Shown here: positions 1 through 64,000 of the stretch, piece after piece
Layout of the letters: each line of letters begins with the position of its first letter
How positions within the stretch are numbered: position 1 is the stretch's first letter
Assembly: GCA_036351795.1 (NCBI GenBank)
Contig: JAZBPW010000150.1
Span: 1,842-65,841, forward strand
Direction: 5' to 3'
Length of the DNA stretch: 64,000 bases
DNA from: Candidatus Zhuqueibacterota bacterium
Lineage (GTDB): Bacteria; Zhuqueibacterota; Zhuqueibacteria; Thermofontimicrobiales; Thiofontviventaceae
Made by a program: the position numbers and the translations under genes
Notes under the pieces: model-generated
Database searches by the model: none
What the model was told of the DNA's origin: nothing
Seen by the model: the letters and a program-made list of their open reading frames with translations, nothing else

Positions 1-353
1 GCGAATATTACATAAAAGGGAAAAAAAGCAAGCGGGATATGATCAACCCCTCTCATTTGATCTCTCTTGGATATGCAGGCGCTGAAGACGTTCGGGTTAT
101 CGAGCACCTTACTTCGAAGATCAACGCTGTGTTGAAATCATTTTTTTACAGGCGCGGGCTGCTGATCGCCGATTTCAAGCTCGAGTTTGGATTGTACGAT
201 AATGACGTGATATTGGGAGACGAGCTCTCACTCGATACGTGCCGGCTAATCGACGAAGGGACACACGAAAAACTCTTCAAAGACTGGTCGAGGACAGAAA
301 ACTCGGACGCCCGGACGAGCTACAAGCAATTACACGACAGGATATTTCAATAG
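1..353 (+). CDS. purC: SAICAR synthase (phosphoribosylaminoimidazole-succinocarboxamide synthase), 3' fragment; 5' end lies outside the window
   Basis: The frame is open from nt 3. The C-terminal sequence ..LIADFKLEFG..LGDELSLDTCRLID.. matches the conserved PurC 'DFKLEFG' and 'PDtcRlwd' region. Stop TAG at 351-353. Confidence 0.85.
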   Translation, partial: EYYIKGKKSKRDMINPSHLISLGYAGAEDVRVIEHLTSKINAVLKSFFYRRGLLIADFKLEFGLYDNDVILGDELSLDTCRLIDEGTHEKLFKDWSRTENSDARTSYKQLHDRIFQ

Positions 354-370
354 GATTACAGGAGAGACTT

Positions 371-1018
371 GTGACCCGCTACGGCACCGGCACGCTGACA
401 TTGATATTTCTATTCCCGGCCATATTCAGCATTGGCGCGTATATGACCGACAAACAGTCCCTGCTGATCTGTGCCGGAATCAGTTGGTTATTTTTCATCT
501 TTTCCTGTTACTTTTTTCGAGATCCGCGAAGGGTTATACCAGAGGGTGAAGGTGTCGTTGTTTCACCCGCCGACGGAAAGATCATTGACATTTCCAGGAA
601 CCATGAACACAGCTACTTCGATCAGAAAGTAACAAAGATAAGCATCTTTTTGTCCATTTTCGACGTACATATCAATCGCATTCCGATGAGCGGGAAAGTG
701 ACCTGTTTCGATTATCAACACGGCCGGTTTACCCCTGCATTCAGATCAACCGCCTCATCCGAAAATGAACATACGCTGATTGGTATCGAGAACGACTCGA
801 CGAAACTGCTTTTCAAACAGATTGCCGGCATATTAGCGCGACGTATTGTATGCGATGTGCGGGCAGGGCACACAGTTCATGCAGGTGAAAAATTCGGAAT
901 GATAAAATTCGGATCACGAGTCGATATTTTCATTCCTGAAAATATCGACATCAATGTTACATTGAACCAACGCGTAAAAGCAGGAGAAACTGTTATTGGA
1001 CACATTAAAGAAAAATAA
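371..1018 (+). CDS. psd: Phosphatidylserine decarboxylase proenzyme (small Asd-type)
   Basis: GTG at 371 has GGAG 6 nt upstream (361-364). The ORF-track start at 239 lies inside purC. N-terminal TM segments are present, and the C-terminal 'GMIKFGSRVDIFIP' carries the G-S self-cleavage motif region of small PSD proenzymes. pssA follows directly. Confidence 0.8.
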   Translation: MTRYGTGTLTLIFLFPAIFSIGAYMTDKQSLLICAGISWLFFIFSCYFFRDPRRVIPEGEGVVVSPADGKIIDISRNHEHSYFDQKVTKISIFLSIFDVHINRIPMSGKVTCFDYQHGRFTPAFRSTASSENEHTLIGIENDSTKLLFKQIAGILARRIVCDVRAGHTVHAGEKFGMIKFGSRVDIFIPENIDINVTLNQRVKAGETVIGHIKEK

Positions 1019-1742
1019 CAGAACTTTCATTCCCGGGATTTTCACGACATTCAATCTTTTTTTCGGATTTCTCGCTGTCATCAAGATCAGCGAGGGGAAT
1101 TTTGTGACAGGCTGCTGGCTGATTGTATTCGCAGGAGTCTTTGATGCTTTCGATGGCCAGCTGGCACGCTTCACCAACTCATCAAGCGCTTTTGGCATCG
1201 AATTCGATTCACTTGCTGATATCATCTCCTTTGGGGCAGCTCCATCCTTCCTGTTGCACGAGATCTATTTCAAGTCATTCGGCATACTCGGCATTATCAT
1301 CAGTTTTTCTCCGCTGATATTCGGCGGGATAAGACTTGCCCGCTTTAATATCAATCTGGATGGATTTAAAAAAACGGTTTTCGTCGGGCTTCCCATCCCA
1401 ATAGCAGCCATAAGCTTTGCCACATTCGTCATTTTTAATTATCATTTCTGGGGAGACATCCATCTTATCAGAATTCTGGGACCTCAAATCGTTATCGTCT
1501 GTCTGTTAATGATCAGTTATGTTGAATATGACTCATTCCCTAAATTGACATTCAAGCAGGGAAGAGACAACTCAATCCAACTTGTAGTGTTTTTAATCAT
1601 CATTACAACTCTGGCGCTCTATCCGCATGAAACGTTTTATCCGATATCTCTTGTTTACATTACCTGGGGCATGATCAGGTCTTTTTCAGGTATTCGCCCT
1701 GGAAAACGGGAAAGGAAAACGACGCAAACGGATATCACTTAA
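996..1742 (+). CDS. pssA: CDP-diacylglycerol--serine O-phosphatidyltransferase
   Basis: Exact CDP-alcohol phosphatidyltransferase signature D-x2-D-G-x2-A-R-x8-G-x3-D-x3-D, seen as DAFDGQLARFTNSSSAFGIEFDSLAD. Polytopic membrane protein. TTG start at 996 has GGAG 9-10 nt upstream and overlaps the psd 3' end by 23 nt; no ATG alternative lies upstream of the conserved N-terminus. Confidence 0.85.
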   Translation: MDTLKKNNRTFIPGIFTTFNLFFGFLAVIKISEGNFVTGCWLIVFAGVFDAFDGQLARFTNSSSAFGIEFDSLADIISFGAAPSFLLHEIYFKSFGILGIIISFSPLIFGGIRLARFNINLDGFKKTVFVGLPIPIAAISFATFVIFNYHFWGDIHLIRILGPQIVIVCLLMISYVEYDSFPKLTFKQGRDNSIQLVVFLIIITTLALYPHETFYPISLVYITWGMIRSFSGIRPGKRERKTTQTDIT

Positions 1743-1813
1743 ATTAACATTGAATTATGTTGTAAAAAAGGTATTGTTATTCAAAATTAAATTTATTATA
1801 TTCGTGTACGAAG

Positions 1814-2092
1814 ATGAATAAAAAGCCTCTAAGTTTTGTTATATTTGTCATACTCCTGGGGGCAATACTGGGAACGGCGATCGGCGAATTGATCGCTTTC
1901 ATATTACCGTCCGGGGTTGTTGAAGAATTCTTTATAAAGTCGGCGCTATTCGGATTTGAGCCATTCACAATAAATGCAGGAGTTATCAGTTTCACTCTCG
2001 GCTTTACTTTCAAACTGAATATCGTGGGAATTATCGGCATCGCATTCAGCGCCTATTTATTGAGATGGTATAAAAATCACCGCTATCTTTGA
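1814..2092 (+). CDS. DUF4321-family small membrane protein
   Basis: 92 aa with an ATG start. The pattern LLGAILGTAIGELI..LP.GVV.EFF.K....GF.PFT.N.GVISFTLGF.F.LN..GIIGI....Y..RWY is what I recall for DUF4321 proteins. Confidence 0.6.
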   Translation: MNKKPLSFVIFVILLGAILGTAIGELIAFILPSGVVEEFFIKSALFGFEPFTINAGVISFTLGFTFKLNIVGIIGIAFSAYLLRWYKNHRYL

Positions 2093-2153
2093 TTTCATTC
2101 GCCTGCTTCATGAGTGAAATGTGGGTGTATCAAGCCTGAAGGAGAATACGTAA

Positions 2154-2342
2154 ATGTTCGGTTCTATTGGAACACCGGAGCTGCTGGTTATTTTTCTTAT
2201 CGTATTGCTGGTTTTCGGAAAAGACCGCTTACCAGGACTGGCACGCGGATTGGGAAAAGCGATCAGGCAGTTCAGGAGCGCTTTCGAGGAAGTCAAGGAC
2301 GAACTGGATCTGGATGATATAAAAAAAGATTTCAAAGGTTAG
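2154..2342 (+). CDS. tatA: Twin-arginine translocase subunit TatA/E
   Basis: 62 aa. N-terminal TM helix followed by the hinge and amphipathic helix 'LLVFGKDRLPGLARGLGKAIRQFR'. SD GAAGGAG lies upstream. Confidence 0.85.
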   Translation: MFGSIGTPELLVIFLIVLLVFGKDRLPGLARGLGKAIRQFRSAFEEVKDELDLDDIKKDFKG

Positions 2343-2367
2343 CGATTAATATCTGGAGGAGTCATAT

Positions 2368-2580
2368 ATGTTCGCAATGATTGCATTCATGGGTCCGATC
2401 GGTTTTCAGGAGCTCATTTTCATTCTGTTAATTCTGTTAATATTTTTCGGCGCAAAACGATTGCCGGAGCTCGCGAAAGGTCTGGGGCAGGGAATCAAGG
2501 AGTTTAAAAAAGCTGCAAAAGAAATTTCCGAAGATAATGACCAGAATATCAATAAGAGCGAAGAGAAAAAGGACGAATAA
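2368..2580 (+). CDS. Second TatA/TatB-family subunit
   Basis: 70 aa with '[27 protein letters not shown]' and an acidic tail. SD TGGAGGAG lies upstream. No tatC in the window. Confidence 0.8.
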
Positions 2581-2588
2581 AAAACAGG

Positions 2589-4283
2589 TCAGTTACTTGC
2601 CACTTTGACGCATCTGAAGCCGACATGCGCTGATGATGCGTCTGGCAGTCGATACGACCTGCAGGCAGCGCGCAAATAGTAAGCCTCGTCAACCCATGAT
2701 CCTCCGCGAATGACGCGAAACAGTCCATCCGCAGGACCGGTCGGATTCTCCACAGGACTTGAGCCATAGTAATTATCTTTGTACCAGTCAAGACACCATT
2801 CCCATACATTGCCGGAAAGATCAAATATCCCGGAAAAGCTCTTTCCATCCTTCGTCTGGTAACCGTTGTGATTCGAGCCGTCATAGTAGCCCACCGGAGT
2901 TGTTCCGGTCTCATTCATGTCACATGGATCGCCACTCCGCCAGTAGTTGGCGATATTGGATTCCAGTAAATCTCCCCATGGATATATCCGGTGATCGTTG
3001 TACCGTGCCGATCTCTCCCACTGAGCTTCCGTGGGCAATGATTTTCCCAGCCAGCGTGCGTAGGCATCAGCATCAGAATAACTGACAAAAACAACAGGAT
3101 GGTTTTCGAAACCCTCTATGGGAGAGTAACTGCCATCCCCATTATCCAGTATCTGCATCTCTGCGTTGTATCTGTGTGCGTTACCATCAGTCAGAAATTG
3201 GGCAAACTGTGCATTGGTCACTTCATACGTATCCATCCAGAACGCATCGAGATAGACTGTATGTTCAGGGTGCTCATCCCCGTCGCCTTCTCCCGGACGG
3301 CTTCCCATCACGAATTCACCAGCAGGGATATACACCATGGGCGGTGTTTTGACATAAATCTTCTGCAGCGTTGAGTCGCGCCAGCCGGCGCCATCTCTGA
3401 TCATCAGTTTTACGGTAACCTCACCCTCTTTTGTGTATGTATGTGTCGTTTCCCTGTTCAAGAGCCATTCAGTATCATAGAACCCGTCATTCTCCCAGTC
3501 CCATCGTAATGAAATGTCACTCGGTCCGGACATGTTATCTCTGGAGCCCCCGGCATTGAAATGAAATGGCTCCCCAATCATCCCCGTGTCCGGCAATACA
3601 TTAAAAATCGCAGTCGGCCGGGATATATCCACGATGATAGAAGCCATGAAGAAAGGACTCACATTCCCGGAATCATCCTTGACCTTCGCGTATACGGCGC
3701 GAGACCCTTCCCCTGGCAAGAGCTGCCACTCCTGCTTCCCATGATACGCCTCCCAGCCATTGCCGGCAAAAGTGCTATCATGACTCAACCACATCTCCGC
3801 GGCCGAGGGTGCCAGAATTGTTAAACGGACCAACGATTCCCTGGCAAATCGATTCCCGTCATTGATCAGGATCACCGGTTCCGTGTTCACATACACAGGT
3901 GAAATATGAGATGCACTGCTTTCCGTTCCGTTTTCCAGCTCAACTGTCAACCGGTAGTAGTAGCTGTGGCCTTTGACAATACTTGAATCGATCCAGGTCG
4001 TATCAACAGCATTCACCGAATCTTGAAATTGAATTGCATAGATATCATCCATTCCGCGAAAAATATTATAGCCTTTGATATCGTCGCGCTGCAGCGGCGA
4101 CCAGCTGAGCGCAATGCCATCGCCGGTATAGACCGCCTGTAACTCGAAAGGATCTCCGCCGTTTACGGGATTCATCGGATCCAGCCGGTTATCGTTTTCC
4201 GGCGAATGCGGCATTTTCTGGCAGCTACTGATAATGATCAGAACGATGATCAACTTTTTAAACATGCTGGCATTCCATTTCAT
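2589..4283 (-). CDS. Formylglycine-generating-enzyme (SUMF1/FGE) family lipoprotein with an N-terminal Ig/PKD-like region
   Basis: Lipobox (..IIISSC). FGE-fold motifs: MVYIPAGEFVMGS, EVTNAQFAQF, HPVVFVSYSDADAYARWLGKSLPTEAQWE, GNVWEWCLDWY, RVIRGGSW, GFRCV. A PKD-like segment (..LRWDWENDG..). The start overlaps the upstream stop as TAATG. Confidence 0.85.
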   Translation of the reverse strand: MKWNASMFKKLIIVLIIISSCQKMPHSPENDNRLDPMNPVNGGDPFELQAVYTGDGIALSWSPLQRDDIKGYNIFRGMDDIYAIQFQDSVNAVDTTWIDSSIVKGHSYYYRLTVELENGTESSASHISPVYVNTEPVILINDGNRFARESLVRLTILAPSAAEMWLSHDSTFAGNGWEAYHGKQEWQLLPGEGSRAVYAKVKDDSGNVSPFFMASIIVDISRPTAIFNVLPDTGMIGEPFHFNAGGSRDNMSGPSDISLRWDWENDGFYDTEWLLNRETTHTYTKEGEVTVKLMIRDGAGWRDSTLQKIYVKTPPMVYIPAGEFVMGSRPGEGDGDEHPEHTVYLDAFWMDTYEVTNAQFAQFLTDGNAHRYNAEMQILDNGDGSYSPIEGFENHPVVFVSYSDADAYARWLGKSLPTEAQWERSARYNDHRIYPWGDLLESNIANYWRSGDPCDMNETGTTPVGYYDGSNHNGYQTKDGKSFSGIFDLSGNVWEWCLDWYKDNYYGSSPVENPTGPADGLFRVIRGGSWVDEAYYLRAACRSYRLPDASSAHVGFRCVKVASN

Positions 4284-6436
4284 TAGAACCTGAGTTTCAG
4301 AGTTAATCCGAGTTGGTCACCCGAAACACGCGGATAAACCGGAGACAATAGCGCGGAGTCCAAGATATTGAGCATCCAGATGCCGATAGATGCATATATA
4401 AATTTTTCACGCACATCCCGCGCATTCTCGACTTTACTGTACTGATCATTCATTCTATTGCGGTAGTGCTCTATACCCTCCAGCGTTATCGCGTTTTCAT
4501 ATTCTTTGCGGACATCGTGATAATCTGAAATTCTATGATCATACACCAGATCGGAAATCATGATCCCCGCCAGAGCAACGATTTCTGATAGCATAAATAT
4601 GTTACCCAAAACATGTTTCTCTGAATAGTGCTGCCCCCAACCCGGGAAGATAGCCGAACGCAACAACGCCTTTTGTCGCGACTTTCTCACCATATCAATG
4701 TGCATGGATAGTGCGTCCTGTGCGCGAACGATGGCTAATGTATTAAATTTTTCATAGCCGGCTCTGCTCGCACGAACCACATACTTACCGGGCAGAAGGC
4801 GAATCCCCTCCGGAGAGATCCCATCGATTCTTTTGTTATCAATATGTATAACAGCATCCTTTGGACTCGCGTTCAGGTAGAGTGTGCCATTTGCAATCTC
4901 AAAGTTCACTCGTATCGTTTTGGGTAACGCATCCCTGATCTCGATTGATTTTTCAATGTCGAGATAGCCGCGGCTGGTCAGCCGGACAAGATGTTTTCCG
5001 AACGCGATAGAATCAGTGACAAAAGGTGTTTTTCCTGCCACTCTCCCGTCGATCTCCACAACTGCCTGTGATGGAAGAGACAGAATTTTCAACGTTCCTC
5101 TCTTACGCTTCAGGTCGAATCGAAGCTGCCTCACCGCACCTCCATCGAGTGTGATTCGCGATATTTCGTCATCATACGCCTCCAGTTTCGCCTTGATCTC
5201 GACATTTCCAGGAATTAATCCGGATATGTCGACTGGAGAAACACCTCTGAAGACGCCATTCACATAAATGTGCGCGCCTTGCGGTTCTGTTCGCACATTC
5301 AAGCCGGCGGCGGCTATCATCTGGATATTTAAAGTGGTATCTTTACCGGGCATGAAGGACAACGTCCTCACATAATCGACATAGCCATCTCTGGTCAGAC
5401 GGAGTTTATGGAAGCCTGGTGAAATCTCCGATGCTGACAATGGTGTCCTGCCGATCAATGAATCATCAAGAAAGACGACACTTTCAACCGGTTCCGAGGT
5501 GACTGTCAATCTTGTCATTTGCCGCAGACTGGCTGTGAGTATCGTTGTTTCATTCTCTCTGATTGTGATGATCTGATTGAACTCAACATACCCTTTCTTC
5601 ATAATTTTAACGACATAGGATCCCACGGCCTTCTCGCTAAATATATTTGGAGACTGTCCGGCATAGTCGAAATCGATATAAATATCCGCTCCCGTCGGCT
5701 CCGTGATCACCTTCAACGCGCCTCTCGACAGCGTGAGTGTCAGCGCGACATCGCTGTATTCTTCAGGGGCGACGAAGACCGTCTTTGTGGCGTAATACAT
5801 TTCTTTCTGGAGTCGAATGACATGCACCCCCGCTTCCAGAGAATCGATCACTGCAGGTGTTACAGCGGCAGAAGGTTTTCCATCAATATAAATTCTCGCG
5901 CCTTGTGGTTCCGAATCCAAACGCACTGTTCCATACCCGGTGAGACTCCCGGCATAAGACAGCGCTCTGTTCGAAAATTTCTCCGCCATATCAGGAATGG
6001 CTTTCGTTACAAGATTTTCCAGATCGTCCTCATAATCTCCTGTGACCATGTATTGAATGCGTCCGGTCTGAACGTCAATGAGCCTCGCACTGATCGAATA
6101 CAGAGAGCCGACCTTTCCGACCACACCACCAATCATTGAGGTGACACCGAGAAGACGGCCTGCTTCAACGATGCATTGATCAGAATTGCAAACGCCCGTC
6201 TGTTGAAATCCCTGTTCGGTCAGAATCTCATCCATTCGATCGCGTTCCAGAACATCGAAGACACCATATTTCAGCAGCTCCGCACGAAATCTGTTCGTCA
6301 CTACCGCGGGTGTGACGCTGTCTGTCCCTGATATTTCGAAATTAATGACAGCCACAGGCAGGTTTCCCTGCTGTCCCAGAATGACTTGCGGCATCATAAC
6401 CACCATCAGAACGATATACAGGAATCTAATACGCAT
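4283..6436 (-). CDS. Exported protein with an LpoB/CsgG-like N-terminal domain, six PEGA domains and a C-terminal membrane segment
   Basis: Signal peptide. Six ~66-aa repeats of the type G.L.V.S.P.GA.IYIDG...G.TP.....L..G.H.V.L...GY. The C-terminal 'FPGWGQHY' is followed by hydrophobic helices. Confidence 0.75.
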   Translation of the reverse strand: MRIRFLYIVLMVVMMPQVILGQQGNLPVAVINFEISGTDSVTPAVVTNRFRAELLKYGVFDVLERDRMDEILTEQGFQQTGVCNSDQCIVEAGRLLGVTSMIGGVVGKVGSLYSISARLIDVQTGRIQYMVTGDYEDDLENLVTKAIPDMAEKFSNRALSYAGSLTGYGTVRLDSEPQGARIYIDGKPSAAVTPAVIDSLEAGVHVIRLQKEMYYATKTVFVAPEEYSDVALTLTLSRGALKVITEPTGADIYIDFDYAGQSPNIFSEKAVGSYVVKIMKKGYVEFNQIITIRENETTILTASLRQMTRLTVTSEPVESVVFLDDSLIGRTPLSASEISPGFHKLRLTRDGYVDYVRTLSFMPGKDTTLNIQMIAAAGLNVRTEPQGAHIYVNGVFRGVSPVDISGLIPGNVEIKAKLEAYDDEISRITLDGGAVRQLRFDLKRKRGTLKILSLPSQAVVEIDGRVAGKTPFVTDSIAFGKHLVRLTSRGYLDIEKSIEIRDALPKTIRVNFEIANGTLYLNASPKDAVIHIDNKRIDGISPEGIRLLPGKYVVRASRAGYEKFNTLAIVRAQDALSMHIDMVRKSRQKALLRSAIFPGWGQHYSEKHVLGNIFMLSEIVALAGIMISDLVYDHRISDYHDVRKEYENAITLEGIEHYRNRMNDQYSKVENARDVREKFIYASIGIWMLNILDSALLSPVYPRVSGDQLGLTLKLRF

Positions 6437-6461
6437 TTATCTGTTCCTTATTCTTCAACGA

Positions 6462-7553
6462 TCAACGGATCATCGTCATCCTGATCACTCTTGTGACATC
6501 ACTGGACTTGCATCTTGCCAGATAGATTCCGCTTGGAAGTATGATCCCGGCTTCATCCCTGCCTTCCCAGCGGACCTGATGAACGCCCTTCGTAAGCCAT
6601 GCATCCACCAATGTCTTTACGTACTGCCCATTGCAATTGTAAACAACGATCTTCGTGTGCGCATCTTCAACAATTTGAAAGGGGATAACAGTGCCCGAAT
6701 TGAATGGATTTGGGTAGTTTTGATGGATCAGGAAATCAGGCGTCTCAACATCGCCCTGTTTTACATCGACAGTGCCTTTGATGTTTATCCTGAAATGGCC
6801 GGTGTCCGACCAGTATCCGGCTTTATCCTTTGCCTTTACATGAAACCACCAGACTCCTGATGAAAGATCATGGTATATATTCGATGTATGTGTCCCCTCA
6901 AGCACATCATCAGGTTCGCTATTCTCCACCTCATCGAGAATGTAGCTGTACCCGAGAATACCGAGTGATGGCATCGCATTGCCCCACGCCATCGAAACAT
7001 CGTTATTGTCATAAACTGAGCTAGAATCCGGATGTGATTGTGATGTGATCACAGGCGCACAAGAGACATTCAGGTGCACTCTGAAGTCATCTGTTTCAAG
7101 ATAGCAATCCCGATACTTCTGTAGAAAGCCAAAATTATTCAATTCCAGATCAGCGCGAACGGTCCCCATCTCATCATCTCCGGTAAGATCCACTTCATAG
7201 CCAAGAATTCTCAGGGAACGATCCTCAGTACCCTGTTCTGTCCATTCGTGAAACCAGAAGACTTCGCTCGCAAGTGGGGTGTCGGTCGGACGTATATATT
7301 GATTCTTTTTGCGATGTATGTTCCCGCTAGAAGGTAGACGGACTTCATCGCCAAGCAGTCTTCTCTTGAAATAGAATTCACCCTCTGTATCAAAAACCGA
7401 TTCGCGGATATTTTTTATTTTAATTTCATAAATATCCAATCTGATAACAAGATCTGTCGTGGGCAGAACTGCCCCCTGGCCACTTTGGGTGTTTGCGGAT
7501 CCAGCACACAACAACAAGAGCGAAAACAATAGAATCATCTGAACACGAATCAC
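6462..7553 (-). CDS. Secreted protein with a T9SS type-A C-terminal sorting domain; function unknown
   Basis: Signal peptide (..LCAGSANTQ). C-terminal '..HQNYPNPFNSGTVIPFQI..GIYLARC..' is the T9SS type-A / FlgD-Ig-like tail. Confidence 0.7.
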   Translation of the reverse strand: MIRVQMILLFSLLLLCAGSANTQSGQGAVLPTTDLVIRLDIYEIKIKNIRESVFDTEGEFYFKRRLLGDEVRLPSSGNIHRKKNQYIRPTDTPLASEVFWFHEWTEQGTEDRSLRILGYEVDLTGDDEMGTVRADLELNNFGFLQKYRDCYLETDDFRVHLNVSCAPVITSQSHPDSSSVYDNNDVSMAWGNAMPSLGILGYSYILDEVENSEPDDVLEGTHTSNIYHDLSSGVWWFHVKAKDKAGYWSDTGHFRINIKGTVDVKQGDVETPDFLIHQNYPNPFNSGTVIPFQIVEDAHTKIVVYNCNGQYVKTLVDAWLTKGVHQVRWEGRDEAGIILPSGIYLARCKSSDVTRVIRMTMIR

Positions 7554-7697
7554 GTCCCCTGTCTCCTGATAACCTGTTATAATATATGATTACGTATTGC
7601 AAAGAGATAAGTTACCCCGTCCGGGATATTGATACTCACGCGAAACGTGTATGATCTAAACGGGGGATCCATATCTCCAGTTATATGTCATTCCTGA

Positions 7698-8018
7698 TTA
7701 CGCCTCTCCGGAGTCGCCGTGTCTGTTTTCCATGGCCTTCAACAATATTTCAGCTGGCGTCAAATATTTTTTATTAGAGTTGCATTCCTTGCAGCATACA
7801 ACGATATTTCCCTTGTTGCTTTTCCCACCGCGCGATATTGGAACGACATGATCCATGGTCAGCGTTTCAGGGGGAAATTTTCCTCCGCAATAGTGACATA
7901 TCCCCTTCGCGACCTCGTTCTTCCACCATTGCGTTTTTCGAAGTTCCTTCGCCTTCTGACGTTCGCGCGCTCTATGTCTGGCGGAAGCTTCGTTTTTTTC
8001 TATATTGTTCATGAGCAA
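7698..8018 (-). CDS. Small HNH endonuclease
   Basis: 106 aa. CHYCGGK..x..DHVVPISRGG..N.VVCCKECNSNK gives the Cys4 zinc site plus H-N-H catalytic residues. Basic N-terminal tail. Confidence 0.85.
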   Translation of the reverse strand: MLMNNIEKNEASARHRARERQKAKELRKTQWWKNEVAKGICHYCGGKFPPETLTMDHVVPISRGGKSNKGNIVVCCKECNSNKKYLTPAEILLKAMENRHGDSGEA

Positions 8019-8126
8019 GTACTCCTGATGATTTAAACGGATTTCACCCGAAGAAGATTCAAGGAAAGTGATACAAAATCGTAGTGTACGCTGTTTGAAG
8101 CAGATGGCGACATATCCAATTGACTC

Positions 8127-8681
8127 TCATATCGATTGATTGGCCATATGGATAAAGACGAGCCTCGTCAGCTCTGCATCCACCCGGGCGCGGTGCAGAT
8201 CTTCAGGGAGATCGATGCGACACTGTTTGGCGGCCGATCCGAGCGACTGCCACCGGTAGTTTTGATAGTATTCATTCCAGTCACCATAAAATTCAGCGTA
8301 CATTTTCATCACGCAATAGGCGTTGAATGTCATCTGCGTATTCAGCCGATGCGCTGCCGCCGATTGACGCAACATCTTTAAATCATAATCCGCATTATAG
8401 ATGAGTAGCGGTCTGTCGCCAACGGAATCCTGAAGATCCCTCAGCACAACAGGGAAGAGGGGAGCATTGCCAACCATCTCATTGGTAATGCCATGAATTT
8501 TCGATGCGTCAGGCGGGATAGTGATCGTGGGTTTAACGAGCGTGTCGATCAATGTGCCCCCCTGAATATCAATGACAGCAATTTCGACAATTTGATCGAA
8601 CGCATTCAGTCCGGTGGTCTCTGTATCCAGAAACACAGGATTCAGACCCATTAATTTTTTCGCATTCATCGCTGCATTCAT
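8127..8681 (-). CDS. DEDDh-type 3'-5' exonuclease (DnaQ/epsilon-like domain)
   Basis: Exo I motif 'FLDTETTGL' and Exo III motif 'HRARVDAELT'. I chose the ATG at 8681, which is 1 nt after the upstream TAG with GAGGAA upstream. The ORF-track start at 8750 lies inside the upstream gene. Confidence 0.8.
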   Translation of the reverse strand: MNAAMNAKKLMGLNPVFLDTETTGLNAFDQIVEIAVIDIQGGTLIDTLVKPTITIPPDASKIHGITNEMVGNAPLFPVVLRDLQDSVGDRPLLIYNADYDLKMLRQSAAAHRLNTQMTFNAYCVMKMYAEFYGDWNEYYQNYRWQSLGSAAKQCRIDLPEDLHRARVDAELTRLVFIHMANQSI

Positions 8682-8682
8682 A

Positions 8683-11010
8683 CTATTCCTCGATAATGAA
8701 TAATTTCCCCGACAGTAAATCAGATACCCATAATTTACCGTTCTGGTCAACTCGCAGCCTGGTGATCACTGGTATGGCGTCACCGTACTGTCCGTTCAGA
8801 AAAAAAGATGCATTTTGTGCATCAAATCTTGTATCGCCGTAAGGATATTTCTCCTGATGCAGCAGGGTGAACGATTTATCCAGCGGATCGAACTGCGCGA
8901 TGAACAAGGCGCCGACATTGTGCGCAGTCAATACGATACGTCCGCCCCACTGGGTCACATTGTCGGGCAGCCAGTTTCCTGGCAGTGAATAATCCTGCAC
9001 TGGTGTTGATATTTTTTGCAATCTTTTTCCTGCGTGAGCCAAGCAGTAGAGATCTCCCTCCAATAGGCACAGTCTGAGAGGCTGAGTGCCGGTCTCTATT
9101 TCGCCAACAGTGTCGTCATGTCTATGAATCACCGAAACCGTATTGGATTTGAAATTGGAGACATATATGCGTGAATTGTCGAATACCAGGTCAGTGGGGC
9201 ACAGGCCGACGGTCACCTTTCGGAGGATATCATGAGATTCCGTGTCAATGATATGAAGTACACCGTGATCATCGCTCCTTTCACCGGTTCGGACGAGGAA
9301 TAGTTGCCCTGCCTGCGCATCATGTCTCAGGATCCGCTGCGTGGTCTCGCGCTGGACAGTATCTCCGGTCACGATACGGTTCCCGATATCGAACAACCGA
9401 ACCTCATCAGTCAACCGGCCCAGAAATTGAGGTTCTTTCCCCCAGTTGTTCTGTGTGAAGTAAAGGGCATCATCCTCTTCAGTTGCTATCTGAAGCGCCT
9501 GCCTGGGGATCCTTCGGTTATAATAGCTGAGATCGTTGCTGTCTATGGTCAAAATCCCGTTCTTTGCTCCCCAGATATAGACTGTCGGCCAGTACGACTG
9601 ATGCGGACCATAAGAGAGATAGACATTGCCACTGCTGTTCATCCCGGCACAGATCGGATAATCGTAAGGCAAGTCATGCATCTTGTAGTTTCCGTCATAT
9701 GTGACCTCAGAGAACTGGTTCTCACTGCTGAATACGAAGAAACTCCGCCTCGCAGGAGACTCAATGATATCGATTGGCGCCCAGCCCGTATATATGCGTT
9801 TGAGTTCTTCGGTTTCAGGTTCAAGTGCATGGACAGCAGCTCCGAAATTACCATTCACAGCTGTGGCGCCTCGCGGGATGTATATGAGATTATTCACAGG
9901 ATTAAAAGCGATATTGAACATGTGCGGCAGAATACCAAGGCCGGTGATACGCTTGACAAGTGACCGTGATTTCAGATCGACCACGTCGATTTCACCCTGA
10001 GCCCAGCTGGCGATGTAAAGCAGATCTTTATTTGCATCTATTGCAGTCGCGTCATTGCCGAATGTCGGAAGTAGCACCTCTTCTACATGTCCTCTACCCT
10101 TGAAATCAATGACATGAACGGACGCCGCGTTGTCATAGGGAACATAAATCTCTTCCCTTTTCGAATGATAATTGATTCCCACTCCTTCTCTGAGCCCGGG
10201 AAGACCGACAATTGTATCATTGGATTTTCGTATATCAATTTTCGCTGCCTGCACGACATTTCGGCTATTCGTTTCGATGGCAAGGTAAAGAAAGTGGCGT
10301 TGTTGATCGTAGCCCGCAAGATGCCAGCGACCACCGCGCCTGAGCTTCAACTCCCTCACCCTCTCCAGAGTATGGTCTGGTACCTTGAAGATATACAGTT
10401 GTGATGTAAATCCATCCAGTGCGATAAGTCTGTTCAGTTGATTATCGAAAAAGACTTTCCGCAGGGGCGGCGGCGTTGTCTGATTGATATTGATCAGGGG
10501 CTCCGCATGTTTCACCCATTTCAGCATTTTCAATTCTTGAGAACGCGTATTGTAGAAGCCGATTTCAGGAATCTCTCTGCCCACCAGATAAACATGTCCG
10601 CGGTTTTCATCGAAGCACACGGATTCGAACTGACGATCTGTTTTGCACATCTGAAAAACGCCCGTCTCTATTGAAGCCACATAGAAACAATTTGGGCCAA
10701 CAAGACAGACATCCCCGGTTTTCGAATTGATCGCCATCGACTCGATCTTCAAATGCTGTAATGCTCTTCCACCCACAGGGAAATTCTTAACACTGTTATT
10801 CTCGCATTCAATCACTGTCAGTGATGAACTCAATGTATTGGCCACAACCAGCCTGTTTCGCTGGTGATCCATATGTACGAACAGCGGACCCGCTGCATTG
10901 AAGGCAAGATCCAATGATTCAAGAAAATCTACGCGTTTTACCGTCACATCGGCGTTCGCAGATCCACTAAAGGAAAGGAGAATGAGCAGGATCAGACTCT
11001 TCATCTTCAT
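8683..11010 (-). CDS. Exported multi-blade beta-propeller repeat protein (YVTN/YncE-like); function unknown
   Basis: Signal peptide MKMKSLILLILLSFSGSANA. ATG at 11010 has GGAG 7 nt upstream; the ORF-track start at 11028 is a TTG. Recurrent '..LYV(S/A)N..SN.VSVI..'-type propeller repeats. Confidence 0.65.
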   Translation of the reverse strand: MKMKSLILLILLSFSGSANADVTVKRVDFLESLDLAFNAAGPLFVHMDHQRNRLVVANTLSSSLTVIECENNSVKNFPVGGRALQHLKIESMAINSKTGDVCLVGPNCFYVASIETGVFQMCKTDRQFESVCFDENRGHVYLVGREIPEIGFYNTRSQELKMLKWVKHAEPLININQTTPPPLRKVFFDNQLNRLIALDGFTSQLYIFKVPDHTLERVRELKLRRGGRWHLAGYDQQRHFLYLAIETNSRNVVQAAKIDIRKSNDTIVGLPGLREGVGINYHSKREEIYVPYDNAASVHVIDFKGRGHVEEVLLPTFGNDATAIDANKDLLYIASWAQGEIDVVDLKSRSLVKRITGLGILPHMFNIAFNPVNNLIYIPRGATAVNGNFGAAVHALEPETEELKRIYTGWAPIDIIESPARRSFFVFSSENQFSEVTYDGNYKMHDLPYDYPICAGMNSSGNVYLSYGPHQSYWPTVYIWGAKNGILTIDSNDLSYYNRRIPRQALQIATEEDDALYFTQNNWGKEPQFLGRLTDEVRLFDIGNRIVTGDTVQRETTQRILRHDAQAGQLFLVRTGERSDDHGVLHIIDTESHDILRKVTVGLCPTDLVFDNSRIYVSNFKSNTVSVIHRHDDTVGEIETGTQPLRLCLLEGDLYCLAHAGKRLQKISTPVQDYSLPGNWLPDNVTQWGGRIVLTAHNVGALFIAQFDPLDKSFTLLHQEKYPYGDTRFDAQNASFFLNGQYGDAIPVITRLRVDQNGKLWVSDLLSGKLFIIEE

Positions 11011-11204
11011 AAATGGCTCCGATCGCAATTTGTCGAATATTCTATTGGTATGCTTCGAAGATACAAAAATATTTCAAGCGATGCAAGATGATAATGTCAC
11101 GACGCCATGCATGGGAGGATGACAAAATGTCGTCTTTGAGATTTTAATCCGCTTTGTACGGGGCGTGCAAAATTTCCGGGGCTTCAGCATATTTTCAGAG
11201 GCTG

Positions 11205-11253
11205 TATATACAAAATAGAGATCCGGGAAGCGTCTCTTCCCCGGATCTCTATT
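11205..11253 (-). terminator. Rho-independent terminator after the giant gene
   Basis: On the minus-strand RNA: AAUAGAGAUCCGGGGAAG-AGACG-CUUCCCGGAUCUCUAUU followed by UUGUAUAU. The stem is near-perfect and GC-rich (one bulged G). It lies 50 nt downstream of the stop at 11304. Confidence 0.75.
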
Positions 11254-11303
11254 CCTGTCCAATCTTGATGACTTCAAACCGTGTGCATAAAAATTGCTTG
11301 AGT

Positions 11304-11570
11304 TTACTTCATCAACATCATCTTCATCGTTTTACGATATTCCCCTGTCTGAATGACGCACACGTATACGCCAGTTGGGACATCATTCCCATACTCATCC
11401 AGGCCATTCCAGTGGATTTGATGGGTTCCGGCGTTTCTCGATTCATTCACCAATGTTACGATTTGCTGTCCCAGCAGGTTGAATATTCGCAAGTCGACCA
11501 TACTCTCTTCCGGAAGATCGAACGTAATAACCGTGGCATTATTGAATGGATTCGGATAGTTCTGCCACAG
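11304..11570 (-). other. T9SS type-A C-terminal sorting domain of the giant protein
   Basis: QNYPNPFN is encoded at 11541-11564. The last ~85 aa end ..GVYVCVIQTGEYRKTMKMMLMK. Confidence 0.75.
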
Positions 11571-14500
11571 CTTGTATTCCTGAGGAATCAGCTGTACCTC
11601 TTCATCCAAAGTACCGCTATTGGCGGCAAACTCACTTGCCACAGTCAGGTCCTTCCTGACCTCGATTCCGGAGATCTTGGGAGCATCCTTCGCATGACTG
11701 AATGCCAGGTCGATGCGGCCATCGCTGATCGTCAAACCCAGTGATCTGGTCGAAAAGGTGAGCGTCATTGCCGCATCATGGCCAGCCTGCGCGAAAATAT
11801 CGAGATCCGATACGATCTTGGTACCTTCGAGTGAGACGGACATGATACGCTTGTTGTCCGCGCTATAATATATCTCCGCCAGATGCAGGGTAATGAAATA
11901 GTCCTGATTGCTGGCGTCGATCTGGTATGTCGTCATTCCCCATCGCTCGGTCTGATATATGGGATCGAGATCAGTATTGGCAATCGGATCGAGGGTCTGA
12001 TAATTATTCCCACCTGTATATCCATATTCGCCGCTGCTGTAGGGTTGATCCGCCTGCCATGCAGCCCCGGTGATATCCGTGAGCGCTGGTCCGCCTGCAT
12101 TTATTCGAAGATCGCCCGAACTCACCTTGACGAACAGCGCCGAGTTTCCGCCATCAGAAAGGATGGTAAGAATATCTGAATACGTTCCTTCCGCCAATCC
12201 CGTCCTGTTGACCATCACATTCACTGTTGCAGATGATCCAGCTGCCAGGGTACCAGATTCCGGCAGTACCGACGAGATCCATGCTGCACGCCCCGTCGCC
12301 GGGATATTCCAGCTCAGCGGAAGATCTCCCGTATTGCTGACATCAAAATAGAGCGTATTGGCGAAATACCCGAATTCGAGACTCGGCGTGGACAGCGTTA
12401 ACTCCGGACCCGGAACTGTTACATTCATTTTCACTTCCACATTCTGATTACCGGCATTTGATGTAAATGGGATCACGCCTGTGTAACTCCCTTCCGATTC
12501 GCCGGATCTGTCTATGGTAACTGTCACATTCTGAGCGACACCGGCCGCCAAAGTACCGCTCGCCGGCTGTACATCCGTGATCCATGCCGTTGTAATCGTC
12601 CCCAGCTGCCAGGTCAATGAAGATCCACCGCTGTTCATCACTGATAATATTCCGGAAGTATTCGCGCTTCCGAGATCCAGGGATACCGGTGTGATCGTGA
12701 GCGCCGGTCCCGCTGGTGTATCAGGAGTAACTTCGATGGCAGATATCTTCGGCAGGTCCTTGCTCGAGCTGAAAGTCAAGTCAATACGTCCATCGGAAAT
12801 GGTCAAGCCAAGTGCTGAGGTGGATAGCGTGACCACATAAGCGGTATTTCTTCCGACCTCTTTGTAGATATCCAGTCCCTGAACGACTGTCGTCCCTTCG
12901 AGATTCACTGACATGACGCGTCTGTTCGTCGCCTTGAAATAGATCTCGGCAAAATGCAGCTTGATCTGATAATCCCCGTTTGGCACATCAAAACGGTATG
13001 CCGTCATCCGATATCGTTCGCTTTGGTAGAGTACATCGTTGGTCGTATTCGCAATCGATGAGGTCGTCGAATATTGATCACCACCGACATAACCAAAGCT
13101 TCCCGCTGTATGCTGTTTATCGGCTGACCACTGTTTACCCGTCGTGCTCGTATACTGTGGCCCGCCACAGTTGATACGCCAACCGAGGCTCGAGCCAACC
13201 TGGAGCTGAACCGGAACAGTCACGTTTCCGCCATTCGAAGTGACGCTCAGACTGCCGTTATATGTGCCATTGGTCATTCCCGTTCTATCCACTGCAACAG
13301 TTACACCGGCGCTCTCTCCTGCGAGCAGGCTACCGCTTGATGGAGTCACTGAACTGACCCACGAAGGTCTGCCGGCTGTCGAAATCTGCCAGTTCAATAT
13401 TTCCTGACCCGTGTTGTTGATCAATAAATTCAGACTGTTGACGGCATCGAGAAACGTGAGTGATGCCGGTGTCACAGACATCTGTGCCGAAGATCCCTGG
13501 ACGGACATACTCAGCTCCACATTCTGGCCACCCGCATTTGAACCTATGTTGAGGACACCGACATACACACCCTCAGCGAGTCCTGCTCTGTTAATGGAAA
13601 CAATCACATCCACAGATTGTCCCGGATTGAGGGCGCCATTCATCGGCTGAACTCCGGATATCCATGCCACGGATATCGTCTGGACTTGCCAGTTCAGCGC
13701 GGACCCGCCCGTGTTTGTTATTTTGAATGTATCATTGAGTGCTGTACTTCCGTAACTCAGCGTCGTTGGATTAATCACCATTTGAGGCCCGGAAGAAGCA
13801 ATGCCCGCCACTTCAATCGCCGAGATTTTGGGCAGATCTTTGTTCGCGCTGAACTCAAGATCGATGCGGCCATCAGTGACTGTTAGCCCCAGATCTTGAG
13901 TATTAAAAGAGAGAACATAGGCGGCATCATGCCCGGCAGCCGAATAGATATCCAATCCTTCAACAATCGGATCTCCCTCCAACTGCACATTGATCTTTCT
14001 TTTTCTGGCTGACTGGTGATAAATTTCTGCAAAGTGCAGCTTGATGCGATAGTCGCCATTTGGCACATTGAAGCGGTACGCAGTCATACCATATCTTTCC
14101 GATTGATACAGTGAATCATCATCCGTGTTCGCGATTGGATCCGCTGTGGCATAGCTATCACCGCCGACATAGCCGTAGAAATTTGAATTGAATGGCTGAT
14201 CGGCCATCCACAGATCTCCTCCCTTATCCACATATGCCGGACCACCGCAATTGACGCGCCAGGCATTTGGATCACCGGCCTTGATACTTAAATTCACATC
14301 GATATTGCCGCCGTCAGACGAGAAATGCAGCACGCCGTTATGTGTACCGGCAGCGAGACCGTTCCTGGTCGCTATGATGGTCACCTGCTGCGTGTTGCCC
14401 GGTGCTGTCACCCCATTTCCCGGTGTAATGGATGCAATCCATGCCGGCCTGTCCAGTGCCAGCACCTCCCATGTAAGCGGGAGATCACCGGTATTGACCA

Positions 14501-17500
14501 ATTCAACAGATAATGATGTCGAAAAATATCCGTAATTCAGGTCCGTTGGTGTCAATGCCATATTCGGAGCCGGCGTATGAACCTCCATCGAAACAGAGAC
14601 ATTCTTGCCACCTGCATTCGAATTGAAAGGTAGTACCGCATTATAGAAACCTTCGCTCAATCCGGCTCTGTTGATGGTCACATAGACATTTTCCGAAGTA
14701 TTAGCCGACAGTGTACCCGATTGCGGAAGAACACTTGTAACCCAGCTCGAACTGAAGCTGCCAAGATTCCATTGCAACTGGCTCTCACCGCTATTTCGCA
14801 CGACCAGCGTCTCCACCACCGCTACACGTCCGAAATCCAGAGAGGCCGGATTAATGGAGAATACAGGTCCCTGCGGCGCCATCTTAGTGACATAGATCGC
14901 GGAGATCTTTGCCTGATCTTTCACATTTACAAATCCGATATCCAGACGCCCATCAACAACCGATACACCAAGATCACGGGTATTGAAATTATATACCAGC
15001 GCGGCATCATGACCCGCCGCATCGAAGATATCCAGGTTTGTGAGCACCGGCGTCCCTTCAAGCGTAACTGACATCAGGCGAGTATTCCTGCTGTTGTGAT
15101 ATATTTCCGCGAAATGCAATTCAACTTCGTAATCTCCGTTAGGCACTGTAAATCTGTAAGAGCTCAAGCCGTAACGTTCACTCTGATAAAGTACGTCATC
15201 ATTTGTGTTACCGATGGGATCGCTGGTGCTGTAAGGATCGCCACCAACGTAACCAAAACTGCCGGCTGTGTAAGCCTGATCGGCGACCCATTGCTGACTG
15301 CTGTTATCCACGTATGCCGGTCCGCCACAATTGATTCGCCATGCCGATGGACCGCCGACATCCATCTCGATCGGGATATTTATATTTCCACCATTCGACG
15401 AGACAGCGAGAATATCGTTGTAACCGCCATCTCCAAGACCACTGCGATCTACAGTAACGGTCACCATTTGCGACTGGCCCGTACCCAGACTTCCGACTTG
15501 TGGTTGAACATTGGTTACCCAGGCAGAGGCCACATTGGAAACCGACCAGTTGAGAGTCCCGCTGCCGCTGTTTCTGACCTCCAGCTGCAACTGGCTATGG
15601 ATATTCTGGAAATCCAGAATTGCCGGTGATACCGAGAGATTCGGTTGTGGTATCTGCGGAGTACCCAGTATTCTCAGTTTGATCCCGTCCTCAGGATAAA
15701 CCAGATAGAATGTGTTTCCGTTCGCGCGAATGACGTGCTTGTTCCTCGATTCCGCGCAATCCCATCCGTCTGACAGCGCCACCGGATCACCCCAGGTCGC
15801 GCCGCCATCCTGTGAAAGCCGGGTTCTCAATTCGCCGTCCTCTGTGACCAGATATGCAGCGACAACGTTTTCACCATCTGCACTGGCTGCGATTGAACCG
15901 ATACCCATCTTGAATTTCCAATCATCGAGCTCACCCTTCCGGGTTACGCGCACATCGCGGACCTTTCCGCCATTCGAGAATCGAAGATATCTCAGGGATG
16001 GCATTTTATCCACTGTCTGATCGATCGCAACGCCGTAACATACATGCGTTCCATTGACATCATCGACAAAAACATCAGGTGATCCGTTCTCACCCGGCCG
16101 GGCGTCGATATTATTATGAAAATCCCCCATATAACCGAGCTGTCCACCGGGTGTGTTCGAACGCCAGTAGTAAATCGGCCCGCCGGATGACGGGTACGAC
16201 AGATCGCCGGCGATCAGATCAAGAAAACCACCGTCAGACACATCGACTTCATAGCGCTCATCTCCACGCGTCTGATCGATATTATCCTGATGATATATCA
16301 CCGCCCCGTTCTGTAGCACATACATATGAACCGGTCCGGTATTCGTTACGACATCTGTAACAGAACTATGGCAGTAGTAGATCCTGTCCGCGGAATCAGC
16401 GGCAAGTCGCACCACATATCCACGCAGTACATTATCTCCGATCTTCAGGGGTGTTGACCACCCTGTAGCCGATTTATAGGTGTAGTACAGGTCATATCTA
16501 TTACTGCTGCGATAGACACGATAGCCGATATGCGGATAATCCTGGCTGTCAACGGCAATCGACGCGCCGAATCGCATCATCCCCTCATCATTCTCCGCGC
16601 CCGGGACATTTTCCTCGAGCACGACATTTCCATACCTGTCGAGTTTGAAATAGGTAACCCCGTTCTTCATCACAAGCAGATGCAGATTCCCCGTACCTTT
16701 ATGGATATCCAGATCGGGTGTATCACCCGAAGATATCTGGATCGGGGAACTCCAGACATCGCTCAATGCATTTCCGATAAAAACAGGCGTACTCGATGTG
16801 GATATTTGTCCCGATGAGTCAACCACAGTCAATGTCGCCGTGTAAACATTATCAGCGGCATACACATGGTTCACCAGTTGACCGGTACCTGTCTGGCCAT
16901 CTCCAAAATTCCAGCTGTAACCGACGATACCGATATCGTCGTATGATGCACTCCCGTCCAGCGTGACGGAAAATCCGGCATCACCATAATAAGGTCCGCC
17001 GGCATCTGCGACCGGAGCTTGATCATTACTGTTACTGAAACTGATGAAACGCAGCTTTATTCCGCTCTCGACCGGATACACGAGATAGAACCGATTCCCT
17101 GTCGCCCGGATCACATGCTTGTCGCGACTTTCCGCACCACCACAATTGGCGGCCAAAAATTCCCGGTCTTCCCACGTTGTTCCGCTGTTCATTGAGAACG
17201 TCGAATATAGGTCGCCACCATCCGTGTGCGTGTACGCGACGGCAACGATCTGGCCGTTCGCCGAGGAGGCGATGGAAGCGATACCCTGATCCTGCTTCCA
17301 GGGGATACAATCGCCCTCGTTTGTCACGGTCACGTCCTTCACCTTGGATCCGTTCTGCCAGCGGCTGTATCGAACCGACGGCTTATTATTGACATCCGTA
17401 TCTTTTGCCGCACCATAACAGATATGAACAATCCCGCTGGCGTCTGTGAACACATCGGGACAACCATTTCTGTCGATTGCAGCGCCGTCATGAATATCTC

Positions 17501-19535
17501 CCAGGGTATTGATATTATCTCCGCCATCGAGAGATCTCCAGTATGTGACCGGTCCGCCATTCGGATTCGGACATCCCAGTATGATCTGCAGTTGATCGCC
17601 ATAGCTGGCATCTATCTCGACGCGGTCATCCGCACGATATGATGTGAGATTGTCCTGAGTATCGACTACCACTCCATTTTCAATGCGATAATACTTCACC
17701 GGTCCGAATACATCCGAAACAGCCGAGCCGCGTACGATGTGTACCCGGTTCTGTGAATCGATATCCATGCGCACCATGTATCCGCGAGTCACTCTGTCGG
17801 AAACGAGAAGAGGTGAACTCCACCCAGAACCTGTTTTATATACATAATAGATATTGAATTTGAAGTTACCCTCATCCGTACGATAACATACATGAGGATC
17901 ACCGTTATTATCCACGGCAACCGTGGCTCCAAAATACCCTTCGCCCGGGATACCTGCGGTGCCTGGGACATTTTCCTGAACAATAACATTGCCAAGCGCA
18001 TCCGTTTTCGTATAGACGACGCCGTTATTGAGGGAAACAATATGCAAATGTCCCGTCGCATGATCGATATCAAGGTCGGGTGCGGTGCCGGATGAGATGT
18101 TCAACTCCCCAGACCATTCCGCACTGCCGAAAGCGAGTGCAAAATTGGCTTCGACAAATTTATTGCCATCCATGGTAATCATGGTATTTGCATTCGAAGG
18201 ATTCGCGACATCACCCGTCCAGTTCACAAAATCGAATCCATTGCCCGGTGTTGCGCTCAAAGGAACATTGGTGCCGTATGGATATGTGTACGCACCGACC
18301 GCCGGACTGGTAGATCCACCGTCGAAAGGATTTACCGAAATTGTGAGTGTATACTCGGCTGTAGCAAAATTGGCAACCACATTTTTATCACCATTCATCA
18401 GGATGGTTGTAGAGGGGGAATTTGGATCTGCAACATCTCCCGTCCAGCTCACAAATTGATACCCTGTCGCCGCAACAGCAGATATGTTCACCTGCTGGTC
18501 TGAGGCATAGCTGTGATTGCCCACCGTTGGTGTCGTTGTCCCTCCCAGAGGGGGATCAACTGACATTTCGAGTGTGTATTGAACCATCTGAAAATTCGCC
18601 GTAATCACTTTATCATCGTCCATCGTCACCTGAGTGCTTGGATTCGCAGGGTCTGCGACATCACCAGTCCATCCCAGGAATACGTAGCCAGCCTCGGGAG
18701 TGGCAGTGACATTCACAATAGAACCGTGCCCATAGGTGTGAAAGCCGGCGCTTGGAACTGTTGTTCCTCCAGCACCGGGATCGACCTGAATAGTCAGCTG
18801 ATGTTGAATCGTTGTAAAATTTGCTGTGACGGTCTTATCCCCATCCATCGTGACTGTGGTGGATGCGATGTTCGGATCCTGGACATCACCGGTCCAGTTG
18901 ACGAACTGGAATCCTGTTGCCGGTGTCGCCGCGATATCCACGATATCACCCGGCGGGTACTGATGCGTCCCTGCCGCTGGATCGACTGCACCACCGTTGC
19001 CGGGATCCACCGCAGTCGTCAGAGTGAAGGAAGGACCTCCGATCGTAATCACAACAGCCGTCGTACCCAGCGCATCGAATGTCACACTGCTATCGCCCAA
19101 CGACACACCTGTCTCGTATTCATAAAATTGAATTTCACTCTGCTTTACATTATAAAACTCTCCCGGATCATCCAGCCATAACTTGAACAGCATCGTATCC
19201 CCCTGTACGAATCCGCATCCGGTCCCGTCATCGTTGGTGGCAATGATCTCTATCGGTTCATCCGGCGTTACGGGAGCAGTGAAGAGCGCCGCACCGACGC
19301 ATTCACCGGGTTCCGAGGATCCGAAAACACCGATCTCATCTCCGGCATCCAGATCCTGACCGTTATAGGTTACACCCGCAACAAAAATGTTCATCGGTGT
19401 GAATGGATTTTCACCCGGTGGAAGGCAGGATGTGATGTGAGTCTGTGAAAGTGCAATGCTGCTGAAAATAAAAATTGTCATTATCGTCAATATGACTGCC
19501 GATGGGAAATAACGCTTGTTCATTGTAAACTCCAT
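11304..19535 (-). CDS. Giant (2743-aa) T9SS-targeted surface/secreted glycan-binding-type protein: 4x InlB-B-like repeats, 2x Asp-box (BNR) modules, PKD, 7x Ig/BACON-like modules, 4x malectin, T9SS C-terminal domain
   Basis: One uninterrupted ORF. ATG at 19535; an alternative ATG at 19523 has GGAG 7 nt upstream. Signal peptide present. Asp-boxes SMNSGTTW and SQDGGATW. PKD-like '..GYSWNFGDG..'. Malectin-like modules '(A/G)WR(I/V)NCGGP..W.AD...GYVGG....I.NT.DD.LYQSERYG..YRF.VPNGDY...LHFAEIY'. C-terminal 'WQNYPNPFNNATVITFDLP'. Confidence 0.9.
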   Translation of the reverse strand: MEFTMNKRYFPSAVILTIMTIFIFSSIALSQTHITSCLPPGENPFTPMNIFVAGVTYNGQDLDAGDEIGVFGSSEPGECVGAALFTAPVTPDEPIEIIATNDDGTGCGFVQGDTMLFKLWLDDPGEFYNVKQSEIQFYEYETGVSLGDSSVTFDALGTTAVVITIGGPSFTLTTAVDPGNGGAVDPAAGTHQYPPGDIVDIAATPATGFQFVNWTGDVQDPNIASTTVTMDGDKTVTANFTTIQHQLTIQVDPGAGGTTVPSAGFHTYGHGSIVNVTATPEAGYVFLGWTGDVADPANPSTQVTMDDDKVITANFQMVQYTLEMSVDPPLGGTTTPTVGNHSYASDQQVNISAVAATGYQFVSWTGDVADPNSPSTTILMNGDKNVVANFATAEYTLTISVNPFDGGSTSPAVGAYTYPYGTNVPLSATPGNGFDFVNWTGDVANPSNANTMITMDGNKFVEANFALAFGSAEWSGELNISSGTAPDLDIDHATGHLHIVSLNNGVVYTKTDALGNVIVQENVPGTAGIPGEGYFGATVAVDNNGDPHVCYRTDEGNFKFNIYYVYKTGSGWSSPLLVSDRVTRGYMVRMDIDSQNRVHIVRGSAVSDVFGPVKYYRIENGVVVDTQDNLTSYRADDRVEIDASYGDQLQIILGCPNPNGGPVTYWRSLDGGDNINTLGDIHDGAAIDRNGCPDVFTDASGIVHICYGAAKDTDVNNKPSVRYSRWQNGSKVKDVTVTNEGDCIPWKQDQGIASIASSANGQIVAVAYTHTDGGDLYSTFSMNSGTTWEDREFLAANCGGAESRDKHVIRATGNRFYLVYPVESGIKLRFISFSNSNDQAPVADAGGPYYGDAGFSVTLDGSASYDDIGIVGYSWNFGDGQTGTGQLVNHVYAADNVYTATLTVVDSSGQISTSSTPVFIGNALSDVWSSPIQISSGDTPDLDIHKGTGNLHLLVMKNGVTYFKLDRYGNVVLEENVPGAENDEGMMRFGASIAVDSQDYPHIGYRVYRSSNRYDLYYTYKSATGWSTPLKIGDNVLRGYVVRLAADSADRIYYCHSSVTDVVTNTGPVHMYVLQNGAVIYHQDNIDQTRGDERYEVDVSDGGFLDLIAGDLSYPSSGGPIYYWRSNTPGGQLGYMGDFHNNIDARPGENGSPDVFVDDVNGTHVCYGVAIDQTVDKMPSLRYLRFSNGGKVRDVRVTRKGELDDWKFKMGIGSIAASADGENVVAAYLVTEDGELRTRLSQDGGATWGDPVALSDGWDCAESRNKHVIRANGNTFYLVYPEDGIKLRILGTPQIPQPNLSVSPAILDFQNIHSQLQLEVRNSGSGTLNWSVSNVASAWVTNVQPQVGSLGTGQSQMVTVTVDRSGLGDGGYNDILAVSSNGGNINIPIEMDVGGPSAWRINCGGPAYVDNSSQQWVADQAYTAGSFGYVGGDPYSTSDPIGNTNDDVLYQSERYGLSSYRFTVPNGDYEVELHFAEIYHNSRNTRLMSVTLEGTPVLTNLDIFDAAGHDAALVYNFNTRDLGVSVVDGRLDIGFVNVKDQAKISAIYVTKMAPQGPVFSINPASLDFGRVAVVETLVVRNSGESQLQWNLGSFSSSWVTSVLPQSGTLSANTSENVYVTINRAGLSEGFYNAVLPFNSNAGGKNVSVSMEVHTPAPNMALTPTDLNYGYFSTSLSVELVNTGDLPLTWEVLALDRPAWIASITPGNGVTAPGNTQQVTIIATRNGLAAGTHNGVLHFSSDGGNIDVNLSIKAGDPNAWRVNCGGPAYVDKGGDLWMADQPFNSNFYGYVGGDSYATADPIANTDDDSLYQSERYGMTAYRFNVPNGDYRIKLHFAEIYHQSARKRKINVQLEGDPIVEGLDIYSAAGHDAAYVLSFNTQDLGLTVTDGRIDLEFSANKDLPKISAIEVAGIASSGPQMVINPTTLSYGSTALNDTFKITNTGGSALNWQVQTISVAWISGVQPMNGALNPGQSVDVIVSINRAGLAEGVYVGVLNIGSNAGGQNVELSMSVQGSSAQMSVTPASLTFLDAVNSLNLLINNTGQEILNWQISTAGRPSWVSSVTPSSGSLLAGESAGVTVAVDRTGMTNGTYNGSLSVTSNGGNVTVPVQLQVGSSLGWRINCGGPQYTSTTGKQWSADKQHTAGSFGYVGGDQYSTTSSIANTTNDVLYQSERYRMTAYRFDVPNGDYQIKLHFAEIYFKATNRRVMSVNLEGTTVVQGLDIYKEVGRNTAYVVTLSTSALGLTISDGRIDLTFSSSKDLPKISAIEVTPDTPAGPALTITPVSLDLGSANTSGILSVMNSGGSSLTWQLGTITTAWITDVQPASGTLAAGVAQNVTVTIDRSGESEGSYTGVIPFTSNAGNQNVEVKMNVTVPGPELTLSTPSLEFGYFANTLYFDVSNTGDLPLSWNIPATGRAAWISSVLPESGTLAAGSSATVNVMVNRTGLAEGTYSDILTILSDGGNSALFVKVSSGDLRINAGGPALTDITGAAWQADQPYSSGEYGYTGGNNYQTLDPIANTDLDPIYQTERWGMTTYQIDASNQDYFITLHLAEIYYSADNKRIMSVSLEGTKIVSDLDIFAQAGHDAAMTLTFSTRSLGLTISDGRIDLAFSHAKDAPKISGIEVRKDLTVASEFAANSGTLDEEVQLIPQEYKLWQNYPNPFNNATVITFDLPEESMVDLRIFNLLGQQIVTLVNESRNAGTHQIHWNGLDEYGNDVPTGVYVCVIQTGEYRKTMKMMLMK
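11658..15650 (-). repeat. In-frame coding super-repeat: Ig-malectin followed by 3x (Ig-Ig-malectin), with ~1080-nt period
   Basis: The malectin N-terminal anchors (A/G/D)(W/L)R(I/V)N(C/A)GG are encoded at 15322-15344, 14241-14264, 13161-13184 and 12090-12113, giving spacings of 1080, 1080 and 1071 nt. The module ends KISAI(Y/E)V / KISGIEV are encoded at ~14889-14910, 13809-13829, 12729-12749 and 11658-11678. Confidence 0.9.
18141..19033 (-). repeat. Four tandem ~74-aa InlB B-repeat-like (Listeria-Bacteroides-type) coding repeats
   Basis: Repeat units start FTLTTAVDPGNGG, HQLTIQVDPGAGG, YTLEMSVDPPLGG and YTLTISVNPFDGG. Each ends ..F(V/L).WTGDV..P....T.(V/I)(T/L)M.GDK.V.ANF. Confidence 0.8.
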
Positions 19536-19679
19536 AAACTATTGATAATTCCTAGCAAGGCCAAAAAAGCAAGTTTCATACCATTAGTTTTTTCAATTTC
19601 TTAACACAATAACCTATTCATTATATTTATGATATAAATTTTAATGTATCTTTCAAAATATTAAACAGTGTATTATTAC

Positions 19680-19693
19680 GATACATATGTATC
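19680..19693. promoter_or_regulatory. Perfect 14-bp palindrome GATACATATGTATC in the AT-rich divergent control region (candidate operator)
   Basis: Read directly from the sequence. An extra ATGTATC half-site lies at 19644-19650. The palindrome sits between the divergently transcribed giant gene and the 19809 gene. Confidence 0.4.
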
Positions 19694-19808
19694 ATATAAT
19701 TAAATTATAATAAGTTAGAGGCTATTTCAAATATCGATGAAAAATGAAACAAAAACCCTGATCTTTCGTGTGATTATCATAACATGGTAAACAGCTAAGG
19801 CATCTTTT

Positions 19809-21989
19809 GTGGACGGAGTCAGAATAAACATCACAGGAAATCCACTTCTTTTTTCCCTCATCGCCGGGGTATTCATTGCTTTCAGTATCATGCTCTATCG
19901 CAGAACGAATCCGCCTGTTTCTGCTGCGTTGAGAAGAACGCTCACTCTTCTGCGTACCAGCGCTCTGATTATGATCGCTTTCTTACTCTTCGAGCCGCTG
20001 CTGACACTAAGGCTTAAACGGGATGATAAACCGGTCGTTGCCGTTCTCGTGGATAACTCCGCCAGCATGAGTTTGACCGATGCCGGAACGGTTCGTCCCG
20101 ATGAGTTGTCGCGCGTACTCAACCACTCGGTTTTCAATAATCCACCGAAAGACATACAGTTTGTATATTTCGCGTTTTCGAGCGGGCTTCGTGATCTCGA
20201 ACTTCAACCTGACGATTCTTTGACGTTCACGCAAGACGGGACTGACATTGCCACAAGCCTTCAGCAGTTGAAAACAAAACTTGAGCGAGCCAACCTTGCA
20301 GGCGTCATTTTGGCAAGTGATGGCAATTACAATATTGGAGAGAATCCCGCCAGATTGGCACAGGACTTTGGCACGCCTCTCTTTCCCATAGCCATCGGAG
20401 ATCCGACTGAGCAGAAAGACCTCCTTATCTCGAGTGTCCACACAAACCGGATCACCTATGTCGAAAACAAGGTTCCCGTCGATATCACTATACGGGCGCA
20501 TGGATATCGCGGCAAGAAGATCAGCATCAGGCTGCAGGAGGGCAGCGATGTCATCGATTCGAAGGAAATCGTTCTGAATAACAACGATCTTGAGACCAGA
20601 ACACGCCTTCATTTCACACCACTTGAACATGGCAATAAAAAATATTCTGTGATCATTCCCGCGCTCAGGAATGAGCTCACTTCGAAGAACAACAAGGCTA
20701 ATTTTTACGTCAAAGTGCTGAAGAGTAAAATGCAACTACTCCTGATTGCAGGAGGCCCGGGTCTGGACCACTCATTCTTATCCCGTACTCTGAAGGAAGA
20801 CGAAAACATCGAACTGACAACCCGCGTCATGAAGAACAACACTGTGTTCTACGAAGGCGATATGGCGTTCTCTCCCGAAGCGCTTGGTAAATATGATGGC
20901 TTCGTTCTGCTGGATTTCCCGAGAAGGCAAAGTTCACCCGCGACAGTCGATGCACTCGCCAGGGTTCTTTCAGAATCCGATAAAGCGCTCTTTCTGATCG
21001 GTGGTAAAAATATATTTTACCCGGGGCTCAGGCCGCTGCAGAAATTTCTGCCAATGGCCATAAATTCGTCGACCGGAAATGAAAAACTCGTATATACCAT
21101 GTTATCCGGCGAAGGAGGAATTCATCCCGTCATGCGCCTATCGGAAAACGACATTGAAAATCAAACCGTATGGAAATCACTTCCTCCGATTCACTATTCG
21201 CTGAGAAATGTAAAGCTCCTCGACGGAGCGAAATCCCTGCTCGATGTTGACAAACAGGCTTCCAATATCCTGAGCGAGACAGCCGCGCTTCCCGCCATCA
21301 TCACCAGAAACATCGGCTCTCAGAAAACGATTGTTATCCTCGGTTACGACATCTGGCGATGGAATTTCCTGATGCAGGGAATCGGTCAATATAGCGACGC
21401 GTACAGCCAGATACTGACAAACTGTCTTCGGTGGCTTACGACAAGAGAGGATAGTAAACGGGTCAGGATTTATCCTGAAAAGGAGGTCTATCGCAGCGGG
21501 GAAAAAATCACGATAAATGCTGAAGTCTACTTTGAGGATTACCGGCCGCTGGATGGAGCGGAGGTCAAAGTGAATATACAAAGCGATGGTGAATCAAACG
21601 AGATTTTGCTCTCAGGTATCGGGAATGGCAAGTACGAAGGGACATTTCAGGTTCTTAAAGCCGGTGAGTATACGTATGCGGGCACGGCCAGTAGTCGTGA
21701 CAGACTCATAGCAAAGGACAGTGGCAGATTTTCCATAGAGGAATTCAGCCTCGAATATCACGACACTAACATGAACGAAACCATTCTCAAGCAGATCGCG
21801 GAAAACAGCGGCGGTACATATCACACCGTTGAATCGATGGACGCTCTGGCTATAGAATTGGATTTTCCAACGAGAGTGACATACGAAGAAATTCAGTGGG
21901 AAATATGGAACAGGATATATTTGCTGATCACCATCATCCTGCTGCTGAGTATTGAATGGTACATCAGGAAAAAGAGAGGTATGCTATAG
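19809..21989 (+). CDS. Membrane protein with BatA-like N-terminal double-TM, a vWA-like MIDAS segment and a C-terminal TM anchor; function unknown
   Basis: GTG start; no ATG lies upstream of the first TM. Two N-terminal TM helices are followed by 'VAVLVDNSASMSL' (DxSxS MIDAS-like). C-terminal hydrophobic helix plus RKKRG. Confidence 0.6.
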   Translation: MDGVRINITGNPLLFSLIAGVFIAFSIMLYRRTNPPVSAALRRTLTLLRTSALIMIAFLLFEPLLTLRLKRDDKPVVAVLVDNSASMSLTDAGTVRPDELSRVLNHSVFNNPPKDIQFVYFAFSSGLRDLELQPDDSLTFTQDGTDIATSLQQLKTKLERANLAGVILASDGNYNIGENPARLAQDFGTPLFPIAIGDPTEQKDLLISSVHTNRITYVENKVPVDITIRAHGYRGKKISIRLQEGSDVIDSKEIVLNNNDLETRTRLHFTPLEHGNKKYSVIIPALRNELTSKNNKANFYVKVLKSKMQLLLIAGGPGLDHSFLSRTLKEDENIELTTRVMKNNTVFYEGDMAFSPEALGKYDGFVLLDFPRRQSSPATVDALARVLSESDKALFLIGGKNIFYPGLRPLQKFLPMAINSSTGNEKLVYTMLSGEGGIHPVMRLSENDIENQTVWKSLPPIHYSLRNVKLLDGAKSLLDVDKQASNILSETAALPAIITRNIGSQKTIVILGYDIWRWNFLMQGIGQYSDAYSQILTNCLRWLTTREDSKRVRIYPEKEVYRSGEKITINAEVYFEDYRPLDGAEVKVNIQSDGESNEILLSGIGNGKYEGTFQVLKAGEYTYAGTASSRDRLIAKDSGRFSIEEFSLEYHDTNMNETILKQIAENSGGTYHTVESMDALAIELDFPTRVTYEEIQWEIWNRIYLLITIILLLSIEWYIRKKRGML

Positions 21990-23291
21990 CTATTCAACCT
22001 TGACGAGCATGAATTCTCCGTTTCCATTCCGATCTTCGAAAACAAATTTCCTGTTTATTTTCGCGTAAAACCATATTTCATATGGTGGTATGTTCATGTC
22101 GCTCGCAAATCTTTCGACATTTGACGGCGAACCGTATTTCATATAAACTTTGCCACGGTCTGTTTCCCAGGCAGTCTTGGCGATTCCGTTGACCGAAAAG
22201 TTATAGTTTACAAAATCAACCCGGCGATAGAATTCATCCATTAATTCATTCGCTTCGGTATCGGGCGTTGGATCCCGTTCTGACCAGTAGTTATCGAACA
22301 AAAACTCTCTTCGGGCTTCAGGCGCCGACGTCCACACATCCCACGTATCCTTGCTCACAAATTCCTTCAGTGGTTCGATGGCACGATTCACATTCAACTG
22401 CGTGGATTCAAAATAGCGCCAGTTTGATGAAAAGGATATTGATTGTTCCCGCTTCACTCCGCTTTGAGCCACCGTTACGGTCAGTTTATATTTGTTTGCA
22501 TCATCCACGAGCTCTCTGAGATTTATGATCACCGGCATGATTGCTGAATCCGGATCTATCGTTTTCGAATTGGATACGACCAATCGCTTCGATATATCTT
22601 CAATCTGACAAGAAAATGTGATCTGGTCGTCGGGATTGGAAGTATATATCTCAAAGCATGCCCAGAAATTCGAATTGATATCATTGTACACTCTATTGAT
22701 ATCCGGTGTTGTCGATCGGATCCCCGCGTGATTTTGGATGGTATCGACATCGCTCGACAAAAAGATACTGCTCAAGTTCACAGGATTGACCTGAAATCCA
22801 GGGACTTCCAGCTCGGCCTCCCGCCGTAGAGATTTTCTATTATCCATGTCCGTCAGCTCGATGATCACACTATGCTTTCCCGGGATCAGATGTATTCCGT
22901 ACCGAATACGATTTGAAATGTTCTTCTGATTCGTCTCGGCGAAAGTTTGTGTGACAATATTACCGGAGAAGGTCTTGCCACCCATGTGGTTGCCTTTTCG
23001 ATCAAACACCGCGATCATCAGCTCGTATTCAGCCCGAAAATCGGATGCGTTCTCTTTTACGAACTGCAGGATGTCGTTGCAGAAACCGACGTGGATATCC
23101 ACATACGATCTTGTGTCATCTTCGAGTGAGCGGAATTGATAAAAATCGTACAACACAACCGGTGTTCCGAAAAACCGGCTCTTCTGCCCATTGCGTCCGG
23201 AGTCTCTCATGTGCTGGCCAGTGAGCGTGCCGGTTAGTATGATGAAGATCAAAAAAATGAGTGGTGTTTTTTTCATATTATTCCCTGTCAT
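21990..23291 (-). CDS. GWxTD domain-containing exported protein
   Basis: Signal peptide. C-terminal 'WSERDPTPDTEANELMDEFYRRVDFVNYNF...AWETDRGKVYMKYGSPSNVE...YEIWFY'; the W-E-T-D-R-G motif is encoded at ~22152-22169. Confidence 0.8.
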   Translation of the reverse strand: MTGNNMKKTPLIFLIFIILTGTLTGQHMRDSGRNGQKSRFFGTPVVLYDFYQFRSLEDDTRSYVDIHVGFCNDILQFVKENASDFRAEYELMIAVFDRKGNHMGGKTFSGNIVTQTFAETNQKNISNRIRYGIHLIPGKHSVIIELTDMDNRKSLRREAELEVPGFQVNPVNLSSIFLSSDVDTIQNHAGIRSTTPDINRVYNDINSNFWACFEIYTSNPDDQITFSCQIEDISKRLVVSNSKTIDPDSAIMPVIINLRELVDDANKYKLTVTVAQSGVKREQSISFSSNWRYFESTQLNVNRAIEPLKEFVSKDTWDVWTSAPEARREFLFDNYWSERDPTPDTEANELMDEFYRRVDFVNYNFSVNGIAKTAWETDRGKVYMKYGSPSNVERFASDMNIPPYEIWFYAKINRKFVFEDRNGNGEFMLVKVE

Positions 23292-23347
23292 TCAATGGAT
23301 CCTGTGATATCTGACGATTCACGACGATTATGCTGAGTTGATCTGTT

Positions 23348-26300
23348 TTAAAATTCAGGACCCAATGAAAAATAATATACCGGTTTCGGCGATGTGGAGG
23401 CGAGGTCGGTCGTCCACGCCGCGTCAAATCTCAGCAGAAAGAATCCCAGATTGAGCCGCGCACCGAAGCCATACCCCATAAAAATATCATCGAACCGCGG
23501 CAGGGAGCCAGTGCTCGAACGAAATGCTCTGAAATTATTATCATCCCATGCAGAGCCCGCGTCGACAAATAGCGCACCGCGAATATTTGCCAGTCCAAGC
23601 GGCAGAGGCCATCCCATAATAAAATATCGAATGAATGGAAAACGAAATTCCAGATTTGCCAGCGCGAAACGGTTTCCAACTCGTTCATAGTAGAGTCCTC
23701 CGCGCATCGGCATTTCGAACGAGCTGAAATAGATATCATCCACGTCGTTCACGCGGATACCTCCGTAGCGCGTACTATAGTTGAGCCAGCCGGGTGTACC
23801 TCCGAGAAAAAACTTCTGCGGCTCCTTCCCCTCGCTGAATCCGCCGGACAATCGTACGACAAAGTTGTAATCCTTGCCGGTGCGTAAATATTTCCGCCAG
23901 TCAGCCCTGAAGGTCAAAAAATCCAGACTGTACTGGCTGTATCCCGGACTGTAGGTGACGCCATAAGATGAACGCGTTCCATTGACTGGCCCGGTATACC
24001 CCCACACGACGGTATCGTTGACCAGATGGAGGTCGAAAAACAGATTTCGCTTCTTTTCGGTTTCCAGTTCATACTGGAGGTAATCACGATCGATCCCCAG
24101 CCAGGTAAAAGAGAAATCGGTTCGTCGAAATTTTGAAAAAGGATAGGACAAACTGCCCATAAATCCATAATTCCGGTCTCTCACCCAACCGTAAGATGTG
24201 TAAAAGTAGTAGGCGTAATGAAATCCTCCTGCACCGTAGTCCATCTTCTTCGGCAAATAGAAATACGAACCCTGAAAATTGGAATTCTTCAGGTCATAGA
24301 ACAGATTGGTATACAAATAAATTCTGTGATTGCCCAGAATATCAGAGAGTGCGATCTGTGTGGCGCCCTGGAAGCCGAAGAACTGGCTGTAACTGGCATT
24401 GCCATAAACAAGGTCGGGCGAAAACTTTATCTTATAGTTGTTCACCTTATATTCACCATTCGCCAGTTTGAAATCTGAAGAATCGAGAAACGCCGACTCC
24501 TGATCGTCTTCCGCCTGCACGAGTCCGTCTTTAAACTTGCTGTCAAAAATGTAGTTCTTATAGGCCTGCACATCTTCAGACGATTCCTCCTCCACGGGTG
24601 AATCAAATGCATAGAACGATTCGTTTTTGAACGCCTTATGTCCGTTTTTCGCAATGAAATTCGTCTCTTGAATCTGAATTTCGCCCGGCGATACTTTGGA
24701 TGGGTTTTTCATCAGATAGATATCATAACCACCCTTGTAAAATGACGTGAAGGCGATCTGATCCACTCTGCCTTCCCACGACAGATGAAAAATGCCGGTG
24801 AGCACATTCGTAATCGGATATTCAATACCCGATTCGAGATTGTGTATGTAGATATTGTAGATCCCCTTTCTGTCGCTGACAAATGCAATACGATCACCAT
24901 CTGAGGAAAATACGGGACTGAGTTCATTCGCCCGCGTGTCGGTGATCCGTTTGACTTCATAACCATCGCGATCCACTGTATAGATATCCAGGCTGTAGAA
25001 ATTGGAACGATATACTTCGAAGTCTTCAGGAACAGCCTCTCTGTTCAGATAATCTCCTCGATCACTGGCAAAGGTAAGCATTTTACCATCGGCAGACCAT
25101 GTCGGCTCCAGATCACTAAAGACGTCATCCGTGATTTTTCTCATCTTTCGCGTCTGGAGATGGTAAGCATAGATATCGCCCTGACCGTTTTCGATACCCA
25201 TAAAGGCGATCTCTTCTCCGTTTGGCGACCAGGCCGGGCTGAATATTCCGTCGATACTGAGCTTGATGGTCTTTACGATTTTTCTCTTGTCCACGTCAAC
25301 CAGATGCAGCGCGTCCTGATCTCCCGCTTTTGCCGCAAAGACGATGTGCTCACCGTCCGGCGACCAGCTGATACCGGCCCGAAGCCAGTGCAGTTCCTCG
25401 AGATTCGACGTCTGTTGCCCGCTCACCAGCTTACAAATGATCTTTCCATCAATGGCGCTTAACAGATAAATGTCGAAATAATCTGATCTGTCCGAAAGAT
25501 AAGCGATCTTATCTCCATTCGGTGAGAGCGCCGGTCCGCTGTTGACAAAGTTTCTGTCCTCTTCATGATCCGTCAACTTTTTGGCAAATTCCTCCGGTTC
25601 CTTTCTGTCGGCGATATCAGGCCAATACTCGCGCTTCAGATGCATATGCCATTTCTCAGTCAGATCTTCGGGATCAACCCCGATTGCCTGCTTCATTCCT
25701 TTGACCATACTCTTCGAAACCTTGATCTTTCCAAGAAGCTCACCGATCTTTTCCTGACCATACTTTTCCGACAGATAGTAGAGCACCGACTGGCCACCTT
25801 TGTACGCCATAAATCCATATAGCTGAGATACATTGGGAACGTATCCATTCAAGGCAGCGTCCCGTATATACATGTCGCTTTCTGTATCCCAACCGCGACT
25901 CTCATATTCAGCCAGACCTTCAATCAGCCAGAGTGGTAACTGCAGTCGTGCCATTCCGGTAATGATCGACTGTGTTCCCGCTCCGTAAACCATCTGCAAC
26001 ATGACAGCATGCGTCAATTCATGATGTATGACGTGCCGGAACTGCTCCCAATTCCCCTCGAACGGGATGACAACACGATTCTTGAAAAACTCGGTGAATC
26101 CACCGACCGATTCGTCCGGGGGCGACAGGGTCACATTGGTCTGTCCGAAATCATTATGACTGTTATAGGTGATTATTTTTATCCGATCCAGCAGGTCATA
26201 TCTCAGACTTTTCGACAGGCGCTTATAGCTTGCTTCGCTTATCTCCGCCACAAATTCAGCGATGGATTCACCCCCATCGGTGAAATAGATATCGAAATGT

Positions 26301-26428
26301 TCTGACTGAATGTATTGCCAGTTGAAATCTTCATACTGCACCTTGTTCTTGCCAAAATACTGGCTAAAAATGACCTGCGGCAGCAGCAAAAATCCTATAC
26401 ATAAACTGATCAATCTGTTCATCGTCAT
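23348..26428 (-). CDS. Outer-membrane fusion protein: N-terminal zincin-like (HExxH) module, PD40/TolB-like beta-propeller repeats and a C-terminal Omp85/BamA-type barrel
   Basis: Signal peptide. 'HVIHHELTHAV' is an HExxH motif. Repeated '..SP(N/D)G..IAF.SDR.G..(D/N)IY..' PD40 units. The C-terminal ~350 aa are rich in alternating aromatic beta-strands and end '..YYFSLGPEF' (terminal Phe). Confidence 0.7.
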   Translation of the reverse strand: MTMNRLISLCIGFLLLPQVIFSQYFGKNKVQYEDFNWQYIQSEHFDIYFTDGGESIAEFVAEISEASYKRLSKSLRYDLLDRIKIITYNSHNDFGQTNVTLSPPDESVGGFTEFFKNRVVIPFEGNWEQFRHVIHHELTHAVMLQMVYGAGTQSIITGMARLQLPLWLIEGLAEYESRGWDTESDMYIRDAALNGYVPNVSQLYGFMAYKGGQSVLYYLSEKYGQEKIGELLGKIKVSKSMVKGMKQAIGVDPEDLTEKWHMHLKREYWPDIADRKEPEEFAKKLTDHEEDRNFVNSGPALSPNGDKIAYLSDRSDYFDIYLLSAIDGKIICKLVSGQQTSNLEELHWLRAGISWSPDGEHIVFAAKAGDQDALHLVDVDKRKIVKTIKLSIDGIFSPAWSPNGEEIAFMGIENGQGDIYAYHLQTRKMRKITDDVFSDLEPTWSADGKMLTFASDRGDYLNREAVPEDFEVYRSNFYSLDIYTVDRDGYEVKRITDTRANELSPVFSSDGDRIAFVSDRKGIYNIYIHNLESGIEYPITNVLTGIFHLSWEGRVDQIAFTSFYKGGYDIYLMKNPSKVSPGEIQIQETNFIAKNGHKAFKNESFYAFDSPVEEESSEDVQAYKNYIFDSKFKDGLVQAEDDQESAFLDSSDFKLANGEYKVNNYKIKFSPDLVYGNASYSQFFGFQGATQIALSDILGNHRIYLYTNLFYDLKNSNFQGSYFYLPKKMDYGAGGFHYAYYFYTSYGWVRDRNYGFMGSLSYPFSKFRRTDFSFTWLGIDRDYLQYELETEKKRNLFFDLHLVNDTVVWGYTGPVNGTRSSYGVTYSPGYSQYSLDFLTFRADWRKYLRTGKDYNFVVRLSGGFSEGKEPQKFFLGGTPGWLNYSTRYGGIRVNDVDDIYFSSFEMPMRGGLYYERVGNRFALANLEFRFPFIRYFIMGWPLPLGLANIRGALFVDAGSAWDDNNFRAFRSSTGSLPRFDDIFMGYGFGARLNLGFFLLRFDAAWTTDLASTSPKPVYYFSLGPEF

Positions 26429-26469
26429 AATTACAAATCTCCTACTGTATCAATGAGTGATGCCCGGTA

Positions 26470-28074
26470 CTATTCTACGCGAAACTCCTCAAGGAATATC
26501 CCCAGCTTATTTGAATTCCGGTCCGTCACACTGAGAGCGAGCGTATAGGAGCCTTTCGGCAGTTCAAAATCAAATCGAAAACTCCTCCTGGCCTTCTTGT
26601 CGCTCCCTGACTCTGCTAAAACACCGATATCTTTCTGATTGGAAAGGACTTCTCTGAAATCATTATTGTAGACCACATATCTTTCAAGAAATTTTGCCGA
26701 ATACTTCCCGTCATCCTTTAAAAATTCAATGTCCTTTGCTGACAATTTATAAACCACATCAATTTTCTTTAGATCCGAAACGCTCTTTTTCACATCCAGC
26801 GCCACCTCAAAGTCCTTCATAGGGCTGTAATCTTTATACGCATCAAATCTGAATTCGTTTTTATAAATATACTCGGTTTCGATGTATGATTGATTGTTGC
26901 GGTACATGATCCTGCTCATCGGGCCGGGTTTTATACCGTTCCCGAAAATATTCGTGATATATGGTTTCACTGCAAAATCAACATCATACCGGTAATATCT
27001 CCATATTTCTTCGTACATGCCACGGCTTGTGTCCCGGTGGTCAGGGTCACCATATTTCACATACAACTCCCCCCGACTGTCCCAGGGCGCCACGCTCCAT
27101 CCTTCCCGCAGATACTGCTGAGTAAGATGTTTGAATTGCCTGCCATTCCATTCATCACCAAAGTTATCTCGCGCATACCGGACGCGTCGAAGGAATTCAT
27201 CTCTCCGTTCATTGGCATCCGTAGTCGGTGTCGGATCCCAGCGCTTCCAGAATCTTCTCAACCATTCTTCACGATCGTAGTCAGCACTCAGGGAAAAATA
27301 ATCTTCAAACTGATTCGAATCCAGTATATGCCATAACCCAAAGTTCATGAGTTCTGTATCAGACCAATCCTCCCCTTTCCTGTTCAACTGCAGATATGTT
27401 TTGTAGCGATTGGTTTCATAAAATAGCTTATCCCAGAAACTCTGATCAGATCCCTCGCTGGACAATCCCCCCTCATTCTTAGATTTCAACAGTATTTCGA
27501 TATCCGACAACGATTTCTCTTCTTCCGTAACAGGTGCCGGCGTACCTTCAATTTTCTCAATCAGCTTTTTTGACATGGCCGCGAGATCCACATCATCTCC
27601 CCTGCCAATATTCTTGAGTACAGGCAACGCGGCGCGATTTCCAAGCTCTCCTAGACTGATTGCGGCCTGGTTTCTGATATTCACATCTGGATCATCCAAT
27701 TTTTGTTTGAGAAATTCTGCGTAGCTCTCCTTACCATTCCTGACAAATGTCTCCGCCAGAAATATTTGATGAATGACCGCGTCATCGACCCAGGCGCTTT
27801 TTGGGTGTTTATCGATCACTTCCTGATACGTGAAAAACGCATCTTCCAATTCTCCCTGTTTTTCCAGAATATACGCATTCCAGAAATCAGCATCATCGCG
27901 ATAGCGGCTTTCGGGATATCTGTCCCGCAACTTGTTAAATGACTGAATGGCCTTATTCCACTTCTTTTCAATGGTCAATTTTCGCGCTTGCTTGTATAGT
28001 GTGAAGTCATTCTGACCAAACAGCGTGGAAACTTGTATGAAATGTATGACAAGCAAAACCAAGATTCGTTTCAT
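26470..28074 (-). CDS. TPR/HEAT-repeat plus GWxTD domain exported protein
   Basis: ATG at 28074 has GGGAG 6-7 nt upstream, giving signal peptide MKRILVLLVIHFIQVSTLFGQ; the ORF-track ATG at 28095 is the alternative. HEAT-like '..DPDVNIRNQAAISLGELGNRAALPVL..'. GWxTD region 'RFWKRWDPTPTTDANERRDEFLRRVRYARDNF...PWDSRGELYVKYGDPDHRD..EIWRY'. Confidence 0.75.
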   Translation of the reverse strand: MKRILVLLVIHFIQVSTLFGQNDFTLYKQARKLTIEKKWNKAIQSFNKLRDRYPESRYRDDADFWNAYILEKQGELEDAFFTYQEVIDKHPKSAWVDDAVIHQIFLAETFVRNGKESYAEFLKQKLDDPDVNIRNQAAISLGELGNRAALPVLKNIGRGDDVDLAAMSKKLIEKIEGTPAPVTEEEKSLSDIEILLKSKNEGGLSSEGSDQSFWDKLFYETNRYKTYLQLNRKGEDWSDTELMNFGLWHILDSNQFEDYFSLSADYDREEWLRRFWKRWDPTPTTDANERRDEFLRRVRYARDNFGDEWNGRQFKHLTQQYLREGWSVAPWDSRGELYVKYGDPDHRDTSRGMYEEIWRYYRYDVDFAVKPYITNIFGNGIKPGPMSRIMYRNNQSYIETEYIYKNEFRFDAYKDYSPMKDFEVALDVKKSVSDLKKIDVVYKLSAKDIEFLKDDGKYSAKFLERYVVYNNDFREVLSNQKDIGVLAESGSDKKARRSFRFDFELPKGSYTLALSVTDRNSNKLGIFLEEFRVE

Positions 28075-28084
28075 CAACAGCTCC

Positions 28085-28804
28085 CTAGGATACATTTACA
28101 AGCTGAATCTCTTTCAGTTCTGAAAATATCCTCATGTCTTTAATGCTCTTTTTCACGTATTCAAGTTCTTCGTTCGACACATCATCTTTTATATTTGATA
28201 CCTCCAGGAGTATGATCTCCAGTCGATCGAGCAGATGTTCCAACCGGACATTCTTGTCTTTCCTTGCCACCTCTTTAAGAATCATTGTTTTCTGCAATAA
28301 TTGTTGGCAATCGATATCATCCATAATATATTTCAATTCATGATAAGCGTCCATATTCGCCGTTTCAAGCAGCAACAGTTCCGTCTCAAACAGGTAATTG
28401 TTCAACAGTTTTGCATCGACAACGGATTGTTGCGCCAATGGTTGTTGCGCCGGCGTCACAAAGAGGAAGCGTCCAAGGACAAATCCCAGCAGAAGCACGG
28501 CCGTCAATTCGGCAAGCCTCACACCGAAAGATGGAACCCGAATCCAGGAATCCAGTAATTGCTGATACCATGAATCCTCTTTATAGATCGAGCTCAGATT
28601 CTGATGGTAGGAACTTATGAGTGCTCTGTCCGGTCTGGGCCGCGAGCGCCTGGACATTATCCCGGTCGTCTCTTCTATCCTGCGCAGTTCTTCAGCACAC
28701 AAAGGACATTCGGAAATATGCGCTTCAATTTCAGATAACTCGTGTCCCGCGATATCACCGTAGTGATAGTCTATTAATTTTATTTTAGTTTTGCATGTTT
28801 TCAT
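28085..28804 (-). CDS. Anti-sigma factor (zf-HC2 type, single TM)
   Basis: N-terminal 'H.SECPLCAEEL' putative zinc-finger motif and a central TM (LAELTAVLLLGFVLGRFLFV). It overlaps the sigma gene by 20 nt. Confidence 0.75.
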   Translation of the reverse strand: MKTCKTKIKLIDYHYGDIAGHELSEIEAHISECPLCAEELRRIEETTGIMSRRSRPRPDRALISSYHQNLSSIYKEDSWYQQLLDSWIRVPSFGVRLAELTAVLLLGFVLGRFLFVTPAQQPLAQQSVVDAKLLNNYLFETELLLLETANMDAYHELKYIMDDIDCQQLLQKTMILKEVARKDKNVRLEHLLDRLEIILLEVSNIKDDVSNEELEYVKKSIKDMRIFSELKEIQLVNVS

Positions 28805-29372
28805 CTTCTTTCAAAGACTCTCTTAGTTTGTTAATTGCTCTGAATAAATGGCTTCTCACTGTGCCGGGCTTGCATTCAAGAATTTTGGATATTTCATACA
28901 TGCTCATGCCATGATAGTGGCGCAACACAAATGCCTCGCGTTGTTGTTCCGACAGCGTATCCAGTGCATTTTCAATCTTCTCTTTGAGATCCTTGATCTC
29001 CAATCGCTCAAGCGGATCCTTCTCTTTATCACGAAGTATGATCCTGCCCGGCATTGGATCATCTTCATTCTGTATATTCTTATCGATTGAAACAGACGAT
29101 CTTCTGTATTTCGATCTCTTGAAATCAATAGATTGATTGACGGTTATTCGATATAGCCACGTGGAGAAAGAGGACTTGCCTTTAAACTTCCGGATACCGC
29201 TGAACACCCGCAAAAAAACTGATTGAGCGACATCCTGGGCATCGTCGTAATTTCCAAGCAAATCATAAGCCAGATATAGAACCTTGTTCCTGTACTTCTT
29301 GACTAATTTACCAAAGGCTCTCCTGTCTCCGCGCTGCGCCTTTTGAATCAATTTCTGATCAATATCAGCCAT
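28785..29372 (-). CDS. ECF-type RNA polymerase sigma-70 family factor
   Basis: 195 aa. Region 2 'DAQDVAQSVFLRVF....F.G.S.FSTWLYRITVN' and region 4 'LSEQQREAFVLRHYHGMSMYEISKILECKPGTVRSHLFRAINKLR'. Confidence 0.9.
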   Translation of the reverse strand: MADIDQKLIQKAQRGDRRAFGKLVKKYRNKVLYLAYDLLGNYDDAQDVAQSVFLRVFSGIRKFKGKSSFSTWLYRITVNQSIDFKRSKYRRSSVSIDKNIQNEDDPMPGRIILRDKEKDPLERLEIKDLKEKIENALDTLSEQQREAFVLRHYHGMSMYEISKILECKPGTVRSHLFRAINKLRESLKEDENMQN

Positions 29373-29385
29373 TCGGTACTATTTG

Positions 29386-29412
29386 GACGGTGGCAAAGTT
29401 ATTATGTTTACA
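29386..29412 (-). promoter_or_regulatory. Candidate ECF-type promoter (TGTAAAC-N16-CGTC) upstream of the sigma gene
   Basis: The minus strand reads TGTAAAC ATAATAACTTTGCCAC CGTCCAAAT, ending ~10 nt before the ATG at 29372. The AAC/CGT spacing is 16 nt, as in many ECF promoters. This would give a very short leader. Confidence 0.3.
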
Positions 29413-29582
29413 CATATTAGAATCAAAATTCAGCGTCGCCGTCCGTAGAATCGCCCTGTATGGATGTAACAGATTGATTATATTCGTCCTACTATAACAA
29501 CGCGCTTTATGGCCTTTCTCGAATGCCCTCTTCCGGCACATGTTAAATAACGATGAGCAACAAAACAATCGAATCAGGAGAA

Positions 29583-30929
29583 TCACATCATCTCTGATAT
29601 TGTGACAAATTCATATCCCTTATTTCTCATTTCGTTGATGATCATGGGAAGTTTCAGATGCGGATAGTCGTCAGTCCTCATCGTGCCCAGATGCATCAAT
29701 ACAATCGTACCATTAGCGCCATATTGGGACCCGTTTCCGTAGGACAATATTTTTTGTACAATCTCGTCGGCCGAATGATAGGCAGGAGAGTTTTTATCCG
29801 CGACCCAATCCAGCGTATCCATCCCGTTTTCCCAATTCTTCCCAAGTGTCCAGCCGACATGACGGAATCCGGCTTCGGCTGCCCAGGAACGGATATCGGC
29901 ATTATGTTCACCGTACGGCGCTCGCCAAAATGATGCCATCTTCTGACCGGTAATATGCTTATAAAGTTCGGCCACTCGTAACAGCTCCTGCCGGACGACT
30001 TCGCGGTTTATGTTCTCAAGTGTGTTGTGCCGCCTGTTCTCCGCGAAACTTGTTAAATGTGGATGTGTCCAAGTATGATTCCCAATCTCGTGCCCTTCAG
30101 CAAGCATCCGCTTGACAAGCTCCGGATACTTTCTCAAATAGATCCCGGTGAGAAACATGGTGGCTTTCACGTTTTCCTGATTGAGAATGTCCAGGATGTC
30201 AGGCGTTGCGTTATCGAGGTAGCCGCCGTCAAATGTCAGCGCGATCTTCTTTTCATCGATACTTCCACGCACAAAGTCTCTGGCCAGGAATGAACGCGTT
30301 GGAACGCCATAAGTAAAATTGATCTCTTCCAACACCACACTGCTTCCATCCTCGTTGAACGAACGCACAACAAATTGATTTTTCCCGGGTCTGGCCGTGA
30401 TACCCGTGAATTTGAATGTGCTGCCTTTCACGACCTGTGCCTCAATCAGCTTCCCCTTAGAGGAGACTGTGACAATGCGGTTCGGCTCCGTTTCTCCTTC
30501 GATCGTGAAGTTGTTCTTCATCACCATCGATCCCGGTTGAGGTGTCAGGACTGTCAGCGTATCCAGTGTATGAGCGACGCTGTCGATTGAAACCGCTGGG
30601 GGAGATTCTGCCTCGACGTCCAGAGTGTTTCGAATCTCATTGATCTTCTGCAAGTTGTTGATACCCAGAATAATGCTGATCATCAAACCAAAGAGCAATG
30701 CCGCATTGATCACATTTGAAAAATTGAGTCTTTTTTCATCCAGCATGTAAACTTTAAACTGTCTGAAAGCGGTTTTGACTGCAGCAATCACAGACACAGC
30801 CAGGCATTTATAACTGCAGAAGACTCTGTTCATGATATTGATCTGACACTGCTCACATATCAGATCGCCACAACAATGACACTTGCACTCAGTCGACATT
30901 TCAGGATGATTTTTGCACACATGTTTCAT
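29583..30929 (-). CDS. Polysaccharide deacetylase (NodB homology, CE4) with an N-terminal Cys-rich zinc-ribbon and one TM
   Basis: N-terminal CKNHPE..CKCHCCGDLICEQCQ..FCSYKC, then a TM. NodB motifs 'IALTFDGGY', 'ATMFLTG', 'GHEIGNHTWTHPHL' and 'RAPYGE'. Confidence 0.85.
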   Translation of the reverse strand: MKHVCKNHPEMSTECKCHCCGDLICEQCQINIMNRVFCSYKCLAVSVIAAVKTAFRQFKVYMLDEKRLNFSNVINAALLFGLMISIILGINNLQKINEIRNTLDVEAESPPAVSIDSVAHTLDTLTVLTPQPGSMVMKNNFTIEGETEPNRIVTVSSKGKLIEAQVVKGSTFKFTGITARPGKNQFVVRSFNEDGSSVVLEEINFTYGVPTRSFLARDFVRGSIDEKKIALTFDGGYLDNATPDILDILNQENVKATMFLTGIYLRKYPELVKRMLAEGHEIGNHTWTHPHLTSFAENRRHNTLENINREVVRQELLRVAELYKHITGQKMASFWRAPYGEHNADIRSWAAEAGFRHVGWTLGKNWENGMDTLDWVADKNSPAYHSADEIVQKILSYGNGSQYGANGTIVLMHLGTMRTDDYPHLKLPMIINEMRNKGYEFVTISEMM

Positions 30930-30947
30930 ATAAAAATCTCTGTCTGA

Positions 30948-31616
30948 TTATTGAGTATACTCGATTTTATTTTCCTTTACCAGAAATTTTTTCGATTCAC
31001 CTTTGATGACCCGGTCCCCAAAACCTGTGATCGTCATAAACGTTCTCAGGAGACTGTTCTTCAGGCCGGTCTCCTGCTTTTCAGGATCTGACATCTCTTT
31101 CAGATCAATATCTTTCACCTCTCCGCTCAACCACTTCCTAATTTCCTCATAATTTTCAACGGACAATGGCCTGAGTATCACTTCAATGATCAGGAAGTAA
31201 GTCATATCCTCGTTCATGTCTTTTACAGATGCAATCCGAAAGTTGGTAAACTCGGTGCATCTTTTTCGGACTGTCTTCATCGAGCGGGTGAGCCTTTGCT
31301 CATCCGGTGTCAGTATCACAAACTTCTCTTCCCAAAAATCATAGAAAGTCTTTATTCTGATCTCCTTTTCGGTGATCAAACGGTTCAGAAGGCCATTTGT
31401 CTTTCCCCAGAGTTGTATTTTGTATTCCAGCGTCGATGTCCGTCCCTTTCTCAATCCCTCTGTTATCTTGTCTTCCAATATTCCCTCACCCCGAAAATCG
31501 ACGGCAAGATACGAACCATGAATATTCACGGAATCAACCACGACCCTTCTTTCTGCGGCATCCAGTGATACAAACGCCAAATGAAATAAAATTATCAGGG
31601 AAAGGAATTTTTTCAT
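30948..31616 (-). CDS. Exported hypothetical protein (DUF4390-like layout)
   Basis: Signal peptide. The pattern 'YLAVDFRGEGILEDKITEGLRKG.TSTLEYKIQLW' resembles what I recall of DUF4390. There is a 2-nt gap to prmA upstream. Confidence 0.45.
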   Translation of the reverse strand: MKKFLSLIILFHLAFVSLDAAERRVVVDSVNIHGSYLAVDFRGEGILEDKITEGLRKGRTSTLEYKIQLWGKTNGLLNRLITEKEIRIKTFYDFWEEKFVILTPDEQRLTRSMKTVRKRCTEFTNFRIASVKDMNEDMTYFLIIEVILRPLSVENYEEIRKWLSGEVKDIDLKEMSDPEKQETGLKNSLLRTFMTITGFGDRVIKGESKKFLVKENKIEYTQ

Positions 31617-31618
31617 TT

Positions 31619-32476
31619 TTACTCATTCTTTGTGACCACAAAACCGAGCCACTCGTCCTGCTCTGCTTCTTCCAATACATCCATGTGGTTCTCTTTCAAA
31701 TGATCCGATATCAATTCCCGTTCTGAGATGAGAATACCCGACAGGATCAGCAATCCCCCTTTTTTAAGATGTGCTCTCAATTCCGTCATCATATTGGTGA
31801 TAGCAGTTCTGTTGATGTTCGCCAGAATCGTATCGAACGATACAGATCTCAGACAATGGATTGTGCCGGCGAATAACTGGATGCGCGACAAGACTTCGTT
31901 ACGTTTGCAGTTCTCACGGGCGGTCGCGACGGCAACAGGATCGATATCAAAAGCAATGATGTCCACGGGTTTCATAAGCGCGGCTGCAATCGAGAGAATC
32001 CCTGAACCGGTGCCGACATCCAGTGTTGCACCGATACTAAGAGCATTTCGCCGTAACAATGTCAGCGCAAGCTGCGTTGTCGCGTGTGCCCCGCTTCCGA
32101 ATGCCATCTGCGGATCGAGCTCGATAACCAGCGTACCAGCATCTTTTTCGAGTGCAGTCCACGTCGGTTTAATGACCAGATCGTCCGTCACATGGATGGG
32201 CTTGAGCGCTCTTTTCCAGGATTCATTCCAGTCCACGTCTTCAATTTCATTCACATCCATGGATTCAGGAGAAATATTGAATCCGAGTTCCTTCAGATCA
32301 TTGAAATAGATCTTCAGCTCAGCCTCTGCTTCGTGGGACCACTCCTCAGCCTTGAAATAGGCTCGCATCAGATTTTCAAAAACTGAGACGCCAACACTGC
32401 CAAGCTCAAACATCCGGTTAGAGACAGCATCCTCGAATTCGTCGGTAACAGTAATTTTCACTTCAATCCACTGCAT
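31619..32476 (-). CDS. prmA: Ribosomal protein L11 methyltransferase
   Basis: 'WNESWKRALKPIHVTDDLVIKPTW' plus the SAM motif 'LDVGTGSGILSIAA'. 285 aa. Confidence 0.85.
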   Translation of the reverse strand: MQWIEVKITVTDEFEDAVSNRMFELGSVGVSVFENLMRAYFKAEEWSHEAEAELKIYFNDLKELGFNISPESMDVNEIEDVDWNESWKRALKPIHVTDDLVIKPTWTALEKDAGTLVIELDPQMAFGSGAHATTQLALTLLRRNALSIGATLDVGTGSGILSIAAALMKPVDIIAFDIDPVAVATARENCKRNEVLSRIQLFAGTIHCLRSVSFDTILANINRTAITNMMTELRAHLKKGGLLILSGILISERELISDHLKENHMDVLEEAEQDEWLGFVVTKNE

Positions 32477-32482
32477 CGGTCA

Positions 32483-33382
32483 TCAAAACTGAGTATTGTT
32501 CACGATGACGTTAAGCGCCTTTGGCATCACAGAGACCGTCATCTTTTTGTTTTTGCCCTCGTACACTTCCCCGTCCAGTTGGAAAATGTCGGCCTTTTCG
32601 CGGGATATAGTAAACGCTTTGCTCTGATAGAATTCTACGTAAGGCGCTTTTTCGATCTGTCCCAAGAATAGTTTGGGGAGATGCAGCATCGTCGGAATCA
32701 ACTTCACCGATCGAATAATGCATAAATCGAGCAAACCATCATCCGGTACGGCTTGTGGAGCAATGATGGCATTGTTTCCATACTGTTTCACGTTCACGAC
32801 CGCCACCAGCAACGCCTTCACCTTGATTTTCTTCTTATCGAATTTGATTTTGAATTCGGGTTGTTTGTACGTGAAAAACTCTTTTACACCGGCAAGATAA
32901 TATGGCGCCGGACCCCTAAATTTGTATTCCGAAAATTTCTTTCCGATTGCCGCATCGAATCCATATCCAGAGGTTGCGAAAAAATATTTATCATCCACTA
33001 CACCGACATCAATTTTTCTGATATTACCGATTGTGATCAACCGCACCGCTTTTCTGATGAGCAGCGGAATACCGAGCCCCCGTGCCAGGCCATTGCCCGA
33101 CCCTATGGGTATGATGCCAAAGTGACATTCTGTATTCAACAGGGCCGACGCTGTTTCGTTCACCGTTCCGTCCCCACCCACGGCTACCACAATATCGCAA
33201 GAGGCCTCCACAGCCTCCTTTGCCAGTTCTGTCGCGTGCCCAATGCCTTCTGTGAGCACAATATCATATTCGCACAGATTTGGCGGGAAATATCTTTCGA
33301 TCAATCTCCTGATATAGGCGATCGGATGAATGATTCCCGAATTGGGATTGTAAATAAACCGTATTTTTTTCCCGCGAGCCAT
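32483..33382 (-). CDS. Diacylglycerol-kinase-family lipid kinase (YegS/BmrU type)
   Basis: 'IVVAVGGDGTVNE' and 'GIIPIGSGNGLARGLGIP' are DAGK catalytic-domain motifs. 299 aa. Confidence 0.8.
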   Translation of the reverse strand: MARGKKIRFIYNPNSGIIHPIAYIRRLIERYFPPNLCEYDIVLTEGIGHATELAKEAVEASCDIVVAVGGDGTVNETASALLNTECHFGIIPIGSGNGLARGLGIPLLIRKAVRLITIGNIRKIDVGVVDDKYFFATSGYGFDAAIGKKFSEYKFRGPAPYYLAGVKEFFTYKQPEFKIKFDKKKIKVKALLVAVVNVKQYGNNAIIAPQAVPDDGLLDLCIIRSVKLIPTMLHLPKLFLGQIEKAPYVEFYQSKAFTISREKADIFQLDGEVYEGKNKKMTVSVMPKALNVIVNNTQF

Positions 33383-33394
33383 TATAGAATTCCT

Positions 33395-35041
33395 CTATGG
33401 AAATATAGAGCCATCCGGATTATTCTGAAACAGATTATCGCTCATTTGTGGATTCGAATTCCCCGAAAGGTACACACCATAGGATCTGCTGTTTGCTACC
33501 ACACAATTGGATATTGTCGGGGAGGCGTTATCGCAGTAAATATTGGCCGGCCTGTTCTGATCCCCGCCACCGTATTCGATCAGGCAGTCATTCAACAGGC
33601 AGGACGCGTCAAGGCATCCGTCTCCGAAATCAATGCAGCCCCATGCACCGGGAGTTCTGTTGCTCCCAGTAAAAGTGATGAGACCGGATGCGCCATCGGC
33701 GATCAAACCGCCACCTTCGCGTATTTCAACGGAAGCATTCGACTCAAACATGAGGGTAAGGTTGGCATCCAGATGAAGGATCGCACCCTTAACCTTAATG
33801 CTGTTTTTGATTTTCAATGGGATACTACGAAACTCCCAGAATATCGACGCCAGAATATCGCCACCGGTCACTTCAATAACATTATCCAGATTCGAGACAC
33901 ACTGCGCTCTGCCCAGAATATGGACATTTACCGCCGGAGTGCTGATTGGCGGTCCGCAGTTACTGGTGATTGAGACACCTTCGAATTTATCCGGCGAATA
34001 CGTCCCCGTAACAATGAGACCGTACTGACTGCCGGACTCTATGCCGCAATTCAGAAATGATGGCGATGCTTTATCGATGGTCACATTTGCAGGCGACATG
34101 GGATCTGCGCCGCCATGCGCTATCAGACAGTTCATCAATTCACTGCCACTCGATCCATTGAATGTCAATCCATTCCAATAACCTTTGACCGGCACCATAC
34201 CCTTGAAAATGATTGAATCATTCGAACCGACCGCAATCAAGCGTGAACCACCTGAAAGCTCCATACCGGTGTTCGCATCAAAATGCAGTTCCGTGCCAGG
34301 CCTAAGCGTCAGCGATGATTTTTTCACCAGCAGATCGTCAGAAATCCGGTAAGGCAATCCGAGATCCGGCCATTCGGCATCCGCGTTTACCGCTCCGGAC
34401 ACGACCTTTACGTAGTTCGATGCATTGCCCTGATAATTACCTTCGCTGATGAAAGGGATATTGACGGCTGCGGTCATTATCGGCTCTTCCGCGTTTTCAG
34501 TGATCATATTATTCAACACATTGACCGGTTGACAGTGTCCGGATAAATAGAGACCACCCGAGGCACTGGCTCTTATCTCGGTATCCCGGATCTCGGGGCT
34601 GCTCTCCTGACAGTAAACCATGGCGGGCCAATTCGCATCTCCGCCGCCATATTCGATTCTACAGTTAATGAGAAAGCAACTATCCGGGATCGAATTGCGG
34701 GCAAAGAATATATATTTCCAAACGTCTTCATCACTATCCCGCGTGAAAATAATCTGCTCATCCTGTCCGTCTGCAATCAGCCCCCCTGCCTCCATGATGT
34801 TAATGGATGCGCCATTCTTCAACCGGACGGTGGCGCCGCTCTCGATCCTGATCACGGCGTGATGTATGTAGAGATCCCCATCGATAATGTGCGGACTGGA
34901 TGCCGACCAGAATTGATCCGAAGATATTGTGTCGGCGTGAATATCTTTGCCATTGCCGTCAACGGTTTGAGTCGTTGGCTGACGATCACAACAGATATGG
35001 GAAATCATCATCAGTAAGGCCGCAAAAATGAGATGACGCAT
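33395..35041 (-). CDS. Lipoprotein with three tandem right-handed beta-helix-like repeats; function unknown
   Basis: I trimmed the start to the ATG at 35041 (MRHLIFAALLMMISHICC, lipobox). A ~170-aa unit occurs three times, each containing '..(I/L)IF.....G.W..(I/L).F........L..C.IE(Y/H)GG.D...PA.(V/I)(Y/T).....SP.(I/F)..(T/C)....S...G(L/V)(Y/I)(L/V).G'. Confidence 0.6.
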   Translation of the reverse strand: MRHLIFAALLMMISHICCDRQPTTQTVDGNGKDIHADTISSDQFWSASSPHIIDGDLYIHHAVIRIESGATVRLKNGASINIMEAGGLIADGQDEQIIFTRDSDEDVWKYIFFARNSIPDSCFLINCRIEYGGGDANWPAMVYCQESSPEIRDTEIRASASGGLYLSGHCQPVNVLNNMITENAEEPIMTAAVNIPFISEGNYQGNASNYVKVVSGAVNADAEWPDLGLPYRISDDLLVKKSSLTLRPGTELHFDANTGMELSGGSRLIAVGSNDSIIFKGMVPVKGYWNGLTFNGSSGSELMNCLIAHGGADPMSPANVTIDKASPSFLNCGIESGSQYGLIVTGTYSPDKFEGVSITSNCGPPISTPAVNVHILGRAQCVSNLDNVIEVTGGDILASIFWEFRSIPLKIKNSIKVKGAILHLDANLTLMFESNASVEIREGGGLIADGASGLITFTGSNRTPGAWGCIDFGDGCLDASCLLNDCLIEYGGGDQNRPANIYCDNASPTISNCVVANSRSYGVYLSGNSNPQMSDNLFQNNPDGSIFP

Positions 35042-35285
35042 GGACCTAGAATCCAGTCTTGGGTCTCCTTTTTCCAAATTTAACCGCGCATGGTGAATTC
35101 TTCGCAACGTAAACCTCCAGTATGTCGCACCATAAGGCTGCAAAAGTTCTGCAGCTACCTGATCCATCCACCCCTTCTTCCTTGGGAAACGAGGCATGAG
35201 GACATCTTAAATCACAAAAAAGTATTCCGGATGTATCCACGCCTGCATTGTCACTTGCCATGGAAATATGTAGCTCCTGTAGAAA

Positions 35286-36338
35286 TCATAGTTTTTCATC
35301 AGATCTATTCGAATATCGTTGTTGTTCATATTCAAATATCTTTCTCATGTTCGTTATATCGAATTCCGTCAAATACCAGTTATCGTAGGTGCTGTCCTGA
35401 CGATACCAGGATTGGTTTTCGAAAAATAGCTTCAACCACTTGTTTTCAAAGCCTCTGCCGTACTTCGCAAAGAAGGCGTTTCTCATGAGTTGCAGTTCTG
35501 TTTTAGACTTGGTGGATAACTCCGATTCCTTGATAGAGCCAAGCTCTACCGGTGGTGGAGAATACAGATCGATCGGCTCAGTATGTGTATGTATAATCGT
35601 CTGCCCAGGTTCATATACAATGCTGTCCGGATCCTCCATCATCAGCCAATTTTCTGAATAGTGATGGCGGATCAGCAGAGTGTCGACGGAGAGCGCCCAA
35701 AACGACCCCATATTCAGCGGTAGCACAAAATCATTTTCCGCGCGTTTGGAATATTCGAGCTTCATCCATGACATCAACTCACTATACCAGGCCTCGTTCA
35801 CCCCGGCATCAAAAATGACCGGTGGTTTCTTGACGATGAAATTAAACGAGATGTCAATCTCTCTCACTTCTTCAGGTCCGAATTCAACCTTCCATGTGTT
35901 GACAAATCCAATGCCCGTTCGGTCATCATTTGACCATTTGATGCCGATACGGTCCACATAGTTTGTACACCTTTCTTTCATTTTTAGTTCATGAACTTCC
36001 TCTCCATCAACTTGCACCTGAAAGTTATTGAATTCGGAACTCAACAGTTCAGTCTCTACCACTTCGATATCAAAACCTGAATTAAAAGCGATCTCCTGCG
36101 TTACCTCCTTCGGGTACAGATTTTTCAATACATTGTGGCAATTCACAATCCAGATACCCAGCGGGTGGTGATATAGATCGATTCTCTGTTTCAACAACTG
36201 GATGTCATTCGAATTTATCAGAATCGGTCTGTCATACCGGTTTCTTCGCACCGGACTGATCAACGCATACACATTGGAGAACAGTATCAGCATCCACACT
36301 ATAAAAACGAATAACTTAGACTTGGTCAAATAGTCCAT
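35286..36338 (-). CDS. YARHG-domain protein with an N-terminal TM/signal anchor
   Basis: C-terminal 'LQLMRNAFFAKYGRGFENKWLKLFFENQSWYRQD' fits the YARHG-domain pattern (RN.I.A.HG..F....L..YF....WY). N-terminal hydrophobic helix. Confidence 0.6.
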   Translation of the reverse strand: MDYLTKSKLFVFIVWMLILFSNVYALISPVRRNRYDRPILINSNDIQLLKQRIDLYHHPLGIWIVNCHNVLKNLYPKEVTQEIAFNSGFDIEVVETELLSSEFNNFQVQVDGEEVHELKMKERCTNYVDRIGIKWSNDDRTGIGFVNTWKVEFGPEEVREIDISFNFIVKKPPVIFDAGVNEAWYSELMSWMKLEYSKRAENDFVLPLNMGSFWALSVDTLLIRHHYSENWLMMEDPDSIVYEPGQTIIHTHTEPIDLYSPPPVELGSIKESELSTKSKTELQLMRNAFFAKYGRGFENKWLKLFFENQSWYRQDSTYDNWYLTEFDITNMRKIFEYEQQRYSNRSDEKL

Positions 36339-36588
36339 CCCCGCGCTTGCTATACATGATGTCGCCTGAATTTATCAGCGATGAAAATATATACGAGAAA
36401 CACGCTATTGTTCATATCTCCTGATCCATGACCGTCGGTCTTGTATCATTCTGGCTCCTACCCGGCTCCTGCCAAAATTCCCGAAAGTCGAAAGGTAGAT
36501 TCCCTTGTTGAACAAAAATCGACCGCACTCTCCATTTATGACATACAACCGGAGTATTTTCGAACAGTCATAACCGCAATGTCCAATA

Positions 36589-36619
36589 TGGCAGAAAATC
36601 AGCCTGTATAATGCTGCCA
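36589..36619. promoter_or_regulatory. Inverted repeat TGGCAG-N19-CTGCCA, a candidate enhancer (UAS) for the downstream sigma-54-type promoter
   Basis: Read directly from the sequence. Its centre lies ~116 nt upstream of the GG of the -24 element at 36720-36721. Confidence 0.25.
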
Positions 36620-36718
36620 CTCTGTAGCTTATGTATCAGACAGCTTTTTATCATGCTATTATTCTATATCTTACAGTGCATTCATCCAGCCAAAATTATA
36701 CCGTTTTCATTTCATCCC

Positions 36719-36734
36719 TGGCATAAACTTTGCA
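36719..36734 (+). promoter_or_regulatory. Sigma-54 (RpoN)-type -24/-12 promoter
   Basis: TGGCATAAACTTTGCA versus the consensus TGGCAC-N5-TTGCW. GG and GC are exactly 12 nt apart, as in the consensus. It lies just upstream of the coiled-coil ORF. Confidence 0.45.
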
Positions 36735-36778
36735 AAATTATGCAAATGGTTGAATTTAATGAAAATCGAGAAAATAGC

Positions 36779-37297
36779 ATGAACGAATATGTTGAATACA
36801 ATCCCCAAAATCTGGAGAACATTCTCCTGAAAGTTGAGCAGTTGAACAAATATATTGCCCATCTGGAATCATCCCTCAAAGCAGCTGAGAATAAAAAGGA
36901 CAGCTACAAAAACATCCTCATGAAATACAAAGAGATTCTCGATGAGCAACTGAAACTCTATCAATTACATCGTTCAAATATGTACATGCTCAATGAAACC
37001 ATGAAAGAGAACGAAGTTTTCATGCTCGAACTGGAGCAGGAATTTTTAAGCTACGTCAATTCACAATCAGAGAACACAGATAAAAATGAAAAATCGCTCT
37101 CGTTCAAAAGGATCATGCTCCGGTTTATCCAACAGAACAAAATGTCGAAACTACAACTCAAGGAAAAACTCACAGAGCTGAATGAGACAATAGAACAGAA
37201 GAATCGGTTAATAGAGAGAATGCAGAACGAAGTTAAAATATCCAGCGATTCCGACGATGCTTCTTCACTACCTTCTCAAAGAGTATCCCTAAATTGA
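36779..37297 (+). CDS. Coiled-coil hypothetical protein
   Basis: Heptad-rich, charged sequence (..LKVEQLNKYIAHLESSLKAAENKKDSYKNILMKYKEILDEQLKLYQ..). The start is uncertain: in-frame ATGs at 36611, 36740, 36746 and 36779. I chose 36779 because it lies downstream of the sigma-54-type promoter. Confidence 0.5.
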   Translation: MNEYVEYNPQNLENILLKVEQLNKYIAHLESSLKAAENKKDSYKNILMKYKEILDEQLKLYQLHRSNMYMLNETMKENEVFMLELEQEFLSYVNSQSENTDKNEKSLSFKRIMLRFIQQNKMSKLQLKEKLTELNETIEQKNRLIERMQNEVKISSDSDDASSLPSQRVSLN

Positions 37298-37428
37298 GGC
37301 TTTGTCTGATAATATAAATAAAAATGCACCTATAATCAACAGAAAAACCATCTTAACAGAAAATTTCCAGTACTATAATCCGCAAAAAAGCCTTTGATTC
37401 ATCCAGATATTTTAGTAACTTTCAGATT

Positions 37429-38460
37429 ATGATCGAAAAACTCGAAAAGATATATACGGCCACGTATGGTATGGCGCCGGACAAAATCGAGCCATTGAGA
37501 AGCGATGGATCAGATAGAAAAATTTACCGGATATTTCACGGTGATCGTACGGTCATCGGTATCCTCGGAAACAACCGTGAAGAGAATGAAGCGTTCATCA
37601 ATTACTCCAGGCACTTCCGGAATCATGGACTCGATGTGCCCGAAATATATGCGGTCAATCTTGACGAGGGTGTTTATCTGGAAGAGGATCTAGGCGATGA
37701 TACACTGTTCTTGTGGATGATGGCCATCAGAGATAAATCCGGATTCACCGGTGATATAAAAGATGTTTACAGAAGCGTCGTGAAGATATTACCACGATTT
37801 CAGATCACGGCGGGCAAATCCATTGATTACTCCTATGCCTATCAGCACACTGAATTCGCGCTGGAATCGATGAGCTGGGATCTGCACTATTTTAAAAACC
37901 ACTTTTTGAATTACTTTTACAAGCAGAAACTCGATCATACCGAACTCGCGAAAGATTTCAATGCGCTGATGAAGTTTTTACTGCAGGAAAAGCGGGTCTA
38001 TTTCCTTTACCGCGATTTTCAGTCCAGAAATATCATGATTAAAAATCTGAGTCCTTATTTCATCGATTATCAATCTGGCAGGAAGGGCGCGCTGCAATAC
38101 GATCTCGGGTCACTCCTGTACGATGCCAAAGCAAATCTTCCAGAGGACTTCAGAGAAGAATTGATCGATGTATATCTGAAAGAAGCCAGCCAGTTAGGAA
38201 ATATCAACAGCAAAAAGTTCCGGAAATATTTCTACGGATTCGTGCTCATAAGGACAATGCAGGCTTTTGGTGCGTATGGATACCTGAGCGCTGTCAAAGG
38301 AAAAACCCATTTCTTCAAGAGTGTACCTTACGCATTGAGAAACCTGGAAATCCTGTTAAAAAAGGACATCCCCGTTCTGTCGAAGCTGAAAACCTTGAGA
38401 AAAATATTCACCAATCTGACAGAGAATGAAGAGATCACAAAATTCGCCAACGAAATCTGA
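37429..38460 (+). CDS. amgK: APH-fold sugar kinase, AmgK-like (N-acetylmuramate/N-acetylglucosamine anomeric kinase family)
   Basis: 343 aa. Catalytic loop 'YRDFQSRNIMI' (H/YxDxxxxN) and 'IDYQSGRKGALQYDLGSLLYD'. A MurU-like nucleotidyltransferase gene lies two genes downstream, matching the known amgK-murU pairing. Confidence 0.65.
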   Translation: MIEKLEKIYTATYGMAPDKIEPLRSDGSDRKIYRIFHGDRTVIGILGNNREENEAFINYSRHFRNHGLDVPEIYAVNLDEGVYLEEDLGDDTLFLWMMAIRDKSGFTGDIKDVYRSVVKILPRFQITAGKSIDYSYAYQHTEFALESMSWDLHYFKNHFLNYFYKQKLDHTELAKDFNALMKFLLQEKRVYFLYRDFQSRNIMIKNLSPYFIDYQSGRKGALQYDLGSLLYDAKANLPEDFREELIDVYLKEASQLGNINSKKFRKYFYGFVLIRTMQAFGAYGYLSAVKGKTHFFKSVPYALRNLEILLKKDIPVLSKLKTLRKIFTNLTENEEITKFANEI

Positions 38461-38878
38461 TCTGACTATCCGCCTGAACTCATTCGGGTATCAAAAATCA
38501 GGAATTCCCGCCGATACGACAGGCAACAATGGTGGGTTCGTATTCGATTGCCGCTTCCTGCCGAATCCAGGTCGCGAAGAAAGATACAGATCACAGAACG
38601 GCAGAGATATCGCCGTCATCCAATACCTTGAAAAATATCCGGAAGTCGAGCAATACCTCAACAACGTCATTGAAATCATAGACCTCGCGATTGAGAGTTA
38701 CATCGAACGTGACTATACCAGTTTGATGATATCCTTCGGATGTACGGGCGGACAGCATCGCTCTGTCTATTGTGCGGAACAAATCATGAAACATCTGAAA
38801 AAACGGAATGTCTCTATTGAACTCAATCATGTTGAGCTGGGCATATCCGAATCATATGATTCACCACGCGAATCTTGA
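38426..38878 (+). CDS. Stand-alone RapZ C-terminal-domain protein (no P-loop N-domain)
   Basis: 'LNSFGYQKSGIP...FVFDCRFLPNPGRE...GRD..V..YLEKYPEV..YL......I.....Y..R.YTSLMISFGCTGGQHRSVYCAEQI' matches the RapZ/YvcJ C-terminal domain (SFGfkyG..aD.vfDvRfLPNP....GCTGG.HRSV). The ATG at 38426 overlaps the amgK-like 3' end by 35 nt in another frame. Confidence 0.65.
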   Translation: MKRSQNSPTKSDLTIRLNSFGYQKSGIPADTTGNNGGFVFDCRFLPNPGREERYRSQNGRDIAVIQYLEKYPEVEQYLNNVIEIIDLAIESYIERDYTSLMISFGCTGGQHRSVYCAEQIMKHLKKRNVSIELNHVELGISESYDSPRES

Positions 38879-38914
38879 ACTGCGACTGAAACGTCCGGAT
38901 GACAGGACTTCACC

Positions 38915-39646
38915 ATGAAAGCAATGATTCTGGCAGCGGGATTTGGTACGAGGCTGAGGCCATTGACAGACAACAAACCGAAAGCCCTCGTCGAATTGAA
39001 TGGAAAACCGATCCTGCAGATACTTATCGAACGATTGATTCAGTTCGGAATCAATGACATCATCATCAATGCGCATCACTACTCCGATCTGATCGTAAAT
39101 TTTCTTGAGGAAAAAGAGCACTTCAATATCAATATTGTGATCTCAAGGGAAGAGGATATTCTCGGTACGGGTGGTGGCCTTGCGAAAGTTGCACATTTTT
39201 TCGATGATGACGCCCCTTTTCTGCTTCATAATGTGGATATTGTGACGAATCTCAATTACCGTCATCTTCTTGAACACCACCTGTCAGGCGATAATCTGGC
39301 CACACTCGTGGTATCAGAAAGGGAGACATCCAGATATTTTTTCATCGATAGAAATGATCTGATATGTGGTCATGGGAATCAAGACAATGCATTGCTGCGG
39401 ATCATGAGATATCCATGCTGTCTGAGCAGGAAGGTCGCATTCAACGGGATTCACATCATATCGCCGGAAATTTTAAGCAATATCACCGAAAGAGGCACAT
39501 TTTCCATCATCACTCTCTATCTTCGATTGATCGCCGAAGGACACAAGATCGGCGCCTATCACATGCCTTCATGCTACTGGAAAGATATCGGCAGAATCAA
39601 AGATTTGCGGTCTGCTGAATCAGAGATCGGGAAAACAGATCTTTGA
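38915..39646 (+). CDS. murU: Sugar-1-phosphate nucleotidyltransferase, MurU-like (MurNAc-alpha-1-P uridylyltransferase family)
   Basis: N-terminal 'MKAMILAAGFGTRLRPLTDNKPKALVELNGKPIL' nucleotidyltransferase signature. 243 aa. Operon context with the amgK-like kinase. Confidence 0.65.
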   Translation: MKAMILAAGFGTRLRPLTDNKPKALVELNGKPILQILIERLIQFGINDIIINAHHYSDLIVNFLEEKEHFNINIVISREEDILGTGGGLAKVAHFFDDDAPFLLHNVDIVTNLNYRHLLEHHLSGDNLATLVVSERETSRYFFIDRNDLICGHGNQDNALLRIMRYPCCLSRKVAFNGIHIISPEILSNITERGTFSIITLYLRLIAEGHKIGAYHMPSCYWKDIGRIKDLRSAESEIGKTDL

Positions 39647-39699
39647 TCTTCTGATTCAGACATATCTGGTTGCAGGCATATCTTTAAAAATCCGGAGAC

Positions 39700-40635
39700 T
39701 TAATTGGATTCATTTTTGGCTTCGGCATATTTGCCAGCATCCCAGCCATAATCTTCATAATGCCAGGTGAGTTCATCACCCGATACGTCAATCACGGCAA
39801 ATCCCTCAGGGAATTCGAATCGAGGTCCCTGCCACCACGATCCCGATACTGCGCCGGCGGTGATATACTTCACTCCGTAATAGTTGATCTCTTCGACAGT
39901 ATGCAGATGGCCCTGCAGTACCGCTTTCAAATTGTATGGATCACAAATCCGATTCACTTCATGCGCGTTCGTCACAACCAGACGTTCACTGTTCTGCGTC
40001 ATGGGCCCATTCCTGTATTGCAGGAATATTGAATAGAACGGAATATGCGTCACCAGCACAACCGGCTGGTCACTCTCGATTTCGGACAGATCCTTTTCCA
40101 GCCACTTCATCTGATTCAGATCGATCTCTCCGCGATAATTGCGTTCGGGTGTCATCTGCATGGCATCCAGAAGCACGAAGTGCCATCCCTTGTGGTCGAA
40201 CGAGCGATATGTTCTGCCATCACCCAGTCGATTCGCGAACATCTTTTTGCCGAATTCAGGATGCTTCGCATCGACGCCACTGTTTGGATACCACCCGAAT
40301 ATCTCATGATTGCCGATCGTATTATATACCGGCATATTAAATTCCTGAATCAACTCAGCATACAGATTATACAATGAATCCGCATGTTCATATCCGGTGG
40401 CAAGAACATCGAATACCAGATCCCCGCCGGTGACGACAAAATCGGGCCTGGGATCCAGCAAATTGACGGCTTCGATCGCAGCTTTGAAACCTTCAACCGC
40501 TCCAAGTTTTTGCTGACAGTGAATATCGGTCAGAAAGACGAAACGGAATTCATTCTCATCTGATTGACAACCGGTTAACAATGGAAGTATAAAAATAAAA
40601 GCAAGAATCAATGCCGATATCTTAATGCGACGCAT
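39700..40635 (-). CDS. Calcineurin-like metallophosphoesterase lipoprotein
   Basis: ATG at 40635 has GGAG 8 nt upstream and gives MRRIKISALILAFIFILPLLTGC (lipobox); the ORF-track start at 40671 is a GTG. Motifs 'FLTDIH', 'GGDLVFD', 'GNHE' and 'VTHIP'. Confidence 0.8.
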   Translation of the reverse strand: MRRIKISALILAFIFILPLLTGCQSDENEFRFVFLTDIHCQQKLGAVEGFKAAIEAVNLLDPRPDFVVTGGDLVFDVLATGYEHADSLYNLYAELIQEFNMPVYNTIGNHEIFGWYPNSGVDAKHPEFGKKMFANRLGDGRTYRSFDHKGWHFVLLDAMQMTPERNYRGEIDLNQMKWLEKDLSEIESDQPVVLVTHIPFYSIFLQYRNGPMTQNSERLVVTNAHEVNRICDPYNLKAVLQGHLHTVEEINYYGVKYITAGAVSGSWWQGPRFEFPEGFAVIDVSGDELTWHYEDYGWDAGKYAEAKNESN

Positions 40636-40688
40636 AATCAGACTCCATAGAAAAAATGGCTCCGGAGACACTATCCGCAGCCATCATA

Positions 40689-40949
40689 TCAGAAAATGAA
40701 TAATTTTCTTATCCTTTTAAATGGTATTTTGCCCCCCTTTATGGGGTAGGGGAATTCATCATAGATCTTTTCAACTTGATATGGATCAAATGCATTCTTA
40801 ATCTCTTTCGTCGACAGCTTTTTCAGTACCTGCACCTGAACAGTATTTGTTGTCTGTGACTTTCGAAGAACAATGATCCTCTCATCTTTTAGGTTTGCAG
40901 AAAGATCTTTCAAGCTGACATTGCTCTTAAATTTGATAAACTTCTCCAT
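40689..40949 (-). CDS. Small Lys-rich hypothetical protein (86 aa)
   Basis: ATG start. It fills the gap between citF and the phosphoesterase on the same strand. I recognise no motif. Confidence 0.35.
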   Translation of the reverse strand: MEKFIKFKSNVSLKDLSANLKDERIIVLRKSQTTNTVQVQVLKKLSTKEIKNAFDPYQVEKIYDEFPYPIKGGKIPFKRIRKLFIF

Positions 40950-41091
40950 AATAAGATCCTTCGTAAATTGAGCATCATTGTAAATATATGAAAAACCTGA
41001 AAAGATATTATGACACGCATCACGTTTGGCAAGAATAATATGCCACTTTGCTTACATAAATGCAAGTTAAATATTTTTCATTTTCTCTGTA

Positions 41092-42660
41092 TTACAGATT
41101 CTTCACTTGTCTGATACTGTCCAGGATCGTGCCATCCACCCATTTGACAACAGCGACGACCTTGTCACTCGTCTCCGCCCTGGCGGGTTTTCCACCGCAT
41201 ATTTCCTCGATCTCTTCCTTGAGTTCTTCGATCGTGCGGATGGGAAGGTCTGTATGCTCTACCCGTTCCAACAGATCTTTCCTCAACGGATTGATCGCAA
41301 TCCCGCGCTCCGTCACAACGACATCGATGAGCTCGCCAGGGCCACACAGAGTTGTCACCTCGTCCACAATCACGGGAATCCTGTCGCGAAATGAGGGGAT
41401 GGGCAAAATAGTGCATTTCGAAAAAAGACAGTTCTGCCATCCGCCAATCCCGTGCAGCAGCTTGCCATCGGAATGCGTGACGACATTGGCATTGAAATTG
41501 ACATCGACTTCTGTGGCGCCCAGAACCACGACATCCACCATCGATGCGAAATTTCCCTTTCCATGATAATTATAACTGGTGAAAGGACTCGTATTCACAT
41601 GAGTGGGGTTCTCACGCATGGAGCGTACCCCCTCGAGATCAAACGTCTGGCCGTCGAGGATATAATCGGTCAAGCCCTGTTCAAGCATGTCAACCAGGTA
41701 TTGTGTGCTGCCTCCGCGGACGAATCGCGCTTTAATTCCGGCCTCCTTCATCATCTCTTTCAGATAGATCGCAAAAGCAAGGGATGTTCCACCGGCCCCT
41801 CCCTGAAATGAGAAACCATCGGTCATCAGTCCGGCGTCCCGGACAAACCGCGCCGTCATTTCGGCGATCAGCAACCGGTCAGGACTCTTGGTGATCTGTG
41901 TTGTTCCGGAAATGATTTTTTCCGGCTCTCCGATCTTGTCCATGACCACCACAAAATCGACGTAATTCCCCTGTATCTGCCATGGTATGCAAGGAAAGTC
42001 GATGAGGTTATCCGTCACGACAATAACCTTATCGGCGTATTGCGAATCCGCGAGAGCGAATCCCAGGAGTCCGCAGGCAGAAGGTCCGGTCAATCCATTG
42101 GCATTGCCAAAGGGATCGGCAGTGGGTGCAGCGATCACCGCGATATCTATATGCACATCACCATCCTGTACCGCCTGGTAACGTCCTCCGTGCGATCGTA
42201 AGACACCAAGGCCTTTCATCTTGCCGGACGAGCAATAATCTCCGAGCGGACCATTCATCGATCCTTCGATATGATGAATCACGCCAGACTCCATATGATC
42301 GATTATCGGTGCGTGGCAGGGGAAAGATGCACTCGGAAACCACATCAGATCCTTCACACCGATTTGTGCGGCCGCTTTGAATACATGATTCGCCACCAGA
42401 TCACCATTTCGAAAATGATGGTGGGTAGAGATCGTCATACCATCCCTGATCCCCGCGTTCAACAGCGCCTTCTTCATATTCTCGACCACTTTATTTCCAT
42501 CATCCGGATAATCACTGCAGGATGCAATTGGAGGTGCCGTTTTCCGACCGGAAGGTTTGTATTTTCCCACTCCCTGATAGGGCACAGCAGGACGGCCATT
42601 CACGACATCGGGAACGAATCTTCCCGCAGCATTCTTCACCATCTTCGATTTCATCGTCAT
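41092..42660 (-). CDS. citF: Citrate lyase alpha subunit (citrate CoA-transferase) family
   Basis: 'GIRDGMTISTHHHFRNGD' aligns with E. coli CitF 'GLQDGMTVSFHHAFRGGD'. About 520 aa. ATG at 42660 overlaps the upstream TGA as ATGA; the ORF-track start at 42675 is a TTG. Confidence 0.8.
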   Translation of the reverse strand: MTMKSKMVKNAAGRFVPDVVNGRPAVPYQGVGKYKPSGRKTAPPIASCSDYPDDGNKVVENMKKALLNAGIRDGMTISTHHHFRNGDLVANHVFKAAAQIGVKDLMWFPSASFPCHAPIIDHMESGVIHHIEGSMNGPLGDYCSSGKMKGLGVLRSHGGRYQAVQDGDVHIDIAVIAAPTADPFGNANGLTGPSACGLLGFALADSQYADKVIVVTDNLIDFPCIPWQIQGNYVDFVVVMDKIGEPEKIISGTTQITKSPDRLLIAEMTARFVRDAGLMTDGFSFQGGAGGTSLAFAIYLKEMMKEAGIKARFVRGGSTQYLVDMLEQGLTDYILDGQTFDLEGVRSMRENPTHVNTSPFTSYNYHGKGNFASMVDVVVLGATEVDVNFNANVVTHSDGKLLHGIGGWQNCLFSKCTILPIPSFRDRIPVIVDEVTTLCGPGELIDVVVTERGIAINPLRKDLLERVEHTDLPIRTIEELKEEIEEICGGKPARAETSDKVVAVVKWVDGTILDSIRQVKNL

Positions 42661-43862
42661 GAGTCCTCTCTCCAATTCGCTTTTAATTTATTGGTTGCTA
42701 CTGCCAGGTCGACGGTATGCAAGGCGCCCTTGACAACAGGCGGATCGATCATTTTACTACCCAGTGAAACCACGCCCAATCCCTTTGCCTCCGCCTCTTC
42801 GAATGCCAGCACGATCCTTTTGGCACGCGCTATCTCGGCCTCCCCGGGTGCGAAAGCGTCGTGTATCACATCGATTTGTCGCGGATGAATACAGCCTTTT
42901 CCATCAAAACCAAGCGACCTGGCCTCGATCACACTGCGGCGCAGTCCATCCATATCCGACACATCGGAAAAGACTGTATCAATCGGCTGAATCCCCGCAG
43001 CACGCGCCGCATTCACAACCATGGAGCGCGCCCACAAACTCTCCTTCCCCTCTGTGGTCCGCTGAGTTCCGATGTCCGCCGTATAATCTTCCAAACCGAT
43101 GGTCAATGCGACAATGTTCTTCGCAGCTGTTGCGATGTCATAAGCATGCAAGATCCCTTTTGCGCTCTCCAGAATGGGCATATAGAAAACCGAGTGTGAG
43201 GAGCCACACATATCACTCACTTTGTCATCCACGGCTACAACATGATCAGCGCTTTCGCACTTTGGTATGAGGATCACGTGGGCATTATGTTGTGCTATGT
43301 AACTGATATCATCCAATCCTCGGGGCAGCTGATTGATACGAACCATCCTCTCAGCACCATAGAAATTCACCTGACAAAGCGCGTTTCTGACCAGAACTGC
43401 GGCTGCATCCTTCTCAGCATTGGCCACGCTGTCTTCAAGGTCGAGTATAACGCCATCGGGATTATGAAGTCCTGCGTTGAGCATGAATTTGGGTTCATTC
43501 CCGGGCAGATAGAGTCGCGACCTGCGAAATCGTGTGCGCGCGCTTTCATATTCAGACCAGCTCCTCATCTCAGGAAGGTACCCTTCTCCAATGTCCGCGT
43601 CAGCCCTTCTCAGCGCAGCCTCGATTCGCGCCATGAGGACAAATGGCACAGCACCATAATCTTCTATAACGAGAATGGCATGCGACACATTGCATGCTTT
43701 CATCATTTCATTCGCGAGCCGCTCAATCGACTCACCGTACATTGCCTGGACTTTACTCTTCACATTCACCTCGATGCCGCCTGAATCTCTGAGTTCAATC
43801 TGAACCCAGCAATCCGATCGGACATCAGAGCCCTTTCTGCCGGCTTGTGCAACAGCCTTCAT
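42657..43862 (-). CDS. Fused citrate lyase acyl-carrier (gamma, CitD) and citryl-CoA lyase (beta, CitE) protein
   Basis: The N-terminal ~95 aa 'MKAVAQAGRKGSDV...IEVNV.SKV...YGESIERL..EMMKACNV.HA.LVIEDYGA..FVL.ARIEAALRRA' follow the CitD layout. This is followed by CitE motifs 'RRSRLYLPGNEPKF', 'DGVILDLEDSV' and 'FDGKGCIHPRQI'. ATG at 43862 has GGAGGA 7 nt upstream. Confidence 0.75.
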   Translation of the reverse strand: MKAVAQAGRKGSDVRSDCWVQIELRDSGGIEVNVKSKVQAMYGESIERLANEMMKACNVSHAILVIEDYGAVPFVLMARIEAALRRADADIGEGYLPEMRSWSEYESARTRFRRSRLYLPGNEPKFMLNAGLHNPDGVILDLEDSVANAEKDAAAVLVRNALCQVNFYGAERMVRINQLPRGLDDISYIAQHNAHVILIPKCESADHVVAVDDKVSDMCGSSHSVFYMPILESAKGILHAYDIATAAKNIVALTIGLEDYTADIGTQRTTEGKESLWARSMVVNAARAAGIQPIDTVFSDVSDMDGLRRSVIEARSLGFDGKGCIHPRQIDVIHDAFAPGEAEIARAKRIVLAFEEAEAKGLGVVSLGSKMIDPPVVKGALHTVDLAVATNKLKANWREDS

Positions 43863-43929
43863 TACCAAATCCTCCAATTAAATATCTTTCCCAGGAAACA
43901 AAAATTACGAAATTTAAATTTGAGAATCC

Positions 43930-43959
43930 ATAAAAAAGGGCTCCATTACAGAGCCCTTT
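43930..43959 (-). terminator. Rho-independent terminator after maeB
   Basis: Minus-strand RNA: AAAGGGCUC-UGUAAUG-GAGCCCUUU followed by UUUAUGG. It lies 23 nt downstream of the maeB stop. Confidence 0.8.
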
Positions 43960-43981
43960 ATCAACAATCGTGTCTCTGATT

Positions 43982-46234
43982 TTACTTACTGTTATCCTGG
44001 GCTTCTACCACACCGATGGCCGTCATGTTCACAATGTCATTGACTTCACAACCGCGTTGTAGCACATGCACTGATTTTTGAAGCCCCATGAGAATCGGCC
44101 CAATGGCCTCGGCACCACCCAGACGCATTAGAAGCTTGTACGCGATATTCCCGGATTGAAGGTCGGGGAATATCAATACATTGGCGCTGTTTTTCAGGCT
44201 GGAGAAGGGGAAGTCCTCTTTGATGATATCATAAACGACTGCGGTATCAGCCTGCATTTCGCCATCTACCATCAGATCAGGCTTCTTCTCCTTGACGATC
44301 TCCGTTGCCCGCTTCACCTTGATTGAAAGCGGATGCTCCACACTTCCAAAATTGGAAAAGGAGAGCATCGCAATCCTGGGTTCAATGTCGAATCTTTTTA
44401 CTGTCTCCGCTGTCAATAGAGCAATATCAGCCAGATCTTCGGCGGTCGGATCTATATTGACAGTCGTATCGGCACAACATATGATCTTGTTTTTGAAAAG
44501 CAGCATGTACATACCGGCGATCTTTCGCACCTCCGGCCGCGCCTTGATCACACGCAGCGCCGGACGGATCGTATCCGGATAATGCATGGTCACTCCGGCG
44601 ATCACGCAATCGGCATCGTCCAGATTCACCATCATCGGTGCAAAGAAGCGCCTCTGTTCCATGATCTTGCGAACGTCGGTCAGAGTCTCACCCCGCCTCT
44701 GTCGCATTTTATAGTACTCCTGGCAATATTTATCAAACATGGGAGCGTTTTCCGGATCGATGACAGGGACATCTTTCAGATCCAGCATGAGCTCTTTCGC
44801 GCGTTTCTTGATATACTCGGCACGCCCCAGCAAGATCGGTTTTCCGATCGACTCCTGTTTTACGATGGCAGCGGCGCGCAGGATCTTGTCGTGTTCACCT
44901 TCAGGATAGACGACGCGTTTCGGCTCACGGATAGCTTTGTTGATGATGAAACGCATCATTTCTCTCGATTTTCCAAGCCGCGCTTCCAGTTCTTCCTGGT
45001 ACTTCTCCAGATCGATCTCATGCCTGGCCACACCGGTATCCATAGCCGCCCTGGCAACGGCAGGCGCTTCCCAAAGAAGCACGCGGGGATCGAAAGGTTT
45101 GGGTATGATGTATTCGGGACCGAATGCCAGGCGCTCGACACCATAAGCCTTGCACACCGAATCCGGCACGTCCTCTTTAGTGAGGTCTGCAAGCGCCTTG
45201 GAGGCGGCAATCTTCATTTCATCATTGATGGCGCTGGCTCTCACATCGAGCGCGCCACGAAATATGAACGGAAAACCGAGAACATTGTTAACCTGATTCG
45301 GATAGTCCGAGCGGCCTGTTGCCATGATCACATCCGGACGCGCATCCTTTGCAGCATCATACGTGATTTCCGGATCCGGGTTCGCCATTGCGAAAATAAT
45401 CGGATTATCCGCCATCGACCGAACCATCTCCTTGGTGACGCAGTCCTTAATCGAAACACCACAAAAAACATCGGCACCCTTCATCGCCTCCTCGAGCGTC
45501 CGTGCTTTCGTATCACTCGCATATTTTTCTTTGTAAGGATTCATACCTTGTGCGCGCCCCTTGTAAATGACTCCCTTGCTGTCGCACATGATGATATTAC
45601 CTGGTGTCACTCCGAGCAGTACGTAGAGGTCGGCACATGCAATCCCGGCTGCTCCTGCGCCATTGATAACGACAATGACATCGCTCACCTTTTTATTTAC
45701 GATTTCACAGGCATTAATCAGCGCCGCACCGGAAATGATCGCTGTGCCATGTTGATCATCGTGAAAAATCGGGATATTGCTCGTCTTCTTGAGTGTCTCT
45801 TCGATGTAAAAACACTCCGGCGCCTTGATATCTTCGAGGTTTACACCGCCGAAAGTGGGTTCCATCAACTGAACCGCCCTGATCACTTCATCGGGATCTT
45901 CTGTGTTCAGTTCGATATCGAACACATCGATATCGGCAAATCTTTTGAAAAGCACACCTTTTCCTTCCATGACAGGCTTGCCTGCCAGTGGGCCGATATT
46001 GCCAAGCCCCAGTACTGCCGTTCCATTCGAAACGACAGCCACAAGATTGCCTTTTGCTGTATATGTAAAGGCGTCTTCTGGATTTTTATGAATATAGCGG
46101 CACGGCTCAGCCACACCAGGTGTATAAGCCATGGATAAATCACGCTGTGTCGCGCAGGGTTTTGTCGGTGTAACCTCGACCTTTCCCTTCCTGTCTCTGC
46201 TGTGATATTCGAGAGCTTCTTTTTTAAAGTCCAT
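43982..46234 (-). CDS. maeB: NADP-dependent malic enzyme with a C-terminal phosphotransacetylase-like domain (MaeB type)
   Basis: 750 aa. N-terminus '[36 protein letters not shown]', 'NGAGAAGIA' Rossmann motif and a PTA-like C-terminal half. Confidence 0.9.
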
Positions 46235-46241
46235 AATGATG

Positions 46242-46261
46242 GTGAAACCGGAGTTTCACCT
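46242..46261 (-). promoter_or_regulatory. Perfect 8-bp stem / 4-nt loop hairpin in the maeB leader, between the SD and the AUG
   Basis: The mRNA reads AGGAGGUGAGGUCA-GGUGAAAC-UCCG-GUUUCACC-AUCAUU-AUG. Confidence 0.5.
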
Positions 46262-46358
46262 GACCTCACCTCCTAAGCGAATTGAGTCAATAAATAAAAT
46301 TAGATGATATTAGATTCAGTAAATTAATTCAAAAATATAACCAATACGGTTTTCAAAT

Positions 46359-46862
46359 TCAAGAGTTATTTTTCTGATTTGCTTCAGCAAGTTTAATTCT
46401 CGTATACGGCAGCAGGCCTCCGGCATCCCTGATTGCGATAATTGCCTCTGGCAGTACTGGAAAAGTGAAGCGCTGCCGGCCAATCTCTATCCATCCTTTC
46501 TTGATATCCAGCGTAACATCATCGCCGTCCCGGTACGCATCAATTGCTTCCGGACATTCAATGAGCGTAAGCCCTTGATTGATGGCCGCGCGATAGAAGA
46601 TCCTCGCGTAGCTTTTTGCCACAACGGCCTGAATATTCACAGCCCGCAATCCCAGAGCGGGTTGTTCCCGGGAACTACCACACCCGAAATTCTTGCCAGC
46701 CATGATAATATCGCCCGCCTTTACCTGACCGGCGAAATCGGGATCAAGATCTTCCAGCAAATGTGGAATGATCTCTTCAGCTGTGCTGCATGTGTATGTA
46801 TATTTACCCGGGAATAGCATGTCGGTGTTGATATCATCCCCATAGTGCCAGACTTTAGACAT
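46359..46862 (-). CDS. leuD: Aconitase-superfamily dehydratase small subunit (LeuD/HacB type)
   Basis: 'GDDINTDMLFPGKY' and 'NFGCGSSREQP'. ATG at 46862 has GGGAG 7 nt upstream. It lies directly downstream of the large subunit. Confidence 0.8.
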   Translation of the reverse strand: MSKVWHYGDDINTDMLFPGKYTYTCSTAEEIIPHLLEDLDPDFAGQVKAGDIIMAGKNFGCGSSREQPALGLRAVNIQAVVAKSYARIFYRAAINQGLTLIECPEAIDAYRDGDDVTLDIKKGWIEIGRQRFTFPVLPEAIIAIRDAGGLLPYTRIKLAEANQKNNS

Positions 46863-46888
46863 TTTTCGCTCCCATGACATTTATAAAA

Positions 46889-48154
46889 TCATCCAAGAAA
46901 TTGTTTTGGATCTGTGATCTTTCCGGTTATCGCGGAAACCGCAACCGTTGCCGGACTGGCAAGATAGATATCGGCCTCCTTACACCCCATTCTCCCCTTG
47001 AAATTTCTGTTCGCAGTACTGAGGCACCTTTCTCCTGGTGCCAATACCCCCATATGAGCGCCGAGACAGGGACCACATCCCGGCGGAAGTAAAATGGCGC
47101 CGGCATCGGTCAGTGTCTCGATATATCCCGCCTTCAGCGCCTCGTGCATCACGGTGCGGGATGCAGGAAGTATCAGCAGGCGAACACGCGGTGACACCTG
47201 CTTCTCCCTGAGAATATCCGCAGCGATCCTGAAATCACTCAAGCGACCATTGGTGCACGTCCCTAACAGGCACTGATCGATCTCAATCCCGGCTACATCA
47301 GAAACCGGTACAACATTGTCCACCGTATGCGGCTTGGCGACCATGCTCCTGACGTCACCGAGATCATAATTCAATTCACATAGATAATCAGCATCCGGAT
47401 CTGACCATAAGCCAGCGTAAGATGCTTTGGAGATGCCGAGGCTCTCCAAATATTTTTCTGCGACGGAGTCAACCGGGAAGACAGCAATCTTCGCTCCCAT
47501 TTCAACCCCCATGTTGGAAATCGTAATTCTCTCTTCCATGGAAAGCCCTGAGATATCGCCATGAAATTCGACAGCACAATAGTTCGCGCCATCAGCACGT
47601 AAATCGCCGATTATCTGAAGTACGAGATCTTTCGCACTCACATGCCCGGGCAATGCCCCGTTCAGCATAATCTTGATGCTCCCGGGTACCTTGAACCATG
47701 TCTCCCCGGTCAACATCAGAGCCGCCGCCTCTGTCCTGTCGATACCCGTTGAGAATACATTCAGGGCGCCATACGTACAGGTATGTGAATCACTGCCAAC
47801 GATAATACTTCCGGGAAGAGCAAGCCCCTTTTCAATGACAACCTGGTGACAAATGCCCGCACCTGCATCGTAGAAATTTGTGACATTGAATCTTTTGACA
47901 AATTCCCTGATTCGCTTATGATTCAGCGCTGTTTTTTCGTTTGCCGCAGGGACAACATGGTCAAGGACGATGACGGGCAGGTCCGGATGTACGATCCCGT
48001 AGGCGTCCAACTCATCGGCAATTTTACCGATGATGGCTGCGGTGTTATCATGGGTCAACAAATGATCCGGCCGTACAGTGACAATCTGACCCGAAACAAC
48101 ATCATCAAGCCCTGCTTTTAAAGCGAGAATTTTTTCTGCGTACGTTTTTCCCAT
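46889..48154 (-). CDS. leuC: Aconitase-superfamily dehydratase large subunit (short LeuC/HacA type)
   Basis: 421 aa. N-terminus 'MGKTYAEKIL', 'GSDSHTCTYGA', and the Fe-S Cys motifs 'GTCTNGR' and 'GCGPCLG'. Confidence 0.85.
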   Translation of the reverse strand: MGKTYAEKILALKAGLDDVVSGQIVTVRPDHLLTHDNTAAIIGKIADELDAYGIVHPDLPVIVLDHVVPAANEKTALNHKRIREFVKRFNVTNFYDAGAGICHQVVIEKGLALPGSIIVGSDSHTCTYGALNVFSTGIDRTEAAALMLTGETWFKVPGSIKIMLNGALPGHVSAKDLVLQIIGDLRADGANYCAVEFHGDISGLSMEERITISNMGVEMGAKIAVFPVDSVAEKYLESLGISKASYAGLWSDPDADYLCELNYDLGDVRSMVAKPHTVDNVVPVSDVAGIEIDQCLLGTCTNGRLSDFRIAADILREKQVSPRVRLLILPASRTVMHEALKAGYIETLTDAGAILLPPGCGPCLGAHMGVLAPGERCLSTANRNFKGRMGCKEADIYLASPATVAVSAITGKITDPKQFLG

Positions 48155-48183
48155 GGACTCCTCTCATGCGTTCATCGTTTTAT

Positions 48184-49197
48184 TCATTTCTCCGGGATGC
48201 GTTTTTTCAGCGCATCGACCCGCTCAAATATGTTATCCAATCGTTTCTCGATTTCCGGGGAGATCTCCAGCGAATCGATATGATCACAATAAGCAATTGC
48301 GGAATCGATATCGTCGAGCCGGAAGTAACATTCCGCTATTTTGTAACAGCAGATGATCTCATTGTAATGATTGTTCATCTGTTCGCTCTGAACAGATATA
48401 AGCAGTTTTCGGTATATATCGAGGGCATTTTCGTACTGATTAAGGCTGTAATAACTCTTTGCGGCTCCCCACAAGAAAAAGCGGCTGTCCGGATATTTCT
48501 GCAATCCCTTCCTGGCCCACTCCAGCGCGGCACTGGTCTCGCCGGCATCAATCAAAATCCAGGTCAATTCATTGATGGCCGCGAATCTTGTGTATTTGCC
48601 TTTTTCGGCCGACAGCCTCACCATTTCGATACCGGCGTCGCGTTCATCATCGATCAACGGCAGCCAGTTGAGAAATTTCGTCAAACGGCTGCGCCAGTAT
48701 TTATAGGATCCCAGGCCGAAATAGGTGTCGTAATTTGTCGAATCCAGCTCAATCACTTTATGCAGTGAGGACATCCCTTCCAGTGCATATCGAATAGCCG
48801 GCATGTATTTTTTCTTTTTACCATAATAAAACGCTCGATAGCTTTTTGAGCTGCCAAGGTAGAAATACGCCCAGGCATCGGTCGCATCTTTCTCGATCGA
48901 CCGCCTGGCGAGTGATTCACTTTTGCTGATCAATGAAAGAAACCTGTCCGCCCATCTGTCCGTCTCAAAATCCATCATTTTGGATTGCAGGGTAGCGGCG
49001 AGGAAAAAATAGCCCTGTGGCTCTTCAGGATAATGATCGATGACTTGCTGAAAAAGCCTTTCCGCCTCCTGATAATCCTGCCGGATGGAGTGATCGATAC
49101 CGGCAAAAATCAGGCTATCGACCTGCGCGCATGCCCCGCCGATATCCAGGAAGAAGAAAAGCATCGAAATGAATATAAAATACTTGATAAATCTCAA
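48184..49197 (-). CDS. Exported TPR-repeat protein
   Basis: TTG start with GAGGAG 6 nt upstream yields signal peptide MRFIKYFIFISMLFFFLDIGGACA. It has multiple TPR-like helices (..YFYLG.., ..AALEWARKGLQKYP.., ..ALDIYRKLL..). Confidence 0.65.
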   Translation of the reverse strand: MRFIKYFIFISMLFFFLDIGGACAQVDSLIFAGIDHSIRQDYQEAERLFQQVIDHYPEEPQGYFFLAATLQSKMMDFETDRWADRFLSLISKSESLARRSIEKDATDAWAYFYLGSSKSYRAFYYGKKKKYMPAIRYALEGMSSLHKVIELDSTNYDTYFGLGSYKYWRSRLTKFLNWLPLIDDERDAGIEMVRLSAEKGKYTRFAAINELTWILIDAGETSAALEWARKGLQKYPDSRFFLWGAAKSYYSLNQYENALDIYRKLLISVQSEQMNNHYNEIICCYKIAECYFRLDDIDSAIAYCDHIDSLEISPEIEKRLDNIFERVDALKKRIPEK

Positions 49198-49361
49198 TCA
49201 GCATACTCCTCACCCCCCTCACAGGCCATTTCTGAAAGAACAAATATATAAAATTTAAAATCGATAGTCAATTAAATTAAATTGTTTTGTAACCAAATAA
49301 CAGTTTTAAATTATTTTTGAATGGCCTCAACACAGGAAAGGACAACATACATAAATATGCA

Positions 49362-49661
49362 TTACCCAACCTTAAGTTCGACAATCGTCGCACCCCATCC
49401 TCCTGTGTCAGGTGCGGCATCATAATATTTCATCACATGTTCGTTGTCCTGAAGTATTCTCTGAACTTCCCATTTCAGCCTGCTTTTACCCTTTCCATGA
49501 ATGATGCGCACTCTATCGAGTTTCAAATTCAGTGCATTGATAATGAACTCTTCGATCATTTCCGGGACCTGTTCAGGAAAAAATCCATGTAAATCCAGGA
49601 CATCGGTGACAATGAAATATCCATTTCCATTTTCCTGCAAATGCTGGTCATCATCATTCAT
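49362..49661 (-). CDS. Smr (small MutS-related) domain protein
   Basis: 'LDLHGFFPEQVPEMIEEFI......RVRIIHGKGKSRLK..V..IL' is the Smr LDLHG plus HGKG pattern. GGAGGA SD upstream. Confidence 0.8.
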   Translation of the reverse strand: MNDDDQHLQENGNGYFIVTDVLDLHGFFPEQVPEMIEEFIINALNLKLDRVRIIHGKGKSRLKWEVQRILQDNEHVMKYYDAAPDTGGWGATIVELKVG

Positions 49662-49759
49662 CCTGTTTCCTCCATGACTTCACTGTCACAAAATATTTGT
49701 TTGATTATTTCATTAGAAAGTGTATATTTATAACTTGTTTAACTTTTGGAGAAACAATT

Positions 49760-50590
49760 TTGTTAGTTGGTATTACCATTGATGAATTCAAAAAATTCAA
49801 ACCCTCATTTCTTTTGAATATTGTCAACAAGCTTGGTCTTGACTTCGTCGAGATCACCGAAACAGTCTTTGAAGATTTACCTGATGTTATTAATACATTG
49901 GGAAAGATCAAAACCGGATTTCATCTCCCAAACGCCGGAGACAGCGGCTATGATTTTTCATCCGCCGCTCATCAGGATAACATTGAAGCACTGATAGAGT
50001 CCATCAATCAAAATCATAAAGCGCTGAATATTCAGTATTGTCTCACACATCCTCCCCAATGTAACATTGCGAATCAATCAAAAAGTGCAATATACGGAAC
50101 ACTATTCACAAATCTCGAGCGACTGGAACCGCCGATCATCATAGAAAACATTCAGAGCATGAGCCAGGAGGAGTTCACAGCATTCTACAATGAAGCGAAA
50201 GAAGCGCTGGGAGACAAAGTCATCGGCCAATGCTTTGATGCTGCCCATTGTTACCTGAGGGGTGACGATCCCATCGAGATCCTGAATCAGCTGGATGGCG
50301 AAATCAGATCCATTCATCTGTCAGATTGTGAAGCTCACAAAGACAGCCATTTGCCCTTTGGTCTGCACGGTGTACTCCCGATTGATGACATCCTGGATGC
50401 AATCAAGGAAAATCAATACGACGGCATCATTAACCTGGAGCTCCTCCCCCGCCAGTCATCTCACGTGAAGGCGGTGATTAACAGCTATCTGACTGTGGTA
50501 TCCAAATTTGATAAGCGGAAGTATATGATGACAAGACTCAGGCTATTCTATCACCTGCCGTCATTGATGAAACAATTTTCTAAAATATGA
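49760..50590 (+). CDS. Xylose-isomerase-like TIM-barrel (sugar phosphate isomerase/epimerase family) protein
   Basis: 'CLTHPP', 'IIIENI' and 'FDAAHCYL..D' followed by 'HLSDC......H.P.G.G..P' fit the AP-endonuclease-2/XylA-like TIM barrel. The start is uncertain: TTG at 49760 has GGAG 9 nt upstream, and the ORF-track TTG at 49697 adds an implausible leader. Confidence 0.6.
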   Translation: MLVGITIDEFKKFKPSFLLNIVNKLGLDFVEITETVFEDLPDVINTLGKIKTGFHLPNAGDSGYDFSSAAHQDNIEALIESINQNHKALNIQYCLTHPPQCNIANQSKSAIYGTLFTNLERLEPPIIIENIQSMSQEEFTAFYNEAKEALGDKVIGQCFDAAHCYLRGDDPIEILNQLDGEIRSIHLSDCEAHKDSHLPFGLHGVLPIDDILDAIKENQYDGIINLELLPRQSSHVKAVINSYLTVVSKFDKRKYMMTRLRLFYHLPSLMKQFSKI

Positions 50591-50662
50591 TACAATCCTG
50601 ACGGGCTGAGGAAAATCTCCTGCGACCACTTGTAATCCATAATCGAGATACAGTTTAAATTC

Positions 50663-51454
50663 TCAGGTCTTCCTCACACCCTCGATCTTCTCCTCCATAT
50701 TTTTTTCGTAGATCTGATACTTCCGTAGCACCTTTTTTCTCAGTGACAGAATATCCTGCTTATCATCTCCAATGATGAAGAAGATATATGCATTTCCATC
50801 AAGGAAAAAATTCAGTTTGCCGGGCAGGAAACCCTCCTTTTCTCTGTAACTGACGTAATGCCTTCTCAAGTCCGGATCAGAGCTCAGAAACTCCGATTCG
50901 GGATACGTGTAAACACCGGTCCATACAGGATAATCATTATTGCCTGTACGCGACAAGTGGTTCTTTTGCGCGATGTAGAGGATCTCATCATCCTGCGTCC
51001 AATATGTGATATAATTTCTGGATACATTCTCCCCCGAGATCAGCGGTATCAGAGTAAGGGGGAGTTTTCTTGCAGAGGTCAGTTTTACGCATAGTACGGG
51101 AAGCGAATCCAGCAGGGAAACATGTTCTTCCAGCTCGAATTCAGCGTATCTGCGTATCAACTTGTCATGATGAATATAGGCTTCAGCCTGACTGCGCTGC
51201 AGGAGCCTTCCATTGACTTCCAGAATGAAATCTTCGAGAAATTCATGCGTCTGCACATTGAAGCCTTGAAAATGCGACGAATTCGGCCCGCCGCTTTCGG
51301 CGTAAAAGTATGAAGCACAGTCATTGGTCAGCATATAGCTCTGACTGCGACCTTTGCTTACCTGAACAACATCATCAATGCCTTGTGAATGCAGCACTGT
51401 ATTACCGGTCAAAATGTATAAAAGGAAAAGGCTGCAGAAAATTTTCCGTGACAA
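50663..51454 (-). CDS. Exported hypothetical protein
   Basis: TTG start 8 nt after the GH13 stop. Signal peptide. I recognise no motif. Confidence 0.45.
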   Translation of the reverse strand: MSRKIFCSLFLLYILTGNTVLHSQGIDDVVQVSKGRSQSYMLTNDCASYFYAESGGPNSSHFQGFNVQTHEFLEDFILEVNGRLLQRSQAEAYIHHDKLIRRYAEFELEEHVSLLDSLPVLCVKLTSARKLPLTLIPLISGENVSRNYITYWTQDDEILYIAQKNHLSRTGNNDYPVWTGVYTYPESEFLSSDPDLRRHYVSYREKEGFLPGKLNFFLDGNAYIFFIIGDDKQDILSLRKKVLRKYQIYEKNMEEKIEGVRKT

Positions 51455-51462
51455 GAATCCCC

Positions 51463-54255
51463 CTATCGAATTTTATATATGTAAGCACTTTTTTGATCAG
51501 TCTTTATTCGTATTCTTTGTGCATCCACCTTGTCAATTTTGTTGATCGTTTTTGTCAACATCTCTTCCAGATAGATATCTCCCTGAATCGTCTTGATCTC
51601 CTCGGGAAAAAGAAGTTGGCATTCCACCGGCTCTGAAAAGAAATTGAGAACCACTAGAAACGCGCTTTTATCATCGCTTCGAAGATAGGCGTAAATTTTA
51701 TCCTCGGCGTTTGATGTGATCTTTGTGAAATTTCCTCGACTCAGACTCTTATAGTTCCGCCTGAGCGTTATCAGACCTCTGTAAAATTGATAAAGTGGAT
51801 CATCCTCCTGAGACCATTGCATGGGCGCAAGCTTTTCCCGCATCCCGAGCTCCTGACCGTACATAATCAGAGGCGTTCCCGGGATGGTCATCAACAGCGA
51901 TGCCGCAAGCTTTGTTTCGCGGATACCGAACTGCGCGATGAACCGGTCCATATCATGATTCTCGATATAGCGCAAATTCAGCGCATGTTCCGGATAATTG
52001 AGATCCGTTTTTTTCAGACCATAGTCTATTGCCCGAACCGGTTTCCTTTCTCTCATGACGTCTAGCAGGTTACCGTAGAAATCCGTATCATAGGACATAT
52101 CGAATTCATCCTGGTGATACAGCGGTGAGCGCGGCAAGGTCTCATTCAACAACAGAAAATCCGGATTCATCTTTTTTATTTCCCGCCGGAAAAGTTTCCA
52201 GAAATCATGCGGAACACCCCAGGCCACATCACACCTGTACCCGTCGATTCCGAAATGTGCCCAGAAATCCGCCGCGTCCATGATGTGTTTTCTCACCTGT
52301 GGATTCTGAAAGTTGAAGTTCGGTAATCTATCCCAGTCATTATGAAACTGATATTGATAGAGCAGATCCTCATCTGCGTCATCGTTCCATAAATACCAAT
52401 CCCGGAAAATCGAAGAGGCGTTATTAAAGGCTGACAGAAAATAGCGATGCTGGTCGGATGAGTGATTGGCAATAAAATCCAGGATGATGCGAATCCCGGC
52501 CTGGTGCGACTTATCTATCAATTCGCGTAAATCATCTGCATTGCCGTATTGTCCGTCAATCTTGAAAAAATCTGTGAGACCATATCCGTTTTCCGTCGGA
52601 CTTTCAAATATCGGCATCAGCCAGATGCAGTTGATACCGAGTCTCTTGAGATAAGGCAGCCGGGAGATGACGCCCTGCAGGTCCCCTCTTTCAGTGAACC
52701 GCTTTACGTAAACCTCATAGATGATCGCGTCTCTGGACCAGTCCGGCGATTGACTATAGTCCTTGATCTCCACCTTGCGATTTTTCACTTTCAGAACAAT
52801 CGTCTTCTGAGAACTGCTGCCAAAACTGTCGCTGAGAATCAGATAGTAGTAATAGATACCATTCTCTGTCGGCAGGGGAATGGTCAGTTTATCGTCTCCT
52901 TTCAGTGAGTACCGTTCCGGATTGTTGATATCCTGATACCAGAGATAGTACAATTTTTTACCGGTTTTACTATGGCTCGCAGACGCGTCGAACAGTAACT
53001 TGCCGGGCAAAAATGATGGCTTCACATCAATATGCGGCGCCAGATTCAATGTGACTCTCTTGATGGAGTTGAAACCGTTCCACCCGTCTTCGCTTTTCAA
53101 AGGATTGTCCGGATCGCTCATCCAGTGCTGACCGTTGACGACATATTTATACTCGTATTCTCCGGGATCGAGATCAACCCATGCAGTCCAGACATTATCA
53201 TGATTGTAATCCGTCATTGGATGCGCGGTTGTCGACCACTGATTGAACTCGCCGACAACGGCCGCGCTGTCCAGACCTGACTCATATATTCGGGTATATT
53301 CTTCACCATTCAGCCGAAATTCAACCGGATATTTTTTTCTCATGAACGCGTAAAGATCGACTGAATCCACGTTGCTGAATAATTGTCCGTCGCTGATCTT
53401 CAGCTGAAAAAGATATCTCCCTTCGGCATCGGGAATCAGCCATGGGAACGGTGAGTCCCGATCAGACAGTTTGACCTTGCTGCCCTCCGGTCTGCTTAGC
53501 AGCTTCCAATCGTACGTCACCATCGGATCAAAATCCGGATCGTGATAAACTCCGCTGGTCAGATAAGCCTTCTCACCCACACCGCTGATGATTGTATACC
53601 CGGCTTCAACCACTGGCGCCACATTGTTCGCATTCACAACCACCAGCGACCGCCGGGGTAACGTCATATTTCCGTTCGTATCGAAGGCCTGAAAATCTAT
53701 GAGATGTTCCCCATCCTTCAATTGAGGTGTTACACTTTGTATTCTCCGTTTCTCCGGATTATAGTCGATTTTGATTTCTGAACCGTCAATGAGAATCCTG
53801 GTCGCGTCCACATCCAGTTTATCTCGACTGACTCCCGGGCGATAGACTGCCGAGACACGGAAAACATGCCCGTGCACCATGTCACCATTTTCAGGTTCGA
53901 TGTTGGTCAGATCCGGCGCGTGCGGCGGACGTACATACCGCAGGGAGTTACTCTGTTCACCGCCCCATCTTGGATTGCCAGGATCCTTGATCCAGTGGAT
54001 CTTGTTCATGATAAAACGATACTCGTATATACCGGGCGCCAGATCCACTTTCGTACGCCAGATATCCTCATCTCCATCATAGAAAAGCGGATCAGCGTCG
54101 ACAGACCAGTTATTGAAATCGCCGGCAACAGCCACCGAACTCGTTGCCACAGGTGCCTTGAGTGAAAACGTCACCGGATAGGTCTGTTGGGCTGACAAGT
54201 CTCGTGCCCCCATTATCAGCATCATGATGCTCAAGCCAATAATGCGTTTAATCAT
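51463..54255 (-). CDS. GH13 alpha-amylase-family glycoside hydrolase with two N-terminal glycogen-binding (CBM48/E-set-like) modules and a PKD-like module
   Basis: Signal peptide. Two '..V.V(A/V)G(D/E)FN.WS.....(P/L)......D..W...V.L.PG.YEY(R/K)(F/Y)..N..W..DP.NP' modules. GH13 regions 'DFIANHSS', 'GYRCDVA', 'LLNETL' and 'YIENHD'. Confidence 0.85.
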   Translation of the reverse strand: MIKRIIGLSIMMLIMGARDLSAQQTYPVTFSLKAPVATSSVAVAGDFNNWSVDADPLFYDGDEDIWRTKVDLAPGIYEYRFIMNKIHWIKDPGNPRWGGEQSNSLRYVRPPHAPDLTNIEPENGDMVHGHVFRVSAVYRPGVSRDKLDVDATRILIDGSEIKIDYNPEKRRIQSVTPQLKDGEHLIDFQAFDTNGNMTLPRRSLVVVNANNVAPVVEAGYTIISGVGEKAYLTSGVYHDPDFDPMVTYDWKLLSRPEGSKVKLSDRDSPFPWLIPDAEGRYLFQLKISDGQLFSNVDSVDLYAFMRKKYPVEFRLNGEEYTRIYESGLDSAAVVGEFNQWSTTAHPMTDYNHDNVWTAWVDLDPGEYEYKYVVNGQHWMSDPDNPLKSEDGWNGFNSIKRVTLNLAPHIDVKPSFLPGKLLFDASASHSKTGKKLYYLWYQDINNPERYSLKGDDKLTIPLPTENGIYYYYLILSDSFGSSSQKTIVLKVKNRKVEIKDYSQSPDWSRDAIIYEVYVKRFTERGDLQGVISRLPYLKRLGINCIWLMPIFESPTENGYGLTDFFKIDGQYGNADDLRELIDKSHQAGIRIILDFIANHSSDQHRYFLSAFNNASSIFRDWYLWNDDADEDLLYQYQFHNDWDRLPNFNFQNPQVRKHIMDAADFWAHFGIDGYRCDVAWGVPHDFWKLFRREIKKMNPDFLLLNETLPRSPLYHQDEFDMSYDTDFYGNLLDVMRERKPVRAIDYGLKKTDLNYPEHALNLRYIENHDMDRFIAQFGIRETKLAASLLMTIPGTPLIMYGQELGMREKLAPMQWSQEDDPLYQFYRGLITLRRNYKSLSRGNFTKITSNAEDKIYAYLRSDDKSAFLVVLNFFSEPVECQLLFPEEIKTIQGDIYLEEMLTKTINKIDKVDAQRIRIKTDQKSAYIYKIR

Positions 54256-54471
54256 TAAAACCTCATTGTGAAATATGGTACATGATAAAAAATATTAGCC
54301 GACGGTGCATTGCGTCAGCTATTTTATTGTAATGAGATAAAAATCATCTCAATGCTTTCATTATAAACAATTTATAGGATTTTTTCAATATTTTTTTTCA
54401 CGATTCATAAAATAACTTGTATTTATTTCCTTTTTTATTTAATATTACGCATCAATTGAACGGATCGAACC

Positions 54472-55689
54472 ATGAATTCAAAACATATGATCATTTTCTG
54501 CCTCTTGCTGATTCCATTCGCCTGCGCGACCGAACAACAGGTAAAACCGGGTATCGACATCCTTCTGGAAGAACATCTGGATCTGGTCACCGGGAAAAGT
54601 ATTGGACTCATCACCAATCCAACCGGATTGACCCATGACATGCGCTCGTCTATCGATGCGCTTCATGAAAATCCCGAAATAACGCTCACAGCCCTTTTCG
54701 GACCTGAGCACGGTGTACGCGGAGACATCGAGGGTGGGTACCGTATCGAAAACTATGTCGACGAAAAGACAGGCATACAGGTTTTCAGCCTGTATGGCGC
54801 GACAAGAAAACCGACACCGGATATGTTGGATGGCATCGATGTATTGATGTACGATATACAGGACATCGGTTCGAGGGCCTACACATATATTTACACAATG
54901 GCGCTGGCAATGAAAGCCGCGGCCGAACACAGCATCCCCTTCATCGTATTGGACAGACCCAATCCACTGGGAGGCGAGCTGGTGGAGGGAGATGTACTAG
55001 ATACGACGTTCAGTTCATTCATCGGCATGTATCCCATACCCTATGTGTACGGAATGACAGTGGGTGAACTCGCATTGCTGTTCAACGAAGAATTTGATAT
55101 TCATTGCGACCTCACTGTCATCACCATGAAGAACTGGAAGCGGAGTATGCGATTTGAACAGACCGGACTCCATTGGGTGCTGCCGTCACCGCACGTGCCC
55201 CGGTCGTCCACTTCGGATTTCGTGGCCACCACCGGCTGCATAGGTGAACTGGGGACTGTTTCCATTGGTGTCGGTTACACGCTGCCGTTCGAGCTGGTCG
55301 GCGCTCCCTGGATAGAGCCAGAGATACTTGCGGACGAGCTGAATTCCCAAAATCTGGCCGGCGTAGAATTTCGCCCGCTGTACTTTCGTCCTTTCTACTA
55401 CCATTTTGAGAAAGAACAATGCGGAGGTGTTCAGATCCATATAACAGATTATGCGGCCTTTTCACCATTTACCGCACAAATCCATATTCTCACCGCCCTG
55501 ACGAAGCTCTTTCCGGAACACGATATATTCGACACAAGGAGAATTACTTCGTTCGACAAAGCATTCGGTACGGATCAAATAAGAGTCAAGATCCGAAATG
55601 GGATATCTGCCGATGAAATTCTTCAGGCCGGACAGAATGGACTCAATCATTTCTTGTCGATACGATCGAAGTACTTACTCTATGAATAA
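54472..55689 (+). CDS. namZ: DUF1343 / NamZ-family exo-beta-N-acetylmuramidase lipoprotein
   Basis: Lipobox (..LIPFACA). 'GLITNPTGL', 'LFGPEHGVRGD' and 'DIQDIGSRAYTYI' are motifs typical of DUF1343. Confidence 0.75.
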   Translation: MNSKHMIIFCLLLIPFACATEQQVKPGIDILLEEHLDLVTGKSIGLITNPTGLTHDMRSSIDALHENPEITLTALFGPEHGVRGDIEGGYRIENYVDEKTGIQVFSLYGATRKPTPDMLDGIDVLMYDIQDIGSRAYTYIYTMALAMKAAAEHSIPFIVLDRPNPLGGELVEGDVLDTTFSSFIGMYPIPYVYGMTVGELALLFNEEFDIHCDLTVITMKNWKRSMRFEQTGLHWVLPSPHVPRSSTSDFVATTGCIGELGTVSIGVGYTLPFELVGAPWIEPEILADELNSQNLAGVEFRPLYFRPFYYHFEKEQCGGVQIHITDYAAFSPFTAQIHILTALTKLFPEHDIFDTRRITSFDKAFGTDQIRVKIRNGISADEILQAGQNGLNHFLSIRSKYLLYE

Positions 55690-55707
55690 TAACTAAGGAG
55701 ACACAGA

Positions 55708-56250
55708 ATGATTCCCAGCTATATATTCTTTACAAAAGGAGTCGGAAAACATCGAGACAAACTTCAAAGCTTTGAACTGGCTTTGAGGGGCGCAGGGATT
55801 GAAAAATGTAACCTGGTTCAGGTGTCGAGTATTTTTCCACCAAACTGCAAGATCATTTCAAAAGAGAAGGGACTTGAGTTAATCAACCCCGGCCAGATCA
55901 CCTACACTGTAATGGCAAGAAATCAGACGAACGAGCCTAACCGTCTCCTGGTCGCTTCCATCGGTATCGCACTCCCTGCAGATAGAACCGGATACGGATA
56001 TATCTCAGAGTATCATTCATTTGGAGAGATAGCTCTGAAAGCGGGGGACTATTCAGAGGATCTCGCGGCAACCATGCTCGCTACAACACAGGGGATTGAA
56101 TTTGATCCTGAGACAGCCTGGGATGAAAGAAAACAGGTGTATAAAGCTTCTGGCAAAGTATACAAGACCAGAAATATCACTCAATCCGCGCGTGCTGATA
56201 AAGATGGTTTATGGACGACCGTCATCGCATGCGTCGTTTTCCTGGATTAG
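55708..56250 (+). CDS. pdaD: Pyruvoyl-dependent arginine decarboxylase proenzyme
   Basis: 180 aa. '[11 protein letters not shown]' aligns with the self-cleaving Ser-Ser site of archaeal PdaD ('NLIRISSIMPP'); the S-S codons are at 55825-55830. AAGGAG SD upstream. Confidence 0.8.
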
Positions 56251-56254
56251 TACT

Positions 56255-57307
56255 ATGAATAAATTTTTACACAAACAAAAAATCCAGCCCCTCAAGATCC
56301 AGAAGGGATTGACAATTTCTCAACTTGTTGATCTGTACAACGCATCCGGATCTTTCCAGGGTGGAAGACTGGGTGAGGCCGCACGACTCTACCGAAAGAT
56401 GATTCAGGAAGATACTGTCATCTGCATGACAATCAGCGGCGCCATGATCCCTGCGGGTATGGGCGGAATTATCAGCGAGTTGATCAGGAACGGATTCGTT
56501 GATATGATCATCTCCACCGGTGCCAATCTCTACCACGACATGCATTTTGCGCTCGACCTGCCTGTGCACCAGGGTGACTTCAATGTTGATGACAGGGAGT
56601 TGTTTCACGCTGGAATAGAGCGTATATATGATATATTCATCACCGAAGATCTTCTTAAGGACACGGATTTATTCATCCAGGATGCGCTTGGTGATTTCAA
56701 CACAGCAAGACCTGTGTCCACCTCACAGATTCATTACCATCTCGGGCAGAAGATCAAATCGAACACGCCTTTTCCGGAGCGTTCTCTGCTGGCCACTGCC
56801 GCGGATTGCGAAGTGCCGGTATACACCAGCTCATTCGGAGATTCTTCCATTGGTATGAATGTGGCATTTCTTCAAACGAAAAACATAGATATTGTTGTCG
56901 ACCCCAATCTTGATGTCTGGGAAACATCCGCAATTGTCTTCAATAGTCAAAAGAATGGTGTCGTGATCATTGGCGGCGGTTCTCCTAAGAATTTTTACCT
57001 GCAAACGCAGCCGTTCATCAGCCAGATTGCCAGTTTCGACCACAAAGGCCATGATTTCGATATTCAAATTTCTGTGGACGCGCCCCATTGGGGCGGTCTC
57101 AGCGGGGCCACACCAAGCGAAGCTATCTCATGGGGTAAAATAAATCCGAATGAAATAAAAAACAGTGTTGTCGTTTACAGCGATGCGACAATCGCGCTTC
57201 CCATTTTAGCCGGGTATGCGCTTGCAGAAGAGGATGCACAAGAAACTAAAAAGTTACTGACAAATGTCTCCGAATCTGTGAAACTATTCCAAGAGCTGAT
57301 AAAATGA
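56255..57307 (+). CDS. Deoxyhypusine synthase-like protein (DHS/homospermidine-synthase-type aminobutyl transferase family)
   Basis: I trimmed the start to the ATG at 56255, 4 nt after the pdaD stop; the ORF-track start at 56096 lies inside pdaD. 'TISGAMIPAGMGG...GFVDMIISTGANLYHD' and 'GGGSPKNF' fit the DHS family. Confidence 0.7.
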   Translation: MNKFLHKQKIQPLKIQKGLTISQLVDLYNASGSFQGGRLGEAARLYRKMIQEDTVICMTISGAMIPAGMGGIISELIRNGFVDMIISTGANLYHDMHFALDLPVHQGDFNVDDRELFHAGIERIYDIFITEDLLKDTDLFIQDALGDFNTARPVSTSQIHYHLGQKIKSNTPFPERSLLATAADCEVPVYTSSFGDSSIGMNVAFLQTKNIDIVVDPNLDVWETSAIVFNSQKNGVVIIGGGSPKNFYLQTQPFISQIASFDHKGHDFDIQISVDAPHWGGLSGATPSEAISWGKINPNEIKNSVVVYSDATIALPILAGYALAEEDAQETKKLLTNVSESVKLFQELIK

Positions 57308-58167
57308 ATGCCAATCGCTTTTTAGGCAATGATATAGATCCCTGGCCCTTCGATCGATGCAGAACAGTAATTATATCTGCACCCCTGGAGGAAACAACAA
57401 CGTACGGGAAAGGGACTTCTCTTGGTCCCAAGGAGATTATCAACGCATCTGCCTATGTCGAGTTGTATGATGAGGACCTTGATATTGAACCATGTCACTC
57501 CGGCATCTACACCCATAGTGGTATATCAAATGACATCTCACAGGAGAGCTTTCTTGCTGAACTCGAGGATGTGATATATAATCTTCTTGGTAAAGGCAAA
57601 TTTCCAGTCACAATCGGAGGCGAGCACTCACTCTCAATCTCCCCGGTGCGCGCTTTGAAAAGAATCATGGGCAATACATTCTCGGTCATTCAGCTGGACG
57701 CGCATGCTGATTTGCGCGACGAATATGAAGGATCAAAATATTCTCATGCGTGCGTTATGCGCAGAATTGTTGAAGAGGATATTCATACCATTCAACTTGG
57801 CATTCGAAGTCTCAGCAGCGATGAAGCCAGACTCATCCGGGATCATTCTCTGGATGTCGTATTCGCAAGAGATATAAAAGAAGGTAGCCAATGGCGTGAT
57901 AAGCTAAATACAATGCCTGGTGGTGACGCCTACATCACATTGGATGTCGACGTTTTTGATCCTTCCGTGATTTCACATACCGGAACACCTGAACCGGGTG
58001 GATTGAACTGGTTTGAGATTCTGGACATTATGCGTACGATCAGGAAAAACAAAGTAAATATCCTTGGATTCGATCTTGTGGAATTTTCTCCGAAAAAAGA
58101 TCACGAAGCACAGAGCTTTACATGCGCAAAACTGATATATAAAATGATTGGAATGTTTGCAGAATGA
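57304..58167 (+). CDS. speB: Agmatinase (ureohydrolase family)
   Basis: Mn-binding motifs 'GGEHS', 'LDAHADLRD' and 'ITLDVDVFDPS'. The start overlaps the DHS-like stop as ATGA (57304-57307). Confidence 0.85.
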   Translation: MNANRFLGNDIDPWPFDRCRTVIISAPLEETTTYGKGTSLGPKEIINASAYVELYDEDLDIEPCHSGIYTHSGISNDISQESFLAELEDVIYNLLGKGKFPVTIGGEHSLSISPVRALKRIMGNTFSVIQLDAHADLRDEYEGSKYSHACVMRRIVEEDIHTIQLGIRSLSSDEARLIRDHSLDVVFARDIKEGSQWRDKLNTMPGGDAYITLDVDVFDPSVISHTGTPEPGGLNWFEILDIMRTIRKNKVNILGFDLVEFSPKKDHEAQSFTCAKLIYKMIGMFAE

Positions 58168-58235
58168 ACGACCTCACAGCAAGCTGATGAGGAATCAGAT
58201 GGTCAAATTTATTTTCCTAAAAGCCAGATTCGGGC

Positions 58236-58245
58236 GGGGGGGGGG
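58236..58245. repeat. G10 homopolymer in the loop of the inverted repeat TTCGGG...CCCGAA
   Basis: Read directly from the sequence: arms at 58229-58234 and 58253-58258. It lies in the 95-nt spacer between convergent speB and the 58263 gene. Confidence 0.9.
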
Positions 58246-58262
58246 AATTCAACCCGAAGAGA

Positions 58263-59693
58263 TTAAAACAGATCGATCTGTTGATGCGTTTTTGCTTCTT
58301 CTTTGATCTTTTTCTTGTTTAATTTCAGGATATCTTCTTTGATGAGAAAGAGCTCTCTGGTAAAGCTCTTCTTCGAATAAATTTCGAGTTGCTGGGCAAT
58401 TTTCAATGCCTCATTCAATTGAGTCTCACTTTTGTCCAGTTCATTCTGCTTCAAATAATGAGTACCGAGTCCCCAGTATCCCCAAAAGTCATCCTCTTTA
58501 ATCTCTATGGCGCATTTCAAAACGCCCTCGCTGGTATCGATACATTTTAACCTGTCAAGGATCCGGCTATAGGTATGATAATGTTGAGGCTTTTCAGGAT
58601 CCTTTAACACAGTCATGAAAAACAGGAAATCTCTCTTGTTGTCCCAGTATTTTTGATTGCTCAATTTTGTCATGACCAAAGCCAGTAGAAATGGATTTCC
58701 TGGTGCTTCGGGACTTTTCGCCAGTGCGCGTATCACATCTGTCAGCGCTTTCGATTGATCTGGATTTCCGTTCTTATCCGATTTTTCTCTCGTTTCTTCG
58801 AGACGCTTGATAAGAACCGGTTTCAGCAATGCAAAGTCCAGGGCAAGCGCTGCATTTATCTGTTCGAATACCTCCCTGGCCAGTACTGTTCTGTCATCAT
58901 CAACCATATTGCTCAGGTCTGCCGCTTCATTCATTTTTTTTCTTTTGAATAGTCGGAACAGAAAAAGCGGGACATGGATAATCTCGTCAAAATAAAGTTC
59001 AATTACCAATTCTCCCCTGAGCATCGCGGATATGAGAGATTCATGCACTTTTATATTTTCCCGCTCAATGAGTTGCCGCCAGTAAATATTCCATTGACTC
59101 ACCTCTTTTGTATATCCCAGGATCATCGGATCTCTGGAGATCAGATCCGGTTCTTTATCACGAATTGTATCCAGACCTTCAATCAGCGCAGTGAGTGAGT
59201 CGACGAATTTGATGCCGTCTTTTATGGATAAATTAAAAATGATTTCCCACAACGGATTATCTTCGCACGGCACCCCCAGGTCCATATGAGATTGTAAAAA
59301 GACCAGAGCCGTAATGAGTGCGTCCTGATCCTTTTGATGATTCGTTGATTTGAGAAATTCACCGAGTAGATTCCTTTGTGTCGTCTGAATGAACTCATTG
59401 TCGATGAATCTGGGCAGCACATCCGCACGGATCTGCCGGCGAAACGTTGAGGGATCACTGATATTTTCATACATATCCGGATTCGCATCCACAAACTCTC
59501 TGATCTCTTTTAGAAGATTGAGTTCATTGAATCTTATTTTTTTCAGGGCAGCCGATGTGCTGAATAATTTTTTGATATGCGCGGAATTTTTAACCAATCG
59601 AGAAAGGCTTGATTTTGCGGGTTTGTTTTTTTCGACCGGTTCTTTAGGGGTATTTAGAATTTCATCCACTATTTGAAATCGTACGGAACTCAT
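58263..59693 (-). CDS. Hypothetical protein (476 aa) with a C-terminal TPR-like helical region
   Basis: ATG lies 2 nt after the upstream methyltransferase stop. Only a TPR-like C-terminus is recognisable (..YWGLGTHYLKQNELDKSETQLNEALKIAQQL..). Confidence 0.5.
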   Translation of the reverse strand: MSSVRFQIVDEILNTPKEPVEKNKPAKSSLSRLVKNSAHIKKLFSTSAALKKIRFNELNLLKEIREFVDANPDMYENISDPSTFRRQIRADVLPRFIDNEFIQTTQRNLLGEFLKSTNHQKDQDALITALVFLQSHMDLGVPCEDNPLWEIIFNLSIKDGIKFVDSLTALIEGLDTIRDKEPDLISRDPMILGYTKEVSQWNIYWRQLIERENIKVHESLISAMLRGELVIELYFDEIIHVPLFLFRLFKRKKMNEAADLSNMVDDDRTVLAREVFEQINAALALDFALLKPVLIKRLEETREKSDKNGNPDQSKALTDVIRALAKSPEAPGNPFLLALVMTKLSNQKYWDNKRDFLFFMTVLKDPEKPQHYHTYSRILDRLKCIDTSEGVLKCAIEIKEDDFWGYWGLGTHYLKQNELDKSETQLNEALKIAQQLEIYSKKSFTRELFLIKEDILKLNKKKIKEEAKTHQQIDLF

Positions 59694-59695
59694 AT

Positions 59696-60214
59696 CTATA
59701 TCTTTTCGATCAATAATTGAGTTTGTAATTTCAAACGATGGCTATGGATCACTCTGAATCCATAGTCGGCGATTTTTTCTTCTATCTCATTAAACTTCAT
59801 GGTGTGGACGCGATGACCCAGAACGTTCCTGAGCACATTCATAAGATTCCTCTGCGTGAATGTAAATATAACGTGCGAACCACGAGCAGCAACTCTGCGA
59901 AACTCTGAAAACACGTCATCAGGGTTCTGAATGTATTCCAACACACCGATCAATAGCATCACTTCTCCGCATCCGTCTTTCAACGGTAACTTTTTTACGT
60001 CACACTGTATGAAACGCGCCTCTGAATGATCTTTTGCATAGCGGAGCATGGCACGGTTCAGGTCGAAACCGAATTTATCCACATCTGTGCTCAGGCAAGC
60101 GAGCATATTACCGGATCCGGTGCCAAGATCAAAAACATGCCGGAATCCAGCAGGCACCTTGCTGAACAAATCCACGGCGGATGCGTTTTCCTGCCTGAGA
60201 AAATATCCAAACAC
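59696..60214 (-). CDS. Class I SAM-dependent methyltransferase (short N-terminus, GTG start)
   Basis: 'VFDLGTGSGN' (motif I), 'FDL..AML' and 'LLIGVLEY'. The frame stays open 22 codons upstream of the GTG with no canonical start codon. Confidence 0.65.
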   Translation of the reverse strand: MFGYFLRQENASAVDLFSKVPAGFRHVFDLGTGSGNMLACLSTDVDKFGFDLNRAMLRYAKDHSEARFIQCDVKKLPLKDGCGEVMLLIGVLEYIQNPDDVFSEFRRVAARGSHVIFTFTQRNLMNVLRNVLGHRVHTMKFNEIEEKIADYGFRVIHSHRLKLQTQLLIEKI

Positions 60215-60399
60215 GAATCTGTGCCTGAACAGATGATACAGATCCTTCCGTAAATTCCAGAGAAATGGTTTCAGCCTGGTTCAGCCATCAATTATCATCA
60301 CCTCTGTAGTAAAGATAACAATATCTTTTCAATTTCGCAAATAAATTTTTATCAGCATCAATGAATTGGCTCCTTGGAAATAACTACCTGATCCGGGGG

Positions 60400-61590
60400 T
60401 CAATAGGCGGTGACAGACGTTTTTTCGTCTTTTGAAACGTCTTCGGCAGGCAATCGTATTTGATATCCCCGGGGCAGGCTCCTGTTTGCGGAGATGGCAG
60501 TGCTTCTGACCGCCGGATTGAGCCGCTTCATTTCATCAATATCCAGATCATACTCCTCGAGCAAGACGACCGTTTTCATGTGATCGGGCAATTTGATGAC
60601 CCGGTATTCTTCTGGTCTGTCCAGTTGCAGATCGGCAAAATAGGTCTCAACATTATTCGATACGATCAACGCAGCGATGAATTCGGCGTAGAAATTTCTG
60701 GATGCAAATTTGAAACTTTTACTTTCGTATCCGGCGACGATGGCCCCGATATCCCTTGTCCCCATCTTTTTCACTGCGCGTTTCATGCCTCGTAATCCAT
60801 GATTGTACGCCGTTAGTGCCAGCGGCCAGCTTCTCAGTTCCCGGTAGTTTCTCCGGAGCAATTTCGCAGCAGCCACTGTCGACTTTTCCGGGTCCAGGCG
60901 TTCATCCACTTTATAATTAATCGTCAGGAATTGCTTCCCCGTTGATCTTATAAACTGCCACATCCCGGCTGCACCATATTTCGAGTATGCTTTGATGTTG
61001 AAAGAAGATTCGACATGAGGAAGCGCTATCAACTCCGGGGGTAAAAGATACGCGTCGAATATCGCTTTCATCCTTCCGATATATCTTCCGGATCGTTTGA
61101 TTCCCTCCTCAAATGCTTCGCGGAATCCGTATTGCGAACGAACGCGGGATACTGCATCGGCATATAGATCCCCATCATTGGCGCAACCGAACAATCGATA
61201 TACCCTGAGCTCTTCTGCACCAAGCAGTGGGACTTCAAAACATCTTCTCTTCGCCAGCCGTTTCAGTATTTTTCTGTAACGATTCTCCAACTTATTGATG
61301 GCGCGTTTTCTATCTTTCTGAGATATCTTTTCATCATTGAAGAGAGTATCCAGATCAATGACTTCATAAATGATGTCCAGTCTCTTGTCATCATGAATGA
61401 TAATCGTATTTATGCCATAAGACGAATAGATGTTGATCCAGAATTCTACATTCGCTTTTATTTCATCGGGAATCGGAAACAACCGTTCATTGACAGGCGA
61501 CTCAACCGCGGAGACATTTCCGCTGAGCAGAATGAACAGGACCCAAATTAAATAGTATCGTATTTTCATTGCTCTCATAATATGATGCAT
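60400..61590 (-). CDS. Lytic transglycosylase (SLT domain, MltD-like) with a C-terminal LysM-like segment
   Basis: Signal peptide. 'LPHVESSFNIKAYSKYGAAGMWQFIRSTG' has the catalytic E-S and the A.G(L/M).Q motifs. Alternative ATGs at 61578 and 61569. Confidence 0.8.
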   Translation of the reverse strand: MHHIMRAMKIRYYLIWVLFILLSGNVSAVESPVNERLFPIPDEIKANVEFWINIYSSYGINTIIIHDDKRLDIIYEVIDLDTLFNDEKISQKDRKRAINKLENRYRKILKRLAKRRCFEVPLLGAEELRVYRLFGCANDGDLYADAVSRVRSQYGFREAFEEGIKRSGRYIGRMKAIFDAYLLPPELIALPHVESSFNIKAYSKYGAAGMWQFIRSTGKQFLTINYKVDERLDPEKSTVAAAKLLRRNYRELRSWPLALTAYNHGLRGMKRAVKKMGTRDIGAIVAGYESKSFKFASRNFYAEFIAALIVSNNVETYFADLQLDRPEEYRVIKLPDHMKTVVLLEEYDLDIDEMKRLNPAVRSTAISANRSLPRGYQIRLPAEDVSKDEKTSVTAY

Positions 61591-61602
61591 TTCTACAGGA
61601 TA

Positions 61603-61637
61603 TGAAAAACCCCTTGGTTAAATTCAAACCAAAGGGC
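61603..61637 (-). terminator. Rho-independent terminator after the M23 peptidase gene
   Basis: Minus-strand RNA: CCCUUUGGUU-UGAAUUU-AACCAAGGGG followed by UUUUUCAUAU. Confidence 0.7.
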
Positions 61638-61675
61638 ACTTAAATTTGACAACAAATGTGACGGAAGTCCGCGTG

Positions 61676-62599
61676 CTATTCCAGAATATAGAGCTCCGGG
61701 TTGACCCGTTTCGCATTTACAATCACTTCATAATGGAGATGGGGTCCAGTCGCCCGACCTGTCTTACCAACCTCGCCAATCACGTCCCAACGATTAACGA
61801 ATTGATTCAACCGGACGTGAACTTTGGACAAATGAGCGTATCTTGTCTTCATTCCATCACCATGCTCTACGACAACCTGTTTACCATAAGCCTGCTTTCG
61901 ATTCACAGAGTTACAGATAAACACAACCTTTCCTGCTGCTGATGCATGTACCGGGGTTCCGGTCATTGCCGCAATATCGAGCCCTAGATGATTTTTGATT
62001 TTTTCAACAAACGGGTCCAGTCGCATTCCAAAACGACCTGTAATTCGTCCTCCATCCACCGGCCTCACAGAAGGCGTGTGTTTAAGTTTTTCCTTATCCG
62101 CCTCAAGTCTTTTTTCAATCTCATCTTTACTGTTGATGAGAAGTTCAACCCGTCGTTCAAGCTGATCGATCATTGCTCTTGTTGTAAGGACATCTTCCTT
62201 GGTTTCATAGGGAAGAAGAGCTGCTTCCTCATTGTAATCGAGCGCTGTACCTCCCACACCAACATCACGCAAATCCTGATCAATTTCACCGAGACCGGCT
62301 ATCTTTCTTTCTTCATCATCCGTTGACTCAAGTTCTTCCACCTTTTTCTGAAATTCAGTGATCTTTGTCTGAATTTGATTCAATTGGTTTTCAAGGCTTA
62401 TGTTCGTTGAACTCAAATTATGAAGTTCTTTCGTATTGAAATAGTTCATAAAGCCTTTGATACCCGAACCGACAATCAGGACGATTGCCAAGATGAAAAG
62501 AGATGCATAAAAGAAGAGCTTTCCCCAGCTGATCTCGATATATTTGACTTCCGACCCCCCAAAAGAAAAATATATCAGCTTGATTCTTTTATCCCGCAT
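61676..62599 (-). CDS. M23-family peptidoglycan metalloendopeptidase with TM and coiled-coil regions (EnvC-like layout)
   Basis: ATG at 62599 has GAGGAG 6 nt upstream; the ORF-track start is a GTG at 62623. TM, then coiled coil, then the M23 motifs 'H.GLDIAA..GTPV.A...G.V' and 'TGPHLHYEV'. Confidence 0.85.
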   Translation of the reverse strand: MRDKRIKLIYFSFGGSEVKYIEISWGKLFFYASLFILAIVLIVGSGIKGFMNYFNTKELHNLSSTNISLENQLNQIQTKITEFQKKVEELESTDDEERKIAGLGEIDQDLRDVGVGGTALDYNEEAALLPYETKEDVLTTRAMIDQLERRVELLINSKDEIEKRLEADKEKLKHTPSVRPVDGGRITGRFGMRLDPFVEKIKNHLGLDIAAMTGTPVHASAAGKVVFICNSVNRKQAYGKQVVVEHGDGMKTRYAHLSKVHVRLNQFVNRWDVIGEVGKTGRATGPHLHYEVIVNAKRVNPELYILE

Positions 62600-62811
62600 A
62601 CCAATCTCCTCGTTTTTTCCCACTGAGGCGCCATATTACCCTGGGATTAGCAATATTCTCCTCTTTAAAGGCAGGAACAATCCACCAGTAAATAAAATCA
62701 GGTAACTATCAATATAAATAATAATTTTCTTATTGTCAAGAGAAAAATGTGATTTCAGATGAAAACCAATAAAAAAATTGATGTTGCGACGATTCCGGGC
62801 GCTTGCAAATG

Positions 62812-64000
62812 TCAACTTTGAAAAAACATGCCGCTGGCAAACTCTTCCTGGAAGTCCATGCGCGCAGCCAGTTCAATGTATCGCGTCACTTCGATAATAA
62901 CTTCAGTCTCTTTACGCGCGCTTGTCGATAGAAGAAATCTCTTTGCACCGACACTCGCGGCGTTTCCGACAAACTCGATGTACTCCGGATCGACATGGCT
63001 TGGAAACAGACCGATGCGCTGTGCATTGAATTTATTGATATATGTTCCGAATGCTCCGGCAATCAATATACTCTCGATATCACTCTCTTCGAGATTCAAT
63101 TCCTTGAGTAGTATTTTAATCCCCGCGATGAAAGCAGCTTTTGCTAACTGAAGTTCGCGGATATCTCTCTGACTCAATACGATCGTCTTTTTGTTGTTCA
63201 TCTCGTTCGCCTGCAATATCGTATAGGCGGTCCCGTCTTCGTCCTCCACGATCCTTTCATTGTGCCATTGCGCCTCCGGCTTATCGGACCTCACGATCTT
63301 TCCGCTTTCATCAATCAATCCATATCTGAGCAACTCAGCCACAATATCGATCAGGCCGGTTCCGCATATTCCTTTGGGCTCACCATTTTCTATCGTTTCA
63401 ATATATACAGAATCGTCCGCCAGCCGGATCTTCTCGATAGCCCCTGTCTCCGCCCGCATACCGCTACCTATATGGCCTCCTTCGAACGCCGGGCCTGCAG
63501 CCGCCGAACAACAGACCAGACCATTCTCCGATCCGAGTGCTATCTCTCCATTTGTGCCGATGTCTATGCTCAGAGTGACCTTGTCCCGTTTATGAAGATC
63601 ATAAGCCAGAATGAAACCGGTGATATCGCCTCCCACATATCCCGATATGTTGGGCAATATCATCACGCGGGCCCGTGGGATCAATGTCAGTCCCAACTCT
63701 TCAGCAGAATAGGATTGACATCTTCTGAAACTCGGGATGTAAGGCGATTCGCCGACATATTGCGGATTGACGCCCAACAGGATATGATTCATGATCGTAT
63801 TTCCGGCAATACTGATCTCATAGATTTCTCTTGTATTTACCCCAGCCTCTACAGCGAGATTCTCGATCACACTGTTGATCGCATCGATGACCAGCATCTG
63901 AAGTTTGCCGAGGCCTCCGGCTTCATTCATTGAAAAGTTGACGCGGGAGATGACATCCGCGCCATGAATATTCTGCGGATTCGTTACAGCCCCTGTAGCC
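62812..64000 (-). CDS. ASKHA-fold DUF4445 / RACo-like (corrinoid activation-type) protein, C-terminal part; 5' end lies outside the window
   Basis: The frame stays open upstream of the ORF-track Met to nt 64000 (..ATGAVTNPQNIHGADVISRVNFSMNE..). 'SIDIGTNGEIALG' and 'AAGPAFEGG.I..GM' fit the family. Confidence 0.75.
   Translation of the reverse strand, partial: ATGAVTNPQNIHGADVISRVNFSMNEAGGLGKLQMLVIDAINSVIENLAVEAGVNTREIYEISIAGNTIMNHILLGVNPQYVGESPYIPSFRRCQSYSAEELGLTLIPRARVMILPNISGYVGGDITGFILAYDLHKRDKVTLSIDIGTNGEIALGSENGLVCCSAAAGPAFEGGHIGSGMRAETGAIEKIRLADDSVYIETIENGEPKGICGTGLIDIVAELLRYGLIDESGKIVRSDKPEAQWHNERIVEDEDGTAYTILQANEMNNKKTIVLSQRDIRELQLAKAAFIAGIKILLKELNLEESDIESILIAGAFGTYINKFNAQRIGLFPSHVDPEYIEFVGNAASVGAKRFLLSTSARKETEVIIEVTRYIELAARMDFQEEFASGMFFQS

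Follow-up and report, generated by a model that had tools for sequence, protein, structure and literature searches.

Within the 64,000-nucleotide stretch of DNA analysed here (the window), a single open reading frame (ORF) without an internal stop occupies 8.2 kb of the reverse strand (Table 1), in agreement with the original prediction of an intact gene. At the base composition of the ORF, 2743 stop-free codons would arise by chance with a probability of ~1e-60, and the gene, which comes from an uncultured KSB1-type bacterium, is real and intact. Its start codon is ambiguous (ATG 19535 versus ATG 19523), and the database copy, P0002, has 2739 residues. The strong terminator and the AT-rich 273-nt upstream region originally assigned to the gene were likewise recovered. 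The 109-nt stretch with the terminator-like hairpin has an MFE of -34.3 kcal/mol (z -3.75), and this hairpin was not picked up by a simple consensus scan for terminators; the upstream region has a GC content of 24.5% versus 50.9% for the ORF. The giant gene is divergently paired with a gene for a 726-aa membrane protein, which matched no Pfam family, and this synteny is kept in one close relative. The neighbourhoods of the giant gene and of most relatives of its propeller modules hold housekeeping genes and no catabolic locus.

Table 1. Features of the giant gene and its flanks (positions in the window).
Feature	Position	Strand	Residues	Details
Whole ORF	11304..19535	-	1-2743	2743 aa + stop; alternative ATG 19523 gives 2739 aa
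Sec signal peptide	19446..19535	-	1-30	K7 R8, hydrophobic 12-29, then ...IALS/QT; read directly off the translation
N-terminal domain	19029..19445	-	31-169	unannotated 139-aa beta-sandwich; AF2 pLDDT 80.9
Four InlB B-repeat (Flg_new_2) modules	18132..19028	-	170-468	Pfam, TIGRFAM, self-profile scan
Propeller 1	17031..18131	-	469-835	predicted seven-bladed beta-propeller; single Asp-box SMNSGTTW at nt 17172-17195
PKD module	16782..17021	-	839-918	Pfam
Propeller 2	15651..16775	-	921-1295	paralogue of propeller 1; Asp-box SQDGGATW at nt 15792-15815
Ig-like module + malectin/CBM57 module 1	14865..15641	-	1299-1390 + 1393-1557	Pfam, self-profile scan
Three Ig-Ig-malectin units	11625..14864	-	1558-1917, 1918-2277, 2278-2637	self-profile scan
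T9SS type-A C-terminal sorting domain	11307..11558	-	2660-2743	PF18962, TIGR04183
Intrinsic-terminator-like hairpin	11210..11258	-		16-bp stem, then U-run UUUUGUAU; 46 nt past the stop codon
AT-rich divergent intergenic region	19536..19808	.		palindrome GATACATATGTATC at 19680-19693

From its N- to its C-terminus, the protein comprises a signal peptide, a beta-sandwich domain, four InlB-B repeats, propeller 1, a PKD module, propeller 2, an Ig-malectin pair, three Ig-Ig-malectin units and, last, a T9SS sorting domain of type A. The original prediction had this order right but left out the 139-aa domain ahead of the InlB repeats, and its motifs were placed correctly (SMNSGTTW, aa 781-788; SQDGGATW, aa 1241-1248; QNYPNPFN, aa 2658-2665). 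The N-terminal domain had no Pfam match and no PDB fold match (TM ≤0.42), and a C25 (gingipain-like) T9SS cargo holds two copies of this domain type. The InlB repeats scored above cut-off with PF18998 (Flg_new_2; 173.7 bits over four stretches) and TIGR02543 (50.1 bits), and the PKD module matched PKD_4 (66.5 bits). Pfam assigned the Ig-like modules to BACON_2 (six) and HYDIN-type Ig (two), while the self-profile scan returned seven Ig-like modules, four malectin modules and the InlB array. The Ig-Ig-malectin units repeat with a period of exactly 360 aa (1080 nt) and are 47-50% identical to one another in protein and 56-58% in DNA.

By sequence criteria, the protein fits a T9SS type-A cargo with predicted export, as had been claimed. 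By eye, its signal peptide shows a basic n-region followed by a hydrophobic core of 18 residues and by ALS/QT. The sorting domain (aa 2660-2740) scored above cut-off with both TIGR04183 (36.6 bits; cut-off 23) and PF18962 (Por_Secre_tail; 30.6 bits; cut-off 27), and the end of the QNYPNPFN motif, which starts two residues ahead of this domain, overlaps it. The same genome encodes two PorU proteins (894 and 879 bits; cut-off 420), one SprA (712 bits) and ~93 CTD-bearing T9SS cargo ORFs, and has several other giant ORFs. The Sec signal peptide would thus take the protein to the periplasm and the CTD would direct its passage through the T9SS, after which PorU, much as happens in Bacteroidota, would cut off the CTD and leave the protein tethered to the outer membrane at the cell surface. 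Giant T9SS surface adhesins of Bacteroidota include SprB and the lectin-bearing RemA of Flavobacterium johnsoniae. With such head-stalk-anchor fibrillar adhesins the KSB1 protein shares a Sec signal, N-terminal binding modules, a lengthy series of Ig/PKD spacers and a C-terminal T9SS domain, but it belongs to another phylum and carries other binding modules (two propellers and four CBM57); the likeness to SprB and RemA is one of layout and implies no role in motility. Predicted fibrillar adhesins include propeller domains that overlap with BNR_4 and whose function was called ambiguous (PMC9210967).

A Pfam domain scan, which the original prediction had proposed, supported its malectin assignment. 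PF11721 (Malectin) matched four stretches, each far over the cut-off of 23 (395.5 bits in total; E 2e-119), and the modules were also recovered by a six-frame search of the genome; phmmer comparison with solved malectins gave E-values of ~1e-13 to 1e-14. In Xenopus laevis malectin, the ligand is contacted by Y67, Y89, Y116, F117 and D186 (PMC7783096). The four modules keep Tyr at the first three of these positions, save for a Trp in place of Y89 in module 4, and keep the Asp, whereas the F117 position varies (H, H, F and Y in modules 1 to 4). The modules therefore resemble malectin, an animal ER lectin, and CBM57 in sequence and in their ligand-contact positions, and differ in occurring as four tandem copies parted by Ig pairs in a putative bacterial surface protein. 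Bacterial CBM57 is already known; for example, Bacteroides GH2 beta-glucuronidases carry CBM57-like modules (PDB 5UJ6, 6D50). On their predicted sites, the four modules fit the multivalent glycan binding that had been proposed for them.

The two propellers are paralogues (46% identical), each with one Asp-box, and searches of Pfam, NCBIfam and PDB sequences with both returned no match over threshold. AlphaFold2 modelled propeller 1 with high confidence (pLDDT 94.6; pTM 0.93) as 28 strands forming seven blades, and on this model it is a seven-bladed beta-propeller of an unannotated family. The original prediction had read both modules as Asp-box propeller-like and had called such propellers typical of sialidases and glycan-active enzymes; a sialidase-type reading did not hold. 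We rejected a six-bladed, multi-Asp-box propeller of the sialidase/GH33 type on the basis of the seven blades, the one Asp-box in each module and TM-scores against sialidases of only 0.49-0.52; Pfam BNR, BNR_2 and Sialidase gave no match in the propeller modules even at E up to 10. No BNR-type threshold was reached in the Pfam scan: BNR_4 (PF15892; gathering cut-off 27.3) scored 20.7 bits in the whole protein and 18.0 bits in the isolated module, covering one blade motif. BNR_4 is among the precomputed Pfam matches of two orthologues, P0004 and P0006.

The nearest folds of propeller 1 in Foldseek were PL42/GH145, the PL25/PL24 lyases and Photorhabdus lectins (TM 0.58-0.66). The TM-scores were 0.65-0.66 for GH145/PL42 (5MUK/5MUL), 0.64 for 4irt and 0.57-0.59 for PL25 (5UAM/5UAS). 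With PL42 (formerly GH145: BT3686, FoRham1) and the PL25 and PL24 ulvan lyases, all BNR_4 propellers, the module has its best structural similarity (TM 0.52-0.66), and it shares with them seven blades, a single Asp-box, a weak BNR_4 sequence signal, and a predicted secreted, glycan-related nature. Sequence identity to them is 10-14% and the Pfam score is sub-gathering; the lyases are 400-500-aa enzymes, whereas the propeller here is duplicated and embedded in a much larger T9SS cargo.

PLL/PHL-type lectins carry one binding motif repeated in each blade, which creates several sites. Photorhabdus PLL, PLL2, PLL3 and PHL and Chromobacterium CV39L are similar to propeller 1 in having seven blades and ~350 aa (TM 0.57-0.62). 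In contrast to these lectins, the blades of propeller 1 are dissimilar and its conserved polar residues are each unique to a single blade, and a lectin of this type with the same motif in all blades was rejected. In propeller 1 the conserved residues are D487, H548, R584, Y586, R634, D636, D694, H704, Y707, E802 and R804, and all 11 are present in both propellers. Three Arg, two His, one or two Tyr, three Asp and one Glu are near-invariant in the family, with the Arg/Asp/His/Tyr set strictly conserved across sequences that are 23-69% identical. These residues are sited in D-to-A loops or at A-strand starts, and strand topology suggests that they share one face of the propeller. Since they differ from blade to blade, we infer one central site and not seven repeated lectin sites. 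Each propeller would then have a single conserved Arg/Asp/His/Tyr-rich pocket around the central axis, on the D-to-A-loop face, which probably recognises an acidic sugar.

The propeller family was found in 58 of the 167 genomes of the phylum and in about a third of its genera, and 69 clusters (50% identity) match it at E <1e-30. Neither Pfam nor NCBIfam has a model for it, and its few named members are called 'PKD domain-containing protein', which is no functional name. The propeller is nearly always N-terminal (~aa 20-400) in proteins of 600-1300 aa and is followed by PKD, Big_9 or cadherin-like stalk modules and then a T9SS tail, a predicted head-stalk-anchor layout. In the distant members P0177, P0181 and P0183, it is fused to CBM9_1. 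Such independent fusions to carbohydrate-binding modules (CBM57 and CBM9_1) argue for a glycan-related role.

The domain stacking of the giant protein had not been recognised as described, and a search for homologues of the same architecture was suggested at that time. This search showed that the stacking is not unique. The propeller-PKD-propeller-Ig-malectin order is colinear in five other uncultured-bacterial proteins (from ENA, NCBI, Logan and JGI and as a cluster representative): P0004, 'PKD domain-containing protein [candidate division KSB1 bacterium]', and the metagenome proteins P0003, P0005, P0006 and P0122. These orthologues are 63-68% identical over the propeller-PKD-propeller core and differ in copy number (0-4 InlB repeats and 1-5 malectin modules); in P0006 and P0122, neither the N-terminal domain nor the long repeat array is present. 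By module, identity between orthologues is 65-69% for the propellers, 61-64% for PKD, 51-61% for the malectins and 33-49% for the Ig spacers.

We consider it somewhat more probable than not that this T9SS cargo stays on the cell surface as a multivalent glycan-binding protein for capture or adhesion. The four malectin/CBM57 modules, spaced by poorly conserved Ig-like modules, would each provide one malectin-type sugar site, alongside the putative pockets of the two paralogous propellers, which are the best-conserved part of the protein and the hallmark of its family. The glycan-capture or adhesion role originally suggested thus stands with respect to T9SS export and multivalent glycan binding, while the data do not separate purely adhesive from catalytic propellers.

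The propeller pocket may be catalytic and not merely binding, as the best TM-scores are to PL42/GH145 and one distant relative lies beside a GH88 gene. In that case, which we hold to be possible but rather unlikely, the protein would be a multimodular CAZyme. Its propellers would be catalytic domains of a polysaccharide lyase or glycoside hydrolase family outside the present classification, remotely akin to the BNR_4 propellers of PL25, PL24 and PL42/GH145, and its substrate would be a uronic- or ulosonic-acid-containing glycan targeted by the four CBM57 modules. The BNR_4 family includes the PL25 ulvan and PL42 lyases, whose anterior face carries the His/His/Tyr set that they use and an Arg that acts as neutraliser (PMC8377490, PMC13193363). 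The near-invariant residues of the propeller family and the BNR_4 matches, sub-threshold here and precomputed in two orthologues, are consistent with catalysis, and secreted CAZymes are normally built from a catalytic module, multiple CBMs and a T9SS tail. GH88 acts on lyase products, and at the P0177 locus the propeller-CBM9_1 gene is accompanied by GH88 and GH92 genes and by genes for a sugar-binding protein and a symporter. However, only one of ~10 loci examined looks catabolic, the BNR_4 score is sub-gathering and covers a single blade motif, a profile search of the PDB with the propeller matches the Asp-box alone, and the lowest Foldseek E-values (1.6e-10 to 1.5e-8) belong to lectins. Tentatively, the duplicated propeller could be the founding example of a new polysaccharide lyase (or hydrolase) family, largely restricted to bacteria of the KSB1/Calditrichota type, whose Arg/His/Tyr pocket on a seven-bladed scaffold would cleave an acidic glycan. 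The giant protein would then be a 'glycan harvester', a tandem enzyme anchored at the surface and directed to its target by the four CBM57 modules.

Beta-propellers often mediate protein interactions, and the propellers could instead make protein-protein contacts in a surface protein with a structural or cell-cell function (of matrix, aggregation or S-layer-like type) whose malectins bind the cell's own exopolysaccharide. The very large T9SS secretome with its other giant ORFs, the divergent pairing with the membrane protein gene and the locus of the distant relative P0195, a row of Ser/Thr kinase, VIT-vWA and propeller genes, would suit such a role. We judge it improbable: an Arg/Asp/His/Tyr set kept strictly at such low identities is seen more typically in pockets for small ligands than at protein interfaces, and synteny with the membrane protein in one close relative only may reflect relatedness. 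The gene is highly unlikely to be an assembly chimera, or a repeat collapsed from paralogous genes, even though it is internally repeated and lies in a fragmented MAG (195 contigs, 75% complete): the diverged repeat units and the lack of any exact repeat of ≥15 nt within the ORF give an assembler no sequence that it could collapse, the core order is colinear in five proteins from different sources, and the family includes two-propeller relatives with ORFs of 2555 and 3013 aa.

As giant, CBM-rich multidomain T9SS cargos are expected in the Fibrobacterota-Chlorobiota-Bacteroidota group, the gene as a whole comes as no surprise. Of chief worth is the propeller, a well-folding and strongly conserved module that has repeatedly been joined to carbohydrate-binding modules. 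If catalytic, it would add one more CAZy family; if a lectin, it would be a single-site propeller lectin and would offer a way into the question of how uncultured KSB1 bacteria adhere to polymers or harvest them.

The giant gene is one open frame spanning minus-strand positions 19535 to 11304, and as 2743 stop-free codons would occur by chance with a probability of about 1e-60 at the base composition of the window, the intact single ORF claimed in the original prediction is borne out. Two in-frame ATGs lie four codons apart, at 19535 and 19523, and since the database copy of the protein (P0002, 2739 aa) begins at the second of these, the start is thus either one or the other. On the downstream side the gene ends at a long hairpin (about 11210-11258), comprising a 16-bp core stem and then UUUUGUAU. 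A 109-nt stretch containing it folds at -34.3 kcal/mol (z -3.75), in agreement with the strong terminator attributed to the gene; a simple consensus scan for terminators did not pick this hairpin up. The upstream region had been described, correctly, as AT-rich: this 273-nt spacer has a GC content of 24.5%, against 50.9% in the ORF, and is common to the giant gene and a divergently transcribed 726-aa gene. Given the downstream hairpin and the spacer shared with a divergent gene, the giant gene therefore looks monocistronic. Within the spacer, a perfect 14-bp palindrome, GATACATATGTATC, at 19680-19693, may be an operator. The 726-aa gene (window 19809-21989, plus strand) encodes a membrane protein with no Pfam match. 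An orthologue in a KSB1 MAG (L007:2028-4217; 39% identity over 724 aa) occupies the same divergent position beside the orthologous giant gene. Recurrence of this neighbour beside other propeller genes was rejected, as a 727-aa ORF at a further propeller locus (L014) is unrelated and only L007 shares the gene.

Module order of the giant protein, with borders from Pfam and NCBIfam plus a self-profile scan
Module	Residues (aa)	Remarks
Signal peptide	1-30	by inspection
Unannotated N-terminal domain	31-169	
Four InlB B-repeats	170-468	
Propeller 1	469-835	
PKD	839-918	
Propeller 2	921-1295	
Ig-like module	1299-1390	
Malectin (first)	1393-1557	
Three Ig-Ig-malectin units	1558-2637	starts 1558, 1918, 2278; exact 360-aa / 1080-nt period
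Linker	2638-2659	
Type-A T9SS sorting domain	2660-2743	

The order of modules was as originally proposed, except that the N-terminal domain had been missed. This domain (window 19029-19445; about 110-140 aa) is predicted to form a beta-sandwich (pLDDT 80.9) and carries the motif PMxI..GDEIGVF..CVG..DD..GF. Pfam holds no family for it, and a structure search with its model returned no significant neighbour and no PDB fold match (TM at most 0.42). Outside the orthologues of the giant protein, the only two relatives detected are both inside P0271, a C25, gingipain-type T9SS cargo, near its C-terminus (aa 1288-1400 and 1625-1730). At the other end of the giant protein, the TIGR04183 score of the sorting domain is 36.6 bits, above the cut-off of 23.

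As claimed, there are four malectin modules, and the match of each to PF11721 clears the threshold by a wide margin (summed score 395.5 bits). They are similar to solved animal malectins and to CBM57-like modules of Bacteroides GH2 enzymes (E 4e-14 to 2e-13). The reported di-glucose contacts of Xenopus malectin are Y67, Y89, Y116, F117 and D186 (PMC7783096). Positions equivalent to Y67, Y116 and D186 are Y, Y and D in all four modules, while across modules 1-4 the Y89 equivalent is Y, Y, Y and W and the F117 equivalent is H, H, F and Y. As the ligand-contact positions are largely kept, the modules look, from their sequences, competent to bind sugar. The genome of the window encodes nine malectin domains in five ORFs. 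A second multi-CBM57 cargo in this genome is a 950-aa ORF (G000:C114:56607-59189) that combines three malectin domains with a weak T9SS tail.

The two propellers are paralogues that share 46% identity across 366 residues. Neither reaches the threshold of any Pfam family (BNR_4 reaches 18-20.7 bits where 27.3 are required, and its match spans a single blade motif), and NCBIfam gave no match. A PDB sequence search with the module found nothing, and a profile of the family matched PDB sialidases through a single Asp-box only, so function cannot be transferred by homology. Searching the window's own genome with the BNR_4 profile recovered only a 47-position fragment. When 1.84 billion representatives were searched exhaustively with HMMER, 715 clusters proved related at E < 1e-3, 69 of them at E < 1e-30. 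The close clusters are proteins of 600-1300 aa in which the propeller lies at the extreme N-terminus (about aa 20-400), ahead of PKD, Big_9 or cadherin-like modules and then a T9SS tail; the weak tail of matches consists of proteins in which the blade motif is repeated many times. Within the phylum, 58 of 167 genomes and 35 of 100 genera have the family, and among these 167 genomes the double-propeller form is found only in the window's own family. The window's genome has four copies, two in the giant protein and one each in T9SS cargos of 1306 and 1011 aa.

An AlphaFold2 model of propeller 1, built with a 27-sequence alignment (pLDDT 94.6, pTM 0.93), has 28 strands and therefore seven four-stranded blades; propeller 2 is taken to share this fold because of its 46% identity. 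The Asp-box propeller-like modules of the original prediction thus hold as a predicted fold, without a Pfam BNR family at threshold. Foldseek of the model against the PDB returned propellers only: the Photorhabdus lectins PLL/PHL (E about 1e-10, TM 0.57-0.62), the GH145/PL42 enzymes BT3686 and BACINT_00347 (TM 0.60-0.66), BACOVA_03493 (TM 0.64), PL25 ulvan lyase (TM 0.57-0.59), PL24 (TM 0.52-0.55) and six-bladed sialidases (TM 0.49-0.52). Since GH145/PL42, PL24 and PL25 have seven blades, and Pfam BNR_4 includes PL42 and PL25 members (PMC8377490, PMC13193363), the modules form a new and distant branch within the sialidase/BNR_4 propeller superfamily. They are not sialidases, an identity ruled out by blade number (seven versus six) and by their single Asp-box.

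Across propeller sequences only 23-69% identical, H83, R119, Y121, R169, D171, D229, H239, Y242, E337 and R339, plus D22, are invariant or nearly so (module numbering), and all eleven are kept in both propellers of the giant protein. Mapped by topology onto the strand order of the propeller 1 model, D22, R119/Y121, R169/D171, D229 and E337/R339 fall in loops entering the innermost strand of blades 1, 3, 4, 5 and 7, which would place them on one face, on the rim of the central funnel, as in a canonical propeller. PLL-type lectins have one site per blade, whereas the conserved residues here are unlike from one blade to the next, which argues against a lectin of that type and in favour of one central site. 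The ligand may be a carboxylate-bearing sugar, as suggested by the three arginines and their acidic and aromatic partners. In sialidases, arginines bind the carboxylate of the substrate. In PL42 lyases, an arginine acts as neutraliser (PMC8377490, PMC13193363). Between orthologues of the giant protein the propellers are the best-conserved parts (65-69% identity, compared with 33-49% for the Ig spacers).

We lean towards the giant protein being exported by the T9SS, probably tethered to the cell surface, and binding glycans multivalently: Ig spacers would carry four CBM57 sites, and each of the two propellers would act as a "head" with a single conserved pocket. In the main rival reading the propellers would be enzymes of a new lyase or hydrolase family, related to PL25/PL42, and the CBM57 modules would serve for targeting. 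We regard this as possible though doubtful: fold similarity to PL25/PL42, the conserved His/Tyr/Arg set, repeated CBM fusions and a GH88 neighbour speak for it, but the layout is head-stalk-anchor, the gene contexts are non-catabolic and a residue-level match to known catalytic sites is lacking. The giant gene is surrounded by housekeeping or envelope genes rather than a polysaccharide-utilisation locus, most propeller relatives have mostly housekeeping or unannotated neighbours, and no SusC/D-type locus was present in the neighbourhoods examined for the gene and its relatives. A context that is clearly carbohydrate-catabolic was seen for one family member only, P0177 (L025), a distant relative fused to Big_9 and CBM9_1 and surrounded by genes for GH88, GH92, a sugar-binding protein, a sodium:solute symporter and a glycosyltransferase; a CBM9_1 fusion also occurs in two further distant members. 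P0195, a stand-alone 491-aa relative, lies 3' of Ser/Thr kinase-AAA-TPR and 1332-aa VIT-vWA genes on the same strand, an arrangement identical in two samples (L023, L024).

Two other readings are less likely. A structural or aggregation role is improbable. An assembly chimera is very unlikely, since the Ig-Ig-malectin units share only 56-58% DNA identity, exact repeats of at least 15 nt are absent from the ORF, five other proteins show the propeller-PKD-propeller-Ig-malectin order colinearly (P0003, P0004, P0005 and P0006, with entries from ENA, NCBI, Logan and JGI, plus the cluster representative P0122), and two-propeller ORFs of 2555 and 3013 aa occur in genomes of the same family. The five orthologues differ only in copy number (0-4 InlB repeats, 1-5 malectin units), and the domain stacking is not unique, as its core order is found in all of them.

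The closest relatives with a name are MAGs of candidate division KSB1, then a Caldithrix MAG; searching the literature for KSB1 combined with type IX secretion turned up nothing. The window's genome, a 3.15-Mb MAG that is 75% complete, has two genes for PorU and one for SprA, and about 93 of its ORFs carry a T9SS tail. The PorU sortases are full-length paralogues in tandem (G000:C118:1707-9018; 879 and 894 bits), and further giant T9SS-tail ORFs measure 3462 (C106), 2707 (C108), 2323 (C163) and 2308 aa (C29). Giant T9SS cargos with CBMs are a kind of protein already known, bacterial malectin domains are already known as CBM57, and orthologues of the giant protein are already in databases under an uninformative name; the only new element is the unclassified seven-bladed propeller family.

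Follow-up and report, generated by a model that had tools for sequence, protein, structure and literature searches.

A two-part, ECF sigma-led gene unit joining a zincin/propeller/Omp85 fusion and two GWxTD proteins in a candidate division KSB1 bacterium

Does an ECF sigma factor gene that heads a row of envelope genes mark one signal-controlled machine, or have independent gene sets come to lie next to each other? This question is raised by a five-gene minus-strand unit of a candidate division KSB1 bacterium, contained in the 64,000-nucleotide stretch of DNA analysed here (the window). The unit is a stress-type sigma/anti-sigma switch placed before an outer-membrane-anchored zinc protease and two proteins with the uncharacterised GWxTD domain, a layout that the sequence bears out and that relatives share. 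It consists, as detailed below, of two separable gene sets joined together rather than one fixed machine.

Five tightly packed genes and their products

All five open reading frames were found on the minus strand where the initial annotation had placed them (Table 1), and the overlaps, gaps and domain assignments it had given were confirmed. Between the sigma and anti-sigma genes there is a 20-nt overlap; 10 nt after the anti-sigma TAG follows the ATG at 28074 of the TPR/HEAT-GWxTD gene, whose preceding GGAG overlaps that stop codon. Gaps of 41 nt and 56 nt separate this third gene from the fusion gene and the fusion gene from the fifth, so that overlaps and gaps of 10-56 nt make up a tightly packed same-strand unit. 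As claimed, no spacer remains at the far end, where the stop of the fifth gene at 21990 directly adjoins the end of a convergent 726-aa ORF at 21989. A hairpin scan of the region detected no terminator-like hairpin between genes, likewise in agreement with the earlier claim: its nine hairpins (8.4 expected by chance) are all intragenic. The spacing suggests that the genes are co-transcribed, transcription from the sigma promoter running on into the fusion gene.

Table 1. Features of the unit and its convergent neighbour, with positions in the window
Feature	Position	Strand	Description and evidence
Convergent membrane protein, 726 aa	19809..21989	+	Two N-terminal TM segments, weak vWA-like region, C-terminal TM segment
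Secreted GWxTD protein, 433 aa (428 by NCBI start)	21990..23291	-	TIGR04514, PF20094, AF2 model
Outer-membrane fusion, 1026 aa	23348..26428	-	Signal peptide, MA-clan gluzincin, PD40 propeller, acidic linker, Omp85 barrel
Secreted TPR/HEAT + divergent GWxTD + C-terminal beta-sandwich protein, 534 aa	26470..28074	-	TPR_6, YfiO, HEAT_2, TIGR04514
Single-pass anti-sigma factor, 239 aa	28085..28804	-	zf-HC2, NF052375, motif, hydropathy
ECF (group 4) sigma-70 factor, 195 aa	28785..29372	-	Sigma70_r2 6.8e-19, Sigma70_r4_2 4.7e-18
Candidate autoregulated ECF promoter	29386..29409	-	TAAAC (-35-like), 16-nt spacer, CGTC (-10-like), 36 nt 5' of the sigma start codon

The sigma factor scores 125.5 bits with TIGR02937 (cut-off 42.9) and stays below every equivalog cut-off (e.g. 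RpoE, 141.8 vs 236 bits). In its partner, the zf-HC2 match is weak and under the Pfam cut-off (17.5 vs 22.2 bits; E 0.0046), but the protein matches the anti-sigma model NF052375 (2.2e-6), has the N-terminal zinc-finger motif H-x3-C-x2-C (as HISECPLC) and, by hydropathy, a single hydrophobic TM segment at residues 93-111, followed by an extracytoplasmic C-terminal portion that is helical and about 125 aa long. Ahead of the sigma gene, the initial annotation had pointed to an AAC-N16-CGTC site, which matches at 29386-29408 within the promoter element. This pattern by itself does not exceed chance (5 in the window vs 6.45 expected); the significance of the element stems from its conservation, since TAAAC-N16/17-CGTC recurs 32-48 nt 5' of the sigma gene in 7/7 loci (window, L001, L002, L003, L007, L018, L019), with spacers of unrelated sequence. 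An autoregulated ECF promoter is therefore well supported as a candidate at this position. The element was not found 5' of the fusion gene in L016, L017 and L011, all of which lack the sigma gene.

The ORF of the third gene spans 26470-28095 (541 aa), the start at 28074 corresponding to the NCBI-annotated 534-aa product (P0185). Its divergent GWxTD domain was recognised by TIGR04514 (39.9 bits vs a cut-off of 28, residues 257-368) and by a GWxTD HMM built in this analysis (2e-29, residues 239-379), while the Pfam GWxTD model gave no match in this protein. Besides the window's own cluster, its family comprises 35 full-length cluster representatives of 500-560 aa.

In profile-HMM searches, GWxTD, Omp85, PD40 and zincin were all matched in the expected proteins, for the fusion with Pfam scores of 41.6 vs 32.4 (Peptidase_MA_2), 113.9 (PD40) and 37.4 vs 24 (Omp85). 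The fusion carries the gluzincin signature HHELTH ... EGLAEYE, a TolB/Tricorn-like propeller (a PDB sequence search matched TolB), an acidic, variable linker at about residues 590-660 and a POTRA-less Omp85 barrel terminating in GPEF, and at E<=1e-30 its family counts 2026 clusters of 50% identity. Across 18 diverse homologues, neither HExxH nor E170/E174 varies, and HExxH and the equally invariant EGLAE form the most conserved block of the fusion; for this reason, the zinc protease is probably active. Invariant in the same 18 homologues are the lid-lock residues of the barrel (R909/G910 of RG, F954/D956/G958 of FxDxG), which, together with the C-terminal Phe, identify it by sequence as a genuine Omp85. 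Its protease and propeller most likely lie on the periplasmic face, by analogy with the Omp85 protein PlpD, whose N-terminal enzyme domain is periplasmic (PMC11116518).

The fifth protein, which NCBI starts five codons later (P0121), consists of a signal peptide, two tandem beta-sandwich domains and a C-terminal GWxTD domain (88.2 bits with NCBIfam TIGR04514, 51.2 bits with Pfam PF20094). The AF2 model reached a pLDDT of 85.0, and 88.6 for the GWxTD domain modelled separately, with five helices and a four-stranded sheet. In Foldseek searches, the sandwiches resembled RbmA and transglutaminase barrels, whereas the GWxTD domain had no significant match among solved structures (best E 0.29). All GWxTD proteins here carry signal peptides, and in one homologue, the BlaR1/M56 membrane zincin P0180, the domain fills the post-TM sensor position; both fit an extracytoplasmic module tied to zincins and to signalling. 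From such contexts, we infer a role as a binding or sensor module for this domain, which is mentioned nowhere in the literature searched.

As for the convergent gene, its 'vWA-like membrane protein' label holds with respect to the membrane, given the TM segments; the vWA part comes down to E values of about 0.005 (Pfam VWA_CoxE 0.0055, MG2 0.0049), and no NCBIfam or PDB match was found. A homologue faces the GWxTD gene in L001, L004, L007, L016 and L017, and an LTD-domain gene replaces it in L018. The gene is thus a conserved neighbour; membership in the module is not shown. Large T9SS-secreted surface proteins are also encoded near the unit.

Two gene sets that occur together and apart

We refer to the ECF sigma factor, the zinc-finger anti-sigma factor and the TPR/HEAT(+GWxTD) protein as part A, and to the zincin/propeller/Omp85 fusion and the 430-aa GWxTD protein as part B. 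The full order, including a TPR/HEAT+GWxTD third gene (538 aa), was seen on a single additional contig, L018. In another four KSB1 genomes (L001, L002, L003, L007; sigma identity 47-52%), the order is the same with a third protein of roughly 260 aa that lacks GWxTD, so this domain is not essential to the cassette. In judging the initial reading of one signal-controlled machine, the dense packing, this recurring order and the promoter speak in its favour, while the separate occurrence of both parts does not. In L016 and L017, the closest relatives (fusion 74-75% identical, flanks fully syntenic), part B sits in identical synteny without sigma, anti-sigma and TPR genes, implying that ECF control is dispensable or acts in trans; L011, too, has only part B. 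Conversely, L019 and L020 have only part A, and in L019 the sigma, zf-HC2 anti-sigma and TPR/HEAT-GWxTD genes are followed by unrelated outer-membrane genes (for a 425-aa protein of unknown family and a Toluene_X-family protein) and no fusion gene. Of six distant GWxTD genes that were examined, five likewise lie in unrelated contexts. These findings do not support an obligate machine centred on two GWxTD proteins.

Each part nevertheless is a unit as judged from gene order. For part A, a sigma gene precedes the TPR/HEAT-GWxTD gene in the window and lies directly 5' of it in L018, L019 and L020. For part B, a fifth-gene homologue directly follows the fusion gene in L001-L004, L007, L011, L016-L018, L022-24, L029, L036 and L042, often with an overlap or 4-13 nt between the two genes. 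The pairing extends over two adjacent clades of the fusion tree, with identities down to 42% (fusion) and 25% (GWxTD). This linkage is confined to a minority of the wider family: among 80 metagenomic fusion loci, a GWxTD gene lies 3' of the fusion gene in 6/66 with enough flank and an ECF gene lies 5' of it in 0/57. The other 60 of the 66 have housekeeping neighbours such as RNase R, RadA and Tgt. The core function of the fusion should hence require neither GWxTD nor ECF.

These same observations (part B alone in three loci and part A alone in two, no ECF gene at the wider fusion loci, the housekeeping synteny there, and different outer-membrane genes behind the L019 cassette) could also mean that the fusion-GWxTD pair is constitutive housekeeping, 5' of which an unrelated ECF/anti-sigma/TPR cassette happened to land in one KSB1 subclade, the cassette regulating only itself or a true regulon located elsewhere. 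We regard such a coincidence as unlikely. The A-B junction is kept in at least six loci at 64-68% fusion identity, in every case with both parts on one strand, no terminator was detected between the closely spaced genes, and ECF cassettes usually control the genes immediately downstream. Besides, GWxTD domains occur in both parts (window, L018), and a TPR-GWxTD gene lies near the L024 fusion without any ECF gene, which points to a functional tie.

A proposed ECF-inducible envelope operon

We give an even chance to the reading that an ECF sigma factor induces the locus as an envelope operon, which is composed of two parts separable in evolution, A for signalling and B for output, with inducible envelope proteolysis or quality control as its most likely role. 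At rest, the sigma factor would be held at the inner membrane by the anti-sigma factor. An envelope signal, sensed in the periplasm probably with the TPR/HEAT-GWxTD protein as co-sensor or modulator (as RseB is for RseA), would inactivate the anti-sigma factor, and the freed sigma factor would transcribe its own operon from TAAAC-N16/17-CGTC and read through into part B. The output would be a zinc metalloprotease with a TolB-like propeller, both anchored by an Omp85-type barrel and most likely facing the periplasm, and the secreted two-sandwich GWxTD protein as protease partner (adaptor, regulator or substrate). Part B would probably serve to degrade or process proteins of the envelope under stress.

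That the barrel instead exports or displays zincin and propeller at the surface, as first proposed for type Vd secretion, appears improbable to us. Such a nutrient-acquisition device would digest extracellular protein, with GWxTD proteins as secreted substrate-binding helpers and the ECF factor sensing substrate availability. For Omp85 proteins whose N-terminus is an enzyme, surface translocation has been listed as one possibility (Heinz & Lithgow, PMC4104836), and the propeller's matches to the peptide-gating propellers of Tricorn- and DPP-IV-type peptidases, the resemblance of the GWxTD protein's N-terminal sandwiches to matrix/adhesion-type modules such as RbmA and the nearby T9SS-secreted proteins would fit. 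Yet the PlpD precedent has been overturned in favour of a periplasmic enzyme domain (PMC11116518), the fusion has neither a POTRA domain nor a passenger-like beta-helix, its barrel motif is the insertase-type FxDxG and not the translocase-type GxDxG, a folded propeller seems an unlikely cargo for a 16-stranded barrel, and the housekeeping synteny of most lineages better fits envelope maintenance.

Some secreted metalloproteases are encoded alongside periplasmic inhibitors (AprI type), but that the GWxTD proteins are such inhibitors or immunity-like partners, silencing the co-encoded zincin until the ECF signal arrives, is very unlikely: the overlap or 4-13 nt spacing of GWxTD and fusion genes in several lineages, the fusion of GWxTD to another zincin class (M56) and the small inhibitor/immunity-type alpha/beta proteins among the best, non-significant fold matches (BLIP-like 3d4e, colicin D/ImmD, OsmE) are outweighed by most fusion homologues lacking an adjacent GWxTD gene and many GWxTD genes lacking an adjacent protease gene, and the fold matches (E >= 0.29, TM about 0.2-0.27) carry no weight.

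Relation to known systems

The inducible-operon reading recalls the E. coli envelope-stress system sigma-E/RseA/RseB, whose regulon includes BamA-E, BepA and DegP. Both combine an ECF sigma factor, a single-pass anti-sigma factor and a periplasmic third component in one autoregulated operon, with an output in outer-membrane and periplasmic protein handling, for which E. coli uses the TPR-containing zinc protease BepA at its Omp85 machine. In contrast to E. coli, the sigma factor here falls short of the RpoE equivalog cut-off, the anti-sigma factor is of the zinc-finger (HxxxCxxC) type, a TPR/HEAT(+GWxTD) protein takes the place of RseB, and protease and barrel form one polypeptide. Resemblances of the propeller to TolB (TIGR02800 3e-42, besides the PDB matches) and of the third protein's N-terminal TPR to CpoB (YbgF) and BamD remain far under the equivalog cut-offs (145 vs 343, 50.6 vs 90.1 and 39.1 vs 81.4), and a TolB N-terminal domain, a lipobox and a tol-pal gene context are absent here. 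BlaR1/MecR1 (peptidase M56) likewise pair a zinc metalloprotease with an extracytoplasmic sensor domain to control a transcription regulator, and P0180 combines M56 with GWxTD in just this position; in the window, by contrast, GWxTD resides on secreted proteins separate from the zincin, which sits in the outer membrane, and an ECF sigma factor stands in for the BlaI-type repressor.

Like PlpD and other patatin-Omp85 ('type Vd') proteins, the fusion joins an enzymatic N-terminal domain to an Omp85 barrel; in PlpD this domain is periplasmic and acts on envelope components (PMC11116518). PlpD, however, has a patatin lipase and one POTRA domain, whereas the fusion combines a gluzincin with a propeller and an acidic linker, and no POTRA could be detected in it. 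Its architecture is that of the 'WD40-like' Omp85 subfamily catalogued in silico in 2014 (Heinz & Lithgow, Front Microbiol 5:370, PMC4104836), in which an N-terminal aminopeptidase-like gluzincin is combined with a TolB-like PD40 propeller and a BamA/TamA-like barrel, POTRA domains being absent; Table S3 of that paper lists the TolB-like, aminopeptidase-like and BamA/TamA-barrel Phyre2 matches for members from Caldithrix, Rhodothermus, Chloroherpeton and others. For the fusion, the earlier statement of a match to no named system is thus not quite accurate. What the window adds to the published subfamily, for which no function, partner or regulator was given, is its linkage to a GWxTD gene and an ECF cassette.

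A portable ECF cassette next to a conserved fusion-GWxTD pair

The window holds a lineage-specific coupling of two parts: a portable ECF cassette (sigma factor, anti-sigma factor and a TPR/HEAT protein with or without a GWxTD domain; sub-module A) and a conserved pair formed by a zincin-propeller-Omp85 fusion and a GWxTD protein (sub-module B), set within a larger and mostly unlinked fusion family. The gene layout described in the initial annotation was reproduced. All five minus-strand ORFs have exactly the coordinates assigned before, there is a 20-nt overlap between the sigma and anti-sigma genes, 10 nt separate the anti-sigma TAG from the ATG of the third gene, with a GGAG overlapping that stop, the remaining gaps measure 41 and 56 nt, and the stop of the fifth gene abuts the end of a convergent ORF (Table). 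The run was also said to be free of internal terminators, and indeed none was found between the genes, the nine hairpins detected (8.4 expected by chance) all being intragenic; no Rfam or tRNA match was obtained in the window. Judged by its best database matches, the window belongs to candidate division KSB1. The start chosen for the third gene is that of the public annotation (534 aa; database protein P0185), and the public call for the fifth gene (P0121) is five codons shorter than the 433-aa ORF.

Coordinates of features in the window and in the loci compared with it
Locus	Position	Strand	Feature
Window	2589-4283	minus	PKD and FGE-sulfatase-domain protein, adjoining the 717-aa PEGA protein
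Window	4283-6436	minus	717-aa protein with five PEGA domains, CsgG-like N-terminal region and DUF5683
Window	11304-19535	minus	2743-aa giant surface protein with 4 Malectin, 6 BACON_2, Flg_new_2 and PKD domains
Window	19809-21989	plus	726-aa convergent membrane protein: two N-terminal TM segments, weak vWA-like region, C-terminal TM anchor
Window	21990-29412	minus	five-gene unit (21990, stop of fifth gene)
Window	23323-23348		AAAC-N18-CGTC in the fusion/GWxTD gap (rejected promoter candidate)
Window	28074	minus	ATG of third gene
Window	29583-30929	minus	448-aa polysaccharide deacetylase with one TM segment, directly 5' of the ECF promoter region
L009	6391-9275		distant GWxTD gene adjoining ABC or MacB/FtsX-type transporter genes
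L015	3768-8279		distant GWxTD gene adjoining ABC or MacB/FtsX-type transporter genes
L019	10678-13284		cassette, then 425-aa protein without family match and 430-aa Toluene_X (FadL-like) outer-membrane protein

What did not survive is the picture of a single, invariable machine of five genes centred on two GWxTD proteins. We surveyed the arrangement by a genome scan with the fusion, followed by tblastn and phmmer. Sigma factor, anti-sigma factor, TPR/HEAT protein, fusion and GWxTD protein occur in this order on the KSB1 contigs L001, L002, L003 and L007, and on the truncated L004 (fusion identity 64-65%), three of these five contigs also keeping a homologue of the convergent 726-aa protein. 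In these loci the third protein has only about 260 aa and no GWxTD domain. Locus L018 (fusion 68% identical) carries the full window-type unit, with a TPR/HEAT+GWxTD protein of 538 aa; there too the surroundings are PrmA, DUF4390 and deacetylase genes. In L016 and L017, which are closest to the window (fusion 74-75% identical), the whole neighbourhood is kept on either side, from a YARHG gene through the deacetylase to the convergent gene, and the fusion and GWxTD genes come immediately after the deacetylase gene, the sigma, anti-sigma and TPR genes being absent. The giant T9SS protein is also retained in L016, and the L017 contig ends within the convergent gene. Conversely, L019 has the sigma factor, the zf-HC2 anti-sigma factor and a TPR/HEAT-GWxTD protein (33% identical) and lacks the fusion, and L020 has a sigma fragment followed by a TPR/HEAT-GWxTD gene. 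Finally, in L011 a 1042-aa fusion overlaps a GWxTD gene (25% identical to that of the window) behind an OEP-MFP-ABC-FtsX (MacB-type efflux) cluster, again with no ECF gene. Since A and B were found apart in L016, L017, L019, L020 and L011, we distinguish two sub-modules. The cassette of L019 precedes other outer-membrane genes and may therefore control different outputs by lineage; its 425-aa protein was considered as a cryptic GWxTD protein and gave no match. That A and B are only fortuitously juxtaposed in the window we judge unlikely.

The wider family comprises 2026 fusion representatives (50% clustering, E<=1e-30), the best 150 of which all score below 1e-141 and are mostly full length; those members that are named belong to KSB1, Calditrichota and Coatesbacteria. 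A metagenome scan, run with a 7-sequence fusion alignment because an 18-sequence one was too diverse, yielded 80 full-length loci at 37-61% identity. Downstream sequence of 1.5 kb or more was available for 66 of these loci, of which 6 have a GWxTD gene directly 3' of the fusion, and upstream sequence of 3 kb or more for 57, none of which has an ECF sigma gene 5' of it. Neighbour joining groups the GWxTD-linked loci in two adjacent clades (KSB1; L011/L029/L036/L042) and confines the ECF-linked ones to one KSB1 subclade. Elsewhere, the fusion is found in unrelated contexts (L005, L006) or, in 18-24 loci, in a housekeeping synteny of an AsmA/YhdP-like 1500-aa protein, RNase R, fusion, RadA and Tgt. 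The first protein of this block (L039, L043, L076, L091, L095 and about 20 others) is AsmA/YhdP/DUF748-like, a divergent Metallophos gene and a HEAT-repeat gene often lie upstream, and the proximity of an AsmA-like to an Omp85 protein is reminiscent of the TamA-TamB pairing. Besides, of six distant GWxTD genes, five (P0151, P0158, P0172, P0182 and P0174) have neither fusion nor ECF gene nearby, and the GWxTD genes of L009, L015 and L011 may point to a recurrent association with Lol/MacB-like systems.

Several other genes of the window were also noted. The 2743-aa protein ends in a T9SS sorting domain (Por_Secre_tail), so type IX secretion is apparently in use in the KSB1 organism, and L016 contains a syntenic 2775-aa homologue. 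For the convergent 726-aa protein we found no NCBIfam or PDB relative; homologues convergent to the GWxTD gene are present in L001, L004, L007, L016 and L017, not in L018. The gene pair at 2589-6436 forms another putative envelope or surface cluster.

Sigma factor, anti-sigma factor and candidate promoter

The ECF assignment of the sigma factor was borne out by profile search: TIGR02937 scored 125.5 bits (cut-off 42.9), and the protein consists only of Sigma70_r2 and Sigma70_r4_2 regions, as expected of an ECF (group 4) factor. It is not the RpoE (sigma-E) equivalog, with 141.8 bits for TIGR02939 against a trusted cut-off of 236.15. The overlapping anti-sigma gene and a conserved upstream candidate promoter of the AAC/CGT type likewise fit the ECF group. 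The zf-HC2 anti-sigma call stands in part. Its model scores are weak (PF13490, 17.5 bits vs a gathering threshold of 22.2; NF052375, 27.8 vs 100), but the H-x3-C-x2-C motif is present (HISECPLC, residues 29-36), as is one TM segment, a hydrophobic stretch at residues 93-111, both as expected of a class I protein.

By itself, the AAC-N16-CGTC pattern occurs in the window no more often than chance predicts (5 matches vs 6.45 expected). The element TAAAC-N16/17-CGTC lies 32-48 nt 5' of the sigma start in each of the seven loci whose sigma gene is complete (the window, L001, L002, L003, L007, L018 and L019), with no conservation of spacers and flanks among them; L016, L017 and L011, all of which are without a sigma gene, do not have it 5' of the fusion. 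We regard it as the phylogenetic footprint of a candidate autoregulated promoter of the ECF type. Two further candidates were rejected: an AAAC-N18-CGTC within the operon has the wrong spacing and a pattern that occurs at chance rate, and an AAC-N16-CGTC located 212 nt 5' of the fusion in L006 falls within small opposite-strand ORFs, with no supporting conservation. The deacetylase upstream is unusual in its Cys-rich N-terminus (CKNHPEMSTECKCHCCGDLICEQC); in L016-L018 it shows synteny with DUF4390 and PrmA.

The fusion protein and its GWxTD partners

The three domains previously proposed for the fusion were all recovered by Pfam profiles, in the N-to-C order Peptidase_MA_2 (1.5e-10), PD40 (2.2e-33) and Omp85 (2.7e-9). 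The first carries the predicted MA-clan gluzincin signature of an HExxH motif (HHELTH, residues 135-140) and a downstream Glu, the predicted third zinc ligand (EGLAEYE, 170-176); these two motifs form the most conserved block of the protein, and H136, E137, H140, E170 and E174 are invariant among 18 homologues down to 31% identity. A PDB sequence search identified the propeller as TolB-like, and Tricorn_N and Tricorn_2nd are also among the precomputed Pfam matches of fusion homologues. The protein is not TolB itself, as TIGR02800 reached 145 bits against 343, in a match limited to propeller model positions ~197-300, with none to the N-terminal TolA-binding domain. Following an acidic, poorly conserved stretch (residues 590-660), the barrel scores 37.4 bits for PF01103 (cut-off 24), which places it in the Omp85 superfamily, and its C-terminal residue is Phe. 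Lid-lock motifs, defined as (V/I)RG(Y/F) on L6 and (F/G)xDxG on strand 13 (PMC4490367), are represented by MRGG (R909/G910), a variant with M for V/I and G for Y/F, and by FVDAG (F954/D956/G958), which by this definition is of the insertase FxDxG type; these five R, G, F, D and G residues do not vary among the 18 homologues. No POTRA family appeared among the Pfam sequence-model matches at E<=0.01, which would set the fusion apart from Omp85 proteins of the BamA/TamA/TpsB/PlpD type.

The aminopeptidase-like domain, PD40 repeats and PF01103 barrel, in this order, instead match the 'WD40-like' Omp85 subfamily, defined by PF07676 repeats plus PF01103 and listed with Phyre2 matches to BamA/TamA barrels, TolB and aminopeptidases (Heinz and Lithgow 2014, PMC4104836, Table S3). 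The architecture of the fusion had therefore already been catalogued and is functionally uncharacterised. The library searched had nothing on Omp85 with PD40 and only an unrelated genome paper for Peptidase_MA_2. For Omp85 proteins with enzymatic N-termini, periplasmic quality control has been discussed versus surface export (PMC4104836); in PlpD the enzyme at the N-terminus was shown to lie in the periplasm (Hanson et al. 2024, PMC11116518), a precedent for the orientation of the fusion. A surface-exposed protease appears quite improbable to us.

The GWxTD assignment, too, holds in HMM searches. The 433-aa fifth protein scores 88.2 for TIGR04514 (cut-off 28) and 51.2 for PF20094 (26.9), the 541-aa third protein 39.9 for TIGR04514 with no PF20094 match, and a purpose-built GWxTD HMM recovered them at 7e-54 and 2e-29, respectively. 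The name-giving motif reads AWETDRG in the former (A in place of G), and in the latter it carries an insertion and reads PWDSRG, with loss of T-D; the R and G that follow the motif are invariant across the family alignment. The third protein also matches TPR_6, YfiO and HEAT_2 and is not BamD/CpoB (TIGR03302, 39.1 vs 81.4; TIGR02795, 50.6 vs 90.1). It has no Cys after the signal peptide, and all GWxTD proteins examined have a signal peptide and none a lipobox Cys. Its 500-560-aa TPR/HEAT+GWxTD architecture constitutes a family, with 35 cluster representatives beyond the window's own. In L024, a fusion-GWxTD pair without an ECF gene is preceded, at a distance of 1.7 kb, by a 708-aa TPR+GWxTD gene.

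An AF2 model of the 433-aa protein (pLDDT 85) predicts two tandem beta-sandwiches and, at the C-terminus, the GWxTD domain, in which five helices accompany a four-stranded sheet; modelled alone, this domain reached a pLDDT of 88.6. In Foldseek, the full protein matched only generic sandwiches (RbmA, transglutaminase barrels, arrestin; TM <= 0.34), and the isolated domain had no significant neighbour in the PDB (best E 0.29), its BLIP, OsmE and RelE-like matches being set aside as not significant. A search of the GWxTD profile against PDB sequences gave only response-regulator matches at E ~0.02, which we judged spurious, and no paper on GWxTD, TIGR04514 or PF20094 was found in the library searched. 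Among the homologous database proteins, P0180 (618 aa, JGI metagenome) is a BlaR1/M56-type membrane zincin with an HEQAH motif and four TM segments. Its GWxTD domain (residues 343-477) sits past the last TM segment, in the position of an extracytoplasmic sensor, and is followed by a beta-sandwich. The domain fusion in P0180 is a hint that GWxTD may work with zincins in signalling. That GWxTD domains are protease inhibitors we hold to be highly improbable.

A possible signalling route and its relation to known systems

The earlier interpretation of the five-gene unit is partly supported; we take the unit for a putative ECF-controlled envelope operon, with effectors from real but uncharacterised families. 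Around the observed anatomy, motifs, promoter footprint, modularity and distribution, we infer read-through, topology, GWxTD function and substrates in a joint reading to which we give an even chance. An envelope signal would relieve the zinc-finger anti-sigma factor of the ECF cassette, with the secreted TPR/HEAT(-GWxTD) protein as a co-sensor. The sigma factor would then transcribe its own operon from TAAAC-N16/17-CGTC, reading through into the fusion and GWxTD genes, and the output would be an outer-membrane-anchored, propeller-gated gluzincin, probably facing the periplasm, together with its GWxTD partner.

A more speculative version, which we consider very unlikely, takes GWxTD for an unrecognised extracytoplasmic sensor or adaptor fold that couples envelope zincins to transcription: the fusion, more than an output, would with its GWxTD partner form the sensing and cleaving step at the outer membrane, acting on the TPR/HEAT-GWxTD protein or the periplasmic domain of the anti-sigma factor and so switching on the sigma factor. 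If true, this would be a new trans-envelope signalling route, to which BlaR1-type proteins that carry GWxTD as a putative sensor would be a parallel.

The fusion family was catalogued in 2014, with members from other phyla (Heinz and Lithgow 2014), and is still without an assigned function. In the KSB1 loci, fusion and GWxTD are for the first time linked to a regulator whose candidate promoter can be recognised, which gives regulatory access to both orphan families, WD40-like Omp85 zincins and the GWxTD domain. Should the ECF-led gluzincin prove to be periplasmic, it would represent the second case, after PlpD, of an Omp85 barrel that anchors an envelope-maintenance enzyme, and would amount to a BepA-like quality-control protease fused directly to a barrel.

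Follow-up and report, generated by a model that had tools for sequence, protein, structure and literature searches.

The window, by which we mean the whole 64-kb stretch of DNA analysed here, carries three consecutive genes on the plus strand, in the order kinase, RapZ_C and nucleotidyltransferase. The first (37429..38460) encodes a 343-aa APH-fold, AmgK-like kinase, the second (38426..38878) a stand-alone RapZ_C protein of 150 aa, and the third (38915..39646) a 243-aa MurU-like sugar-1-phosphate nucleotidyltransferase. The first two of these genes share 35 nt (38426..38460, plus strand), and RapZ_C is read in the +1 frame; the initial annotation had placed the ATG of the middle ORF 35 nt inside the kinase gene in a different frame, and this was confirmed. 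On the minus strand, a 71-aa protein with five invariant cysteines is encoded at 35046..35261. A NamZ gene, also reported by the initial annotation, occupies 54472-55689, and both of its domains were matched by profile (NamZ_N, 292.8 bits; NamZ_C, 145.5 bits). It lies 15 kb from the three-gene unit and offers circumstantial support for cell-wall salvage. Scans of the 64-kb window returned no tRNA and no Rfam match; the window therefore contains neither GlmY nor GlmZ.

The middle ORF had been assigned to the RapZ/YvcJ C-terminal type, and the expected hallmarks SFGYQKSG, FDCRFLPNP and GCTGGQHRSV are all present. A search with the Pfam RapZ_C profile (PF22740) upheld this assignment at 124.8 bits (E 2.7e-36), far above the cut-off of 27, and placed the domain proper at residues 14-138 of the 150-aa ORF (38465-38839, plus strand). 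The NCBIfam model of RapZ (NF003828) scored 114.2 bits against a cut-off of 244, with the match confined to model positions 155-277. A RapZ-type N-terminal Walker A motif was found in none of the three proteins, and Pfam identifies the protein upstream of RapZ_C as APH-fold rather than P-loop. ORF 38426-38878 is a RapZ C-terminal domain without a P-loop domain. Its AlphaFold2 model (pLDDT 93.5) superimposes on the C-terminal domain of E. coli RapZ (5O5S) with a TM-score of 0.90 and an rmsd of 1.5 Å, the corresponding sequence match has an E-value of 1.6e-19 at 34% identity, and a Foldseek search of the PDB with this model returned RapZ structures as the sole matches.

A survey of 80 species-level genome loci from Bacteroidota, Acidobacteriota, Elusimicrobiota, Ignavibacteriota and other phyla places this arrangement in a wider context. 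Kinase and RapZ_C form a single ORF of about 480-500 aa in 75 of the 80 loci, and the kinase lies directly upstream of RapZ_C, fused or separate, in 79. The nucleotidyltransferase follows directly downstream of RapZ_C in 65/80, and in one relative a GlmU-like long transferase takes the place of the short one. Identity to the window ranges from 43 to 55% for RapZ_C in the genome loci; for the kinase it is 32-48% in phylum-diverse loci and reaches 69% in KSB1-like fusions. Fused and split forms occur together within the KSB1-like clade (53-69% identity) in at least three separate groups. Fused homologs are annotated as ‘phosphotransferase’ or ‘aminoglycoside/choline kinase family’. When the 2321 ORFs of these loci were clustered all against all, no further conserved neighbours emerged, the other recurrent clusters being antisense ORF artefacts or present in at most six loci. 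Amidase_3, MurA or Peptidase_S13 genes near the module in some relatives provide a weak cell-wall context. Judged from these comparisons, the window is the split form, in candidate division KSB1, of a widespread two-gene module, of which gene 1 is a predicted kinase::RapZ_C protein and gene 2 a predicted sugar-1-phosphate nucleotidyltransferase with MurU as its closest named relative.

RapZ_C also occurs in other company. Members of the same subfamily that have no adjacent kinase are found beside an MFS transporter in Chlorobiota and Ignavibacteria, and in four proteins (P0043, P0048, P0059 and P0364) the Cys-rich domain is fused to the RapZ_C C-terminus. Because of these two kinase-free settings, the role of RapZ_C is not strictly tied to the kinase. 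The Cys-rich gene occupies the same relative position at a KSB1 locus (L083), and its homologs are found on contigs with kinase and RapZ_C genes. The family has no match in Pfam or NCBIfam, and the AlphaFold2 model of the 71-aa protein is of low confidence (pLDDT 68.7). No Pfam domain was recognised in the longer family members, the RapZ_C fusion excepted, and they resemble miscalled ORFs. The five-Cys protein is a possible accessory partner of the module.

The two enzymes bear out the names they were first given in part. The kinase matches the APH family (PF01636) at 41.3 bits, and the AmgK models NF045759 and NF045698 are its sole meaningful NCBIfam matches; AmgK thus stands as its best named match, but at 58.2 and 44.1 bits it falls far below the equivalog cut-offs of 550 and 500. 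The same models give 27-74 bits for fused homologs, and the closest PDB match of the kinase is 3csv. As expected of an APH/protein-kinase-like fold with catalytic Asp/Asn and a Mg-binding Asp, its sequence contains YRDFQSRN (194-201) and IDYQ (212-215), and among 78 homologs the catalytic residues R195, D196, N201 and D213 show conservation of 95% or more. The transferase (PF00483, 101.8 bits) likewise has the MurU models NF045761 and NF045697 as its top two NCBIfam matches, yet its 127.7 and 107.8 bits compare with cut-offs of 250 and 370. Its closest PDB match is MurU (4Y7T, 87.8 bits), nearly tied with Man-1-P guanylyltransferases at 85-87 bits, and it also matches CTP:phosphocholine cytidylyltransferase. 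The N-terminal G-x-G-T-R...K signature is present as LAAGFGTRLRPLTDNKPK, with G9, G11, R13 and K23 at least 95% conserved. With their catalytic residues conserved to this degree, both enzymes appear active. That AmgK and MurU emerge independently as the best named matches of the two enzymes supports a link to the salvage pathway. Because the scores lie far under the equivalog cut-offs and the guanylyltransferases are so close, the substrate could nevertheless be another sugar.

Four of the five pocket residues of E. coli RapZ recur in RapZ_C. In the E. coli protein the pocket is formed by H190, T248, G249, H252 and R253, and the loop cradles sulfate or malonate through backbone amides and Arg253 (PMC5737377). 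Alignment to E. coli RapZ (5O5S/5O5O) makes the window loop C106-R112 the equivalent of C247-R253; the phosphate-binding loop C106-T-G-G-Q-H-R112-S113 is encoded at 38741..38764 on the plus strand. T248, G249, H252 and R253 correspond to the identical residues T107, G108, H111 and R112, all of them conserved to 95% or more across 81 sequences that span several phyla. Across these phylum-diverse RapZ_C sequences, 31 positions reach this level of conservation, and 24 of the 31 are identical in E. coli RapZ. The dimer-interface residue D182 is likewise conserved, as D41. H190 is replaced by Gly49, followed by Arg50, and a Gly-rich insertion of five residues lies near this site. The isolated C-terminal domain of E. 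coli RapZ binds GlcN6P with high affinity (PMC7073468); given the substitution at H190 and the insertion, the ligand of the window protein may differ from GlcN6P.

On balance, we consider it probable that RapZ_C forms a dimer, binds phosphosugars and serves as a subunit that controls or assists amino-sugar salvage along an AmgK/MurU-like route. In such a scheme, the kinase would phosphorylate a salvaged amino sugar at C1, most likely MurNAc and/or GlcNAc, and the transferase would turn the sugar-1-phosphate into a nucleotide sugar for cell-wall synthesis. RapZ_C would dimerise through the conserved Asp41 surface and associate with the kinase. A phosphorylated amino sugar would be held in the pocket of the C-x5-R loop, much as GlcN6P is bound by the E. 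coli protein. The effect could be to tune the kinase to the hexosamine-phosphate pool, or to hold the phosphosugar between the two enzymes.

The same module might instead serve another pathway, in which a different sugar or alcohol is activated for a surface glycan and RapZ_C senses an intermediate; GlcNAc or GalNAc alone or a hexose would be candidates, as would a choline-like head group of the kind known from LicA/LicC. Scores against the AmgK and MurU models amount to only 10-50% of the cut-offs, and the transferase is nearly tied with the guanylyltransferases and matches the phosphocholine cytidylyltransferase. The GlmU-like transferase of one relative and the lack of any cell-wall recycling gene among the conserved neighbours point the same way. 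Against this, AmgK is the sole named kinase family with a meaningful score, MurU heads the transferase matches in both NCBIfam and the PDB, and a connection between amino-sugar phosphates and the RapZ domain is already known. The broad, housekeeping-like distribution of the module also suits peptidoglycan better than a lineage-specific glycan, and we regard a different pathway as unlikely.

A catalytic role for RapZ_C, with its Cys-x5-Arg-Ser loop serving as a cysteine phosphatase or phosphotransfer site, strikes us as rather doubtful. The loop does fit the pattern C-x5-R-(S/T), and its conservation of at least 95%, Cys included, extends across phyla and to E. coli, where it cradles sulfate or malonate. 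In Pseudomonas salvage, the enzyme that removes the 6-phosphate is MupP. As one example, RapZ_C could in a MupP-like manner take the 6-phosphate off MurNAc-6P or GlcNAc-6P and so feed the anomeric kinase, and the kinase::RapZ_C fusion would then be a two-step converter of 6-phosphate to 1-phosphate. The Pseudomonas route does need a MurNAc-6P phosphatase (PMC5371407), and tight fusion to the kinase would suit consecutive reactions. The agreement is at the level of the pattern only, however. A phosphatase-like fold for the loop was rejected, as the Foldseek search of the PDB gave RapZ alone and no significant match to a phosphatase, PTP, LMW-PTP, PTS-IIB, PFK or arsenate-reductase fold. None of the literature searched ascribes phosphatase activity to a RapZ C-terminal domain, and that of E. 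coli acts as a high-affinity GlcN6P binder, not as an enzyme. A bolder form of this proposal, which makes the RapZ C-terminal domain a portable enzyme and the fusion a converter in place of MupP, perhaps under redox control by the five-Cys partner, seems distinctly improbable; if true, the ancestral activity of RapZ/YvcJ would be enzymatic too.

At the junction of the two genes, skipping the T of the kinase stop codon (ATC|T|GAT) yields a 482-aa product that aligns without gaps to the fused homologs, so that the stop sits exactly where a 1-nt frame change restores the fusion. The initial annotation had raised the prospect of a frameshift in the data at this point. Two independent assemblies of one relative, 88% identical to the window (L081 and L082), keep the 35-nt overlap, the ATG and a stop at the same codon, there TAA in place of TGA. 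RapZ_C evolves under purifying selection (dN/dS 0.215, window versus L081), and dN/dS of the kinase is 0.055. On these grounds, assembly error and pseudogene were both rejected, and the split is not an artefact. The 35-nt overlap is best read as the scar of a 1-nt indel in a former interdomain linker. Such an indel would have divided gene 1 in a KSB1-like genome, leaving a kinase that ends at the linker, with RapZ_C made as its own polypeptide in the +1 frame from the ATG that lies 35 nt upstream; translational coupling is the probable means.

Because the stop falls exactly at the join, a programmed +1 ribosomal frameshift at AUC-UGA-U was also considered; it would produce the fused 482-aa protein, and RapZ_C would not be truly stand-alone. 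Consistent with it, the 12-codon leader ahead of the RapZ_C domain, a segment of low pLDDT in the model, is unconstrained as protein, and downstream of 38426 no ATG, GTG or TTG occurs before the domain begins. The site itself, though, offers neither a Shine-Dalgarno-like stimulator nor any slippery codon of the known +1 types, and the relative has UAA where the window has UGA while conserving the ATG at 38426. In many KSB1 relatives, moreover, RapZ_C is a clearly distinct gene that starts at an ATG of its own; in L083, one of these, the overlap is 8 nt. Frameshifting is therefore very improbable here. With the RapZ_C profile, the adjacency and the split all holding, the idea that an AmgK-type kinase replaces the usual P-loop partner is borne out, in trans in the window and by fusion in 75/80 loci.

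Homologs of the window RapZ_C are publicly annotated as ‘RNase adapter RapZ’ or ‘ATP-binding protein’, but it is scarcely credible that the protein is an RNA-binding adaptor like RapZ or the remnant of a decaying gene. Its tail VELGISESYDSPRES is acidic (one K/R against four D/E), unlike the basic, RNA-binding one of E. coli RapZ, and only Enterobacteriaceae have that RNA-binding region (PMC7073468). The window has no Rfam match and thus neither GlmY nor GlmZ, and purifying selection together with cross-phylum conservation opposes decay. From its sequence, then, the window protein is not expected to be an RNase adaptor.

Three known systems invite comparison. RapZ/YvcJ proteins occur in many bacterial phyla, and the window protein has the same C-terminal fold as E. 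coli RapZ (PDB 5O5O, 5O5S, 8B0I), B. subtilis YvcJ and M. tuberculosis Rv1421. Common to both are the phosphate-binding loop GCTGGxHRSV and the dimer-interface Asp, an order in which a kinase-type domain precedes the C-terminal domain, and amino-sugar metabolism as the functional setting; the N-terminal domain of Rv1421 binds UDP and UDP-GlcNAc (PMC11229554). The window protein differs in having no P-loop N-domain; an unrelated APH-fold kinase stands in its place, in trans here and fused in relatives. Unlike RapZ, it also has no basic RNA-binding tail, carries Gly-Arg at the H190 site and bears the five-residue Gly-rich insertion.

The second system is the AmgK-MurU peptidoglycan salvage bypass of Pseudomonas putida/aeruginosa, Tannerella forsythia, Caulobacter and Legionella. 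There, as in the window, an APH-fold kinase and a minimal sugar-1-phosphate nucleotidyltransferase are encoded together, and the catalytic motifs are intact in the window. The window enzymes score far under both the Pseudomonas-type and the Tannerella-type equivalog cut-offs and so would form a separate clade, and their module has the extra RapZ_C domain or subunit, of which a combined RapZ and AmgK/MurU search found no mention in the AmgK/MurU literature. The third system, the APH::RapZ_C fusions, comprises direct homologs with the same gene order, collinear after the 1-nt frame change; the window and part of KSB1 differ in making separate polypeptides, from genes that in the window overlap by 35 nt. 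Our literature search returned no paper linking RapZ with AmgK or MurU and no description of an APH::RapZ_C (phosphotransferase) fusion. As RapZ_C is fused to the kinase in most relatives, it marks a widespread module, and kinase, RapZ_C and transferase make up a widespread, unstudied and putative three-part sugar-salvage module.

In evolution, the RapZ C-terminal domain acts as a module in its own right. It has repeatedly been fused to or split from an unrelated AmgK-like kinase, and it is also found with partners such as an MFS transporter and a small Cys-rich protein. These varied partnerships suggest that its core job may be to bind phosphosugars in a way coupled to a kinase, an idea for which the module offers a simple enzymatic test system. 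Annotation is corrected as well: despite the public labels, the stand-alone RapZ_C has neither an ATP-binding domain nor an RNA-binding tail. Pseudomonas owes its intrinsic fosfomycin resistance to the AmgK/MurU bypass, through which its peptidoglycan can also be labelled metabolically. The module described here suggests that a regulated or extended form of that bypass may operate in major gut and soil phyla such as Bacteroidota and Acidobacteriota.

The plus strand carries, as now confirmed, a stand-alone RapZ C-terminal domain between a kinase and a nucleotidyltransferase. The three open reading frames occupy exactly the positions assigned to them by the initial annotation: the kinase at 37429-38460 (+; 343 aa, PF01636 (APH) by Pfam), the RapZ_C ORF at 38426-38878 (+; 150 aa, PF22740) and the transferase at 38915-39646 (+; 243 aa, PF00483 (NTP_transferase)). 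The middle ORF starts, as described, 35 nt within the kinase gene in the +1 frame and contains the reported motifs SFGYQKSG, FDCRFLPNP and GCTGGQHRSV. Its residues 14-138 score 124.8 bits with PF22740, for which the cut-off is 27. Only the C-terminal positions 155-277 of the NCBIfam RapZ model are matched (114 bits versus a cut-off of 244), and the RapZ-type Walker A motif is absent from the three-gene unit, in keeping with the proposed lack of a P-loop N-domain. An AlphaFold2 model from an alignment of 95 homologs (pLDDT 93.5) retrieved only RapZ structures in a PDB fold search; the isolated E. coli C-terminal domain (5O5S) matched it with a TM of 0.90 and an rmsd of 1.5 Å.

This arrangement is widespread, and the two first genes are usually one. 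Scanning one genome per species with the RapZ_C alignment yielded 80 loci from Bacteroidales, Chitinophagaceae, Acidobacteriota/Terriglobales, Elusimicrobia, Ignavibacteriales, Chlorobiota and others, in which neighbours and fusions were counted by tblastn and stop-free-frame analysis. Immediately 5′ of RapZ_C, 79 of the 80 loci have a homolog of the window kinase, and immediately 3′, 65 of the 80 have a nucleotidyltransferase. Kinase and RapZ_C form a single uninterrupted ORF of ∼470-520 aa in 75 loci, so that both the adjacency and the fusion suspected earlier are borne out. Clustering all ORFs of the 80 loci revealed no further conserved neighbours. Of the best 120 kinase homologs, 30 are fusions carrying both PF01636 and PF22740 (471-484 aa) and the remainder measure 337-375 aa; the fused forms are scattered over at least three separate similarity groups, so fusion and fission have occurred repeatedly. 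Stand-alone RapZ_C of this subfamily, lacking an adjacent kinase, occurs in a Chlorobiota genome (L004, 6028-7725) and an Ignavibacteria contig (L085, 8001-9693). In both, the gene for an uncharacterised MFS transporter comes only a few bases after it, and the two transporters are orthologs with 53% identity. On its 5′ side, RapZ_C of L085 has a PA0069-family radical SAM gene.

The component domains are already known, and precomputed Pfam annotations show the fusion architecture. NCBIfam has no model that spans the fusion, targeted literature searches did not find it described, and a search combining the terms returned no paper on RapZ together with AmgK or MurU. Public names are generic or wrong ('phosphotransferase', 'ATP-binding protein', 'RNase adapter RapZ'). 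Stand-alone RapZ_C proteins of 130-140 aa (the homologs P0005, P0037, P0071, P0085, P0120 and others) bear the latter two names, yet lack both an ATP-binding domain and an RNA-binding tail.

AmgK models are the only meaningful NCBIfam matches of the kinase (58.2 and 44.1 bits; cut-offs 550 and 500) and MurU models the top matches of the transferase (127.7 and 107.8 bits; cut-offs 250 and 370), all four scores falling far under the curated cut-offs. With the kinase halves of the fusion proteins, the AmgK models reach just 27-74 bits; these halves form a separate kinase clade with AmgK proteins as nearest named relatives. The closest PDB entry to the kinase is 3csv ('aminoglycoside phosphotransferase'). 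Kinase catalytic residues R195, D196, N201 and D213 and transferase signature residues G9, G11, R13 and K23 are all at least 95% conserved, and both enzymes are presumably active. In Pseudomonas and Tannerella, AmgK and MurU convert MurNAc or GlcNAc via the 1-phosphate to the UDP-sugar (PMC7670621). Because AmgK and MurU are independently the best named relatives of the two enzymes, we propose that these would constitute an AmgK/MurU-like amino-sugar salvage route. Action on a different sugar is possible, since the family thresholds are missed and Man-1-P guanylyltransferases are nearly tied with MurU in similarity to the transferase; a GlmU-like long transferase in one relative points the same way.

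The C-terminal domain of E. coli RapZ holds malonate or sulfate in a pocket formed by H190, T248, G249, H252 and R253, for which phosphate-group binding was suggested, and requires D182 for dimerisation (Gonzalez et al., PMC5737377). The isolated domain binds GlcN6P; its pocket is widely conserved and the RNA-binding tail is found in Enterobacteriaceae only (Khan et al., PMC7073468). T248, G249, H252, R253 and D182 correspond to T107, G108, H111, R112 and D41 of the window protein, whereas H190 is replaced by G49-R50 and a 5-residue Gly-rich insertion is added. In 81 multi-phylum sequences, 31 positions are at least 95% conserved; 24 of these are identical in E. coli RapZ, including the whole loop C106-T-G-G-x-H-R-S. 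Given this pocket conservation, an acidic C-terminal tail and the absence of any Rfam match in the window, RapZ_C is best read as a protein that would dimerise and bind phosphate or a phosphosugar, and not as an RNA adaptor. The loop (38741-38764, +; E. coli C247-R253) carries the GCTGGxHRS hallmark of all RapZ C-terminal domains and fits, at the pattern level only, the C-x5-R-(S/T) cysteine-phosphatase pattern, a likeness of which we found no mention in the RapZ literature covered. RapZ_C could have phosphatase or phosphotransfer activity, for instance as a MupP analogue, but the fold search supported no phosphatase fold. An RNA adaptor, or gene decay, is essentially excluded.

The kinase/RapZ_C split in the window is genuine and recent. 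Its nearest relatives belong to candidate division KSB1, with syntenic flanking genes in the common order Beta_helix, YARHG, coiled-coil ORF, kinase, RapZ_C, transferase, CitF, CitE. Omitting the T of the kinase stop codon joins the two frames into a 482-aa product that aligns without gaps to fused homologs across the interdomain linker, so the split looks like a 1-nt indel there. In the KSB1 locus L083, kinase and RapZ_C are clearly distinct genes that overlap by 8 nt. The window's overlap encodes a 12-codon leader, which is unconstrained and predicted to be disordered. A +1 ribosomal frameshift at AUC-UGA-U, yielding a translational kinase::RapZ_C fusion, is very improbable, no known stimulator having been found at the site. 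A decaying pseudogene is rejected on dN/dS values of 0.215 for the RapZ_C domain (window versus L081) and 0.055 for the kinase (compared with L082). An assembly artefact, such as the frameshift considered in the initial annotation, is likewise rejected: L081 and L082, two assemblies made independently for one relative with 88% identity, both keep the identical 35-nt overlap, the ATG and the kinase stop codon position (TAA versus TGA in the window).

A coiled-coil-like ORF without family match (36611-37297, +) precedes the kinase gene by 131 nt in the same orientation, is kept at the same place in L083 (44% identity) and may share the module's transcription unit in KSB1. In other lineages, the RapZ_C C-terminus is fused to a ∼70-aa domain with five invariant cysteines, which in the window is a separate 71-aa gene (35046-35261, −; C16, C20, C37, C45, C58). 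It matches no family in Pfam or NCBIfam, the AF2 model has low confidence, and the protein family comprises only 215 representatives at 50% identity. Homologs in KSB1 and Calditrichia are 60-77% identical, and L083 has the ORF, uncalled in the annotation, at the same relative position (3947-3735). This protein may be a fourth module component in KSB1 and Calditrichota. Its ORF partly overlaps the annotated start of a 600-aa beta-helix ORF; the latter probably begins downstream of that annotated position.

A metallophosphoesterase gene (39700-40671, −) runs towards the module, and the N-terminus of its product is predicted to be signal- or lipoprotein-like; the close relative L081 shares the gene (91% identity), and L083 lacks it at this position. 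Beyond it lie the citrate lyase alpha subunit (CitF), a CitE-like ORF and a 750-aa ORF (41092-46234, −), the latter two being, by synteny with L083, a putative fused ACP/beta subunit and a putative malic enzyme/PTA fusion. The previously noted NamZ exo-beta-N-acetylmuramidase gene (54472-55689, +) is upheld by NamZ_N (292.8 bits) and NamZ_C (145.5 bits) matches; 15 kb separate it from the module, to whose operon it does not belong. Instead, L083 carries an Amidase_3 gene close to its module. A polyamine-type cluster (55708-58167, +) encodes a pyruvoyl-dependent arginine decarboxylase, a deoxyhypusine-synthase-like protein and an arginase/agmatinase-family protein, and a very long ORF (2743 aa) occupies 11304-19535 (−).

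We infer the sugar, the ligand, complex formation and the regulatory effect alike. RapZ_C would partner the kinase, as a fused domain in most phyla and as a separate polypeptide in the window, and would dimerise it; by binding a phosphorylated amino sugar, it would tune the kinase or hold the intermediate. Canonical RapZ and the module alike place a kinase-type domain before the same C-terminal domain, although the kinase folds differ. The mycobacterial homolog Rv1421 binds UDP and UDP-GlcNAc through its N-domain (PMC11229554), which again places the RapZ family in amino-sugar nucleotide metabolism.
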